Below, piece after piece: positions 1 through 42,601 of a stretch of 42,601 nucleotides of DNA. Origin of the DNA: a virus (lineage: Duplodnaviria > Caudoviricetes). The stretch lies in IMG/VR virus record IMGVR_UViG_3300038393_001228, positions 1-42,601 of that record. The stretch is one strand, 5' to 3'. A model generated the notes under the pieces. The model saw nothing but the letters and a program-made list of their open reading frames with translations, was not told the origin of the DNA and did not search any database. The translations under genes were made by a program, and so were the position numbers. Positions within the stretch are counted from its first letter, which is position 1. Every line of letters starts with the position of its first letter.

Positions 1-275
1 GAGTTTTGGTCGAAGCCGCTCGCTAGTAGGGCCGTTCTGGAGTTGGTCCCCCCGCTCCGTTGCTCCGGCCATGAACGCGGGCGGCTAGCTTGTTCAGCGC
101 TTCTGACATCGTCCCGATCGCTACGGCTCTATCGGGGAACTGGCATATGTCCGGATGATAGGCGAGCTTGTGCAGCTCGGCTCGGATGGGTCCGAAATCG
201 GGCATTGACGGTCTCCGATGTTCTGGTATTGTTCTCGGGCGTAGGGTCGTGCGACTCTGAGCCAGTGATGCGGCC

Positions 276-1361
276 CTACGCAGCCAGCATTTCCGGGCAG
301 ACGGTGACGCGCCCGACTTGGCCGAACCGCTTGTGATAGGTGATCGACTGGGCGGCTCGCTCGGCAATCCATCCGCCGCGCGCTGTATAAGCGTCTCGGG
401 CGGCCAGCGTGGGATGCTGGATCACGGTAGCCCCGTTGTATTCTTTCTCATCCGTATGGTGCCGGTGGCCGCAATGTAGATAGGCCCGCGTCGTCTGCCC
501 CCATTCGGCCCGGAACTGAGCCGCGAATAGCAAGGGTAGCGCTTCGTTCTTGACCTTGTGGCCGTGGTGGAAGCCGAGGAACGTATCGCCCCAAAGGAAC
601 GTGTAGAACGGCAGCGCGGACGTATCGACAGTGGCCCGTGGCTCACCCTCATATAACGCTGAAAACATCTGCCGCAGCCATACCGAGCCGGACTCGTCGT
701 GGTTGCCCTCGGCGATAATCAACCGCACTTGGTCATGCCGTTCGAGGGCGAAGCTGACGAGCTGGCGAATGGCCCTAATGGCGACGGCAACGATCTTCGG
801 ATAACGGCTGTCCGCGTCGAGGATATGTCCGTGCGCCGGCGTGGCCGGGATCAGTCCGTCCGTATGCAGGAGGTCGCCTTGGAGGTTGATGACGGCGGTG
901 TGGGCTCGCGGAGATTGCGTGACCATCGCCCGGAAGCCGTCAACCAGCGTTCGCTCGGCGATCTTCAAATCCCAGTCGGCTCCACCCTCTTCGCGCCAGG
1001 CCAAACAGCCTAGGTGATAGTCGGTAAAGGTGTAGAGGTTGCACAATTCGCTCTGAGAGGCCCGTGGAGGGGTCACAGAAGCGATCCGAGGCAGTTTGGC
1101 ACTCATCGCCGCATAGGCGGCCTCGCGGGCCTCCTCGGCCTTCTGACGGTCTAGCGACTCTTTCTCCCAAACCAGCACATCTTCGCCGGTCTGTAGGTTC
1201 TTCAGTGTCGAGCGCCCGGTGACAATGAACGGGCTGCGGATTTCACGGTAGGACGCCCAGCCCTTGAGCGTGCTGACTGCTACTCCTAGTTCGTCGGCTG
1301 TCCGTTGGGCGTTGCGGTTGTTCCGTTCGTAAACGGGGCGCAGTTGGTCGGCTGAGAGCAC
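276..1361 (-). CDS. Calcineurin-like metallophosphoesterase with N-terminal HTH-like segment
   Basis: Motifs DYHLG, GDLLH, EGNHD, FHHGH and CGHRHH occur in the canonical metallophosphoesterase order. Confidence 0.8.
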   Translation of the reverse strand: MLSADQLRPVYERNNRNAQRTADELGVAVSTLKGWASYREIRSPFIVTGRSTLKNLQTGEDVLVWEKESLDRQKAEEAREAAYAAMSAKLPRIASVTPPRASQSELCNLYTFTDYHLGCLAWREEGGADWDLKIAERTLVDGFRAMVTQSPRAHTAVINLQGDLLHTDGLIPATPAHGHILDADSRYPKIVAVAIRAIRQLVSFALERHDQVRLIIAEGNHDESGSVWLRQMFSALYEGEPRATVDTSALPFYTFLWGDTFLGFHHGHKVKNEALPLLFAAQFRAEWGQTTRAYLHCGHRHHTDEKEYNGATVIQHPTLAARDAYTARGGWIAERAAQSITYHKRFGQVGRVTVCPEMLAA

Positions 1362-1456
1362 ACGGAGTCCTCCGATAGTTTCGCCAGTAGTTCGGTCATT
1401 TCGTCGGGGATTGGTTCGAACAGCGGCTCGCTGTAGAGCTCGCGAAGTGTCTTCAC
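1286..1456 (-). CDS. NepR-like anti-sigma factor mimic (small protein)
   Basis: The GTG start overlaps the upstream stop (GTGA). LRELYSEPLFEPIPDEMTELLAKL resembles the NepR core LRxxYxxxxxEPxPDxxxxLLxxL. Confidence 0.6.
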   Translation of the reverse strand: MKTLRELYSEPLFEPIPDEMTELLAKLSEDSVCSQPTNCAPFTNGTTATPNGQPTN

Positions 1457-1731
1457 TGGAGCAGCATCCTGCCGAGCGCGACCGCCGCAGCGCCTACAGG
1501 CGTTCCGACCAGCGCCCAGGCAAGCCGTCCGCCAAGCGCCAAGCCCCGGCGTTCCCCGCCTCGCTCCGCCTCGCGTTTCTCGATTCCGCTGATGCGCTCG
1601 CCATGGGAATTGAGCCGCCCGTCGATCGCTGAAAATCGCTGGTCGTGCTGATCGTGGCGGAGATTGGAGAGGTCTAGCTTCCCCTCCATCCGGGTCAGCT
1701 TGACGAGAACGCTTTCGTTTTCGTCGCTCAT
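1453..1731 (-). CDS. Coiled-coil protein with C-terminal TM helix (holin/XhlA-like candidate)
   Basis: MSDENESVLVKLTRMEGKLD... with a hydrophobic C-terminus. Lies after the tail fibre genes. Confidence 0.5.
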   Translation of the reverse strand: MSDENESVLVKLTRMEGKLDLSNLRHDQHDQRFSAIDGRLNSHGERISGIEKREAERGGERRGLALGGRLAWALVGTPVGAAAVALGRMLLQ

Positions 1732-1819
1732 TGATCCACCCTGATACGCATGGGTTACTCCTCGCTCTTTCGCTTGTGCGACTTGCGCCAGACGCCGCAT
1801 AGGGCGTAACATTGGAGGG

Positions 1820-1978
1820 ATGCTGTTGAAGGCCGTTATCGCCTATGCTGGGTTCCTCGCGATTGGCGGCTTTGTCATGATTGCGGATGACCGGCTGAAG
1901 TTCGAACCACGGCGACTGTTGGCGATCGCGATAATCCCGGCGATAATGGGCGCGGTCCTGATAACCCTGCTTCCCTAG
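1820..1978 (+). CDS. Small two-TM membrane protein, antisense to the late operon
   Basis: MLLKAVIAYAGFLAIGGFVMIADDRLKFEPRRLLAIAIIPAIMGAVLITLLP (52 aa, below the ORF-track cutoff) fills the intergenic gap. Confidence 0.5.
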   Translation: MLLKAVIAYAGFLAIGGFVMIADDRLKFEPRRLLAIAIIPAIMGAVLITLLP

Positions 1979-2688
1979 AAGCCGGTTTGCGCCCAATAGG
2001 AGACCGTCAGCACCGGAATGTCCGTCGCGTGCCCCAGCCACACAGCCGGGCCAATCCGATCCGGCGCGGTCGTTAGATAGGTAGTCTGAGAAATCGATTG
2101 GAGGGCCTTGAAGTTTTTCCCATCGCCGCTTCGGTAGAAATTCAAGGTCGTTCCCACCCGAGAAATCTTTAGCCAGGCATCGAAGACAGCGGGCCCGAAG
2201 ACGAACTTGGCATCGCTGGTATAGGTGCCTCCGATCGTCTGGCGCCTGATTTGGTGATTGGTCTCGGCCTCGAACAAAAGCATGCAGTGCGCTTTGCCCG
2301 TGGCGCTTTCGTAAAGGATCAGGCCTCCGGCTTGGTTGTTGTTTGGGAGCGACGTGAGTTGAACCCTGGTGGTCACGCTGAAATCTGTGCCCACCGCTGG
2401 AAGTGACTTATAGCCGCCCCTGATGATCGCCGAGGCGCTGGCAGAGCCGGTTGTGACCACCAAGCCGACATCAGTGTCGTCTGTAAGCGTGGCGCTGTTG
2501 CCGTCGCCGCTGAAGAGAGTGAAGTCTGAGGCATGCGGGGGACTGAATCCGAAGGGCGCGCCGATATACGTTTTGATAGCCGAGGCTGCTACGCGGCGTG
2601 AGTTGCCGGACCCGTTCTCAATCTCAAATAGGTCCGTTGCCGAAACCGTGCTCGACGATGTGAGGTCGCTGATCTTCTTGTCGGCCAC
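1975..2688 (-). CDS. Tail fibre/receptor-binding protein with lectin (ConA-like) beta-sandwich
   Basis: N-terminus MADKKISDL is typical of fibre proteins. WLKISRVGTTLNFYRSGDG resembles ConA/glycoside-hydrolase C-terminal folds. Confidence 0.55.
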   Translation of the reverse strand: MADKKISDLTSSSTVSATDLFEIENGSGNSRRVAASAIKTYIGAPFGFSPPHASDFTLFSGDGNSATLTDDTDVGLVVTTGSASASAIIRGGYKSLPAVGTDFSVTTRVQLTSLPNNNQAGGLILYESATGKAHCMLLFEAETNHQIRRQTIGGTYTSDAKFVFGPAVFDAWLKISRVGTTLNFYRSGDGKNFKALQSISQTTYLTTAPDRIGPAVWLGHATDIPVLTVSYWAQTGF

Positions 2689-2846
2689 TTACAAGGTCTC
2701 CTGGGTTTTGCGGCGGTTTCCTGCTTCGTCGCCCGCAAGGACACGTTGGTCTGTTCCGCTTTGCATGTCGCCGGCGGGCTTGCGGATGTTGGTGACGATC
2801 GACCCGCTAGGAGGCTGCTGGAGCAGGGTTGAGATCGGGAAAGGGA

Positions 2847-3581
2847 TCACGAGAATGCTTTGGCTAGGTTGCAAAGGATGCGGCCTGATGCCGTGACCAC
2901 GTAGGAGATGCAGTCGATCGCCCCAGCCGTGGTTGAGAGCGTCGGAGAGCCGCCAGGGAACTTCCAATTACTACCGTACGCCATCGTCCTGGAGCCGGTG
3001 CCGTCCTGTGTAATCTCGATGATGCCGGATTGCCCGACCTTGAAGTTGGACGGATTGGCGAGGGTGGCGTTGTGAGCCAGCGTCAACGAGAAGTTGAAGC
3101 CATTATTGCCGTCAGGAGTAACGGTCGTTCCGCTAGTCAGCGCTTGTGGCGCCGCCGCCGCGTATATCTTGGCCGGTGAGACGTATGTGGAAGTTGAACT
3201 CCCAGCCCATATTTGCGAGCTGGTGGCCTCAGCGGCGCCAGCGCTCACCGCGCCCCAAGCTGAACCGTCGTATTCATAAACCAGGTTCTCGTCCTGGAGG
3301 TAGCACCGCGTACCCTCGATCGGCGTGACGAATGCCCATGCGGTATTCAGGTAGAAGGCGAGCTTCTTCGCCTTCCCCGCCCAAGCGCCAGTCGGACTCG
3401 CCGCCACAATGTAGCAATCGCCATCGGCCGGAGAGCCGGGAGGCGCGGTGAGATCCTTGTCCTTTGCGATGAAGTAGGACGCGCCCTGTTCTAGATAACG
3501 GTTCTCTTCGTTGACGGTTGTTTCGGGCACGGCTTGGCCGGCCGCAAGCTCGGTAAATCCGAGCCTCGGTGATGCGGTCAT
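2847..3581 (-). CDS. DUF2793-type tail fibre protein
   Basis: TSPRLGF...GQA...TVNE...PPGSPADGDCYIVAASPTGAWAG...W.F.TP.EG signature. Confidence 0.8.
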   Translation of the reverse strand: MTASPRLGFTELAAGQAVPETTVNEENRYLEQGASYFIAKDKDLTAPPGSPADGDCYIVAASPTGAWAGKAKKLAFYLNTAWAFVTPIEGTRCYLQDENLVYEYDGSAWGAVSAGAAEATSSQIWAGSSTSTYVSPAKIYAAAAPQALTSGTTVTPDGNNGFNFSLTLAHNATLANPSNFKVGQSGIIEITQDGTGSRTMAYGSNWKFPGGSPTLSTTAGAIDCISYVVTASGRILCNLAKAFS

Positions 3582-3592
3582 TAAGCGTCCTT

Positions 3593-6500
3593 TTAGGCTG
3601 CTAGGGCGAAGCCGCGACCGGCAGTGTCGCTCATCTGATAGACGTTGAACGTCGGTAGGGCCGGGAGAGTGATCCCGTCCGCCGTCGCCATCGCCGAGGT
3701 ATAAGTGAACGTGTTGGTGTCGCTTACCGTGATCGTCCGCTTGAGCGTGGAGCCGTTGTAAACGTCCACCTCATACTCTTCCGAGTTTTCCGAAAGCGGA
3801 ATGGTCGAGCCGCCGTTCCACGCGCCACCAACCCGAGTCCGGCGAGTGATCGTGCATTGCAGGTCGGTTCCGTCATAATACATCTTCAAACTCGCCGGGG
3901 CGTAGGGCTTCAGCGTGTTTCCGTCGTAAGTCAGGTCAATGGTCGTTGCACCGTCAACGTTGCGGCCGGGTGATTGGGCTTTGAACGACATATCGTTGCC
4001 GATTTCGTCGGTACCGATTTCGGTCGGTATTGCGGCGGAGAGGACAAGGAACTGATCCCCATCGGCATGATTGCCGACATTGCCCTCTGTCCCCCGGCGT
4101 CCGCGCTTGAGGCCGGACAGCGTATAGACATTCGCCTCACCCGCCGTTCCCGTCAGGGTGGCGGTGGTGAACTGGATATATTCCCAGCGATCATCGTCAC
4201 CCAGGGCGCAAAGGTTGAGCATCGTGTCCGCGTCAATCTCGGCTTCAGTGGCGTTGGTGAGGGTCCCGTAAACCTGGACCTCGACCGTATTCCCGCGATC
4301 CCACAGGTTGGGATTGGCCGATGCAAGAGCCTCGGTCGCAATCCCCCAGGTCGCATCGCCAGTGGACTCTACGTAGCCGTAAAGGTCGTCATAGGTGCCG
4401 TCATCACCGCGATAGATCGCAGCCCCCGCCCAGCTCGCCGTGTAGCCGCCGGCCGCGTAGTATAGGATCGGGTTCACGTCATTGTCCGCATCCTGAATTA
4501 GCGGGGCATCCAGGATGAAGCCCTTGGTCGGCCCCGGAATGTAGATGGTCTCGGGGTCGCGCCCGTCCATCGTCGCTCCGGCCCGGCCATTGAGCAGCGA
4601 TAGCGTGATTTCGTCCCTGACCCACTCGCATTCCAGCGCGTTGGGCGTGATTGTCAATTTGTCGAGGCGGACGTTGCGCGTAACCCCGTCGAGGTCCAGC
4701 GTCTTAACGTCACCCGGCTCTAGCGCCAAGGCTTGATGAGTCAGGGCGTTCTTCGGGCGCTCGCGGCTGTTCCACAGGCGGCGCAGCATTCGGTCGCCCT
4801 TTTGTTGGGCGCCGTCTGGCGTATCGACGTAAGTCGAGAGGTCGATTGTCTCCTCGCGGCGCGAATCTGCTGCTAATTGCGGACGCTGCGAAATTGCCGT
4901 GTTGGTCTGTTGGTCCTTGCCCTCGTCCGCGAAGTTGAACGTCAGCCTTAGCGGAATGTCGGTGTCCTGTTGGACCATGACCGAATAGCGATCGGGATTC
5001 CTGACAAAGTCGTCTGTGAGCAAGGTTCCTGACGAAGCGGACCCGCGATTCAGGAATTGGACGCTGAAGTCGTGCGGCCTTGCATCCACATCATGTATAT
5101 CCAGGAGCGGAGCGAGCATGTCCTTGCCCGAACCCTGCGTCACCGAATAGCCGATGACTGTCTGTGTTAGGGCCGACGAATCCTGACCGCTTAGCCCGCA
5201 CCAGTCCGATACATCGTCAACCACATCACGAAGCTGGACGCCGCTTGAGTCGATGCGATCTAGATAGCGCCACGTTACTTCGTTAGTGCCAAATTCGTGT
5301 GTAACCAGGGCATGATTTACGATGTCGTAAGAGCCCCCGGTCATCGACTGGGTTACCCAGTCCAACGGATTGACGGTGCGGATGATTTCCAAGGTCTGCG
5401 TATTGATCTCAGTGAAACCAATCCACATCGTCACCGCGCCCGGCATCACAGCATTAAAGGCGGGGCCGACGTATGCCTGAGGAACGCTCATCGCTACCGG
5501 CCCAGCCAAAACAGTGGCCGGGTCCTCGGCGTCGAGCAGATAAATATTATCGGCCTGCCAAATGAGAATCCCGCCATTCCCGTTGTACATTCCGAACGCG
5601 GGCCCGCCGGCAGTCGCAACGGAACCAATGGGTGCAAATTGATTGGGAATCAGCCGAGCGACAGTGAGATTGTCTTCGGAGATTGCATCGACGCCGCAAG
5701 CCCAAACAGACGCTCCCGGCGGCCCTTCAAAAAAGTAAGTCGGCGCGAAGCTCGTTGTAATCGGCGTAACGGTCGCATTTCCGTAAAGGCCGTAATATGT
5801 ATCGTTAGTAGTGGCCGGATAAAGCAGGAGACTTCCTGCCACATACCGAAGGCCGGTTCCATAGGTGCCGAAGCCGAGCGGGGTTAGATTGGCTGCGCCG
5901 CCGCCGTCCGCAGCATATCCCCACAAATACTCAGTGACACCGCCGGTCTTTGAAAAAACATGCCCCGGCCCCGCTGCGATCCCATCGGTGGGCGCGATCG
6001 ACTTTGCGGCGATGACCGTCCTGGTCGGCACATCCCATACGTAAAGGACATTGCCGTCCTCTTGGTACATAAGCGTGCGATCAGGACTGAATACACCATT
6101 GATTCCTGAGCCCCCACCACCCTTGATTTCATAGGGAAAGTTATTGGTTTCGTTGTGGATCGCCTCGACCGAAATCTGGGGGATGCGATTCCCAAACTTC
6201 TCCAGTGGCACTTCTTCGAATACGATATACGCCGACCCGGTATAGGCCGGGCACGTTCCCGCCCCGTAGCGGTCTTCGCACCAATCCTCGATGCGGGGAT
6301 CGGGCGTCGTCTGCGTGCCGTCATAGACGCGGTAATTCTTGCCGGGCTGAAGCTTGACGCCATCACGGTTCCCGAACAGCGCCCCAATCGAAATCGGTCC
6401 GACCGAAGTCAGGTCGTAAACGAGGTGCTTATCCAACCAGATGCGGGAGACTGAATCTATCTCGTGATCGCAAATCAGGACGGCCCAAGTCCCGTAATAC

Positions 6501-6739
6501 TTATACTCCTGGAACTTGCCGCCCTTGGTCTTCGATGTGACCTTTTTCTCGCGAAGATGCTCCGCCCAGATGATCTGCGGCTGAATGCGGCGCTTGCCCC
6601 AGAAGCGGGGGATTGGCGTTCCGTAGTCCGCCAGCGCAACCGAAAGGTCATCAAGGCGCGGGCCCTTGATCTTCCGCGACATGGCGAGGGCCGTTTGAGC
6701 CGCCATCAACGCCACGGTCACGACCAGCTTGGGGATCAT
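3593..6739 (-). CDS. GTA-like tail tip / host-specificity (central fibre) protein
   Basis: YGTPIPRFWG, PAYTGSAYIVFEEVPLEKFGNRIPQ and C-terminal LSGLKRGRRGTE...RRTRVGG motifs. Start placed at the ATGA overlap with the NlpC/P60 gene. Confidence 0.85.
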   Translation of the reverse strand: MIPKLVVTVALMAAQTALAMSRKIKGPRLDDLSVALADYGTPIPRFWGKRRIQPQIIWAEHLREKKVTSKTKGGKFQEYKYYGTWAVLICDHEIDSVSRIWLDKHLVYDLTSVGPISIGALFGNRDGVKLQPGKNYRVYDGTQTTPDPRIEDWCEDRYGAGTCPAYTGSAYIVFEEVPLEKFGNRIPQISVEAIHNETNNFPYEIKGGGGSGINGVFSPDRTLMYQEDGNVLYVWDVPTRTVIAAKSIAPTDGIAAGPGHVFSKTGGVTEYLWGYAADGGGAANLTPLGFGTYGTGLRYVAGSLLLYPATTNDTYYGLYGNATVTPITTSFAPTYFFEGPPGASVWACGVDAISEDNLTVARLIPNQFAPIGSVATAGGPAFGMYNGNGGILIWQADNIYLLDAEDPATVLAGPVAMSVPQAYVGPAFNAVMPGAVTMWIGFTEINTQTLEIIRTVNPLDWVTQSMTGGSYDIVNHALVTHEFGTNEVTWRYLDRIDSSGVQLRDVVDDVSDWCGLSGQDSSALTQTVIGYSVTQGSGKDMLAPLLDIHDVDARPHDFSVQFLNRGSASSGTLLTDDFVRNPDRYSVMVQQDTDIPLRLTFNFADEGKDQQTNTAISQRPQLAADSRREETIDLSTYVDTPDGAQQKGDRMLRRLWNSRERPKNALTHQALALEPGDVKTLDLDGVTRNVRLDKLTITPNALECEWVRDEITLSLLNGRAGATMDGRDPETIYIPGPTKGFILDAPLIQDADNDVNPILYYAAGGYTASWAGAAIYRGDDGTYDDLYGYVESTGDATWGIATEALASANPNLWDRGNTVEVQVYGTLTNATEAEIDADTMLNLCALGDDDRWEYIQFTTATLTGTAGEANVYTLSGLKRGRRGTEGNVGNHADGDQFLVLSAAIPTEIGTDEIGNDMSFKAQSPGRNVDGATTIDLTYDGNTLKPYAPASLKMYYDGTDLQCTITRRTRVGGAWNGGSTIPLSENSEEYEVDVYNGSTLKRTITVSDTNTFTYTSAMATADGITLPALPTFNVYQMSDTAGRGFALAA

Positions 6740-7161
6740 TTCCATCTCCAAACTGAGTCGAGGGGGAACTTGTGAAACAGGACACAAAGGGGCCGGCAGC
6801 GGACGCCGCTACTGGGAAGAGCGCTCCATGCCCGATCGTCCCCGGCGTAGATCGCAATATGCCCCGGCTTGCCGTCCCAGTTGCACAGCAGAATATCGCC
6901 GGGCTTCAGCTTTTTCACTTGGCGAAAGAGCTTGGCAAGGCCTTCCCGCAAGCGATCTGCGGGAACGCCGTCCCGCTTCGTCAGGCTGTAATCCAGCGCC
7001 AGCGCATATTCGCTATCCGCCTCAGGAAAGCCGAGCTGTTCGGCCACGCCCCACAGCAGCCCCTTGCAATCACAGCCAGCCCCCTTGGCCTTGGCGTGCG
7101 GATGGAACGGCGTTCCATCCCAACCCTGCAATGCCTCCGCGACCAAATCGCCTCTAGCCAT
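6736..7161 (-). CDS. NlpC/P60 tail-associated peptidase
   Basis: WDGTPF...GCDCKGL...PGDILL...HIAIY catalytic Cys/His motifs. Confidence 0.9.
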   Translation of the reverse strand: MARGDLVAEALQGWDGTPFHPHAKAKGAGCDCKGLLWGVAEQLGFPEADSEYALALDYSLTKRDGVPADRLREGLAKLFRQVKKLKPGDILLCNWDGKPGHIAIYAGDDRAWSALPSSGVRCRPLCVLFHKFPLDSVWRWK

Positions 7162-8041
7162 TGCCCTGTCCTGGGAAGGCGGTCTTGAGAACCTGATCCG
7201 ACCCCGGAACTTCGGGATAGCCGCCGAACTGGACTACGTTGTTATAGGTCTTGCACGTCGGCACACCGACAACCGAGGACAGCCGCAGCTTCGAGCAGCC
7301 GTTGCGAACGGTGAACGTGTCGCCAATCGCAGGCTCTTCGGCCAACGGTGAGAACAGGACAATCGCCCCCAGCGAAGTCCAGTCCTCGATTTCGACCGTT
7401 GTTCCGGCATTCACCCCGGTCAGGCCGATAACCGTTCCCATGTTGAAGAAGTCGTCAGCATAGGAGCCGGAGAACGAAACGATGAAGTGCATCGCATCGT
7501 TGACCGCCGTGACCGTCCCCGTAATCTCCGTGGCCGTCGCGGTGCAATTCACCCCGTCAGCGAAGTCTTTCCAGCATTGGTTCGTAATGACCCGCCCAAC
7601 CGTCTGATTGTAGCGGTCGATGTCCGATCGGATTTCGAGCGTGAACTTGCCGCCCTCGATCCGCGCCTCGCGAACGTCGCCGGCCATGAGCTTGATCGCA
7701 CCAGCCGACAGATCGCGCCAGTTGACCTGGAACAGGCGGGCGCGGGCGTTATTGAACTTGCCACCCAGCAGTCCAGCTATTGTGAAGTCGTCGTTGACCG
7801 GGCCGGTGACTTCGTAATTATCCGCGTCCAGCCCGCACGACAGCGCGACGTTAGAGGTGAAAATGCCCGTGTCTGACTGATATGTTTTCGCGCCATCGCC
7901 GATGTCGAATACGAGGTCGCTGTCGTGGTCGGTGATGCCGACGCTCGTCCCGTCCGCAAGGTCGAGCAGGAGCATGTTGCAGCGGGTGTGCGAGCGTCCG
8001 GCGAGGTGAGAAGTTAGGCTGGCGGATAGCGTCCGGGCCAT
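7154..8041 (-). CDS. DUF2163 baseplate hub protein
   Basis: GITDHDSDL, FQVNWRD and C-terminal GCSK...CK.YNNVVQFGGYPEVPGSD. Confidence 0.85.
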   Translation of the reverse strand: MARTLSASLTSHLAGRSHTRCNMLLLDLADGTSVGITDHDSDLVFDIGDGAKTYQSDTGIFTSNVALSCGLDADNYEVTGPVNDDFTIAGLLGGKFNNARARLFQVNWRDLSAGAIKLMAGDVREARIEGGKFTLEIRSDIDRYNQTVGRVITNQCWKDFADGVNCTATATEITGTVTAVNDAMHFIVSFSGSYADDFFNMGTVIGLTGVNAGTTVEIEDWTSLGAIVLFSPLAEEPAIGDTFTVRNGCSKLRLSSVVGVPTCKTYNNVVQFGGYPEVPGSDQVLKTAFPGQGNG

Positions 8042-8075
8042 TCACTTCTCCTCGAAAGTATGCTACTCAGCGGCT

Positions 8076-8378
8076 ATGACTGATCGCGGAACAAGCTATA
8101 TCGGTTACGATGATGTGCCGCTGGAGCGGTTCGAGAACTTCACCCTCCCGCCGATGCCGGCAAAGGATGTCGTCCTGCTGCTCGCTGGCATTTCGCCTTG
8201 GGACTATTCGCGGATTGATCTGCCGCCCGATGTGGCAGCCGAAGTGCGGAAACTGCTCGTTGATGGCATGATGCCTGAGAACCCGAAGGCTGAGAGGGCG
8301 GAAATCGAGGCATTTGTGGATGGCGCGGTTGCCGATGTCCGCGCCACCATCACTCCCCCAGCACCTCTTTCAGCGTGA
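8076..8378 (+). CDS. Hypothetical moron-like gene inserted antisense in the tail module
   Basis: A 100-aa ORF fills the gap between the distal tail and hub genes on the opposite strand. Confidence 0.55.
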   Translation: MTDRGTSYIGYDDVPLERFENFTLPPMPAKDVVLLLAGISPWDYSRIDLPPDVAAEVRKLLVDGMMPENPKAERAEIEAFVDGAVADVRATITPPAPLSA

Positions 8379-8742
8379 ACGTGTCGATGTGCCGCAAATG
8401 CGCCGCAGGGGCGGTGATTTGTAGCGGGCTGTCGAAGCGAACCTTGACCAACTCCCCAGCGATGAAATCGTAGAACTGGAAAGTGTCCAGCCCCCGGTTC
8501 GTGTCGGCCCACATGCGAGTGACGGAATCGTAATTGGTCGTATCGCCGGCCGTAATCCCTAGTGCCGAATTGCCCACATTGGTCGTGGCAATGGAGATTT
8601 CCCAGCGCCGCGCCTCGTTCGAAGCGCGCAGGTTGCGAACCTCTTTCCCGCCGTCCGTGGTGACGATTTCCAGCGAGTCCTGATTGTGAACCCTAACCGC
8701 GCCGATTTCGATGTTCCGGGTGAGCTGCGTGGCGAGGTGCAT
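8350..8742 (-). CDS. Distal tail protein (DUF2460-like, short)
   Basis: TGATG-coupled to the tape measure gene. Motifs IVTTDGGKEVRN and VKVRFD. Confidence 0.65.
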   Translation of the reverse strand: MHLATQLTRNIEIGAVRVHNQDSLEIVTTDGGKEVRNLRASNEARRWEISIATTNVGNSALGITAGDTTNYDSVTRMWADTNRGLDTFQFYDFIAGELVKVRFDSPLQITAPAAHLRHIDTFTLKEVLGE

Positions 8743-10964
8743 CAGAAGCCCTTTGCCCTTGCTCGCGCCTGCTCCGAGGCCCATCCGGCGTAGAGCTGCG
8801 AACCGGTCTTGCGGGCCTCCGCCGCGCTCATCGGGGCGTTTACGTTGATCGTGACCGGCGCATCGCCGCGCATCCCATTGTCATTGCCAACGCTGATGCG
8901 CTCGCCGTGTGAGACGCGGGCGATCGGCAGGCCGTTGAGCGAGAGCATGTTGCGGTCAACGCCACGATTGCCCATGATGCTGAACGAGCCGCCCGTGGCA
9001 AAACCTGGCGTTCCACCGCCAAACAGCGTCGGGTAGGCCGCGTCTACCCCGCCAGCGGAGCCGAACACGCCAAGGCCGCTACTGCCCAACGAACCGCCAC
9101 CCCCGCCGATGCTTCCTGCCGCGCTACCGATCAGGCTGAACAGCATCTTCTGAAGCTGGAGTTTGATTAGTTGGGAAACTATGTCCTGGATTGCCTGAAG
9201 CGCGATGTCGCGCATGGCCTTCCACCCTTCCCCGACGTGGGAAAGAGCGTCAACCAAGCCGTTGAGACCCTGAACCTCAAGGTTCTGGAGGGCTTCGTTC
9301 ATTTGGGCGGCAGTATGCGGAATGCTGCTGAGGTAGCTTTCCAGCGGCCCCGCCGTCTGCTGCATCACGCCCTGTCGGTCGAGTGAGTAATTTTTCTTCA
9401 GGTCAGCAAGGTCGCGGCGGGCGTTCTCCATTTCCTTGAAGTCATTTGATGTTTCAAGGATGTGCTGAAGGGCCTGCTCTTTCTCCTGGTATGCAAGCCT
9501 GAGAAGATCCAGCTCAATCTGCCTGCGCTCGGCCTGCGTTGTTGCCAGGTCGGCCTGCTTTTCCAGCAGCGTCCGCTTGCGCTCAAAGTCGGCTTGATCG
9601 AGGGCGGCATAGTCCTCCGCTCGCCGCGTCTCTTCGTCCTGCAGAACCTTCTGGCGTTTCAGCCCATCCGCCTGATCATAGAGCGCAAGCAGTTTGTCGG
9701 CCTGGGCCTTGCTGATGCCGTCCTGCCCCTTGGAAACCTCAAACTGCTTGACCTTGTAATCCAGCTCAGCCTGATACTGCTGACGCTGAAGGTCTAGAAT
9801 TTGGATTTGGAGATTGTCTTGATCGACGTAATCGGTCGCGAGGTCTTTCCGGGCCTCAAGGATGTCCTGCTGGGCGCGAAGCTCGTCCTGAGAGAAATCG
9901 TAAGCCTTCTGAAGCGCTTCGAGTTGCTTGCGCTGCAATTCCTCGGCGCTGTGGTCCTTCTTGTGCGAACCTTCGGGGGCAAGGAAATTGCCCACATCAG
10001 TCTTGCCGCGAAACTTGAGCGGGGTATCAGAAAGCTTGACCGTGTAAGATTGCGCGCCGCCCGAACCACGGGCCAGTGAAGCGGCCCCGCTGATTAGCGG
10101 ATTGACCGCCACCGCTCCGGCAATGGTCTTCGCCCAGTTCGGCGCCCGCGAAGCCATCTGACTAACCGCGCCCATAAGCGTCAGAATGTCGCTTGCCAGA
10201 TTCGCGATCGAGCTGGCGAAATTGTAAATAGCACTGGCATTATCGGCAACGACGCCGGCGATCTTGGCTTTCAGGACGGTCTCAAGGGCCTCGATCTTGT
10301 CGGCCGTTTTGTCGGCATTCTGGATTTGCTCGTCAGAAAGGACGATGCCGAGCTTCTCTGCGGCGGCGGAGAGGTCGTTAAGACTCCCCTCGGCCCCTGA
10401 CAGAAGGTTGTCGAGCTTGGCGCCCGCCTTACCGAACAGTGCCACCTCAACTGCGGCGCGCTTCGACCGATCTTCGACCGTCTGAAGTTTCTCCGCGATT
10501 AGGCGGAACACCTCGCCGGCATCCTTGCCCTTGAGATCATCAACGCTGATCCCGATGGCATTGAACGCCTTGACCTGCTCCCGCGCGCCGAGCTGGGCCT
10601 TGCCCATGCTAATCGTCAGTTTCTGAAGGCCCGCCTCCAGCGTCTCCTGCGAAACTCCGACTTGACCCGCCGCGTAGCTGAACTCCTGGAGGTCTTTGGT
10701 CGTAACCCCCAGAGTCTCGGCAAGCTCGCCGAGTGAGGCCGCATACTCCAGTGCCGCCTTCCCCGCAGCGAGAACGGCCCCAGCGGTGATGCCAGCCGCC
10801 AGCCCGGCAAGGCTGGACTTGATCGACGCGCCAACACTGCCGAACCGTGTGCGGATATAGCCTGCGGTGCGATCGGCCGTCTTGCGAGACTTTGCCGCCC
10901 CCTGTTCGAAGTTGGCGGTGTCCAGCCCAAGAGATACGCGAAGGGCGCCGATCAGACTGCTCAT
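8742..10964 (-). CDS. Tail tape measure protein
   Basis: IGALRVSLGLDTANFEQG start, long helical Ala-rich body and GFATGG near the C-terminus. Confidence 0.9.
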   Translation of the reverse strand: MSSLIGALRVSLGLDTANFEQGAAKSRKTADRTAGYIRTRFGSVGASIKSSLAGLAAGITAGAVLAAGKAALEYAASLGELAETLGVTTKDLQEFSYAAGQVGVSQETLEAGLQKLTISMGKAQLGAREQVKAFNAIGISVDDLKGKDAGEVFRLIAEKLQTVEDRSKRAAVEVALFGKAGAKLDNLLSGAEGSLNDLSAAAEKLGIVLSDEQIQNADKTADKIEALETVLKAKIAGVVADNASAIYNFASSIANLASDILTLMGAVSQMASRAPNWAKTIAGAVAVNPLISGAASLARGSGGAQSYTVKLSDTPLKFRGKTDVGNFLAPEGSHKKDHSAEELQRKQLEALQKAYDFSQDELRAQQDILEARKDLATDYVDQDNLQIQILDLQRQQYQAELDYKVKQFEVSKGQDGISKAQADKLLALYDQADGLKRQKVLQDEETRRAEDYAALDQADFERKRTLLEKQADLATTQAERRQIELDLLRLAYQEKEQALQHILETSNDFKEMENARRDLADLKKNYSLDRQGVMQQTAGPLESYLSSIPHTAAQMNEALQNLEVQGLNGLVDALSHVGEGWKAMRDIALQAIQDIVSQLIKLQLQKMLFSLIGSAAGSIGGGGGSLGSSGLGVFGSAGGVDAAYPTLFGGGTPGFATGGSFSIMGNRGVDRNMLSLNGLPIARVSHGERISVGNDNGMRGDAPVTINVNAPMSAAEARKTGSQLYAGWASEQARARAKGF

Positions 10965-10972
10965 CGGGCCTC

Positions 10973-11254
10973 CTAGTTTATCTCTCGGATGGACAGGGGC
11001 GCCCCACCGGCCTGCATTTGCATCAGTGCCGCGAACATGGCCTCTGGCGTCTGCGCCTTATATTTCGGCTTCACGACGAGGTAATCGGCCAGGCCTTTGA
11101 GTCGCTTGGTCCGGTCAAACGCCACCGCGTGCCACGCTTGCGTAATGGCTAGGTCGAACTCTCGCTTCTGGCGGCGTGCAGCGCCTTCCATAACCGCGAC
11201 AAATGACTTGGGCGTCTGTTTCCAGAAGCCATCTGGATCAAACCCAGCCGTCAC
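10973..11254 (-). CDS. Tail assembly chaperone T part (reached by -1 frameshift)
   Basis: GFDPDGFWKQTPK motif. Lies in the -1 frame relative to 11263..11628. Confidence 0.75.
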   Translation of the reverse strand: MTAGFDPDGFWKQTPKSFVAVMEGAARRQKREFDLAITQAWHAVAFDRTKRLKGLADYLVVKPKYKAQTPEAMFAALMQMQAGGAPLSIREIN

Positions 11255-11262
11255 CCACTCGA

Positions 11263-11628
11263 TCAGGAAGCCTTTGATGCTCCACGCCGCCTTGGAGGGT
11301 TTTTGCCCTTCGCTTCCGGCTCTACGCTAAAGGCTCGCATCAGCAGGGAGCTCATCGCCAGGCCAACCGCAGCGGAGGTCGCCTTGCTGAGCATCAATCC
11401 GCCAGCGTCGTCCAGCGTGGACTCGGGATGATGCTCACGCATCAGGCCCCAAAGAACTTTACCTATCAGGTTCAGTGGAGCTCTTCCCCCGAGCACTGCC
11501 GGCAGGATGTCATCCATGCCCTGCTCGGCCAGCCCCTCGATCGCGGTCAGAGCGCGGAAGTTGATGGCGAGCCGCAAAGACCCGCCATCAAGAGCAACCG
11601 TTTCCTCCTCGTAAAAGGTCGGAAACAT
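11263..11628 (-). CDS. Tail assembly chaperone G
   Basis: Located between the tail tube and tape measure genes. Ends in ...KGKNP with a slippery site. Confidence 0.75.
   Translation of the reverse strand: MFPTFYEEETVALDGGSLRLAINFRALTAIEGLAEQGMDDILPAVLGGRAPLNLIGKVLWGLMREHHPESTLDDAGGLMLSKATSAAVGLAMSSLLMRAFSVEPEAKGKNPPRRRGASKAS
11299..11305 (-). other. Putative -1 programmed frameshift site C AAA AAC
   Basis: The -1 frame is open from here (KPSKAAWSIKGFLIEWVTAGFDP) into the T ORF. Confidence 0.6.
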
Positions 11629-12053
11629 CAGACCGTCGCGTAGCTCGGGGAGCCGGTGAAGCGAACCGTCAGGGTCGCCGTCTTGCGATCGTCGATCGGA
11701 TCATTCGGCACCCAGCCCTTCACGACGCAGTTGCCGGTGATCTCCTGATTCGAGCCGCTGGAAATCGGCAGGACGATCTTGAACGCGCGCACAACCCGAT
11801 CGGCAATCGCCGCGCGGATCAGAACGTCAGTCGCGTTGCCGGGGATGAAGTTGAACTCGAAATCGCCCGATCCATAATCGACCAGGCCAGAGATAAACTC
11901 GCGGGCAGTCGAAGCCATGTGCGTGGCCTCAACGTCGTCAATCTGCGGGTTGGGCGGCGTAACCGAAAGAAGCTCATCGAGCTGGGTCAGGACGGCGCTG
12001 GCGTTCGCAAGCCAGAACTGCGAACCCAGCCCAATGGTCACATTGGTGGACAT
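11628..12053 (-). CDS. Major tail tube protein
   Basis: DDVEATHMAS.AREFISGLVDYG...DDRKTATLTVRFTG. Confidence 0.85.
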   Translation of the reverse strand: MSTNVTIGLGSQFWLANASAVLTQLDELLSVTPPNPQIDDVEATHMASTAREFISGLVDYGSGDFEFNFIPGNATDVLIRAAIADRVVRAFKIVLPISSGSNQEITGNCVVKGWVPNDPIDDRKTATLTVRFTGSPSYATV

Positions 12054-12134
12054 CTAAAAGGCTCCATTTGAAGGAAGCGCCGCTTCACAGCGGGGCGGCT
12101 CGACTTGCCCAAGGCCGGACTAAGGCTATCCCGA

Positions 12135-12521
12135 TCAGGGAATTGTGTGCAGGAGGTTTCCACGCACCATGACGCGGTAAACCAGGCCGTTGTCGGTATC
12201 TTCGACCGAGGAATTGGCGGCGAGAAACGCGCCAAGGAAGGCGACTCCACCGCTAGTCAGCGGCGGCTGCAGTTCCGTAATCACCGCCTCCGCCAGATTG
12301 TGCGCGTCGGAGGCGTTCGCGGCCCAGCAATCGGCCTGAATGATTGTGTTTCGCGTCGCCTGCGGACCGCCCATGTGCTGATCGCGATTGTCGAACATCG
12401 AAAGCGTAACTGAGGGCAGCGGCTTGCCTTGCGGGCGCGCATCCCAGTCAACCCGCGTTCCGACCATCCCGGTAATCGTCGAATTGTTCAGCAGGCGCGA
12501 ACGGAGGGCTTGCTGCATCAT
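12135..12521 (-). CDS. Tail terminator (DUF3168-like)
   Basis: ALRSRLL...RVDWDARPQG..LP...IQADCWA. Position in the neck module. Confidence 0.8.
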   Translation of the reverse strand: MMQQALRSRLLNNSTITGMVGTRVDWDARPQGKPLPSVTLSMFDNRDQHMGGPQATRNTIIQADCWAANASDAHNLAEAVITELQPPLTSGGVAFLGAFLAANSSVEDTDNGLVYRVMVRGNLLHTIP

Positions 12522-12949
12522 AGCTTGCCCTTCTTTCTCAGCCTCGCGGCCGATTTTTCTATTTCAGCGCCAAGCGTCGTCGAGATGATCTGCAGCGCTT
12601 GGTTCTTCGTAGCGGCCCATGCGTGGTCAAACCACATCTGCGGCGCGTCCTTGAACGTCCCGAAGTTTGTAAACATGCCCCTGGAAAGCGCGGTGCCGAT
12701 GTAGATCTCAGAGAACGATTTGCCAGCTCGTCGGGCGTCCCGCGCTTGACTCTTCGTCAGTTTGGTCCCGACATGAATGTCCGTTTCCAGGTCGCCCGTT
12801 TCCTTCGGCGCATTGTCCTTAGCCGCCGCCGCGACCGGCTCCGCAGCGGGCTTGAGAACACGCTTCAGGGCATTTCGGGCGGTGGCCTTCGGCAGCTCTG
12901 CGAGCGCCGCATCCAGTTCTTTCAAACCGGAAATGCTAACCTGCGTCAT
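12518..12949 (-). CDS. HK97 gp10-like tail completion protein
   Basis: ISGLKELDAALAELPKA...AP.ETGDL...FGT...PQMW. Confidence 0.8.
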   Translation of the reverse strand: MTQVSISGLKELDAALAELPKATARNALKRVLKPAAEPVAAAAKDNAPKETGDLETDIHVGTKLTKSQARDARRAGKSFSEIYIGTALSRGMFTNFGTFKDAPQMWFDHAWAATKNQALQIISTTLGAEIEKSAARLRKKGKL

Positions 12950-13268
12950 CGGCTGCCGCGATGGTCTCTACAAGCATCCAGCCCCGTCGCGGGCTGCTCA
13001 CGTTGATGATGTTCCGAGGAACGCCATCCAGCACGCGATCCTTTGCGTTCAGGTCGGCCCAGCTTGAGTCCTCACGGATTTCATAGTTGGCCTTGCCGAA
13101 AGCTTCAGTTTGGGCGGCTGCGGCCCGCTCCGCTCCCGTCAGGGGAATGAAGCGAGCCCATACAGTGGCAAGCGTGCCGAACGCGCCGGGTTGGGTGGAA
13201 AAGCCATTATCGCTTTCCGCGCCCTGACGCTGAAGCGTCACCCGGCGATCGAGCTTGCCCGCGTCCAT
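12936..13268 (-). CDS. Head-tail adaptor / head closure protein
   Basis: MDAGKLDRRVTLQR...TVWA...G.E. Confidence 0.85.
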   Translation of the reverse strand: MDAGKLDRRVTLQRQGAESDNGFSTQPGAFGTLATVWARFIPLTGAERAAAAQTEAFGKANYEIREDSSWADLNAKDRVLDGVPRNIINVSSPRRGWMLVETIAAADDAG

Positions 13269-13685
13269 TTAGAGCGCCACGCCAGCCTCAAGGAAGCCTA
13301 GTTTCAGGACGGTCGTTGACGTTGCTATGCCGAGCGCAACCGGATAATCGCCGGTGGCGTTGTCAGCCACAGGACGGATACCGCCCGCGGTTCCCGACAG
13401 GTAGTAAACGACGCCAGCCGTAAGGGTTGCGCCAATCGTGATCGAGCCACCGATGCCGCGCTGAACGGCAAGAGGCTGGTTGGCAAGGGCGCCGTGGAGC
13501 GCGATACCATAGGGCGAGCGGACGGCTGCGGTCGCGCTGTTACAGTCGGCAAGCTTAAACTTGTTATCCGAGCTGTCGAGGTAAACCACCTGGCCGGCGG
13601 TAATCGTCGCGCCAGCGGTGCCCTCAACGACAGTTGCGCCTGAACCGGCGGCGACATTCGCCACCGTAATCGAAAGATCGGCCAT
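13269..13685 (-). CDS. Virion structural protein (decoration/cement-like)
   Basis: Gly/Ala/Thr-rich, AGATITAGQVVY motif, located in the head-neck module. Confidence 0.55.
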   Translation of the reverse strand: MADLSITVANVAAGSGATVVEGTAGATITAGQVVYLDSSDNKFKLADCNSATAAVRSPYGIALHGALANQPLAVQRGIGGSITIGATLTAGVVYYLSGTAGGIRPVADNATGDYPVALGIATSTTVLKLGFLEAGVAL

Positions 13686-13701
13686 TTAAATTATCCCTGC
13701 G

Positions 13702-14244
13702 TTAGAAGCGGCGAGCATTCGCCAGAAGATTGGTTGCGGCCTCGGGAAGTGACGAGCTTGAGCGGTCGTCATACCAAGCCGCTAGGGTGACCAGGATTGC
13801 CTGCTTCACCATCTCAGACGCCGAAGACGCGCCAGCTACGGCGGTCACGGTGATGGCATCAGAAGCAGAGCGAAGTGCGGGCCAGCTTTGATTGACCTTG
13901 AGCCTAATGCTGGGATCAAGACCGACCAAAACGGCCTCGTAAATGGATGTCGAAAGCGTCTGCGAATTGCCGTCAGGATCGAGATAAGTGATCCCTGAAA
14001 TTGAGGCGATCGGCGCCACGGGAAGATCGATGAAGTCGCAGAAGGATGAGCAACGCAGCACAACAGTCTGCGTAATCAGCTTCGTCCCGGTATATTGCTC
14101 GACCAGGATGCGCGCGGCCTTGATCGCCCGCGTGATCCATGTGTCGCTGTCCGTGCCGTCGATACGGGCCTGCTCCTTCACCTCGGCAGAGGTCAGGGGC
14201 TCGGAAGTGGGGTCAGCGGAAACCGTGACGGGAAGCCAGCTCAT
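13702..14244 (-). CDS. Head-tail connector (gp6-like)
   Basis: EPLTSAEVKEQARID...AARILVEQYTG..LITQT...KQAILV...WYDDR. Confidence 0.85.
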   Translation of the reverse strand: MSWLPVTVSADPTSEPLTSAEVKEQARIDGTDSDTWITRAIKAARILVEQYTGTKLITQTVVLRCSSFCDFIDLPVAPIASISGITYLDPDGNSQTLSTSIYEAVLVGLDPSIRLKVNQSWPALRSASDAITVTAVAGASSASEMVKQAILVTLAAWYDDRSSSSLPEAATNLLANARRF

Positions 14245-14411
14245 CGTGTCTCCCTCGGCCTTTTCACCGCGCGTTCGATCTTCGGCTTGGCAGGGACGGC
14301 GAAGCCCGCTTCGATAAGGCGAATTGCCTCAGCGTCAGCGAACTCCGCCTCATCCCCCGGATTGAGCATAAGGCGCGCCCCAGCGAGGCACACCTCCATC
14401 CTCACCCGCAC
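14241..14411 (-). CDS. Small head-module protein
   Basis: MRVRMEVCLAG...PGDEAEFADAEAIRLIEAGFAVP fills the gap. Its stop overlaps the connector start. Confidence 0.6.
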   Translation of the reverse strand: MRVRMEVCLAGARLMLNPGDEAEFADAEAIRLIEAGFAVPAKPKIERAVKRPRETR

Positions 14412-14413
14412 AG

Positions 14414-14791
14414 CTAGGCTTCCGCCTTCTGCACTGCGAAGTTGATGACCAACACGTTGTCGCCGGCGTTGGCGGCGTGAAGATTGGTCAGCGTGATCTG
14501 GAACGAACCGGCGGCAACCGCAGTCACCGCAGGGATAAACGTGCCAGCCGACGTGTGCGTCTTGATGCAGACGTTCACAACGTCAGTCGCCGCGACCTTA
14601 TTACAGTTGACCGTGAACTGCGCCTCGGCGCCGGCCGCGACAGTCTGCGAGACGGTCGTGATAACACCAGAGTATGCGTTGCAAGTCACAGCGGTGGAAA
14701 TGTTGGTAGCCTGCGTTACCGCAGTCTGCCCTTGAACGACCAGAACGCCATCGCCATTGCGATAGGCGCTCGTGTTGTATGAACCAGCCAT
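14414..14791 (-). CDS. Putative capsid decoration protein
   Basis: Immediately after the capsid gene, beta-rich, GGAGAGG RBS. Confidence 0.55.
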   Translation of the reverse strand: MAGSYNTSAYRNGDGVLVVQGQTAVTQATNISTAVTCNAYSGVITTVSQTVAAGAEAQFTVNCNKVAATDVVNVCIKTHTSAGTFIPAVTAVAAGSFQITLTNLHAANAGDNVLVINFAVQKAEA

Positions 14792-14803
14792 GTTGGCCTC
14801 TCC

Positions 14804-14833
14804 AAAAAGTAGGGGAGAGCCGAAGCCCTCCCC
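14804..14833 (-). terminator. Rho-independent terminator after the major capsid gene
   Basis: GGGGAGGGC-TTCG-GCTCTCCCC followed by TACTTTTT. Confidence 0.8.
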
Positions 14834-14842
14834 GGATTGAGG

Positions 14843-16105
14843 TTAAGCCAGCTTGAGGTGCTTGATGGCGCTGGACTGGATCAGATCGCCGTCGAGGCGG
14901 ACGATGCCGGCGAGGCCAATGTTCGGCCAGTAGTATTCGCGCCGCACGCCGATCATCGGAGCGCCGACCTTGCGGACGTAATACTTGCTGAAGTCACCGA
15001 ACAGGATCAGCTTCTGGCCCGTGGTGAAGGCCGAGCTCATCGCCTGGTTCACCGAGTAGGGCTGACCGAGCAGCGAGCCGGGGGCGCCCGAACGAATGTC
15101 GCCCATCGACCAGATATACTGGCCGTTGCCGTCCTTCAGCTTGCGAACCGCAGCGAGCACCGAATCGTGCAGCATGAAGCGGCACTTCGGCGAAGCGCGG
15201 TAGGCCGGATCGACCGAGTGAAGCAGGTCGATAACTTCGTCCGCAGTGAAGGCCGAGGTCGAAGCCGCCGTCTTACCGGCCGCAGAGGCCACAACGACGC
15301 CGTTCGGATCGCCCGTGCCGTCACCCGTGGTCAGCTCGACGTTGACGCGGCGGGCAAGACGCTCGCCGAGCAATTCGCCGATGAACTGCTCGATGTCGAT
15401 ATTGCTGTCCTGAAGCAGCTCCATCGAGACCTGGATCCACTTGGTGTCGTAATCAAACGCATTCAGCGTCATCTTCGCGAAGGTCACGTCGGCGCTGGCG
15501 TCGTCCGTCATGGCCGAGCCTTCCGTGTGCTGCACAACGGCAACAGCGGTGTCGTCAACGGTCGGGAAGTCGATCGCGTTGCCCGAAGCGGTGTTCAGGA
15601 CGGTGCAAATCGCTTCGTCATACATCGGCCCCCACATCTTCAGGGTCTTATCGACCTGAGCCGCAAGGTCGGTCGGGACGGTGTAACCGCCTGCCGCCGC
15701 CGTGGTGGACTGGGCACGGAACTCGGCGACACCAGCCTTCAGTGCCGCACGATGCTCGTCCGAAAGGGCCTGCGGGTCGAAGCCAGCACGGGCGAGCGCA
15801 ACGAACGCATCGCGATATTCCGGCTTCTTGAGGTCTTCGGTGCCACGAGCTTCGGCGCCCTGGTCGGGGCGGTTACTCTCGCGGGCGCGCTTCTCGGCTG
15901 CTTCACGCTCGGCTTCGAAGGCCGCAACGCGGGTTTCGCGAGCGATCGTCGCGTCGAGCTTGTCGAGCTCGCCCATGATCGTGTCGTGGCGCTGCTCCAG
16001 CTCCGCTGCGCGGGCTTCGTCGGTGTTGGCCTTGATTTCGTCGAGAGCCGAACGGGCCTCGGTGACAAGCTGACCGCGCTTGTCATGCATCTCATTGAGA
16101 TTCAT
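14843..16105 (-). CDS. HK97-family major capsid protein
   Basis: Coiled-coil delta domain, AGGYTVP, VSMELLQDS, LKDGNGQYIW and FGDFSKY. Start placed after a GGAG RBS. Confidence 0.95.
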   Translation of the reverse strand: MNLNEMHDKRGQLVTEARSALDEIKANTDEARAAELEQRHDTIMGELDKLDATIARETRVAAFEAEREAAEKRARESNRPDQGAEARGTEDLKKPEYRDAFVALARAGFDPQALSDEHRAALKAGVAEFRAQSTTAAAGGYTVPTDLAAQVDKTLKMWGPMYDEAICTVLNTASGNAIDFPTVDDTAVAVVQHTEGSAMTDDASADVTFAKMTLNAFDYDTKWIQVSMELLQDSNIDIEQFIGELLGERLARRVNVELTTGDGTGDPNGVVVASAAGKTAASTSAFTADEVIDLLHSVDPAYRASPKCRFMLHDSVLAAVRKLKDGNGQYIWSMGDIRSGAPGSLLGQPYSVNQAMSSAFTTGQKLILFGDFSKYYVRKVGAPMIGVRREYYWPNIGLAGIVRLDGDLIQSSAIKHLKLA

Positions 16106-16196
16106 GGAAGAAAACTCCATCTAAGGGAAAGCGCCGTCGTCTCGACGGTGCAGAATGCCTTTCCGAAGGGCTGTTGCGGCTCGGCTTGCGCCGGGA

Positions 16197-16808
16197 TTAT
16201 TCGGGCTTGATGCCCCGAAACTTTTGCTCTGACTCCGCCTTGCGGGCAGCGATGCGGGCGCGGGCTGCGGAAGCGTTGCGCTCGGCAATCTCCCGCTTGC
16301 TGCGTTCGTCGTTAAGCGAGCGAAGGGCCAGCTCAGTGTCCTCGTATGCGGGGAACGCAACCGCGCTCACCTCGAACAGATCAACCTTGTGAATCGTGCG
16401 GGTCGGCGGGTTTGAGCTTTCGTCCCATTCGTCGTGAGTGACGCGAAAGCCGAAGCTCATTCCAGAAATATCGCCGCGCTCCAGGCTCACCGCCAAGTCG
16501 CGGCCATCGGAAGTGTCAGGCAAGTCGATTTCAGCCGCCAGCCCCTTGGGGTCTTCCTTCAGGCGAAGCGTGCCGGCCGCCGTGCGCCCAATCACCCGGC
16601 CGCTGTCGTGGTCGATCAATGCACGGATGTCGCCCTTGAGCGTTTCCGCGAAAGCGCCGGGCGCGATGATCTCGCGAAACATGCCGCCAATGTCGGCGGC
16701 GGAATTGAACAGGGCTGCGTAGCCCGCAATCGTCTTGCCCTTGTCGCCCGCCCGAATTTCCGGCGTGGCAACAAGCGCCCTACGCTCCATTGTCATTATT
16801 TCCCCCAT
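16197..16808 (-). CDS. HK97 prohead protease
   Basis: GYAALFN, EIIAPGAF, ALIDHD, GMSFGF and LFEVSAVAFPAY. Confidence 0.95.
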   Translation of the reverse strand: MGEIMTMERRALVATPEIRAGDKGKTIAGYAALFNSAADIGGMFREIIAPGAFAETLKGDIRALIDHDSGRVIGRTAAGTLRLKEDPKGLAAEIDLPDTSDGRDLAVSLERGDISGMSFGFRVTHDEWDESSNPPTRTIHKVDLFEVSAVAFPAYEDTELALRSLNDERSKREIAERNASAARARIAARKAESEQKFRGIKPE

Positions 16809-18021
16809 CGGGCAGGCCCGGTTCAGGCTGCGTTCCCAGCGGGACCGTCGCCCCTTGAATTAGAAGCTCGTCGCCATCTGGCAGCGCGGGCAGGTTCTCT
16901 AGCGCGCGGACCTCATTCGGCGTGCGGATGGCGTTCTGGACGGCCTGGCTGTGGCCGGTCATCCGCGCCTGGTAATCACCGCGCAGCAGCCCATCGAGAT
17001 TATGCTCGACGTAGCGGCCGCCGTTGCGCTGACCGAACAGTTTCAGGTTGCACTCTTCCTCAAAGGCCTGTGACCATTGGCCGATCAGATGCTTGACGAA
17101 GAACAAGTCCTGCTGCTCGCTGTTCGAGAAGGTCGCGTTCGTCAGATCCTGAAGGAACACGGGCGGAATGTTGAACAGCCGCGCAATCTGCTCCACCACA
17201 AAGCGGTGAGCATCGGTCATTTGTCCCTTCTCAGGGTCGAAGCCGATCGGCGTTAGCTTGTAGCTCGGCGGAATGCCGAAGATCGGCGTGTCCGCTTGCC
17301 GCGCCGCGTCGATCGCCCGCTGAACATCCGCCATCGCCCGCTTCATCGCCTCGGGGCCGGCGGGCATTGGCCCCTCCAGCGCGAGGGGTGGAACGCCGCC
17401 GCCAGCGAAGAACTTGGCGCCGTATTCGTTCATCGCCAGCGCGAGCTGGATAACCTTCGCGCCCTTCGTGATCGGGCTGTAATGGCAGAGACCGTCCGCC
17501 TTCAGCATGAAGGGAACGTCGATTATCTCGTTGGCCTGATAGGTCTTTGATCCGACTTCGTAAGTCGTCACGCCCAGCGGCGTGCGGCGAATCTGGACCT
17601 TGCACGGGTCGATCGGCCACAGTGCCACGATATTCGAGCCGGAGCGCTCGATGTAGAGCAGCCCACGTCCGCCAGTGAACACTTGCTGCCAGAAATGCTG
17701 GCGGAGCTTGAAACTCGTCCACTCCGGGTTGGGGGCTTCGTGAATGAGCGTTTCGAGCCCGCCGTCGATCTTGACCGGCCCATCTTGCGTATTGCGGTAG
17801 GAATGGAGCGGCAGAGCGGCGAGCGTGCGAGACAGGAAGGACACCGCAGCCCACACCGCCGGGACGGTCAGCGCGGATTCGATCGAAACTGACGGCAGCG
17901 AGATACTGCCGAGACCGAGAACCTGGAACACATTCGCTCCAGGCCGCTCAATACTGTCGCCGGTCAGGCTCGTAATCATCCTCTGTTCAAGGCCGAGCGC
18001 CTTACGCAGCGACCACGCCAT
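16780..18021 (-). CDS. HK97-family portal protein
   Basis: ALTVPAVWAAV, PNPEWTS, IARLFNIPP, ATFSNSEQQ and TPNEVRALENLP. Confidence 0.95.
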   Translation of the reverse strand: MAWSLRKALGLEQRMITSLTGDSIERPGANVFQVLGLGSISLPSVSIESALTVPAVWAAVSFLSRTLAALPLHSYRNTQDGPVKIDGGLETLIHEAPNPEWTSFKLRQHFWQQVFTGGRGLLYIERSGSNIVALWPIDPCKVQIRRTPLGVTTYEVGSKTYQANEIIDVPFMLKADGLCHYSPITKGAKVIQLALAMNEYGAKFFAGGGVPPLALEGPMPAGPEAMKRAMADVQRAIDAARQADTPIFGIPPSYKLTPIGFDPEKGQMTDAHRFVVEQIARLFNIPPVFLQDLTNATFSNSEQQDLFFVKHLIGQWSQAFEEECNLKLFGQRNGGRYVEHNLDGLLRGDYQARMTGHSQAVQNAIRTPNEVRALENLPALPDGDELLIQGATVPLGTQPEPGLPDGGNNDNGA

Positions 18022-19646
18022 TAAGCGTTCACCAGCGAAAAGTTCGGGTCATCCCATGGCGAGACGGGGACTAGCTCCTGCATCATCGCCTCAACCCCTT
18101 CCGCCATTGCCAAGGCAACGAGACCGTCGATGCGGCCCGGCGCTTTCGCTTTGTCCAATTTCCTGTTTCCGGCCGGATCGCTCACCGCGACCGCGTTAGC
18201 CGCGCACATCGCCAGAACCGGATGCCCGCCGTGGCGGACGCATTCCTTGAGCAAGTCAGCCTCAAGCGCATCAAGCGCTGGCGACATGCTCATGTAACCT
18301 TGCCCAAACGCCTCCAGCGGAAGGTCTACACCTTGCCGCGCTAGAGCGGATTGCATCCGATCCATCCGCCAGCGGTCGAAGCCTATTTTGGCGATGCTCA
18401 AGCCCGAACAAATCTCGCCGATGTCGCGAGCAACGAAGTCATAGTCGATGACCTTACCGGGTGTCGTGCGAAGCAGGCCGTCCCTGACCCAGACATCGTA
18501 AGGCGCTTTGTCGCGGCGGGTTGCTTCGGCAACGCTATCGAGCGGCATCCAGAAGAATGGTCTAACGTGAACCATGCCGTCTTTGCGACATGTGAGAACA
18601 AGCGCTGTAAGGTCGGTCGTTGCCGAGAGGTCGAGACCACCATAGACAACCCCGTCCAGCTCCTCGGCTGGCCCGTTGCCCGCCTTCCATACGGAGGCCG
18701 AGACGAACGCCGCCGCCATGTTGACGCGCTGGTTGAGGTAGAGGACGCGAAAGGCGTTCTCCGCACTCGGCATTCGCTTAGCCTTCTCGGCCTTATCTGC
18801 AATGTCTGCCTTCGAGCGGAACAGCCCCATCGCTGGGTTCGCCGCAGCCCACGCCGCCTCGTCGTCGAGCTCGCATTCAACTGGCGCGGTGTAGAGGTGG
18901 CAGACAATCGAAGGGTCGCCAGCGCGCTGGGCATCGTCGATCATTATGCTTAGCAGGTCGGCATCCGTTGGCGCCTGCGTCGAAATAACAATAAGCAGCG
19001 GCTCTTTGTAAGCGCCCTGCGAAGTCACAATCGCGTCGATGAACGGATCTGACGGGCCTTTGACCTGCCCGACTTCATCCAAGATCGCCACGATCGGCGA
19101 GCCACCGTGAGCCGTTGCGCCCTCTGCGGCCAGCGCCTCGTATTCCACATTCATCGGAAGCCCGATCAGCTTCTTTGAGCTGGGCACCGGCTTGACGATT
19201 GGCCTCAGCGTGTCGCTCAGTGCGACGCACTTAGCCGCGTAGTTGTAAACCTCGCCCGCCTGCTTTCGCGATTGGGCACCGGAGCTGATCCGGCTATTTA
19301 GCTTCGCTTCCGGCCCGACGATGTGAACGATCGCAATGAAGGCAATCGTCGCGGTCTTTGCGTTTTTTCTCGCCTTCGACAAAATCGCCGTTCGGGTGTG
19401 GACCTCGTTGTCATAGACGGAGTAGAAAAAATCCTCCTGAAAGCCCGCCAGCTTGACCCGCTGGCCGACCAGGTCGCCCTCGGGAACGCGGCAGTGGACT
19501 TCCACGAACCGCATGTTCTTTTCGGCCCGCGTCAACTCCGCCGTTGGCAGCGATCGCCATTCGCGGCGCTTCGGGATTGGCCCCGAAATGAACGGGCTAA
19601 TGGGCGGTTGGGCGGGCAATGAGGTCGTCGCTTGCGCTAACCCCAT
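18021..19646 (-). CDS. terL: Terminase large subunit
   Basis: ARKNAKT Walker A, ILDEVG Walker B, ISTQA, GLDLS..DLTA and RIDGLVA. Confidence 0.95.
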   Translation of the reverse strand: MGLAQATTSLPAQPPISPFISGPIPKRREWRSLPTAELTRAEKNMRFVEVHCRVPEGDLVGQRVKLAGFQEDFFYSVYDNEVHTRTAILSKARKNAKTATIAFIAIVHIVGPEAKLNSRISSGAQSRKQAGEVYNYAAKCVALSDTLRPIVKPVPSSKKLIGLPMNVEYEALAAEGATAHGGSPIVAILDEVGQVKGPSDPFIDAIVTSQGAYKEPLLIVISTQAPTDADLLSIMIDDAQRAGDPSIVCHLYTAPVECELDDEAAWAAANPAMGLFRSKADIADKAEKAKRMPSAENAFRVLYLNQRVNMAAAFVSASVWKAGNGPAEELDGVVYGGLDLSATTDLTALVLTCRKDGMVHVRPFFWMPLDSVAEATRRDKAPYDVWVRDGLLRTTPGKVIDYDFVARDIGEICSGLSIAKIGFDRWRMDRMQSALARQGVDLPLEAFGQGYMSMSPALDALEADLLKECVRHGGHPVLAMCAANAVAVSDPAGNRKLDKAKAPGRIDGLVALAMAEGVEAMMQELVPVSPWDDPNFSLVNA

Positions 19647-20064
19647 TCTCTAATTCCTTGCCAGTGTCGCGCCGTTGTGCGTCATTCCGAGAGTCACCGC
19701 TTCGCGCGCGGGCGTGAAGGGCGAGGGAGCGGCGCAGGCTCAAAATGTCACCCGTAAGCGACTTGACTGCGCGGGCACGCGGATTCTCAACGCTGGTGCC
19801 GTTCTCTCTTACCGAGATGTAGCCCTCGTTACGAAGGCTCACTTGCTCCCTCGCCAAATCTGCCATCGTTCGAGCCAGCATTGCGGCCAGCTCAAGCTGA
19901 TGGTCGGTCCACTCGGCCCGTGCGAACTCCGCGACGACATTGCGCCAGTGCGGCAGGTCGCATTCGTCGAGAACCATGTGCGCCGGCGGGACAATCTCCC
20001 GGCCAGCAGCCTGGATAATCCTGACCGCCTCGGACGGGCTCGTAATCGGAGACCGCTTGCTCAT
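19597..20064 (-). CDS. terS: Terminase small subunit
   Basis: P27-like PPAH...W...ENP motif, directly upstream of terL. Confidence 0.8.
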   Translation of the reverse strand: MSKRSPITSPSEAVRIIQAAGREIVPPAHMVLDECDLPHWRNVVAEFARAEWTDHQLELAAMLARTMADLAREQVSLRNEGYISVRENGTSVENPRARAVKSLTGDILSLRRSLALHARARSGDSRNDAQRRDTGKELENGVSASDDLIARPTAH

Positions 20065-20160
20065 GGCTCACCTGACGAAATCGGGTTTAGATGTTTTTTT
20101 CGACTACGCGCCGCTCTAGAAATCAGCGACGTTTAGAGATTTGACCCGCCCCTCCCCGGT
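20065..20160 (-). other. Probable cos/packaging region
   Basis: Stretch upstream of terS with a GGGGAGGGGCGGGTC tract, the position typical of HK97-like cos phages. Exact cut site not determined. Confidence 0.35.
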
Positions 20161-20388
20161 GCGTTCCGCAGGACGTATCGCCCATTGTAACCATCCTGAG
20201 AGATGCCGCCGATCGCGAGGCCGTCGTTATTGAAGTGCCACGTCCCGCCGCCAATGGTGTCAGCCCACATGTTACGTGGTATCTTGACTGGCGTAGTGCT
20301 GGCCGTGCGCGCGTATTCGCGGTCTATAGCAACTTGAATGATGCGGCCTTGGCCCACCGCTTCGAGGGGCAGCGCCCAATCAATCATG
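20133..20388 (-). CDS. Hypothetical protein
   Basis: ORF MIDWALPLEAV... between the HNH gene and terS. Confidence 0.4.
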
Positions 20389-20472
20389 AGCGCTTCGCAC
20401 TCTTCGGCTGGGCGTGACCATGGATGCATTGATCCTTGTCGTGCATCTCTGCCTTGCAGACCTTGCAGCGCT

Positions 20473-20760
20473 CTAGCTTATCGGCCATCCATCCACTCCG
20501 ATCCTTGGCTTGGCTTGTCCGCCTCGCTCTATTCGTTGCTTGTCGCTGTTATGGTGTGTCGAGCATAGCGACTGGAATGGGCCGGCCCAGAACTTAGCCT
20601 CGTCACCCTTATGCGGTTCGATGTGATCGCACACCGTTGCCTGGGTCACTCGCCCTTCACCCTTGCACATGCGGCATAGGGGCTCGATGCTTAGCTGATA
20701 CGCCCTTAGCTTCTGCCAGCGCGCGGTCTTGTATAGCCTTACGTATTCGTGCGCCTTCAT
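20473..20760 (-). CDS. Packaging-associated HNH endonuclease (HK97 gp74-like)
   Basis: YKTARWQKLR...EPLCRMC...VCDHIEPHKGD...FQSLCSTHHNSDKQ...GVDGWP. Confidence 0.9.
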   Translation of the reverse strand: MKAHEYVRLYKTARWQKLRAYQLSIEPLCRMCKGEGRVTQATVCDHIEPHKGDEAKFWAGPFQSLCSTHHNSDKQRIERGGQAKPRIGVDGWPIS

Positions 20761-21119
20761 CCGCCCGCTAGATTCCAGCCCCAAAGGCTATCCGGATCTA
20801 CGCTCAGCAGAATAACCGATGCTGTTCCGTCAATGCCCGACAGGCTGACTTGCGTGTCCAATATTCCATCGCCATTGAAGTCGCCCGCATGAACCGACAA
20901 ATGGGCGCCCGAGAACGTGTCGAACTCCAGGCCATCGTGAAGCTGGCCGAAGTAGAGAATATCCGAGTAGCTGTGATTCACGTCGAACATGACGCGATCG
21001 TTGGCGGGATTGAATCCGCTGATCGTCCTTAGCCCGTCGCCGTGCAGGATGAACGTGTCCGCCGCGTCAGTGCCCGAAAGATCGGAGCTGACCGCAGCCG
21101 CCTTAGCCTTGCGTGCCAT
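20757..21119 (-). CDS. Hypothetical protein with Ca-binding-like motif
   Basis: GTDAADTFIL, TISGFNPANDR and GDFNGDGILD resemble RTX C-terminal/FG-GAP motifs. Confidence 0.5.
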   Translation of the reverse strand: MARKAKAAAVSSDLSGTDAADTFILHGDGLRTISGFNPANDRVMFDVNHSYSDILYFGQLHDGLEFDTFSGAHLSVHAGDFNGDGILDTQVSLSGIDGTASVILLSVDPDSLWGWNLAGG

Positions 21120-21276
21120 GATACCTCGCAAAATGTTTTCGCTAACGCATCACAGGCTGTCGCCAGCTCACTCTCGTCCACGGGTCAGCCACCAGCAGAT
21201 TAGCGTTTCGCCGGTCGTGACAAGGATCGCGACAGTTAGTGCAGTCGCGACGAACTCGGCGCCCTTTAGTGCGATC

Positions 21277-21468
21277 CTACCAGCGGACATGGTCGCGGTC
21301 GTTCGCATAGCGATAGCGTTCGTCGAGGCTGGGCCGCGTCGCCGGGATTGCGGCATCGAACCAGCGATACCAGCAGCGAGTCCTTTGAGCCTCTGACCAT
21401 TCGCTCGGCAGCCAGCCCGTCCAGTTAATCACCCGCCCGCCATCTCGGAGCGGGAGGAACCAGATCAT
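21277..21468 (-). CDS. Hypothetical Trp-rich small protein
   Basis: ATGA-coupled to the upstream ORF. Confidence 0.4.
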   Translation of the reverse strand: MIWFLPLRDGGRVINWTGWLPSEWSEAQRTRCWYRWFDAAIPATRPSLDERYRYANDRDHVRW

Positions 21469-21773
21469 TTTCGCATCAGCGCCCGGAACACCTTGGTCAA
21501 TTCGTCCAGGTCTTTCTGGGCGATCGGCTCACCGTCATACTTAACGCCGCCGAACCTCTGGATCGACGTGTGGTAAATCACGGCTGCCAGTTGTCGTTGC
21601 TCTCCAGCGGTTCCGCTGTGCTTTGCCGCAGCCAGATAGGCCAGTGATCCGCCAATACCCGCGAGCTCGTCCGCGCACCGTCGCAAGGCTTCGGCGAGTT
21701 CGGACGCGATTTCGGGCACCGGATCATCCTTCGCGACGATCGCATGTTTGCGGGCTGTTGAACGCGGAGGCAC
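21465..21773 (-). CDS. Hypothetical protein (first late-operon gene)
   Basis: GAGGAGG RBS before the GTG start. Confidence 0.6.
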   Translation of the reverse strand: MPPRSTARKHAIVAKDDPVPEIASELAEALRRCADELAGIGGSLAYLAAAKHSGTAGEQRQLAAVIYHTSIQRFGGVKYDGEPIAQKDLDELTKVFRALMRK

Positions 21774-21903
21774 GTTACCTCCTCAGATAAATCCGCCGGC
21801 GCAGTCTCGCCTCAACGTGCGACACAGCGCTTCCAATCGGTGTTTTGGGGACTGGCCGGCGGGCAGCGCCTATGTTGCTCGGTTTCCAGCGCTGAGATGA
21901 TAC

Positions 21904-21936
21904 AAAAAGGGCGGGGAGGCCTGAGCCTCACCCGCC
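21904..21936 (-). terminator. tR'-like terminator in the late leader
   Basis: GGCGGGTGAGGC-TCAG-GCCTCCCCGCC followed by CTTTTT. Confidence 0.7.
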
Positions 21937-22019
21937 GGGAGCGTCCTACTGTCCGGTTGGGCAATTATATACTTGACTTAGCAGGCGAGTGAGGGCACAA
22001 GTGGCTTCAAGAGGAAGCC

Positions 22020-22931
22020 ATGAACATCAACATCACCGACCCGATCTTCCACGACGAAGCAAAAGCCGTAGAGCATATCGCCGACTCCAGGTGGCCGGAC
22101 GGCGTTGACTGTCCGCATTGTGGCAGCGGCCGCGTCATCATGATGGGCGGCAAGACACAGGCCGGTTACTGGCTTTGCAACGACTGCCGCGACAAGTTCA
22201 CCGTTCGCACCGGAACGGTGATGGAGCGCAGCCACGTTCCCCTGCATAAATGGCTCCTCGCAACGCACCTCATGGCGGCGTCAAAGAAGGGCATGAGCGC
22301 GAAGCAGATCGAGCGCATGCTTGGCGTGACCTACAAAACCGCTTGGTTCCTCATGCACCGCATCCGTGAGGCGATGGACGAAGCGAACGGCACCGGCCCG
22401 CTCGGCGGCCCCGGCAAGGTCGTTGAGAGCGATGAAGCCTTCATCGGCGGCAAGCGCAATCGTCGCCTTGGCGGCAAAACCGCTCCGAAGAAAAAGGTTG
22501 TCTCCCTGATCGAGCGCGACGGTCGCGCCCGCTCATTCCACGTTGCCAATATCCACGCGAACAACGTCCGCGCTGCGCTGGTCACGAACATCGATCGCCG
22601 CTCGACCCTCATGACGGACGATGCCCGCTTCTATTGGGATATCGGCAAAGAGTTCGCGAAGCATGGCCGCGTTCTCCACGCTGGCCGTGAGTTCAGCCGT
22701 GGCGACGGCCACCATGCCAACACCGCCGAGAACTTCTTTTCCATCCTCAAGCGTGGCGTGATCGGCACCTACCACCATTGGTCGGCCGCCCACATTCACC
22801 GCTATCTCGCCGAGTTCGATCTGCGCTACTCGACCAAGGACAAGAGCGACGGCGAGCGCGCCGCAACCATCCTCAAGGGGATGGAAGGCCGCCGCCTTAC
22901 CTATCGGCGGATTGGTCCGCTCGCCGCCTAA
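22020..22931 (+). CDS. IS1595-family (ISXO2-like) DDE transposase
   Basis: N-terminal zinc ribbon CPHC...CNDC, FTVRTGT, YKTAWFLMHRIREAM, VESDE, LMTDD, NTAENFFSILKRG and YLAEFDLRY. Confidence 0.95.
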   Translation: MNINITDPIFHDEAKAVEHIADSRWPDGVDCPHCGSGRVIMMGGKTQAGYWLCNDCRDKFTVRTGTVMERSHVPLHKWLLATHLMAASKKGMSAKQIERMLGVTYKTAWFLMHRIREAMDEANGTGPLGGPGKVVESDEAFIGGKRNRRLGGKTAPKKKVVSLIERDGRARSFHVANIHANNVRAALVTNIDRRSTLMTDDARFYWDIGKEFAKHGRVLHAGREFSRGDGHHANTAENFFSILKRGVIGTYHHWSAAHIHRYLAEFDLRYSTKDKSDGERAATILKGMEGRRLTYRRIGPLAA

Positions 22932-23180
22932 TTACTTCCAAGCGCCGCCGCGGATCGGCGAGCGCCGCAAACGCTGGACGAGGTGATATGTTCACGCCTC
23001 GTTCCACGCGGAACATCATGAGAACTGTGATACAATAGAAAGCCCCGAGTCGTTGGTAGCGACCCGGGGCAAACTGGAACCGCCGAGCGGGGCGATCCGA
23101 GCGAAACTGTTGCCAAGAGAGATACGCTCTTGCCGGCAGACGGTCAACCTCCTCGGCCTTGATTAGAAGGCAAACGAACT

Positions 23181-23501
23181 ATGGTTGATACCGTCCGTTG
23201 GACCGGAGTTTCCGGCTATGGCTATGACTACGAAGTGATCCAGTGGGGCACTCCGCTTGCGAACATTCCGGGCAACTACATTCTCTGCGGAGTCACGCCG
23301 GAGAACTACTGGAACCCGCTCTATATCGGCGAAGCCGAGGACTTGGGTAACCGGTGCTGCGGCGCGCACGAGAAATGGCCGGAAGCCACGCGCCTCGGAG
23401 CTATCCACATTCATGCCCACCGGCATGACAATAAGCAGTCCAGACTGGCCGAGGAAACCGACCTCCGGAAGGCGTTTACGACGCCCCTGAACGACCAGTA
23501 A
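23181..23501 (+). CDS. Small GIY-YIG-like nuclease (IS passenger)
   Basis: PGNYIL...PLYIGEAEDLGNR...H...E matches the GIY-YIG core layout. Confidence 0.6.
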   Translation: MVDTVRWTGVSGYGYDYEVIQWGTPLANIPGNYILCGVTPENYWNPLYIGEAEDLGNRCCGAHEKWPEATRLGAIHIHAHRHDNKQSRLAEETDLRKAFTTPLNDQ

Positions 23502-23606
23502 CGGCTGGCAAAGGCTCCGGCGCGGGGATGATCTCTCCGCGTCGGACCATGCCGTCATGGAAGGCTAACAGGCGATGGGTGACCAGCGCGTTGATCTCGT
23601 CCTCCG

Positions 23607-23738
23607 TCATCGTTTGGCCTTCCTCTTCCCCAGCGGCTCATGGGGCTTGTGGGGCGTGCTCAGCATGCGCTTCAATGCCGCCTCGCGCCGCTTCACCGTC
23701 TCCTCTTCGGAGTAGGTTTCGTCCTTGGAGTCAGTCAT
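23607..23738 (-). CDS. Small basic protein inside the IS
   Basis: MTDSKDETYSEEETVKRREAALKRMLSTPHKPH. Its start shares a CATG with the divergent ORF. Confidence 0.5.
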   Translation of the reverse strand: MTDSKDETYSEEETVKRREAALKRMLSTPHKPHEPLGKRKAKR

Positions 23739-24324
23739 GGCGAACAGTCTCCTAATCCAGTTCGACAAACACCCCCGCCACAGGGATCTGATTGGCCGGA
23801 TGATACTCGCATACGGCGAGCTTGAAATAGGCGTGATGGACCTTGTGGCCGCCACCATGGGCGGGGACACAAAAACCGCCGTGCGCGCCCTCTATCGACT
23901 ACGGAGCGAGAGCAACCGCCTTGAGGTGGCGGACGCGCTGGTGACGCCCAAGCTGGCCGAACACAAACTGGATGGGGCCTGGAACGAAGCCTACGCGGCC
24001 ATGAAAGACTGCAAGACCATCCGGAACAACTACGCACACGGGCAATGGGTCAACGACAAGGGCCAGCTCCGCTTCGGCGATCTCGACAAGGCGGCCCTAA
24101 CGAAGGGGCCGAAGTGCGAGATCAAGTTGCGGCCGATCACAATGGGCGTGCTCAAGGAGCAGATGGCTTACTTCGAATATGCCGAGCATCAGATCATGTG
24201 GATTGGCGACCAATACCGGCTTGCAACTGACCAACAGAGGCGAGTCGTAAAGAAGGTGCCAAAGCCGAAAAAAGTACCCCCACCGAGACACGATAGTCGT
24301 GGAGAGGAATGCTCTCCCCGATAG
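23737..24324 (+). CDS. HEPN-like protein (IS passenger)
   Basis: Helical protein with an N-terminal GELE segment and the RNNYAH (RxxxxH) motif. Confidence 0.5.
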   Translation: MANSLLIQFDKHPRHRDLIGRMILAYGELEIGVMDLVAATMGGDTKTAVRALYRLRSESNRLEVADALVTPKLAEHKLDGAWNEAYAAMKDCKTIRNNYAHGQWVNDKGQLRFGDLDKAALTKGPKCEIKLRPITMGVLKEQMAYFEYAEHQIMWIGDQYRLATDQQRRVVKKVPKPKKVPPPRHDSRGEECSPR

Positions 24325-24488
24325 AGTTGCCGAGGTAAGAAGCAGCCTCAAGCAGAGCCTCATCCATAACCTCTTGGGTTAACTGGCTTTCTTCCCGACT
24401 CACGCGCGCGCGATTCCCGCTAAGTTAAAGATATAATTGCCTCCTACTGTCCGGTTGTGCCGGCTTCAGACGCAATTCCTATGCTCAA

Positions 24489-24517
24489 ATTTTAACAAAC
24501 GGTCGCATGGAAGTCAA
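24489..24517 (-). promoter_or_regulatory. Late promoter (pR'-like)
   Basis: TTGACT-17 bp-TAAAAT pointing into the late operon. Confidence 0.75.
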
Positions 24518-24565
24518 GAACAAAATGCGTCCGCAACGAGAATATTGCGGAACGCGCGAAGTGTG

Positions 24566-24790
24566 CTACTTGTTCCCCGGATCTTTCTCAAGGTCGCGCA
24601 CTAGCGCCATCGTCAAAATGCGCTCTGCCGCTGCATTATCCGGCCGTGACAGGTTCATCCTGACCCGCCATACTGCCTGCTTCGCGTTGTCGCGTAGAAC
24701 GAACAGGCGGGAGCGCAGGGCGCGCTCATTGGCGGCTGCAGCAGCCATCGACCGCTCGTGCGTGGAACGAAGCATTAGCGGCCATCTCAC
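24566..24790 (-). CDS. Hypothetical protein
   Basis: GTGA-coupled to the upstream ORF. Confidence 0.5.
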   Translation of the reverse strand: MRWPLMLRSTHERSMAAAAANERALRSRLFVLRDNAKQAVWRVRMNLSRPDNAAAERILTMALVRDLEKDPGNK

Positions 24791-25440
24791 GCCGCCCTCC
24801 GCTCAAATCTCGCCGGCAGGCCGCCATCGACCAGGATCAGCAACCCGCGAATGACCGCTGCCAGCAAGTCGTGGTCGTGGGCGTCCGGAAAACGACAGGG
24901 CTGCATCCACGCCGGAATCATCTTCTTTCGCTCCAGCAGGGCGTAGGCGATGTGCGACATGACCCACGGCGCGTCGTCCCTGCCATCTGGCCTCGATCCC
25001 ACGACAGGATCGATCAGGAGGCTCAGCAGGGCAGATCGCTCAAGCCCGCGCAAATCCATGTCCGTTCGGTCGAACCGTTCGTCCCGCGACGTGTAGCGCG
25101 GTTCGGATCGCGATTTGTCCGTGCGTTCATAGGAACCAGTTTTGAACCCTTGGCCCCTCATCAGCGCGCAGTAGTGGTCCCGCCATTGGCGCCCGGCGTC
25201 ACGGAGGTCTTGAGCATCGAATCCATGTCCGTCGAGAAGGCCAAGCGCATGAAGCTGACCAATACCGTCGCACACGTCCTGGTCGATCGATCCGCCGCGC
25301 CCTTCCGGGCCTTTCGTTGGCCGGACGAAGGCATAAAGCTCCCTCCTCTGTTGGACTCGTTCGCAAGGTGGAATGTTGGCGAGCAGGCGGTCGTTCTTGT
25401 CCCGTGGGCCGCTCCTGCGCGGTCGTCCTCGCTTAGCCAT
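24787..25440 (-). CDS. Putative late transcriptional regulator (Q position)
   Basis: Basic N-terminus MAKRGRPRRSGPR. Last large early gene before the late promoter. Function inferred from position only. Confidence 0.45.
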   Translation of the reverse strand: MAKRGRPRRSGPRDKNDRLLANIPPCERVQQRRELYAFVRPTKGPEGRGGSIDQDVCDGIGQLHALGLLDGHGFDAQDLRDAGRQWRDHYCALMRGQGFKTGSYERTDKSRSEPRYTSRDERFDRTDMDLRGLERSALLSLLIDPVVGSRPDGRDDAPWVMSHIAYALLERKKMIPAWMQPCRFPDAHDHDLLAAVIRGLLILVDGGLPARFERRAA

Positions 25441-25858
25441 GCACCAATCCTTTCAGTTTACGCCACATGCGCTTCCACAGCCCCTCGGGATTCCGAGGCA
25501 CTTGAAACTCGATCGCTTGAAGCGCCTCGAACGGGTTGGCCTTCACCGGGGCCATCTCGACACGCGCCAACGGGTTGCGGTCTTGCCGATTGCGGTTGCG
25601 GTGAACCTTCGCCTTACGCGGTGCGAGCCGCTTTGCGCCCATGTCCCGCAGCGTCTTGCGGACATCCTGAAGGTGGTTCAGCTCGCCGCGCCAGTCGCTC
25701 GGCGTAAGCGGGTAAATGACAAACCGCTCCGAACCATTGTAGCCAAGCACGAGGCGCTGATGGCGCTTCGTCTTTTCGCGGCGCAGGATGGCTGCTCCGG
25801 GCCATTGCGCGACCTCCGCATCAACGCGGGTTTCTGAGTAGCCGCTAGCCACGGGCAT
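25433..25858 (-). CDS. Hypothetical protein
   Basis: Overlapping-gene chain. Contains a TPSDWRG motif. Confidence 0.55.
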   Translation of the reverse strand: MPVASGYSETRVDAEVAQWPGAAILRREKTKRHQRLVLGYNGSERFVIYPLTPSDWRGELNHLQDVRKTLRDMGAKRLAPRKAKVHRNRNRQDRNPLARVEMAPVKANPFEALQAIEFQVPRNPEGLWKRMWRKLKGLVHG

Positions 25859-25981
25859 TCTCAGTGGGTTTCGCCTGCACGCCCAAAAGCTCGTCGAGCC
25901 ACCGGATTTTAGCGTCCAGCTCCCCGCGCTGCTCGACGTAAGCCATCCTCTTTCCCTCGTAATAGGGGCGCTGTTCTTCGG

Positions 25982-26503
25982 TCATGCGGCCCTCCCGATA
26001 AATTGGGCCGGGGCCTCGCAAGTCTGATCGAACAGATACCAGCAGCAGTTGTCCTTCCCGGTGAAGGGCGAGTCCTCGATCCACTTCACCCGGCCAACCG
26101 AGACGATCTTGTGCAGCCACTTCATGTAGGGCGCGGATTGCTTGGTGTGCATCCAGTCGGCGTCGAACAGGAACCAGGTGGGCCCGACCGCGCTGAACCG
26201 CTCGATCAGCGGGTGGAGGATCGTGCGGTCCCACGGCGGGTTGGTGATCGTGACCGCGAACGGATCGAGTGGGCCGGTCCTGGCATCGGCCATGGAAATC
26301 CCATCGCGAAGCGGCTTGATATCGTAGGCGAGAACGCACTTGTGGCCGTGGCGGCGGAGGTGTTCGATCAATGCCCCACCGCCAGCACACGGCTCGATGA
26401 ACCGCGTTTCCGGGCGAAGGTGCGCGAGCAGCGGAACCACTGCCGGATAGGGCGTCGGGTAGAAGTCGCGCGGGACTCGCCCGAATGACGACCGCTTTCC
26501 CAT
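25982..26503 (-). CDS. Phage DNA amino-methyltransferase (N6A/N4C)
   Basis: DFYPTP, FIEPCAGGG (SAM-binding motif I) and ITNPPW (motif IV). Confidence 0.8.
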   Translation of the reverse strand: MGKRSSFGRVPRDFYPTPYPAVVPLLAHLRPETRFIEPCAGGGALIEHLRRHGHKCVLAYDIKPLRDGISMADARTGPLDPFAVTITNPPWDRTILHPLIERFSAVGPTWFLFDADWMHTKQSAPYMKWLHKIVSVGRVKWIEDSPFTGKDNCCWYLFDQTCEAPAQFIGRAA

Positions 26504-26970
26504 TACCGTCCCGCATCCACGAGCTGCCCGCCGCGCTTTTCAAGAAACCCGACACGCATCCCCATTTGCTTGAGCCATGACGGCATTCGCGAGATTTCAT
26601 CGGGTGACAGAGGTCCGCGATCGACGCGCTCCGGGGGCGGCGGCAGGGGTTTTGAGTTGGCGTAACGAGCGCTTTCCGCTTTCCGCTTCCGCAGCTCGGC
26701 AACGGCGTCGGCGATTGCCGGGATGATCTGCATATGGCGCGTCACCTTGCGGCGAACCTCGTGGCTGACTTCTTGAACCTCCCCCGGCCGAATATCGGTT
26801 AGCGCGTCAACAGCCGATGCTAGCCAGTTGGTTTGCTGATCAGCCGTCATCGAAGATGGGGCAACCAAGGTGAAGATTTTGGCGATTTCAGCCAGCAGAG
26901 CCTCCGCCTCGTATTGCGGCCGCGACCCTAGCGAAGGCGGTTCCTGTCGGATTGGCGTCGGAAGGTTCAT
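26503..26970 (-). CDS. Replication-module protein (P position)
   Basis: Directly follows the initiator gene. Confidence 0.55.
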   Translation of the reverse strand: MNLPTPIRQEPPSLGSRPQYEAEALLAEIAKIFTLVAPSSMTADQQTNWLASAVDALTDIRPGEVQEVSHEVRRKVTRHMQIIPAIADAVAELRKRKAESARYANSKPLPPPPERVDRGPLSPDEISRMPSWLKQMGMRVGFLEKRGGQLVDAGR

Positions 26971-27628
26971 AACGGCTGTCCTCGGTCGGTTTGTAGATGC
27001 CCGCCCATCCGCTGGCGGCGGCGTGTTCGATCAATTTTGGCGGTGGGATACCGGTCTGCAGCGAGACGCGGGCCAGATCGTCCTGAAACTTCTTCCAAGC
27101 GGAGGGCGTGTTCCCGGCTCGTTTGCGACGCCGGTTGCTCAGCAGATCAGACCAGACTTGAGAAGAAACCCCAACCGGACAGGCCCACGGGCGCGGTGAG
27201 GAACCTTTAGGTTCCGAACTTATCTTCTTAACTTCTTCTCTTTCTTGTTCTGTGCCTTGCCCCTGCCTTGCCCCTGCCTCGTCCAGTGCCTCACGACCAA
27301 CGCCGCGAGCCTGATATTCCTCGTATTTACAGATGGTTACGATTGCCACTCCTGCCTCACAGACAACCTCGACCATTGCCTCGGCCCTGAGGCGTTTCCA
27401 CAAGCGCTCAACCCACGCCTTATCGCGGTCGAGAGCGCGGGCCATGTCGCGCTGCGACACCGCGAGTTGCCCGCGATTCAGGGACAGAATGCGCTCTTTG
27501 TAGCGGACACGGGTCGGCTGCCATGCGGCCTTTGCTACTAGCCACGCGAACGCCATCGCCTCAGCATCGTTGCGGAACGCCGGATGCTCGCTGATGAGCG
27601 ATCGGTAGAGGCGAACGTAGCCGCTCAT
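26888..27628 (-). CDS. Replication initiator (lambda O-like)
   Basis: MSGYVRLYRSL...LNRGQLAVSQRDMA...VTICKYEEYQ...W.GIY, with internal repeats. Confidence 0.8.
   Translation of the reverse strand: MSGYVRLYRSLISEHPAFRNDAEAMAFAWLVAKAAWQPTRVRYKERILSLNRGQLAVSQRDMARALDRDKAWVERLWKRLRAEAMVEVVCEAGVAIVTICKYEEYQARGVGREALDEAGARQGQGTEQEREEVKKISSEPKGSSPRPWACPVGVSSQVWSDLLSNRRRKRAGNTPSAWKKFQDDLARVSLQTGIPPPKLIEHAAASGWAGIYKPTEDSRYEPSDANPTGTAFARVAAAIRGGGSAG
27215..27385. repeat. Putative replication origin (iterons plus pyrimidine/AT-rich tract) inside the initiator gene
   Basis: Repeated TGCCT(C/T) units including tandem CTTGCCCCTGC, next to CTTATCTTCTTAACTTCTTCTCTTTCTTGTTCT. Confidence 0.55.
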
Positions 27629-28164
27629 TCGCCAATCACCGCTTGGACAGCCAGCAGGGCCGTAACGGTCTCATGGTGCCGCTCCTCAATGCGCGTCTCG
27701 ATCTCGCGCACCGCGTGAATCAATGTCGTGTGATCCTTGCCGCCGAAGTGGAAGGCGATGTCGAGATATGGCACCGCCAAGCGTTTACGGGCGACGTAAA
27801 TAGCGACCTGGCGGGGCCGAGAGACGCGATAGGACTTGTCCGGCCCCATCAACTCGGTCACGGTGATATTGAAGTGCCGCGCGACAATTTCCTGAACCTG
27901 AATGATACGGGGATCGATCACTCGGTGCTTGACGAGGCCGTGAACCCGTCTCCTTATCGGTTTTGCTGCGACTACCTCGCGCGGCTTGAAGATCGGCTTG
28001 CCGGGCGGCGCGAAGCTGCCCCGCCCCTGGGCGCGCAAAATCGCGTCTCGGAGTCTTATGGATCCCTGGATAGCGCGATCGCGGTCGTTCCCCTGACGCA
28101 TGAAGTCGCCAAGCGGCGCGGCGTTTTGATCCAGCCCCTTAGGCTCCAAATGGGCGGCAATCAC
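27625..28164 (-). CDS. Protein with DnaA domain IV-like HTH
   Basis: IQEIVARHFNITVTELMG...RPRQVAIY...IAFHFGGKDHTTLIHAVREIE. Confidence 0.85.
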   Translation of the reverse strand: MIAAHLEPKGLDQNAAPLGDFMRQGNDRDRAIQGSIRLRDAILRAQGRGSFAPPGKPIFKPREVVAAKPIRRRVHGLVKHRVIDPRIIQVQEIVARHFNITVTELMGPDKSYRVSRPRQVAIYVARKRLAVPYLDIAFHFGGKDHTTLIHAVREIETRIEERHHETVTALLAVQAVIGE

Positions 28165-28382
28165 TTCGCTGAATCCTCCGGCATGTGCTTGACCATTTCC
28201 GCCTCGACCTGGGCCTCTGAAAATCCGCCGTAAGTTGTGGCGATGTGGGCGGGACGAATGCGGTCGAGAGCGTTCATGCTCGCCATGAACTCGATGAACC
28301 TGATGGTGTGGGCGCGGCGGGCCTCGATCGGATAGGCGGTGCCGTGCGGGTTGCTGCGCTCAGGGGTGGCGTTGTTGCTCAC
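28161..28382 (-). CDS. Hypothetical protein
   Basis: Coupled ORF in the early-left operon. Confidence 0.5.
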   Translation of the reverse strand: MSNNATPERSNPHGTAYPIEARRAHTIRFIEFMASMNALDRIRPAHIATTYGGFSEAQVEAEMVKHMPEDSAK

Positions 28383-28684
28383 TGGGCCATGTCCGCGAAC
28401 TGCGGCAGACGCAGCATAACCAGCGTCTCCCCGCGATCCTGCTTGAGGATCAGAAAGTCATGGTCGCCTAGTGCATTGACGATCCAGTCGGGAAGCGACT
28501 TGCGGGACTTGCACTCGCCCTTGAGCCTCTGCCCCCAGCCCGTGGTTAGGCAAAGGTCGCCCTTCTCGCGGCCGGCGCCGGAAAGCGGGACGCGGTAGCA
28601 TTCTAGACCGCGCTCCTGGAAATACAGGCGCGTCGAGTTTTCGAGCCTGTAGCCCTTCTGTGCTGGCGCTCTCCCCCCGGCCAC
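28379..28684 (-). CDS. Hjc-like Holliday junction resolvase (PD-(D/E)xK)
   Basis: KGYRLE...RVPLSGA...GD...ECK motif. Confidence 0.7.
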   Translation of the reverse strand: MAGGRAPAQKGYRLENSTRLYFQERGLECYRVPLSGAGREKGDLCLTTGWGQRLKGECKSRKSLPDWIVNALGDHDFLILKQDRGETLVMLRLPQFADMAQ

Positions 28685-28816
28685 GTCAGCTTATCCCAGC
28701 AAACGAGAGAACGTAGCGGGCAAACAGAACGATCAGGACGCACGCCCAAACCGTGACGGCCGATCCGGTTAGGAAGGCGAGAAAGAGGAGATACGCGGAC
28801 GCAACACGCTTGAGGA

Positions 28817-29011
28817 TCATGCCCCCAAACCCCTGCATTGCGCGCACGTTTCCCAATCGAGAACGCCGTGCTCGCAAGGGGCCATTCCCCGTATCCAGCT
28901 CTCGCGCTGCGCCGCCAGTTCCTCAGCCTCAAGCTTGGCGCGTTGCTCGGGCGGCATGGCATCTCGCTCAGCCTTAATACGGGCCATGATTGCTCGGATT
29001 TCGTCGCTCAT
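28817..29011 (-). CDS. Hypothetical protein with C-terminal Cys/His cluster
   Basis: CEHG...CAQC. ATGA coupling. Confidence 0.5.
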   Translation of the reverse strand: MSDEIRAIMARIKAERDAMPPEQRAKLEAEELAAQRESWIRGMAPCEHGVLDWETCAQCRGLGA

Positions 29012-29466
29012 GCGCGTAGCCTCACAACCTTACGGTCGAGCAGCGCTTGCTCACCGGGGCCAATGTCGCGGCCAGCTTCGCTTTCCGGATGGTGCGCCTG
29101 ATCCTTCGTTGCGATGAAATCCCGGCAACCGGCGGAGAACTCGTCGTAATCAATGCCGGAAGGAACGCGGACAACCGCGAATCCCTCGGGGCAGAGAAGG
29201 TTGAGCAAGTCGTCGGGAATGGCGCCGCACAGGCTGTAAACGGCACCTACCGGCATCTCGCACGGCTTGCGCTCAACGCTTCCGTTTTCGTTGCCAGGGA
29301 AGTATGAGCAGAGCGTCGAATACGGGATGCCGCTGTCGAAGCTGACGGCCTTGAGGCTGATGCCCCGGCGGTCGAGTTCGCGGCGGATCGCGCGTTGTCG
29401 GTCGCGCATGATATTGGATGCGTCACGCATGATGTTGCGCCTCCGTTCCGTTAGTTGCTGCGTCAT
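29008..29466 (-). CDS. HTH regulator (CII position)
   Basis: ISLKAVSFDSGIPYSTLCSYF HTH and HHPES motif, downstream of cro. Confidence 0.6.
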   Translation of the reverse strand: MTQQLTERRRNIMRDASNIMRDRQRAIRRELDRRGISLKAVSFDSGIPYSTLCSYFPGNENGSVERKPCEMPVGAVYSLCGAIPDDLLNLLCPEGFAVVRVPSGIDYDEFSAGCRDFIATKDQAHHPESEAGRDIGPGEQALLDRKVVRLRA

Positions 29467-29726
29467 GGAAATCGTCAGGAACCGCAGGCCACTCGCTGTT
29501 GGCCCAATCGTCGCCAGATTGTTCCCTGAGCTTCTGCGCGAGTTCGGGAGCGACGATACGCACCCACACTCGACCGATGAGGAAAGCGAATGTGATCGCG
29601 CCAGTGGCGATTACGAGGCCAGTGATGATCTGATCCCCCGCCACGGCTATGTTTCCGCCGTCAAAGGAATGCGGAGCGAGTCAGGGGTTGCTCGCTCCGC
29701 TGCGGCGCGGGAGTTGTGCGCCGACA

Positions 29727-29936
29727 TTATGCTGTCAGTCTAAGCGGCTTCCGGGGGAAGTCGCTCGTGGACAAGGGGATGCTCTTCTCGACCGCTAGTC
29801 TCAGCAGCGCAGATTGGCGCCACGTGGGGATGCTGTTCTTCAGCCCCCACGAACTCACCGTGGTAAAGGGCAGCCCCAGATCGCGGGCCACTTGCATTAC
29901 TCCGCCCAGGCGCTGAATGATGTCTGCGGCAGTCAT
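29727..29936 (-). CDS. cro: Cro-like repressor
   Basis: IIQRLGGVMQVARDLGLPFTTVSSW...IP, divergent from cI. Confidence 0.85.
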   Translation of the reverse strand: MTAADIIQRLGGVMQVARDLGLPFTTVSSWGLKNSIPTWRQSALLRLAVEKSIPLSTSDFPRKPLRLTA

Positions 29937-29942
29937 GGTGCG

Positions 29943-29991
29943 TCCCTACGCTGATCGTAGGGTTACGTCAAGCGGCTTTACGAAGTCCGTT
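29943..29991 (-). promoter_or_regulatory. pR-like promoter with two operators
   Basis: Minus-strand TTGACG at 29966-29971. Operators TACG-CTGAT-CGTA (29947-29959) and TACG-AAGTC-CGTT (29979-29991). Confidence 0.65.
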
Positions 29992-30027
29992 GTTTACGCG
30001 AGTTACGGTCTTCGGCAACCCGGAGCG

Positions 30028-30453
30028 GTGCTCGATACTCAAACACTGCTGGCCAGGCTGGCCGACAAGAAGATTCGGAACGCGGACATCGCGCGGGCGC
30101 TAGGCTTGCCCGACTCACGCATACCCGAAATCAAAGATGGCCGTCGGGCTCTGAAACTTGATGAGGCGGCAAAGCTAGTCCGAGCCTTCCAACTGGAAGA
30201 AGATGCGCCGCCTCTGCCGACCCCAATAATACGACTGGTTGTGCGCTATATTGCGGACGAGCTGGGCGCTCGGCCTCAAGAGCAGCGCCTTGAAGACTTG
30301 TCAGAAGACGTGAGAGCATTCGCTGCGTTCGTTGCGAATCCGAAGGTCCGGCGATCGATTGAAGCAGCAGAGGGATTTTTTGAGGCTCTTCGCCTTCGCA
30401 AACCGACAGATAGAGGAGTTCGGTCAGAAACCGATCCCGATCACGCCCACTAA
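30028..30453 (+). CDS. cI: CI-like HTH repressor (no S24 peptidase domain seen)
   Basis: IRNADIARALGLPDSRIPEIKDGRRALKLDEA HTH, divergent from cro. Confidence 0.75.
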   Translation: MLDTQTLLARLADKKIRNADIARALGLPDSRIPEIKDGRRALKLDEAAKLVRAFQLEEDAPPLPTPIIRLVVRYIADELGARPQEQRLEDLSEDVRAFAAFVANPKVRRSIEAAEGFFEALRLRKPTDRGVRSETDPDHAH

Positions 30454-30595
30454 ACTGTTCTCGTTTCGTTCTCACGCTAGCCACCCCGCTACTCGCCCTT
30501 CGAGCGAAGGGCAAGGGTCGGCCACAATTCGGCCAATCGCTAGATGACGTGAAGATGGTTAATGGGACCTTACTGCTTTGTCATGATTTCACTCC

Positions 30596-30636
30596 TACGA
30601 TTTTCGTTTGACAAGACGTTACGGTGGGCGTAGTAA
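30596..30636 (+). promoter_or_regulatory. pL-like promoter with two operators
   Basis: TTGACA-17-TAGTAA overlapped by TACG-ATTTT-CGTT (30596-30608) and TACG-GTGGG-CGTA (30620-30632). Confidence 0.75.
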
Positions 30637-30672
30637 CTGCCCCACGGCACACAGCCGACAGGAGCAGATCAA

Positions 30673-31587
30673 GTGGCGAACGAGCAATATCCGATCAAGA
30701 ATCGCTGGTCCGGCGAAGTTATGTTCACCGCCGAGATCACTTGTTCTCCGGATGCTCTGCCAAGCGTGAAACTAGGGCTGGCCGTAAAGGCTGCTCTTAA
30801 AGCGCGTGCCGACCTCGCGGGTGCCAACCTCGCGGGTGCCGACCTCGCGGATGCCAACCTCGCGGGTGCCGACCTCGCGGGTGCCTACCTCGCGCGTGCC
30901 AACCTCGCGGGTGCCTACCTCGCGCGTGCCAACCTCGCGCGTGCCAACCTCGCGGGTGCCGACCTCGCGGGTGCCTACCTCGCGCGTGCCAACCTCGCGG
31001 GTGCCTACCTCGCGGGTGCCTACCTCGCGGGTGCCGACCTCGCGGGTGCCAACCTCGCGGGTGCCAACCTCGCGGATGCCAACCTCGCGGGTGCCGACCT
31101 CGCGGGTGCCTACCTCGCGCGTGCCTACCTCGCGGGTGCCGACCTCGCGGGTGCCAACCTCGCGGGTGCCAACCTCGCGGATGCCAAAGGCTTCATTCCC
31201 GAGCGGACAACGCATTTGGCGTCTCTCAAATTCATGCCCGTCGTTCACGCCTTCAAGGTCGTGAATGAGCGCGGCGAAGGCCACATCAACGGCGGTCTGA
31301 AATACAAGATCGGCAAGCGCGTTTCGGTCAAGAATGCCGACACCGACCCGAACGAAATGTGCTCGGCTGGCATTCATGTGGCCGATCTGCCTTGGTGCCT
31401 TAAAGAATGGCGCGAAGGCTACCGCATCCTTCTGATCGAGCACACGAATGCGGACATTGCCTGCATTCCGTTGGGCACTGACGGCAAATACCGCCTGCAT
31501 GGCTGCACGCCGGTCAAGGATATCACCGACAAGCTGCGTGAATGCGGAGCGCTCCCCGCGCTTCAGGTTGAGAAGGCCGCGGCATGA
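30673..31587 (+). CDS. Pentapeptide-repeat protein with C-terminal globular domain
   Basis: 25 A(D/N/Y)LA(G/R/D) repeats. C-terminal CSAGIH...DGKYR domain. Confidence 0.9.
   Translation: MANEQYPIKNRWSGEVMFTAEITCSPDALPSVKLGLAVKAALKARADLAGANLAGADLADANLAGADLAGAYLARANLAGAYLARANLARANLAGADLAGAYLARANLAGAYLAGAYLAGADLAGANLAGANLADANLAGADLAGAYLARAYLAGADLAGANLAGANLADAKGFIPERTTHLASLKFMPVVHAFKVVNERGEGHINGGLKYKIGKRVSVKNADTDPNEMCSAGIHVADLPWCLKEWREGYRILLIEHTNADIACIPLGTDGKYRLHGCTPVKDITDKLRECGALPALQVEKAAA
30808..31182 (+). repeat. 15-bp tandem repeat x25, GCC(G/A/T)ACCTCGCG(GGT/CGT/GAT)
   Basis: Read directly from the sequence. Confidence 0.95.
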
Positions 31588-31793
31588 CCCGCCAACCTTT
31601 CGTCCGCCCGATCCCGGTCGAGCATCTTCATGCCCTGATCGACGCGCAGGGCTATCGCATCGTCCACCCGGCCCCGCCCGAGATCATCGCTGCGGCCGAG
31701 CTGTCGGACTGGGAACTCAACACACTGGATCGTGCCGGTTTCCGGCTGACCATTTGGGAACGGGTTGGGCTGTTCCTGAAGAGCTTTGCTTGA
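31584..31793 (+). CDS. Hypothetical protein
   Basis: ATGA coupling. Confidence 0.5.
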   Translation: MTRQPFVRPIPVEHLHALIDAQGYRIVHPAPPEIIAAAELSDWELNTLDRAGFRLTIWERVGLFLKSFA

Positions 31794-31816
31794 GCCTTAC
31801 TGGGAGAGGATTTGGA

Positions 31817-32416
31817 ATGGCAACGGTTGCAGAAATTCTTGAGCGCTGGGACTCGAACGAGGGAAAACCCTACAAGGGCTCGTTGATCGACTTCAAGGCA
31901 TACGAGGCCGACAAGTCCAACATCGGTTGCATGTGTGCGCAGGGCCAAGTCCTGCACCTGATCGGCGGGTGGTCGCCGACCAAGCTGCGCGGCACGGCGC
32001 AAGAAGAGGCTGACCGCGAAACCGCCAAGCTGCTCAACATTTCCAGAGCACATTCCATCCTCTTGCGCAGCATAAACGACAAGGCGGACGGCGCGCCTTC
32101 GATTGTCTTGACGCACCCTGAAAAGGTGCTCGGCGATCAGGCGAAAACCGTCCTCGCGTTCTGGCTTCATCTTGACCGGATGAAGGCCGGGGATTGGAAG
32201 AAGAGGGTGGCCGCCGCTTGGGCCGCCGCTGGGGCCGCCGCTAGGGACGCCGCTAGGGACGCCGCTAGGAACGCCGCTGGATATGCCTGTTCCGAAATCC
32301 AGGGCGCCCGCCTCATGCGCGAACGCGGACAGCCGTTCTTCTTCCTGCCGATGGTTGGTTTCTCCGATCCCGAAAGCATTCCGGCGCTTCCGGCTGACTA
32401 CGGGGTCGCCCAATGA
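31817..32416 (+). CDS. Hypothetical protein with Ala-rich 12-bp repeat (AAWA/AARD)
   Basis: GAGGA RBS, CMCAQG motif and a tandem GCCGCTNGGGNC run at about 32212-32280. Confidence 0.7.
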   Translation: MATVAEILERWDSNEGKPYKGSLIDFKAYEADKSNIGCMCAQGQVLHLIGGWSPTKLRGTAQEEADRETAKLLNISRAHSILLRSINDKADGAPSIVLTHPEKVLGDQAKTVLAFWLHLDRMKAGDWKKRVAAAWAAAGAAARDAARDAARNAAGYACSEIQGARLMRERGQPFFFLPMVGFSDPESIPALPADYGVAQ

Positions 32417-32710
32417 CCCGCACCTGCATCACAATCGCGATCTTCGTAGCCTCTTACTTTGCTCTGCAATTTGTGAGGGTGATGTGAGCTGGCGCAAGTT
32501 CGCGACTGTCGAATGTCCGGCCTGCGGTGCGCGGGTTGGAGAGCAATGCAGGACCGCCTCTGGCCGCGCCGCTGTAGCCATTGCTGCCATGTTCATCTGG
32601 ATCGCTTTCGGGACGTTTTGCACTCTCGTAGCTCACAACCTCGTTGCCGCATGGGGATGCATCGTCTGCGTCAATGTGTGGTCCGCAGCGAATTACATTC
32701 GTGGTGCAGC

Positions 32711-32917
32711 ATGAGCGGGCGCTGCCTTCATTGCGGTGAGCCGAACTGCCGCATCTGCGAATACCTCGAAGAGCCGGACGGCACGATGTGCCAAAGGTGC
32801 AACGACCAGCCTGCAATCGAAGACGAAACGCTGTGCATCTACTGCGATAGGTTGCTGAGTAAACAGGTTGAGAGGGAGCTTAGGTTTACTGTTAAGCAGC
32901 AGCGGAGGGTCGCATGA
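32711..32917 (+). CDS. Small Cys-rich (zinc-finger-like) protein
   Basis: CLHC, CRIC, CQRC and CIYC. ATGA coupling at both ends. Confidence 0.55.
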   Translation: MSGRCLHCGEPNCRICEYLEEPDGTMCQRCNDQPAIEDETLCIYCDRLLSKQVERELRFTVKQQRRVA

Positions 32918-33426
32918 CTGGGCGTTCCCCTTCGGGTCGGGCTGGTCGTCCTACGGACCAAGCCCCTACGGGTCTTGGCGATACCGCGACCATCCCTAAC
33001 GCACCGCGTTGGCGGCTGTGGGCCGTTATTCCATTCATCGCTGTCGGGTGTGGTGTGATGCTCTTTGTCAGCGTCCTCCGGGAACTGCTCGGTGGAGTTC
33101 ACCACGCGCTCTTGGCTATGCTCGAATGGCTTGCCTCCTTGGCGGGGCTTCCGAGGACGCAGCCGCGCGCCAACGATGAGGTTCCGAGCATCAAGGCGGA
33201 CGTTGCTGAGGATGCCTTTCGCGAGGCACTGAGGCGCTACCCCGAGGCCGAGCGCGGGCTTGTCTTTCTCTATGGCGCAAGCGGCCTTGGCCAGCGGATG
33301 CCGACCGAAAAGCAATTGGCATGGGCGCGCGAGAAAGCGTCAGCGATCGAAGCCCGTAGGGCCGGAACCGCGAAGGCGGGTCCGGTTCACGAGAGCGCGA
33401 CCCGTCAGGGGGACGCCCGTGACTGA
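32914..33426 (+). CDS. Hypothetical membrane protein whose N- and C-termini are encoded by repeat copies 1 and 2
   Basis: One TM segment. The ORF spans both inverted repeats. Confidence 0.45.
   Translation: MTGRSPSGRAGRPTDQAPTGLGDTATIPNAPRWRLWAVIPFIAVGCGVMLFVSVLRELLGGVHHALLAMLEWLASLAGLPRTQPRANDEVPSIKADVAEDAFREALRRYPEAERGLVFLYGASGLGQRMPTEKQLAWAREKASAIEARRAGTAKAGPVHESATRQGDARD
32920..33002 (-). repeat. Structured repeat copy 1
   Basis: Reverse complement GCGTTAGGGATGG...CCAAGAC-CCGTAGGG-GCTTGG...AGCCCGACCCGAAGGGGAACGCCC. Confidence 0.8.
33337..33418 (+). repeat. Structured repeat copy 2
   Basis: GCGTCAGCGATCGAAGCCCGTAGGG-CCGGAAC...GTCCGG-TTCACGAGAGCGCGACCCGTCAGGGGGACGCCC. Confidence 0.85.
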
Positions 33427-33465
33427 AACTAGTCCAGTAGGCAACGGAACCGATCGGGTGGCGAT

Positions 33466-33801
33466 GTGAGCGTTTACGTCGATGGCGAGCGCAACGAATT
33501 CGGTCGGATGGTGATGTGCCACATGTGGGCCGACACCCTTGCTGAGCTCCACCAGATGGCTGATGCGATCGGCATGAAGCGGGAGTGGTTTCAGCCACTA
33601 TCGTTTCCTCATTACGACGTGAGCCTGTCTCGACGCGCTGTCGCGGTTGAGCTTGGGGCTGTCCAGGTCGGACGACGCGAAGGCAGCGAAATCAGAAAGC
33701 GCATCTTTGCGCGGGGTTTCAGCGATGCCGAGCTTGCGGAGATACGCGCCGCCATCCCCGCTTACGACGCCAAGCGCAAACGGAGGCAGCATAATGCGTA
33801 A
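33466..33801 (+). CDS. DUF4031 family protein
   Basis: VYVD...MCHMWADTLAELH..A..IG.KREWFQ...PHYDV...R..AV..GA. Confidence 0.85.
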   Translation: MSVYVDGERNEFGRMVMCHMWADTLAELHQMADAIGMKREWFQPLSFPHYDVSLSRRAVAVELGAVQVGRREGSEIRKRIFARGFSDAELAEIRAAIPAYDAKRKRRQHNA

Positions 33802-33869
33802 CCCTTTCCAATATGATTTGGGGGAGAGTGTGAGGGGCAGTGATGTAGCTGACTTCTGCGACCTCATTT

Positions 33870-33956
33870 GGGCGAACGCTTCGCGCCGCGCGGTCGCGGC
33901 TTCGCCGTCTAGCCACTCTTCGGTGTCTAGCCCCTCCGGGCTTCCATCGCTTTCGC
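33870..33956 (-). repeat. Structured repeat copy 3
   Basis: Reverse complement GCGAAAGCGATGGAAGCCCGGAGGGG-CTAGAC...GCTAG...GCGCGGCGCGAAGCGTTCGCCC. Confidence 0.8.
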
Positions 33957-34005
33957 AATCCACCAGGGAAGGGGCGGAACCTAACAAGACCGCCCCTCGC
34001 AATTC

Positions 34006-34779
34006 GTGACCACGCAAGTGCAAACTGTCGAGAAGATCATCGAGGATGGTGGTGTTCAAACGCTCAACGGCGGCATCCTCAATGTGATCGCCCGCGCCGC
34101 TGCCGACCCGAAGACCGACGTGGACAAGCTCGAGCGCCTTCTGGCGATGCAAGAGCGTGTCATGGAGCGCGAGGCTAAGCTGGCGTATGAAACCGCCATG
34201 CGGGCCGCGCAGGAGGAAATCCGGCCCGTCCTTAAAAACCGCAAGAACCCGGAAACCAAGTCCACCTACGCGGATCTAGAGCAGATCAGCGACTTGGCCG
34301 ACCCGATCATCCACAGTCACGGCTTTTCCCTATCTTATGGGACGGCTGATTGCCCACTCGCAAATCACTACCGCGTAACATGCGAAGTGTCGCACTCTGG
34401 CGGGTATAGCAAGGATCACCAGGCCGACGTGCCGATTGATAATGTCGGGCCAAAAGGGACGCAGAATAAGACCAACACGCACGGGTTCGGCTCCGCGCTC
34501 AGCTACGGTCGCCGCTACCTCAAGGTTCTCATTTTCGACATCAAGATGACCGATGATGACGGGCGCGCTGCGGGGCGTGGCGGGCCAGTCAACAAGCAGC
34601 AACTGGAGGTTCTGAACGGCCTCTGCGATGCGGTCGGCGCCGACAAGATCGCCTTCTGCAAATACCTCAAGATCGCCTCTCTGAGCGAATTAGCCGCGGC
34701 CGATTACAACGACGCGGTTCACGTTCTGAAGCAGAAGAATCCGGACGCCGCACGTAACTATCTGACGGCGGGCAAGTGA
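34006..34779 (+). CDS. erf: ERF-family single-strand annealing protein
   Basis: DKLERLLAMQER, YADLEQI, HGFSLSY and GSALSYGRRY. Confidence 0.85.
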   Translation: MTTQVQTVEKIIEDGGVQTLNGGILNVIARAAADPKTDVDKLERLLAMQERVMEREAKLAYETAMRAAQEEIRPVLKNRKNPETKSTYADLEQISDLADPIIHSHGFSLSYGTADCPLANHYRVTCEVSHSGGYSKDHQADVPIDNVGPKGTQNKTNTHGFGSALSYGRRYLKVLIFDIKMTDDDGRAAGRGGPVNKQQLEVLNGLCDAVGADKIAFCKYLKIASLSELAAADYNDAVHVLKQKNPDAARNYLTAGK

Positions 34780-35429
34780 TGGAGATATTTACTTGCGAAC
34801 AGGGGTCGGATGAGTGGGTCCAGGCCCGCCTCGGCATCCCGACAGCCTCCGAGTTCCACACCATCATGGCGAAGGGCCGTGACGGCGGGGACAGCAAGAC
34901 GCGACGCACATACATGCTCAAGCTGGTTGGGGAAATCCTGACCGGCGAGCAGATGGAAGGTTACTCCAACCATCACATGGAGCGTGGCAAGGTGATGGAG
35001 GATGAGGCCCGCAGCCTCTACGCCTTCATGAAAGACGTTGAGCCGCAGTGCGTAGGCTTCATCCGCAACGGCAACAAGGGATGCAGCCCGGACTCACTGG
35101 TCGGAACGGACGGCGCGGCCGAAATCAAAACCAAGCTTCCACACCTCCAGGTTGATTGCCTGTTGGGCGGTCGCGTTCCACCTGAACACGTCGCCCAGTG
35201 CCAAGGCGTCCTGTGGGTAGCCGAGCGCGAGTGGATCGACTTCGTTTCATATTGGCCGAAGCTCCCGCTCCACGTCCACCGCTCACACCGCGACGAAGAG
35301 TATATCGCGAAGCTCGCGAGCGCCGTGGATCAGTTCAACGAGGAGCTGGCGGAAATGGTGGAGCGGGTCCGCGCCCACGGCGGCGACAACCTACGCAATG
35401 AACTCAAGGCATCTCTGGAGGCAGCATAA
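34776..35429 (+). CDS. YqaJ/lambda-exonuclease family protein
   Basis: [27 protein letters not shown] and QCQGVLWV. Confidence 0.9.
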
Positions 35430-35854
35430 TGGCATCCGTCAACAAGGTTATTCTCGTCGGCAATCTCGGGGCCGATCCCGAAGCCCGCTCGCTCAACAAT
35501 GGTGGCGAGGTCGTCAACATGCGGGTCGCCACCAGCGAGTCGTGGAAAGACGGCGACGGCAACCGCAAGGAGCGCAGCGAGTGGCACAACGTGGTCATCT
35601 TCAACGAGAACTTGGGCAAGGTAGCGAAGAGCTATCTCCGCAAGGGCTCGAAGGTTTACCTCGAAGGCCAGCTGCAGACGCGCAAGTGGACCGACCAATC
35701 CGGCAACGACAAATACACCACTGAGGTCGTCCTACAGCGGTTCCGGGGCGAGCTTGTGCTGCTGGATAGCAAGGGCGGTGGTGAGGCTCGCGGAACGTCC
35801 GAAGACCGGGGCGTGTTCGCGGGAACGACGGCGGATGACGAAATTCCGTTTTGA
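35429..35854 (+). CDS. ssb: Single-stranded DNA-binding protein
   Basis: [16 protein letters not shown]...EWHNV...EGQLQTRKW with a DDEIPF tail. Confidence 0.97.
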
Positions 35855-36237
35855 TGTTCTCACCCCGCGCCATAAAGCCGCGTAGGCAAAACTCGCACAG
35901 AGCTGACGAGTTCAAGCGCTGCCCAGCCTTCCTCCAATGGTTGCGCGGTCGGCCTTGCTACCTCGCGATTCATGTCCCCGGACACCAGTGCTGGGGCAAG
36001 GTGCGGGCCTGCCACTTCGATCCGTGGGGTGACAAGGGCGCTGGCACGAAGGTCTCGGATAACGCCTGTATGCCCATGTGTGACGGGGCGCATGATGAGC
36101 AAACGACGCGCTTAGGCTGGCCCAAGTTCCAGGCGAAATACAAGTTCGACGGGCGCGATGTCGTCAGCCGCTATTGGCTGGAGTGGCTTCACAACACGCC
36201 AATGGGCGCAAGCTGGAGGGCCAAGCAAGATGCATAA
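35851..36237 (+). CDS. HNHc-like/DUF968-type putative nuclease
   Basis: [10 protein letters not shown]...ACH...GTKVSD...PMC..AHDEQ. Confidence 0.65.
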
Positions 36238-36610
36238 GGTCATCCTCACCAACCCGTTTAGTCGCGAGCGGTTCAAGCGGATCGTTGACCAGGCGCCCGA
36301 TGGCTACGTGGCCGAGGTGCGCGAGCCCAAGCGGACGCTCGAACAGAACGACCTCATGTGGAGCCTGCTCACCGACATCAGCGTGGCCTGTCCGCTAGGT
36401 CGCCGGCACACCCCAGATGACTGGAAGGCGATCGCCATGAACGCCTGCGGTTGGGAGTGCCAGTTCGTGGAGGGCCTAGATGGTCGCCCGTTCCCCAAGG
36501 GGTTCCGCAGCTCGCGCCTGACCAAATCTCAGATGTCGCAACTGATCGAGTTCCTGTTCGCGTTCGGCGCCGAGCATGGCGTGAAATGGACGCACGAGGA
36601 GGCAGCATGA
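36230..36610 (+). CDS. ninB: NinB/Orf recombination protein
   Basis: KRTLEQNDLMWSLLTDIS...DWK...RSSRLTKSQMSQLIEFLFAFGAEHGVKW. Confidence 0.9.
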   Translation: MHKVILTNPFSRERFKRIVDQAPDGYVAEVREPKRTLEQNDLMWSLLTDISVACPLGRRHTPDDWKAIAMNACGWECQFVEGLDGRPFPKGFRSSRLTKSQMSQLIEFLFAFGAEHGVKWTHEEAA

Positions 36611-36748
36611 AACGCAACACCGCACTCAAACTGGTCGCAAGCCGTCCTCCTGAGCGGATCTACGGCAGTCAGAGGTTTATCGGTCTTACACGAAATGTAG
36701 GATTGGAAAGCCCGAGTAAGTTTGTTCCGACTTTGAAGGGGCCGCTCG

Positions 36749-37018
36749 ATGTCATCATCTAAGGGCGTTCCGGCTTCGCCGGCACCGCTTCAGCCGGCGA
36801 CAGGCTTCATCAACGCGATTGCCGACCGCTTTCAGGAAATGCATGTCCCGTCGCTCAGTCGCGACAAGGCGTTGCTGCTCGCATTGGTCGCGCTTGCGGA
36901 CGCCGAGACCGACCTGGGGCCGATAAATCATCCAGACTTCGATTGGTCGCTCGACGGCGCGCGGGAGATTGCCGACGAAAACATAGAGCATTGGGAGAGC
37001 CCAAATGCCGCTGACTAA
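36749..37018 (+). CDS. Hypothetical protein
   Basis: Acidic C-terminus DFDWSLDGAREIADENIEHWE. N-terminus reads through repeat copy 4. Confidence 0.55.
   Translation: MSSSKGVPASPAPLQPATGFINAIADRFQEMHVPSLSRDKALLLALVALADAETDLGPINHPDFDWSLDGAREIADENIEHWESPNAAD
36763..36816 (-). repeat. Structured repeat copy 4 (short, degenerate)
   Basis: Reverse complement GCGTTGATGAAGCC...AGCGGTGCCGGCGAAGCCGGAACGCCC. Confidence 0.55.
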
Positions 37019-37211
37019 GCTGACACCGCGTAACCAGCTTCGCGCCTTCTACGAAGACATCGATAGGATGAAGTCGGGCGAGCAGATGCTGCATTCGATT
37101 GGGCAGCACGTAGAACTGCTCATCAAGCGGATGGACGCGCTCGAAGCGTCAGTGATCGAAGCGGCGACAGCCGGCGAGACAACGGAGGGCAAAGATGGCG
37201 ACACGCGCTGA
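37005..37211 (+). CDS. Hypothetical protein
   Basis: GGGAG RBS. C-terminus reads into repeat copy 5. Confidence 0.5.
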   Translation: MPLTKLTPRNQLRAFYEDIDRMKSGEQMLHSIGQHVELLIKRMDALEASVIEAATAGETTEGKDGDTR

Positions 37212-37565
37212 AACAGTAGCGCGCAAGCGGCGGTGGTATCTTGCCAATCGCGAGATCCATCTTGCGCGCACTCGCGAGCGAGATGCCATCCGACGCTTTC
37301 TCACTGATTATTTGACCACTCACCACTGTGTCGATTGCGGAGAAGCTGACCCAATCGTCCTCGACTTCGATCATGTGGGCGAAAAGTCATTCGGCCTGTC
37401 CACCGCCACAACGAAACTGATGCGACTTGAACGGGTGCGAGCTGAGATCGCCAAGTGCGAAGTTCGCTGTGCCAACTGCCATCGCCGCAAGACCTACGCG
37501 GCTCAGGGTCACCGCAGCCGCTCGACCGAAGGACGACAGCCCGACCGCCGTAGGCGGGGACGCCC
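37146..37565 (+). repeat. Structured repeat copy 5, split by an HNH gene
   Basis: 5' half GCGTCAGTGATCGAAGCGGCGACAGCCGGCGAGAC (37146-37180). 3' half GCTCGACCGAAGGACGACAGCCCGACCGCCGTAGGCGGGGACGCCC (37520-37565). Confidence 0.8.
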
Positions 37566-37941
37566 AAACCCAGCTCAATCACCCACCCAAGGCAACCCCA
37601 TGACACACATAACTGACGAGCAGATCGAAGAAATGCGCGCCAAGTTCGAGCGGCGTTTCATGACGAGCGCAATCGACGAGTATTGCCCTGAAGAGTTCGG
37701 TGAACTGTTGGACGAAATCCAACGACTGCGGCAATCCGCCTCACCTGAAGGCGGGGTTAGCTCGGCGCTGCGGGAGGCGGTCATTGCTGATGTGATCGCC
37801 AAGTATGCGGGCGCATTCTACATCGACTGTGGCGATGCCGAGCCGGGAATGCTTGAGCGCGCAGCCAAGGCATTAGCGCATCAGGTCGAAGCCGCCATCA
37901 CACAAGGAGCGCCCAGCAACTCAGATCGGAGTGGGGAATGA
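37195..37941 (+). CDS. HNH endonuclease (about 37195-37510), in frame with a downstream ORF that has its own ATG at 37600
   Basis: CVDCGEADPIVLDFDH...EIAKCEVRCANCHRRKT zinc-HNH motif. No stop occurs before MTHITDEQIEEM. Confidence 0.8.
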   Translation: MATRAETVARKRRWYLANREIHLARTRERDAIRRFLTDYLTTHHCVDCGEADPIVLDFDHVGEKSFGLSTATTKLMRLERVRAEIAKCEVRCANCHRRKTYAAQGHRSRSTEGRQPDRRRRGRPNPAQSPTQGNPMTHITDEQIEEMRAKFERRFMTSAIDEYCPEEFGELLDEIQRLRQSASPEGGVSSALREAVIADVIAKYAGAFYIDCGDAEPGMLERAAKALAHQVEAAITQGAPSNSDRSGE

Positions 37942-38228
37942 GTAGGGCATTCACACCTGGTCCGTGGCGGGTCAGCCCACTCGGCAACTGCGATATTGAG
38001 AGCGGCGACGGCTCTCTGGAAATCGCGACCACGCATCAAGACATTTTGAACGGCGGCTATCGAGACCCGTCCACAGCGCAGGCGGATGCCCACCTGATAG
38101 CAGCGGCTCCTGAGCTTTACGCCAGCCTGTCCGATGCGGTCGAGCTTCTTGAGCAAGCAGGTTTCTCGACTGTCGAACATCGCGCCGCCTTGCTCAAAGC
38201 TAACCCCCATCAGGGAGATGATCGGTGA
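37938..38228 (+). CDS. Conserved small phage protein (TPGPW...A.LIAAAPEL)
   Basis: FTPGPW and ADAHLIAAAPELY motifs. Confidence 0.75.
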   Translation: MSRAFTPGPWRVSPLGNCDIESGDGSLEIATTHQDILNGGYRDPSTAQADAHLIAAAPELYASLSDAVELLEQAGFSTVEHRAALLKANPHQGDDR

Positions 38229-38662
38229 AATATCCGCGTATCGAGCCATGCGCTTTTTGCAGAGCGGTGTGCAAGACCGACGAACTCGGCTTTGACCACC
38301 CCCCTGTCGATAACTGCGTCCTGTCAGATGCGAGCTTTGCATGGGCAAGCGCAGATGCCTGGAACGCTCGCACCAAAGACCCGCGACCAGTATCGGGTGA
38401 GAAGCTGAATATCTGCGAACGGTTGTTGGCGATGCGCGTGTGCGAGGGCCATAGACTTAACCTTCGCGTCAATCCCGACGGCCCTGACGCTGTTGCCTTC
38501 ATCGGGAGCAGGGAAGCGCTGATCGAACGCCTGACTGAGGCGCTGGCCTACTACGCAAACGACGAACACTACGACTGCGGCGATGTTCCCGGCCACGTCT
38601 ACGTAATTGACGATCACGGGCGGTTCGCCCGCGCCGCCCTCCAAGCCGTGAAGGAGGCATAG
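38225..38662 (+). CDS. Lar-like zinc-finger hypothetical protein
   Basis: PCAFC...C...AWNART N-terminal pattern. EALAYYA...ARAAL C-terminus. Confidence 0.55.
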   Translation: MKYPRIEPCAFCRAVCKTDELGFDHPPVDNCVLSDASFAWASADAWNARTKDPRPVSGEKLNICERLLAMRVCEGHRLNLRVNPDGPDAVAFIGSREALIERLTEALAYYANDEHYDCGDVPGHVYVIDDHGRFARAALQAVKEA

Positions 38663-38677
38663 ATCATGGCTGATTTT

Positions 38678-38754
38678 GGGCGTACATTTCCCGCTCTCAC
38701 CCTTCGGGCTGAGCCGCTTCGCGTCTCATCGCTGCGCGTTTCGATCGGGGCCGC
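38678..38754 (-). repeat. Structured repeat copy 6
   Basis: Reverse complement GCGGCCCCGATCGAAACGCGCAGCGA-TGAGAC-GCGAAGCG-GCTCA-GCCCGAAGGGTGAGAGCGGGAAATGTACGCCC. Confidence 0.75.
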
Positions 38755-38931
38755 GTGAAGTCAGCGCGCGTCTCGACGGCGGAAATCGCCCATGCGAAGG
38801 CCGCAGCCGAGAAGGCTGGATTGCGCCTGGCTGCGTTCGAGAAGCATCCTGACGGAACCGTGAAGCTGGAATTTGGCGAGGAGCCAGCTAACGACTGGCG
38901 GGCGGGAAGTCCGCTATACAGCGTCAAATGA
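38755..38931 (+). CDS. Putative excisionase-position protein
   Basis: 58 aa, VKSARVSTAEIAHAKAAAEKAGL...HPDGTV...NDW. ATGA overlap with the integrase. Confidence 0.6.
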   Translation: MKSARVSTAEIAHAKAAAEKAGLRLAAFEKHPDGTVKLEFGEEPANDWRAGSPLYSVK

Positions 38932-39959
38932 GCAAGTTGCCAAAATACGTCCGCCAGAAGAAGGCAAAGGGCCGGACCTACTACTACTTCGATCTGGGTA
39001 AAGCTGACGATGGCCGGCGGCTGCTCGCGCCCCTCCCCGATATCAAGGACTCTCGATTCGGCGATTGCCTGTCCCGCGCGAAGGCCACCAGAACGAACCG
39101 CAAGAACCGCAAGGACATCCTCACGCTGGACGGCCTGATCCGCAGCTATGAGCGATCACCCGAGTTTCGCGAGAAGGCCCCCGCGACGAAGAAGAATTAC
39201 TCGATCTATCTGGCGAAGGCCAATGCCATGATCCGCTCTGGGTCAGGCGAAAGCCCCCCGGCGAGACAGATCGAGCGCACAGACGTTTTGGCATTACGCG
39301 ACAAACTGGCCGATTCGACCGGCGCTGCCAATCAGACGGTTCGGGCTTTGGGCGCGCTCTACAAATGGGCGAGCGACCGCCACGGGCTGAAGGACAACCC
39401 AGCACACGGGATTAAATTGTTCAAGGCCATCCCGCACGAGCCTTGGCCGGAACCGCTATTGGAAGAGGCTATCCTGGACCCGCAAGTGGGAATGCCGGTC
39501 GCCCTCCTCTACTTCACCGGCCAACGAATCGACGATGCGATCAAGATGAAATGGTCGGACATCAAAGGCGACACGATGGCCGTGTTCAACCAGAAGAAGG
39601 ACCGTCATGTCCAAGTGCCGATCCTGCCCGAACTGGCCGACATGCTCGCCACTCAAGAGAAGACGGCGATTACCATCCTGACCAACGCCAACGGGCGCCC
39701 GTGGACGCAGGGAGGGTTGCGGCTGAAGCTCCAGGCATGGGCGAAGGATCGCGGCCACAAGGTTGTTCCGCATGGCCTCCGCAAAAACGCGGTGATCTCA
39801 TTGCTGGAGGCGGGCTGCACTCACGCCGAAGTGTCGGGAATTACCGACCAGTCGCCGCAGATGGTCGAATATTACGGGCGGCGGGTTAATAAATTGAGGC
39901 TCGGAAGAGCCGCAATCGTCAAATTTGATGCCTCCAGACGAGCCCGGAACGAAGCATGA
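38928..39959 (+). CDS. int: Tyrosine integrase
   Basis: FTGQRIDDA, K, HGLRKNA, ITDQS...YY catalytic motifs and an N-terminal arm-binding YYYF. Confidence 0.95.
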   Translation: MSKLPKYVRQKKAKGRTYYYFDLGKADDGRRLLAPLPDIKDSRFGDCLSRAKATRTNRKNRKDILTLDGLIRSYERSPEFREKAPATKKNYSIYLAKANAMIRSGSGESPPARQIERTDVLALRDKLADSTGAANQTVRALGALYKWASDRHGLKDNPAHGIKLFKAIPHEPWPEPLLEEAILDPQVGMPVALLYFTGQRIDDAIKMKWSDIKGDTMAVFNQKKDRHVQVPILPELADMLATQEKTAITILTNANGRPWTQGGLRLKLQAWAKDRGHKVVPHGLRKNAVISLLEAGCTHAEVSGITDQSPQMVEYYGRRVNKLRLGRAAIVKFDASRRARNEA

Positions 39960-40115
39960 AAATGCAAACCAATGTGAAAACCGCTTGTTTTCCTATCGCA
40001 GATGCGATAATGGGAACTTGTCAATTTCGCGGAGATTTCAGCTAGTGTTCTAGCCCCGTTCTGTGAAAACCTGCCGGATCAATGCGGAGTGCGTCATGGA
40101 GAATGTGAAAACCGA
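39960..40115. other. Putative attP with arm-type repeats
   Basis: TGTGAAAACC x3 (39973, 40062, 40104) flank the inverted repeat TATCGCA-GA-TGCGATA in an AT-richer gap after int. Confidence 0.6.
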
Positions 40116-40632
40116 GAGACGTATCCAGCGCAGCTGGTTTAGCGCCAGTCCGTATGCCACAACGCCTGGGTTTCTTTTGAGTGGCGAGAGTCAGCGCCGT
40201 ATCGCGCCGCTAGGCCAAGGCGAGCGCGAACTGGGATGGATGGTGCTGCCCCCGTTCCAGCGTCCGCCTGTGTGGACCGAGGCCCAGAAGATTCGGTTTG
40301 TCGAAAGCTGCTGGCTTGGCTTGCCGGTAGGGGTGTTCATCATCAACCGCCCTAACAACATGCGGAGCCCCTTCTTTAATTGGCTGCTCGACGGTCAGCA
40401 GCGGGTGACGGCTCTCTACGAGTATATGGATGATGCGTTTCCCGTGCTTGGCTACCGCTATTCGGAGCTTGGCGATCCCGATTATCGCCAATGGCAGATG
40501 ACCACGCACTTCGGTCATCTGGAAACCCACTTGGAGGACGAGGAAGCGCTGCGCGATGTTTACGACCGCCTCGCTTACGGCGGCACTCCGCACGAGCCCA
40601 AAGACAGCCCTGCGCGCCCCTTAGGAGGATGA
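40063..40632 (+). CDS. Stand-alone DUF262 (GmrSD N-terminal/ParB-like) protein; start uncertain
   Basis: LPPFQRPPVW, F.ES...GLP.G and LLDGQQRVTAL. Confidence 0.85.
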   Translation: MKTCRINAECVMENVKTERRIQRSWFSASPYATTPGFLLSGESQRRIAPLGQGERELGWMVLPPFQRPPVWTEAQKIRFVESCWLGLPVGVFIINRPNNMRSPFFNWLLDGQQRVTALYEYMDDAFPVLGYRYSELGDPDYRQWQMTTHFGHLETHLEDEEALRDVYDRLAYGGTPHEPKDSPARPLGG

Positions 40633-40649
40633 GTTATAGAGGAGGATAA

Positions 40650-40856
40650 GTGATGATCTCGTGGCTCGATCAGGAGTTTATGGATGGTTACCGGGATGGA
40701 CGCGATCGAAACGCACCGGAACCTTCGGACAACCGCTCAGCGGCCTATCGCCACTCGTTTGGTGTTGGGCGGGCGGAGTTAGCCGGTTGCCCTATTCCCG
40801 CCGCGCTGTCCCGCGATCGAGCAGCGGAAATTGTTCGACAAGAGGCGGCGGCATGA
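40650..40856 (+). CDS. Small hypothetical protein
   Basis: GGAGG RBS. DGYRDG...NRSAAYRHSF..G. Confidence 0.6.
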   Translation: MMISWLDQEFMDGYRDGRDRNAPEPSDNRSAAYRHSFGVGRAELAGCPIPAALSRDRAAEIVRQEAAA

Positions 40857-41029
40857 CCGAGCGCTATCGCCTGAAGCAGGATGGGACGGTCGTGGCGGGC
40901 GTTGAGGGGCCGACTGCGCTGGATGAAATCATCCATTACACTCGTGTCTATGGTCAGGATGGCCCTGTGACCATCGAGCGCCACGAGAACGGCAAATGGC
41001 GCGAATATGCGCGGAGGCACCCAGCATGA
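40853..41029 (+). CDS. Small hypothetical protein
   Basis: MTERYRLKQDG...EIIHY...YGQDGPV. ATGA coupling. Confidence 0.55.
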   Translation: MTERYRLKQDGTVVAGVEGPTALDEIIHYTRVYGQDGPVTIERHENGKWREYARRHPA

Positions 41030-41055
41030 CCGCACAAACCAGATCGGAGTAACCC

Positions 41056-41313
41056 ATGACCTTACGAGATGAGATCATTGCCGCGATTCGCGCATCTACT
41101 TGGCCAACGAACGACGATCAAGTTGAGGGCATCGAAGAGGCGGCAGACGCTGTTCTCGCCCTGCCTGCGATTGCAGGGGCGCTTGAACTGGCTCGTTACC
41201 ATGCCGCCATCGGGACCAATCCGCTGCGCTCGGCCAGCGAGATCACAGCAAAGACTCTCGGCCACAGCATCAAGGTTCGGGATGAGTCTGTTTCTACCCA
41301 GGGGGAGGAGTGA
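41056..41313 (+). CDS. Small hypothetical protein
   Basis: GGAG RBS. EAADAVLAL motif. Confidence 0.55.
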   Translation: MTLRDEIIAAIRASTWPTNDDQVEGIEEAADAVLALPAIAGALELARYHAAIGTNPLRSASEITAKTLGHSIKVRDESVSTQGEE

Positions 41314-41329
41314 GATGGCGGGATATTTT

Positions 41330-41395
41330 GGACGTAATCCGGCTATCGTGAACTCAAAGCCTGCGGCTTTTCGCCCTTCGGGCTTCGATCCGGCG
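41330..41395 (-). repeat. Structured repeat copy 7
   Basis: Reverse complement CGCCGGATCGAAGCCCGAAGGGCG...GTTCACGATAGCCGGATTACGTCC. Confidence 0.75.
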
Positions 41396-41408
41396 TAAAG
41401 GAAGAAAC

Positions 41409-41783
41409 ATGGCAAACCTAAAGACCGAACTCGAAGAGGCTGAGACGTTCTACGGCGAACAGATAGAGGCGATGATTGTCGGCAAGCTGGAGGAATACCC
41501 TTATCCTGACGCGCAGCCTGACGAGAATGTTATTCTCAGTCGCGAGGCCGGGCTGGCCAAGGTCGATCGCGAATATGACGACGGCTTTGGCGGAGCGGAT
41601 TGCCACTCGCTCTATGCATGGACAGCATCGCGCATATTCTTTGTCTTTGAATATGACGGTGCCACGTCGCTGCATTGGTTGCCGAGACACCCGACCGCCT
41701 TAGAGGTTCACCTAAACGGCAATGCCCAGAGTTGGGATGAGATTGCGAAAATCATTGCGGCGCGCAAAGTGGCAACCGCTTGA
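41409..41783 (+). CDS. Hypothetical protein bracketed by repeat copies 7 and 8
   Basis: AGGAAG RBS. YDDGFGG...AWT...EYDG...LPRHP. Confidence 0.75.
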   Translation: MANLKTELEEAETFYGEQIEAMIVGKLEEYPYPDAQPDENVILSREAGLAKVDREYDDGFGGADCHSLYAWTASRIFFVFEYDGATSLHWLPRHPTALEVHLNGNAQSWDEIAKIIAARKVATA

Positions 41784-41785
41784 CC

Positions 41786-41863
41786 GCGATAGCGATACCC
41801 ACCGATAGGCCGAGACGCACAGCGGCTCGGTTCATGGGTAGCGCGGGCCGTCAGGCATCGCCC
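41786..41863 (+). repeat. Structured repeat copy 8
   Basis: GCGATAGCGATACCCACCGATAGG-CCGAGAC-GCACAGCG-GCTCGG-TTCATGGGTAGCGCGGGCCGTCAGGCATCGCCC. Confidence 0.85.
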
Positions 41864-41903
41864 AACCCCAACCAACCATCCAGAACTAGAGGGGGATTAG
41901 CCG

Positions 41904-42098
41904 ATGAGTGAGATTGCGCAAATGCCGCAGAACTTCACATGGGAGGGACCGCCGGTAATGCTACCCGTTCGGGCCATCGGTGGCGTTGTCATGGATGCGC
42001 GAAGACAAACGGTCGCGAACTGCCCGAACGGAGCGTTGGCCGATGTTGTGGCCTACAGCATCAACGTCGCCAACGGGGTCCACCCACCTACGGATTAG
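41904..42098 (+). CDS. Small hypothetical protein (last early gene)
   Basis: GAGGGGG RBS. Converges on the late-strand genes. Confidence 0.55.
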   Translation: MSEIAQMPQNFTWEGPPVMLPVRAIGGVVMDARRQTVANCPNGALADVVAYSINVANGVHPPTD

Positions 42099-42337
42099 CC
42101 GATACACCCGCCAAGGATGGTGAGCAGTCCGTCGCCCCATGCTTCAACGCGCACCAATCTGCCGGCGATCGGCTTGATGTCGTGATCCGCCTGACCGTTT
42201 AGCTCTGAGTGGATCTTGCCGGGTTTGTCCTTCTTGAGCTGTTCGTATTGCTCTTTGGTGATGCAGTGGGCGGTTGAGTAGCGGGTTGTGGCGCAGCCGG
42301 TGAGCAGCACGAGAGTGAGCAACGTGGCGGCCTTCAC
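42095..42337 (-). CDS. Lipoprotein, o-spanin (Rz1-like) candidate
   Basis: Signal peptide with lipobox LLTG-C, at the end of the late-strand gene run. Confidence 0.6.
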   Translation of the reverse strand: MKAATLLTLVLLTGCATTRYSTAHCITKEQYEQLKKDKPGKIHSELNGQADHDIKPIAGRLVRVEAWGDGLLTILGGCIG

Positions 42338-42516
42338 AATTCGCCCCGCAGATTTTCTAGGTCTTTGATCTGTGGCGACAGCAAGCCGTCCGCGAACTCC
42401 GACATGCCCCAGCGTTTCAAGTGCGTGTAGGCGTGGCGAAGCTGGGCGATATTGAAATCTAGCTTACGCAATCCCGGCGAAACATCGCTGATCGTCCGCA
42501 TAGATTCTCCTACCAA
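42334..42516 (-). CDS. Small hypothetical protein
   Basis: GTGA-coupled to the lipoprotein gene. Confidence 0.4.
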   Translation of the reverse strand: MVGESMRTISDVSPGLRKLDFNIAQLRHAYTHLKRWGMSEFADGLLSPQIKDLENLRGEL

Positions 42517-42601
42517 ATACGCCCTTGTTCCGCAAGAAAAATCGTGCTAGCAAGTGGCATGTTTGCTAAATTCTTGCGAGGTATTGGCGCATACGATTAT
42601 G

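Follow-up and report, generated by a model that had tools for sequence, protein, structure and literature searches.

A temperate phage carries, in its accessory arm, eight copies of an element of about 80 nt for which covariation modeling predicts a four-armed junction in single-stranded DNA. The element is present in temperate phages, microviruses, and the leading regions of conjugative plasmids and ICEs. In temperate phages, inverted pairs of the element flank unrelated genes, frequently fused in frame, and the bracketed genes were likely captured at the exact 5′ edge of the element. Tentatively, we favor a reading in which the element would be a host-read signal that starts complementary-strand synthesis, with inverted pairs bracketing captured genes in temperate phages.

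Copies in the phage window and their predicted fold

The window is the whole stretch of phage DNA that was analyzed, 42,601 nucleotides in length. An earlier note on this DNA had listed eight covarying repeats, and direct reading confirmed all of them in position, strand, and closing and central stems. The copies and the genes associated with them are as follows.

32914..33426, plus strand: cassette 1 ORF, 170 aa
32920..33002, minus strand: copy 1, full element, upstream bracket of cassette 1 (62.6 bits, E 1e-12)
33337..33418, plus strand: copy 2, full canonical element, downstream bracket of cassette 1 (80.2 bits, E 9e-17)
33870..33956, minus strand: copy 3, solitary, immediately upstream of the Erf-exonuclease-SSB genes (60.3 bits)
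36763..36816, minus strand: copy 4, upstream bracket of cassette 2 (7.8 bits, E 9.7, non-significant by itself)
37146..37180, plus strand: copy 5, 5′ half (R1 scan, 23.9 bits, E 0.0016)
37195..37519, plus strand: HNH endonuclease domain (PHROG 2255, E 2e-23)
37520..37565, plus strand: copy 5, 3′ half (direct reading against the family structure)
38678..38754, minus strand: copy 6, immediately upstream of a small ORF and the integrase gene (60.1 bits)
41330..41396, minus strand: copy 7, short-based variant, upstream bracket of cassette 3 (32.1 bits, E 2e-5)
41409..41783, plus strand: cassette 3 cargo gene, 124 aa, with its own start and stop
41786..41863, plus strand: copy 8, downstream bracket of cassette 3 (48.6 bits)

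Plain repeat finding missed the family in the window, apart from one inverted pair. A covariance model (R1) trained on 85 homologues from other viral contigs and none from the window, and run with scan filters off, recovered seven of the eight copies at E≤0.002. The top non-copy match anywhere in the 42.6 kb had an E of 0.14, and the repeats are thus restricted to the accessory arm, as the note had proposed. Membership in the family holds for seven of the claimed eight; copy 4, which is not significant alone, retains only the closing stem GCGTT/AACGC and a single hairpin and is a probable deletion relic. Copies 6 and 7 are missing the basal side hairpin, copy 6 keeping the four-way top, and copies 1 and 8 contain Watson-Crick pairs in place of the tandem G·A pairs. 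Copy 5 is interrupted by the HNH gene, with two pairs broken: its 5′ half comprises the closing stem, the G·A stem, the left arm and the start of the central arm, and its 3′ half the central arm, right arm, G·A stem, side hairpin and CGCCC.

The HNH domain sits in the loop of the copy 5 central arm, and its reading frame (ORF 37195-37941) stays open across the 3′ half and enters the following gene. One other phage locus (G019) has the same layout with an HNH domain 57% identical, a second such case besides the window. The possibility that HNH is the element's own enzyme was rejected: none of 80 HNH-relative loci gave a model match, both element halves were found at only one (G019) of 34 further loci, and none of the other 113 has both halves. 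Because the element is nearly absent from these loci, HNH is considered a passenger or a homing invader.

The predicted fold combines a three-way and a perfect four-way junction, as supported by covariation in 134 homologues; it has G·A pairs and cGNAg triloops, and G·T pairs are very rare. At four unforced positions, 129, 127, 129 and 127 of the 134 unique matches are paired (expected 45, 36, 66 and 50), and the perfect four-way partition is present in 113 of them. Among 85 hand-picked rows, 15 of 21 pairs vary on both sides and slid controls collapse. Thirteen stem columns contain 1043 Watson-Crick, 40 A·G, 8 G·T and 6 A·C combinations, and in 95 of 250 cGNAg loops the outer pair is incompatible with cUNCGg on the opposite strand. 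The G·A pairs, the cGNAg triloops and the near-absence of G·T pairs point to DNA, not RNA. Folded singly, the window copies gave DNA z-scores of -0.2 to -4.4, which are weak for some copies, so the case for the fold rests on covariation.

These results uphold the preserved, covarying pairing that had been claimed and, of the proposed selected multi-stem RNA or single-stranded DNA structure, favor the DNA form over the RNA option. Loops that had been described as GNRA/UUCG-type are better read as three-base cGNAg DNA loops. A suggested resemblance to Flavo-1 did not survive an Rfam search, in which RF01705 (membership threshold 42 bits) had no match at E≤10 and no family reached its cut-off in the window or at 20 homologous loci, where c4, STAXI, DUF1874, TwoAYGGAY and others all fell far below their gathering scores.

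Bracketed genes and the 5′ junction

Neighboring elements are arranged minus then plus in 43 of 65 cases, and a single ORF spans both elements in 37 of 61 unique cassettes. The core length is 1 mod 3 in 34 of these 37 read-through cassettes. Stop-codon constraints were rejected as the source of this common register, since open frames alone predict only 16. The 170-aa ORF of cassette 1 begins 6 nt ahead of copy 1, takes in both bracketing copies and the 334-nt cargo between them, and ends 5 nt past copy 2. Of 14 other protein hits, 13 share its N-terminal peptide, which copy 1 encodes, and the cores of most are unrelated; the cassette 1 core has no relatives in the metagenome contigs searched. 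The element accounts in this way for a recurring false 'domain' at both termini of many hypothetical phage proteins. The 124-aa cargo of cassette 3 has only a weak PHROG match and one relative among viral contigs.

Comparisons of 82 near-identical element pairs locate the junction: 13 differ on the 5′ side only, none on the 3′ side only, and 67 on both sides. Identity drops at position -1, which is a pyrimidine in 111 of 134 matches, and it stops at the element edge in element-free alleles. One such allele (L344) matches through GCGAAAT and diverges after it; a five-base micro-match is found in three of the four closest element-free alleles and in one of nine more distant ones. The 3′ continuation of these alleles is absent after the element in their element-bearing counterparts. 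Identical copies with both flanks different also occur (L374/L375 and L090/L122), and no target-site duplications were seen at the elements. Relative to one related phage (G042), copy 3 has the same element and 3′ flank and a different 5′ flank, copy 5 regains identity at the CGCCC of its 3′ half, and copy 8 has near-identical flanks and arms that differ by compensated changes. Homologous exchange within elements explains part of this junction pattern.

The precise 5′ junctions lend support to a recombination-site role suggested earlier, in the form of a role at recombination joints. No window protein is common to more than four of seven element-rich phages, and a shared phage enzyme acting on the element was rejected when none was found among the seven. 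The 5′ flank is conserved in ICEs and microviruses, indicating that the capture behavior is specific to temperate phages.

Strand bias and competing explanations

Seventy-seven genome loci, many from related ICEs, were examined; 49 have a leading-region marker, and in 48 of these the element is on the template strand of the nearest one. In the F plasmid the element is on the minus strand and adjoins both Frpo repeats but lies outside Frpo/ssiD; in F-like plasmids, thousands of them, it is in the leading-region repeat on the same strand as Frpo. R388 has two identical model hits (E 0.002), and the leading region of an IncN-like plasmid has four copies. No small rolling-circle plasmid was among the best 40 matches, and a Bacteroidales variant of the element gave no plasmid matches. 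All microvirus hits are on the capsid-gene (viral) strand, with model matches at 7 of 72 loci tested and none at the other 65. Of the 103 nt that separate VP1 from VP2 in one gokushovirus (L356), the element takes up 75, in the position of the phiX174 PriA site and the G4 origin. Within one microvirus clade the same slot is filled by the element, by short-topped variants that keep the G·A stem and lose the four-way junction, or by unrelated hairpin modules. We infer that the plasmid and ICE template strand and the microvirus viral strand are both the strand that enters the cell single-stranded. Neighbors of the element include the anti-defense genes ardC, ssb and DUF932.

The host-read signal that we tentatively prefer would form as DNA whenever its strand is exposed, by entry, by replication, or by resection by the phage exonuclease/Erf/SSB. 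A conserved host protein would bind the G·A-rich stem, PriA-type primosome or primase being the first candidates; a host protein is proposed because no phage gene accompanies the element. On each strand one copy is positioned 3′ of the cargo, so that either strand would bear its own signal. A nascent strand that had copied the element could then close its own basal stem, detach at the boundary of the element, and pair anew with another gene over about five bases (GCGnn); two such switches, screened for an open frame, would yield a new cassette. Like n′-pas and G-site signals, the element is on the single-stranded, to-be-copied strand, as far as the strand identity inferred above holds. Identity with known pas or oric sites was rejected, as phiX174, G4, ColE1 and F 30-54 kb gave no model match. 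The published ssiD fragment ends about 90 nt short of the element and, by inspection, ColIb-P9 Frpo1-3 are without it; the known priming activity is thus independent of the element. In F, rifampicin abolished early conversion downstream of these copies (bioRxiv 10.64898/2026.01.09.698686), which weighs against strong PriA- or DnaG-type (rifampicin-resistant) priming there. The presence of eight priming sites only in the accessory arm also argues against this reading, as it is not obvious why a double-stranded phage would require them. The rarity of the five-base micro-match in the more distant element-free alleles and the 65 microviruses that gave no model match count against it as well.

A second reading, possible although we hold it with more reserve, places integrase-free gene capture at paired four-way junctions in temperate phages. 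An opposite-strand pair would act as a cloning site at which host machinery uses a five-base match to join the 5′ ends to foreign DNA, with genes trimmed at start and stop codons and fused in frame. In several bacterial phyla, conjugative plasmids, ICEs and single-stranded DNA phages would share the same fold as a previously unrecognized entry signal.

It is unlikely that the element is a nick-and-join site or non-autonomous mini-element that an HUH enzyme acting in trans (IS200/IS605 TnpA, RAYT, relaxase or Rep type) mobilizes in single-stranded form. Cleavage would occur at the 5′ base of the fold, the basal stem would guide pairing to a GCGnn target, and the strand bias would reflect where single-stranded DNA is available rather than any benefit. 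Sharp ends without target duplication, the identical copies with differing flanks, the pyrimidine at -1 and the departure of L344 after GCGAAAT are all consistent with it, as is an inverted-pair layout reminiscent of REP doublets. However, a search for clean empty/filled pairs gave none, the sequence 3′ of the element does not continue the element-free gene, no transposase accompanies the element, and the slots in microviruses and plasmid repeats, which are fixed but hold alternative modules, suggest a function under selection. Five host genomes (150 candidates scored in each) have only 1-14 copies, in ICE-like same-strand clusters; the REP/MITE-like mobile element of the earlier note stands only as a rival.

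Slightly less probable is a protective or decoy structure, in which the Holliday-junction-like fold binds a host protein (HU, RuvA, RecG, SSB or RecA regulators) or blocks 3′-5′ exonucleases. Exposed strands would be spared degradation or SOS sensing, and template switching at a stable fold would capture genes as a side effect. The perfect four-way junction, very stable DNA loops (GNA mini-hairpins are nuclease-resistant), placement at the 3′ side of the cargo on each strand, the anti-defense neighbors and the rifampicin result in F all agree with protection. Against it, the short-topped microvirus variants lose the four-way junction yet keep the G·A stem, and circular microvirus DNA has no ends needing protection. 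Upon ssp2 deletion in F, the conversion times of loci flanking a copy differ by only 14 s (bioRxiv 10.64898/2026.01.09.698686), and the element is therefore no strong roadblock.

We consider it improbable that the element is an attC-like folded site for a tyrosine recombinase (the phage integrase or host Xer) mediating cassette excision, insertion or inversion. Strand-specific folded DNA of low sequence identity, cassette-like cargo, a precise junction and a tyrosine integrase encoded in the window fit such a site, but the sites are inverted toward each other rather than direct repeats with one per cassette, the fold is branched where attC is a simple hairpin with R/L boxes, integrase relatives occur in just two of the seven element-rich phages, and single copies in microviruses are left without a reason. 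Cassette inversion itself was rejected, with no strand-change joint among 15 of 30 joints in four soil runs.

A structured RNA of the early transcript (sRNA, leader, stabilizer or ribozyme) is the most improbable reading: RNA folding energies are favorable on either strand, many loops read as UUCG/UACG in reverse complement and an HNH gene inside a peripheral loop resembles intron-borne homing nucleases, but the folded strand is the non-transcript strand in plasmids and ICEs, the transcript strand in microviruses and either about equally in temperate phages, G·U-type pairs are nearly absent on both strands, and Rfam gave no matches. In a search for RNA expression, no RNA data set was among the matches listed.

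Comparison with known systems

No description of the fold was found in the literature covered, mostly open papers, with the original ssi, Frpo and CUP papers outside its scope; a 10-mer search of the supplements of PMC2864571, PMC11541004 and PMC9849209, in which gapped alignments can hide 10-mers, did not find it either. Flavo-1 (RF01705), reported from Bacteroidetes (PMC2864571), is alike only in its general multi-stem look. Integron attC sites and the DUF1874 motif (PMC5737381) share strand-specific folded DNA beside variable small genes and a conserved structure with free sequence. They differ in that the element is inverted and branched, its cargo is often an in-frame fusion without its own start or stop, the integron integrase is absent (the window's is a phage integrase), and there is no Rfam match.

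REP/REPIN-RAYT, IS200/IS605 ends and SsnA-associated repeats are likewise short folded single-stranded DNA in inverted doublets, with sharp ends and no target duplication. In contrast, the element is in low copy number, on mobile elements, and has a larger branched fold; no HUH or GIY-YIG gene is adjacent to it, and no cognate HUH transposase is in the window. The R388 and IncN-like hits probably lie within the IncW long direct repeats and IncN CUP repeats, which are described as promoter or regulatory units. The element fold is a sub-module of these that is also found without them.

Frpo/ssiD/ssp1 promoters of F and ColIb-P9 share the leading-region repeat and the strand, whereas the element is outside the published ssiD and absent from ColIb-P9 Frpo, has no -35/-10 boxes, and stands alone in microviruses and temperate phages. 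Copies in F make the element directly amenable to deletion, reversal and transplant in E. coli, and it connects two questions: the conversion and protection of incoming single-stranded DNA and the acquisition of small accessory genes by phages.

The n′-pas (PriA) sites of phiX174, ColE1 and F and the G4-type primase origins are also folded single-stranded DNA on the strand to be copied. They have GNA-type loops in common with the element, which in L356 takes the same position after the capsid gene. Moreover, 10-15 nt of the element resemble the pas motif GTGAGCG/GNGGAAGC, which ColE1 and F carry. Pairing and topology differ, however, with no model match, and the element occurs in multiple inverted pairs in double-stranded phages. 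To our knowledge, most of the folded-DNA signals characterized so far are simple hairpins; a naturally occurring four-way junction in DNA that has the support of covariation and is capped by GNA and two-base loops would add a new class of structure.

Fold of the repeat element and its copies in the window

IMG/VR was searched with a pattern derived from the window copies, which returned at least 130 stretches among the matches listed (∼240 estimated); the 134 unique sequences among these compare with ∼3 expected by chance. The consensus of the ∼80-nt element, GCG-n1n2-AG-S-GAT-X-GAA-G [left arm][central arm][right arm] C-GA-Y-AGC-S'-CG [side hairpin] n2'n1'-CGCCC, is predicted to fold as single-stranded DNA with a four-way junction. 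At positions left free by the pattern, pairing was found in 129 (n1), 127 (n2), 129 (S), and 127 (X:Y) of the 134 sequences among the matches listed, against 45, 36, 66, and 50 expected by chance, and in 113 the three top arms lack any unpaired base. Eighty-five typical sequences were aligned to build covariance model R1. Covariation of the paired stems, first proposed from the window alone, is borne out: both sides change in 15 of the 21 pairs of the 85-row alignment, several columns show three or four pair types, and slid controls are only 28–46% paired; the pair changes are not independent events, because the rows are related.

The 13 stem columns contain 1043 Watson-Crick, 40 A.G, 8 G.T, and 6 A.C pairs, and wobble pairs are therefore used by neither strand to the extent usual in RNA helices. 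The commonest loops (cGAAg, cGCAg, gGAAc, cGTAg, and cGGAg, with two-base loops cTTg and tTCa also present) are extra-stable DNA mini-hairpins, and the outer pair makes cUNCGg on the other strand impossible for 95 of 250 cGNAg loops. No Rfam family matches the element, including the Flavo-1 motif of which copy 1 had seemed reminiscent, and an RNA, one of two forms suggested in the earlier note, is scarcely credible.

By gene content the window, a virus record of 42.6 kb, is a temperate tailed phage:

Features of the window
3–21 kb, minus strand: head and tail genes
22020–22931, plus strand: insertion of an IS1595-family (ISXO2-like) transposase where the packaging module gives way to the replication module
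25–30 kb: replication genes
30673–31587, plus strand: gene containing a pentapeptide-type tract of 15-nt tandem repeats, shorter in the close relative G042
32209–32280: 12-nt tandem repeats within an ORF, also present at two other viral loci
34–40 kb, plus strand: arm with Erf, exonuclease, SSB, HNH, NinB, and tyrosine integrase
40063–40632, plus strand: gene with a GmrSD N-terminal (DUF262-like) domain, directly after the integrase

All eight repeat stretches are present as first described. R1 matches copies 1, 2, 3, 6, 7, and 8 and the 5' half of copy 5 (E ≤ 0.002), whereas copy 4 is not significant. Their confinement to the accessory arm holds, as the best other R1 match in the window is no better than E 0.14. 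Such confinement is general, because eight other phage genomes with 6–14 copies each have a single element-free arc covering 55–80% of the genome, into which 48 of their 55 ORFs of ≥400 aa fall. Runs containing most of the region are soil and rhizosphere metagenomes, and alphaproteobacterial prophages, for example in Novosphingobium, carry close homologues of the element.

Cassettes and their junctions in temperate phages

In temperate phages the fold lies on both strands about equally, as judged from coding strands estimated by AT skew. Within 3-kb loci, 43 of 65 neighbouring pairs are arranged minus-then-plus, their 5' ends facing across 150–800 nt, and so bracket a cassette. A single ORF starting just outside the first element and stopping just outside the second fills 37 of the 61 unique minus-then-plus cassettes; core length is 1 mod 3 in 34 of these 37 (16 expected from open frames; two scaffold types). 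Homology between cores was found for two pairs only; others include what we take, from motif recognition, to be HNH, dCMP-deaminase-like, Fic-like, and ATP-grasp-like proteins. In the window, copies 1 and 2 flank a single-ORF cassette, and the peptide encoded by copy 1 heads 13 of 14 other protein matches; the cargo gene between copies 7 and 8 has its own start and stop, and copies 4 and 5 are a decayed pair. At position S in phage cassettes, paired copies that fold on the coding strand mostly have C (25/31), and those that fold on the template strand mostly have G (18/33).

An HNH gene occupies the central-arm loop of copy 5, and in phage G019 an HNH with 57% identity to it sits in the corresponding loop of an intact element. 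None of the other 113 loci with HNH relatives has this arrangement, and the gene has therefore probably invaded a loop that tolerates it.

Among 82 near-identical element pairs, which overlap, flanks differ on both sides in 67, only 5' in 13, only 3' in none, and on neither side in two; identity falls at position −1. The core of a G019 cassette shares 91% identity with an element-free gene of G027, and identity stops at both element edges. For deaminase-like cargo, the joints fall at the first two to four codons and the last few codons of the 22 closest free relatives. A 4–5/5 match to GCGnn is present at the joint in three of the four closest element-free alleles; this is suggestive only, because no more than one of nine distant alleles shows it. 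G042 has other element types at the copy 1 and copy 6 sites and compensated arms between near-identical flanks at copy 8, and its identity to the window restarts at the CGCCC of copy 5. Variants skipping 32878–33786 and 36730–37575 are present in soil runs. We conclude that there is good evidence for precise gene joining at the element in phages. At the site of copies 4 and 5, G042 has a different HNH-type gene (L437, 13790–14405), whose end lies at a GCATCGCCC remnant resembling the element.

Strand of the fold in microviruses, plasmids, and ICEs

In microviruses the element is always on the capsid-gene strand (L066, L356, L357, and L405; 7 of 72 related genomes), and in L016, a contig with a rolling-circle Rep, it is on the Rep strand. 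It occupies most of the VP1-VP2 gap of L356, the place of the complementary-strand origin in G4 and, according to bioRxiv 10.64898/2026.07.25.740675, of the phiX174 PriA site. In the clade of 72 genomes, one non-coding slot is filled by the element, by variants that keep its G.A stem but have just one hairpin on top, or by hairpin modules unrelated to it. Other GNA-loop modules ending GTCA(A/C)C occur in this slot (L492 2705, L494 6946, L525 1629, and L529 2739), followed by a conserved GTAGTAC...GTACTAC hairpin; they are a second family worth modelling.

A stricter pattern gave at least 124 stretches among the matches listed in GTDB genomes (∼460 estimated), those listed being mostly from Alpha-, Beta-, and Gammaproteobacteria with some Bacteroidales and Planctomycetes records, and 4403 PLSDB plasmids match one variant. 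A leading-region marker (ParB-like, ArdC, DUF932, or SSB) was present at 49 of 77 examined loci, many of the 49 being related ICEs, and the fold is on the template strand of the marker gene in 48; the exception is a prophage. On the F plasmid the element is on the minus strand, ∼470 nt upstream of ssb and of ygeA and ∼90 nt past where ssiD, as published, ends (PMC11541004 supplement 7). PMC11541004 reports leading genes as transcribed from the transferred strand, so the folded strand would be the entering strand; all or part of the element lies, without comment there, inside two of its candidate promoter regions. A second structured module (CGCCATCAGACCCTAGCC...) stands in place of the element beside Frpo-like hairpins (PMC11541004 supplement 7, Frpo* 4 and 5; L363 20079–20187), and R388 has an apparent hybrid of the two. 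From the pattern in plasmids, ICEs, microviruses, and the Rep contig, we infer that the folded strand follows single-strandedness, not transcription. The comparative case for the structure and strand of the fold is strong.

Candidate roles and known systems

The biochemical role of the element is an unproven candidate. Window proteins are common to at most four of seven element-rich phages, and the element is therefore probably read by a protein of the host. On the strength of the strand rule and the slot in microviruses, the element is best read, tentatively, as a complementary-strand priming signal. Against this reading, rifampicin abolishes early conversion at F loci that lie downstream of the copies, which sit beside the Frpo repeats and ssiD (bioRxiv 10.64898/2026.01.09.698686), the defined ssiD excludes the element, and the element has no match among known pas and oric sites. 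Gene capture could follow if a nascent strand were released at the element edge and re-annealed elsewhere. An element nicked and joined by an HUH protein is a doubtful alternative, a protective or decoy fold is unlikely, and an attC-like site, alike in layout, is very improbable.

In the literature covered, neither the fold nor the cassettes were found described, and the element is apparently an undescribed, widespread folded-DNA element. The earlier interpretation, a selected multi-stem RNA or single-stranded DNA structure serving as a mobile REP/MITE-like element or recombination site, is supported in part, as a DNA fold with gene joining, and much extended. Although membership tests for each named family failed, the element is like ssi signals in position and like attC sites and REP doublets in layout.

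What the first reader, a model, noticed from the sequence alone, without database searches (positions are those of the whole stretch)
37146..37565. HNH endonuclease gene sits exactly in the central loop of one repeat copy (candidate autonomous element)
Seen in sequence: the other copies have ...GAGAC-[8-11 nt loop]-GCTC... in the central stem. Here CGAGAC (ends 37180) and GCTCG (starts 37520) are separated by about 340 bp containing an RBS (GGAGG) and a complete zinc-HNH domain (CVDC...DFDH...CANCH). Both flanking halves are intact. Established: homing endonucleases in group I introns and IscB in HEARO RNAs are likewise inserted in peripheral loops of structured RNAs. Inference: this is the nuclease-carrying member of the family and the short copies are non-autonomous derivatives or targets. 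The HNH could nick or home into empty copies, or use the folded RNA as a cofactor.
Basis: partly seen in the sequence, partly recalled or inferred. Interest (0 to 1): 0.92.

Follow-up and report, generated by a model that had tools for sequence, protein, structure and literature searches.

The report
Nuclease parasite inside folded DNA repeat
A small phage nuclease gene sits in the central loop of a four-hairpin DNA repeat shared by phages and conjugative plasmids, and its closest relatives are predicted from their protein ends to sit in the same loop in either direction, so it is likely a selfish gene that copies itself into empty repeats rather than the master copy of the repeat family.

Summary
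Confirmed in the main. Both halves of a ~90-nt four-hairpin repeat (37146-37180, 37520-37567) flank a Cys4-HNH gene, 339 nt apart. Six unsplit copies lie in the window, and the same module occurs in many phages, the F leading region and IncN CUP repeats. The scan described the empty module before on other DNA (e1-6107333), not this insertion. Corrections: the ORF has no stop in the loop, and the two halves are of non-matching subtypes. Distant homologues lack the repeat (0 of 240 loci); 98 of 161 sit beside tRNA genes. But 5 of the 16 closest homologues have ends that read as repeat halves, three in sense and two in antisense, all joined at the same stem. This is inferred from protein sequence only; no DNA was available. 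Best reading: a lineage of tRNA-associated HNH nucleases invaded the loop of a pre-existing, likely single-stranded-DNA module and homes into empty copies. It is probably not the autonomous master copy and not an RNA-cofactor enzyme. Cleavage is untested.

The parts
37146..37180 (+). 5' half of the split repeat copy: outer-stem strand GCGTC, helix-2 strand GTGATC, hairpin 1, central-stem strand CGAGAC
   Evidence: half-HMM 21.6 bits, E 1.2e-5; coordinates
37184..37188 (+). GGAGG ribosome-binding site, 6 nt before the ATG
   Evidence: sequence
37195..37941 (+). ORF of 248 aa. Cys4-HNH domain in about residues 1-108; residues 109-124 coded by the 3' repeat half; from residue 136 (37600) the next gene, in frame
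   Evidence: the downstream part is also called as a separate 113-aa protein, P0243; AF2 pLDDT 87.7 for residues 1-129
37520..37567 (+). 3' half of the split copy: GCTCG, hairpin 3, helix-2 strand CAGCCC, hairpin 4, outer-stem strand GACGC, then CCA
   Evidence: half-HMM 24.3 bits, E 1.4e-6
37005..37211 (+). 68-aa upstream ORF that reads through the 5' half and overlaps the HNH start; no family hit
32917..33004 (-). unsplit copy A
   Evidence: CM 70.0 bits (in the training set); DNA fold z -4.1
33335..33421 (+). unsplit copy B; with A it flanks ORF 32914-33426, which reads through both
   Evidence: CM 68.0 bits (in the training set)
33867..33958 (-). unsplit copy F, upstream of the ERF-YqaJ-SSB-NinB block
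   Evidence: CM 57.6 bits, not in the training set
38675..38756 (-). unsplit copy D, without hairpin 4, upstream of the integrase
   Evidence: CM 70.5 bits (in the training set)
41327..41398 (-). degenerate copy G
   Evidence: CM 24.2 bits, E 0.002
41784..41866 (+). unsplit copy E; with G it flanks ORF 41409-41783
   Evidence: CM 56.8 bits (in the training set); DNA fold z -4.2
34006..35854 (+). ERF annealing protein, YqaJ exonuclease and SSB: the phage recombination set that could repair a cut using short homology arms
   Evidence: Pfam hits; the role in homing is inference

Best explanation
An HNH nuclease gene interrupts the central loop of a four-hairpin DNA module that is repeated in this phage and in many phages and conjugative plasmids, and it likely acts as a homing endonuclease that would cut empty modules and be copied into them. 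Shown: the split copy, the module family, its covariation, the mismatched halves, and the tRNA-adjacent setting of the wider HNH family. Inferred from protein ends: that at least five close relatives sit in the same loop, three in sense and two in antisense. Inferred and untested: the nuclease cuts at or near the empty central stem-loop; its own allele escapes because the site is split; phage ERF/YqaJ/SSB repair the break using the 35-48-nt halves as homology arms, also between non-allelic copies, which would give hybrid halves; and the short inverted central stem lets the insert flip, so that it stays co-directional with early transcription whichever way the host copy points. The insert carries its own RBS; a consensus scan found no sense promoter.
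For: Both halves are significant and pair across the insert. The window protein falls in a 17-row clade (support 94/91). Best back-translation scores against half-models from 86 empty copies: C-tail as sense 3' half, P0001 35.9 and P0056 34.0 (0 of 370 control tails reach them) and P0036 23.3 (1 of 370); C-tail as antisense 5' half, P0009 29.6 and P0011 28.1 (0 of 428); N-terminal extension as sense 5' half, P0036 37.6 (0 of 215). By reading the codons, each match begins at the central stem while its distance from CANCH varies (9 to 18 codons). In P0036 three covarying positions forced by the amino acids match between its two ends (reasoning from the codon table). The top five of 120 proteins are all clade members (5 of 16 against 0 of 104 at 26 bits, Fisher p 2e-5; threshold chosen after seeing the scores). 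Hybrid halves in the window: both variable helix-2 pairs are broken in 1 of 85 intact copies but in 29% of random half combinations; T..C 5' halves always partner G..A (4 of 4) and C..C 3' halves always partner G..G (14 of 14). The wider family lies within 300 nt of a tRNA gene in 98 of 161 loci against 157 of 1896 random positions, the setting of the homing enzyme SegB (PMC2330249, abstract). A related phage has a different HNH (Pfam HNH_3, E 1.5e-8) at this locus, and homology resumes at the module's CGCCC end.
Against: No DNA was obtained for any clade member other than the window, so the recurrence rests on back-translation. Eleven of 16 clade proteins do not pass; six have tails of 16 aa or less and cannot be judged, but five with longer tails score within the controls (P0032, P0034, P0047, P0004, P0012), and two non-clade proteins score 25.7-26.0 on 50-aa heads. 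None of 240 homologue loci at about 35-63% identity has a half beside the gene. Filled copies are rare: none among 79 distinct 5' halves, and none from three targeted pattern scans (one search covered 6 of 64 parts). The phage keeps six empty copies beside the gene, so if it cut them efficiently they should be filled or lost; the enzyme may be subtype-specific, weak or dead. It lacks five residues of the N-terminal helix found in its relatives and has no stop of its own. No cleavage data exist, and fold searches gave only weak HNH matches. The clade support is just below the starred level.
Confidence: 0.55

Rival explanations
1. A free-standing homing endonuclease or passenger. The gene entered the loop once because it is a tolerated site; its target, if any, lies in a neighbouring gene; and it travels when the modules exchange gene cassettes by recombination.
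For: Neighbouring modules form divergent pairs around variable genes (27 divergent, 7 convergent, 3 tandem), and homology between related phages breaks near module ends. Six empty copies survive in the same genome. Recombination through the HNH between two filled copies would also give hybrid halves. An unrelated HNH occupies the same locus in a relative without being in a loop.
Against: Passive carriage does not easily give both orientations at one stem, or persistence of the same internal site across proteins only 48-66% identical to the window protein.
Confidence: 0.27
2. One reading: the filled copy is the autonomous master of the family, the short copies are its non-autonomous derivatives, and the fold may act as an RNA cofactor or intron, as in HEARO/IscB or group I introns.
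For: An ORF with its own RBS lies in a peripheral loop of a strongly covarying fold (12 of 18 pairs with changes on both sides, 0 of 500 shuffles), and the clade recurs there.
Against: Empty copies are in at least 5000 plasmids, against 8 plasmids with a distant HNH. The sister groups of the clade are tRNA-adjacent or free. The gene is inferred in both orientations. G.T and A.C cells are equally rare and 166 of 264 three-base loops are GNA. There is no Rfam match and no RuvC. The closing helix of the filled copy is doubly broken, and the predicted folds pair its 5' strand with HNH coding sequence instead.
Confidence: 0.1
3. A domesticated partner. The nuclease processes folded modules in single-stranded DNA, as Ssn nucleases do with their hairpins, to promote cassette exchange or to damage competing phages and incoming plasmids that carry the module.
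For: Precedent in Ssn/NTS (PMC11893778). The modules lie on the strand opposite to the leading genes in F and IncN, where they would be single-stranded on entry.
Against: Most module-bearing elements have no such gene. Ssn genes are flanked by whole repeats, not inserted in one. Here the insertion comes with a broken helix in the host copy.
Confidence: 0.08

Closest known systems
Homing endonucleases beside tRNA genes: T4 SegB (GIY-YIG; PMC2330249, abstract read) and the tRNA-cluster HNHs of actinophages (PMC6409571, passages; PHROG 2255/3106)
   Same: Small nuclease gene in a phage next to a conserved, multi-copy structured sequence. The wider family of this protein is tRNA-adjacent in 98 of 161 loci.
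   Different: This clade sits inside the repeated sequence and splits it; the window has no tRNA gene; the target is untested.
Intron-encoded homing endonucleases in peripheral loops of group I introns (recalled)
   Same: ORF in a terminal loop of a folded element, partly read through the element's own sequence; insertion splits the presumed site.
   Different: The host element is about 90 nt, has no Rfam match, looks like DNA, is not known to splice, and takes the gene in either orientation.
HEARO RNA / IscB omega RNA (PMC9755519, passages)
   Same: HNH gene tied to a structured element.
   Different: About 110 aa with no RuvC region; no RF02033 match; orientation not fixed.
Ssn nucleases with NTS/SRM hairpin repeats (PMC11893778, abstract and first quarter of Results)
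   Same: A tiny single-domain nuclease linked to a far more numerous hairpin repeat that probably acts as single-stranded DNA.
   Different: HNH rather than GIY-YIG; a 90-nt multi-branch fold rather than a 30-nt hairpin; the gene is inside one copy rather than flanked by whole copies.
Repeated blocks of plasmid leading regions: Frpo1/Frpo2 regions of F (PMC9849209, passages) and the CUP region of IncN plasmids (PMC3490853, passages; Delver and Belogurov 1997 seen only as a reference)
   Same: The empty module is in these blocks: two copies in F (64.9 and 56.9 bits) and three in the IncN ardA-ccg-ardB region, all antisense to the leading genes.
   Different: The module appears separate from the Frpo promoter hairpin, about 250-300 nt upstream of the AT-rich stem-loop that I take to be the promoter (my reading of the sequence). 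None of the passages read describes it or an HNH in it.

Membership tests
Cys4 (zinc) HNH nucleases | Two CxxC pairs around a D-H and a terminal N/H of the beta-beta-alpha site | tested here: met
   C45, C48, D59, H60, C92, N94, C95 and H96 are invariant in 17 of 17 clade rows; PHROG HNH E 1.6e-23. The loop Asn position is Gly67 here, as in several relatives.
Cys4 (zinc) HNH nucleases | HNH fold by structure comparison | tested here: inconclusive
   Foldseek best hits are Cap5 (E 0.22) and the Gme HNH nickase (E 2.2); VIA Z 3.6 to 4h9d
Homing endonucleases | Gene inserted at a fixed site, with filled and empty alleles | tested here: met
   One filled copy from DNA; many empty copies; five further filled copies inferred from protein ends
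Homing endonucleases | Cleaves the empty allele, spares the filled allele, and is inherited with bias | not testable with these tools
   needs enzyme assays and crosses
HEARO / IscB | RuvC plus HNH domains, with PLMP and an arginine-rich bridge | tested here: not met
   single-domain protein of about 110 aa; no such Pfam or NCBIfam hit; features from PMC9755519 passages
HEARO / IscB | HEARO RNA (RF02033) at the gene | tested here: not met
   no Rfam match at gathering level in the window; none relevant at E up to 5 in 28000-42601
Group I introns with loop ORFs | Catalytic core recognisable by Rfam, interrupting a host gene | tested here: not met
   the element is about 90 nt and lies at gene junctions
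Ssn/SRM systems | GIY-YIG domain | tested here: not met
   the protein is an HNH
Ssn/SRM systems | Sequence-specific cutting of single-stranded repeat DNA | not testable with these tools
   needs an assay
Autonomous / non-autonomous element pair | Short copies co-occur with, and depend on, the enzyme-bearing copy | tested here: not met
   at least 5000 plasmids with the module against 8 with a distant homologue; 0 of 79 5' halves split by an HNH
phiX174-type primosome assembly sites | Sequence and structure match to the sites in phiX174 and ColE1 | tested here: inconclusive
   no CM match in either genome at E up to 2; a model of 27 copies may miss remote likeness

The most novel reading that the evidence does not exclude
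A structure-reading homing endonuclease: the enzyme recognises the folded four-hairpin module (single-stranded or extruded) rather than a duplex sequence, so it can enter any copy in either orientation, in unrelated phages and in the leading regions of conjugative plasmids. It would be a selfish gene whose host is a mobile DNA fold shared across mobile elements.
Probability: 0.2. Interest if true: 0.88.

Novelty: new variant of a known kind. Interest (0 to 1): 0.7.

Why it matters
Homing endonucleases are known from introns, inteins and gene gaps. Here one appears to have colonised a small multi-copy DNA fold, in both directions, which gives it many paralogous targets in unrelated phages. The host module has no known function although it sits in the F and IncN leading regions. 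A nuclease that recognises it would be the first biochemical handle on the module, and possibly a compact structure-specific nuclease. The case also shows how a tRNA-adjacent nuclease family can switch to a new repeated target.

Tried and rejected
Plain repeat finding missed the family. Rfam gave nothing for the module. Three pattern scans for further filled copies in viral contigs gave only chance matches. Protein-led scans of viral, metagenome (44 of 64 parts) and genome contigs returned no member of the close clade. Nor did INPHARED, PLSDB, or a sample of 401 genomes from the class of G001, where only G001 itself matched. Two later protein searches were swamped by tandem-HNH proteins, and the representative search showed no closer relative than those already held. 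I considered that the HNH start codes for a second, decayed 3' half; no half-model found it at E up to 30, so this was dropped. The N-terminus of P0242 looked repeat-coded by eye, but its DNA shows only the last bases of a module and the scoring method rightly gave it 12.7. P0034, P0012 and P0004 look repeat-coded by eye but score within the controls and are not counted. Direct blastp against translated modules had little power: only P0011 and P0036 exceeded the non-clade maximum of 28.2 bits. A primosome-assembly-site identity was tested on phiX174 and ColE1 with no match. No contig joined the two halves directly in the seven runs laid. No RNA holder listed. PDB sequence search found no relative. 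Literature searches that found no description of this arrangement: (open-licence PMC and bioRxiv only; supplements not read, and motif tables such as those of PMC5737381 could hold the module).

Full report
Setting. The window is a whole virus record of 42.6 kb: a temperate tailed phage with head and tail genes on the minus strand and an early block on the plus strand (ERF, YqaJ, SSB, NinB, integrase). The best DNA matches of the early block are to phages of Bradyrhizobium, Caulobacter and Paracoccus, so the host is probably an alphaproteobacterium. Eleven soil or rhizosphere runs hold half or more of the sampled words of 36500-38300.

The observation. Half-models built without any window copy score the two flanks at E 1.2e-5 and 1.4e-6. 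The outer stem and the central CGAG/CTCG stem pair across the insert. One public contig covers 36950-37605 without a difference. The ORF has no stop in the loop: it reads through the 3' half and into the next gene, ending at 37941. That next gene is also called separately (P0243).

The host repeat. A covariance model from 27 copies finds five strong unsplit copies in the window, four of which were in its training set, and one degenerate copy, on both strands. The fold is an outer stem, a second helix with a conserved A.G mismatch, a central stem-loop and up to three small hairpins. 98.4% of 485 cells pair, and 12 of 18 pairs change on both sides, which none of 500 shuffles reaches (related sequences inflate this). 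In 86 distinct copies aligned to the model, partly overlapping the training set, there are 1479 Watson-Crick, 13 G.T and 11 A.C cells of 1548, and 166 of 264 three-base loops are GNA. From general knowledge this points to a DNA fold, since RNA on either strand should favour wobble pairs. Rfam has no match. The module is not phage-specific: one copy matches at least 5000 plasmids, 3983 of them conjugative. The model finds two copies in the F leading region, in the repeated blocks upstream of ssb and of the gene at F 64032, and three in the IncN ardA-ccg-ardB region, all antisense to the leading genes. PMC9849209 (passages) places Frpo2 and Frpo1 upstream of ssb and ygeA; PMC3490853 (passages) names the IncN region the CUP regulon. 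In phage loci, neighbouring copies are mostly divergent pairs around one gene (27 of 37 pairs). An earlier report of this scan (e1-6107333, seen, after these tests) reached the same view of the empty module on other DNA.

The nuclease. It belongs to a very large family (22,504 representatives at E up to 0.001). None of 240 homologue loci has a module half beside the gene. Of 193 distinct sequences, 161 had 400 nt on both flanks, and 98 of these have a tRNA gene within 300 nt, against 8% of random positions. But a tree of 69 rows puts the window protein in a clade of 17 (94/91) that contains none of the 50 loci with DNA in that tree, so those loci do not test the claim. For the 16 other clade members only protein is held.

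Testing the clade through its protein ends. Because the window ORF reads through its 3' half, relatives might too. I scored the best possible back-translation of each protein end against half-models from 86 empty copies, with tails and heads from element-free loci and other homologues as controls. P0001 (35.9) and P0056 (34.0) carry a sense 3' half in the tail (0 of 370 controls reach them), and P0036 is borderline (23.3; 1 of 370). P0009 (29.6) and P0011 (28.1) carry an antisense 5' half in the tail (0 of 428). P0036 also carries a sense 5' half in an N-terminal extension (37.6; 0 of 215), and three covarying positions forced by its amino acids match between its two ends. By my reading of the codons, each match starts at the central stem. 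Over all 120 first hits the five top scores are clade members: 5 of 16 against 0 of 104 at a threshold chosen afterwards, or 5 of 10 against 0 of 21 for tails of 17 aa or more. Against this: eleven clade members do not pass, two outsiders reach 25.7-26.0, and no DNA confirms any of the five. One calibration case, whose DNA I later saw, was scored correctly as negative (P0242).

Hybrid halves. In the window copy both variable pairs of the second helix are broken, yet each half is a normal subtype. This occurs in 1 of 85 intact copies and in 29% of random combinations of halves. The two halves therefore probably come from different copies, and the filled copy probably no longer folds like the empty ones; predicted folds pair its 5' helix strand with coding sequence. 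Empty copies whose 3' side begins like the window's are present in the same soil runs (loose ends).

The locus in a relative. Contigs in four runs join 36729 to 37576 with 627 other letters. Locus L387 shows that this allele holds an unrelated HNH_3 gene and keeps only the CGCCC end of the module. So nuclease genes are exchanged at this site, and the exchange boundary lies at the module end.

How it most likely works. The module is older and far more common than the insert. A lineage of tRNA-adjacent HNH genes entered its central loop. Fixed site, both orientations, hybrid halves and persistence across proteins 48-66% identical to the window protein fit a homing endonuclease that cuts empty modules and is copied in by phage recombination with the halves as short arms. 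T4 SegB shows that a homing enzyme can read a repeated tRNA motif (PMC2330249, abstract), and the 3' strand of the central stem differs from the tRNA T-arm consensus (recalled) by one base, which is a lead only. The survival of six empty copies in this genome is the main difficulty, and it keeps the passenger reading alive (0.27). The autonomous-master or RNA-cofactor reading gets 0.10 and a domesticated Ssn-like role 0.08.

Known and new. It works like an intron-encoded or tRNA-region homing endonuclease, but fails the tests for HEARO/IscB, group I introns and Ssn. Eight searches of open-licence papers and look-ups in the scan's own notes showed no HNH inserted in this module; subscription papers and supplements were not seen. 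Papers seen: PMC11893778 (abstract, first quarter of Results); 10.64898/2026.01.09.698686 (first half of the text); PMC2330249 and PMC12724721 (abstracts); PMC6409571, PMC3490853, PMC3167613, PMC9849209, PMC12672017, PMC5737381, PMC11541004 and PMC9755519 (passages). Verdict: a real feature, a new variant of a known kind, interest 0.70.

Noticed in passing
window 32914-33426 and 41409-41783; L291 1101-1553; L380 2475-2873: Divergent pairs of the module flank single variable genes, whose frames often run through both copies; the CGCCC ends face outward (27 of 37 neighbouring pairs). This looks like a cassette system.
   Followed up: partly
L635 28089-28175 and 33477-33563 (F plasmid 58088-58174 and 63476-63562); L630 647-741, 1225-1319, 3501-3595: The module lies in the F leading-region repeats upstream of ssb and of the gene at F 64032, and in the IncN CUP region, antisense to the leading genes.
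   Followed up: partly
L387 5403-6011: A related phage carries an unrelated HNH_3 endonuclease with an N-terminal zinc finger in place of window 36730-37575, ending at the last bases of the module.
   Followed up: yes
L001-L240: The wider HNH family sits beside tRNA genes in bacterial genome contigs as well as phages (46 of 67 genome loci); in L091 and L098 a tRNA-Arg lies on both sides. Many relatives are tandem double-HNH proteins of about 300 aa.
   Followed up: partly
L540 1493-1531: A 5' half cut at the central loop directly before an excisionase-like gene and an integrase, with no 3' half within 1.5 kb.
   Followed up: partly
window 30673-31587: Pentapeptide-repeat protein with a 15-nt tandem array; also present in the related phage L387.
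   Followed up: no
window 35851-36237: A second, different HNH-like gene (PHROG 131, E 8e-6) between SSB and NinB.
   Followed up: no
window 37362-37374: The codons of the DFDH motif are complementary to the conserved GATCGAAG of the 5' half; probably chance.
   Followed up: no
window 32209-32280: Five or more 12-nt tandem units inside ORF 31448-32416.
   Followed up: no
L269 2902-3015: A skipping-rope RNA (RF02924, 41.6 bits) in a module-bearing phage locus.
   Followed up: no
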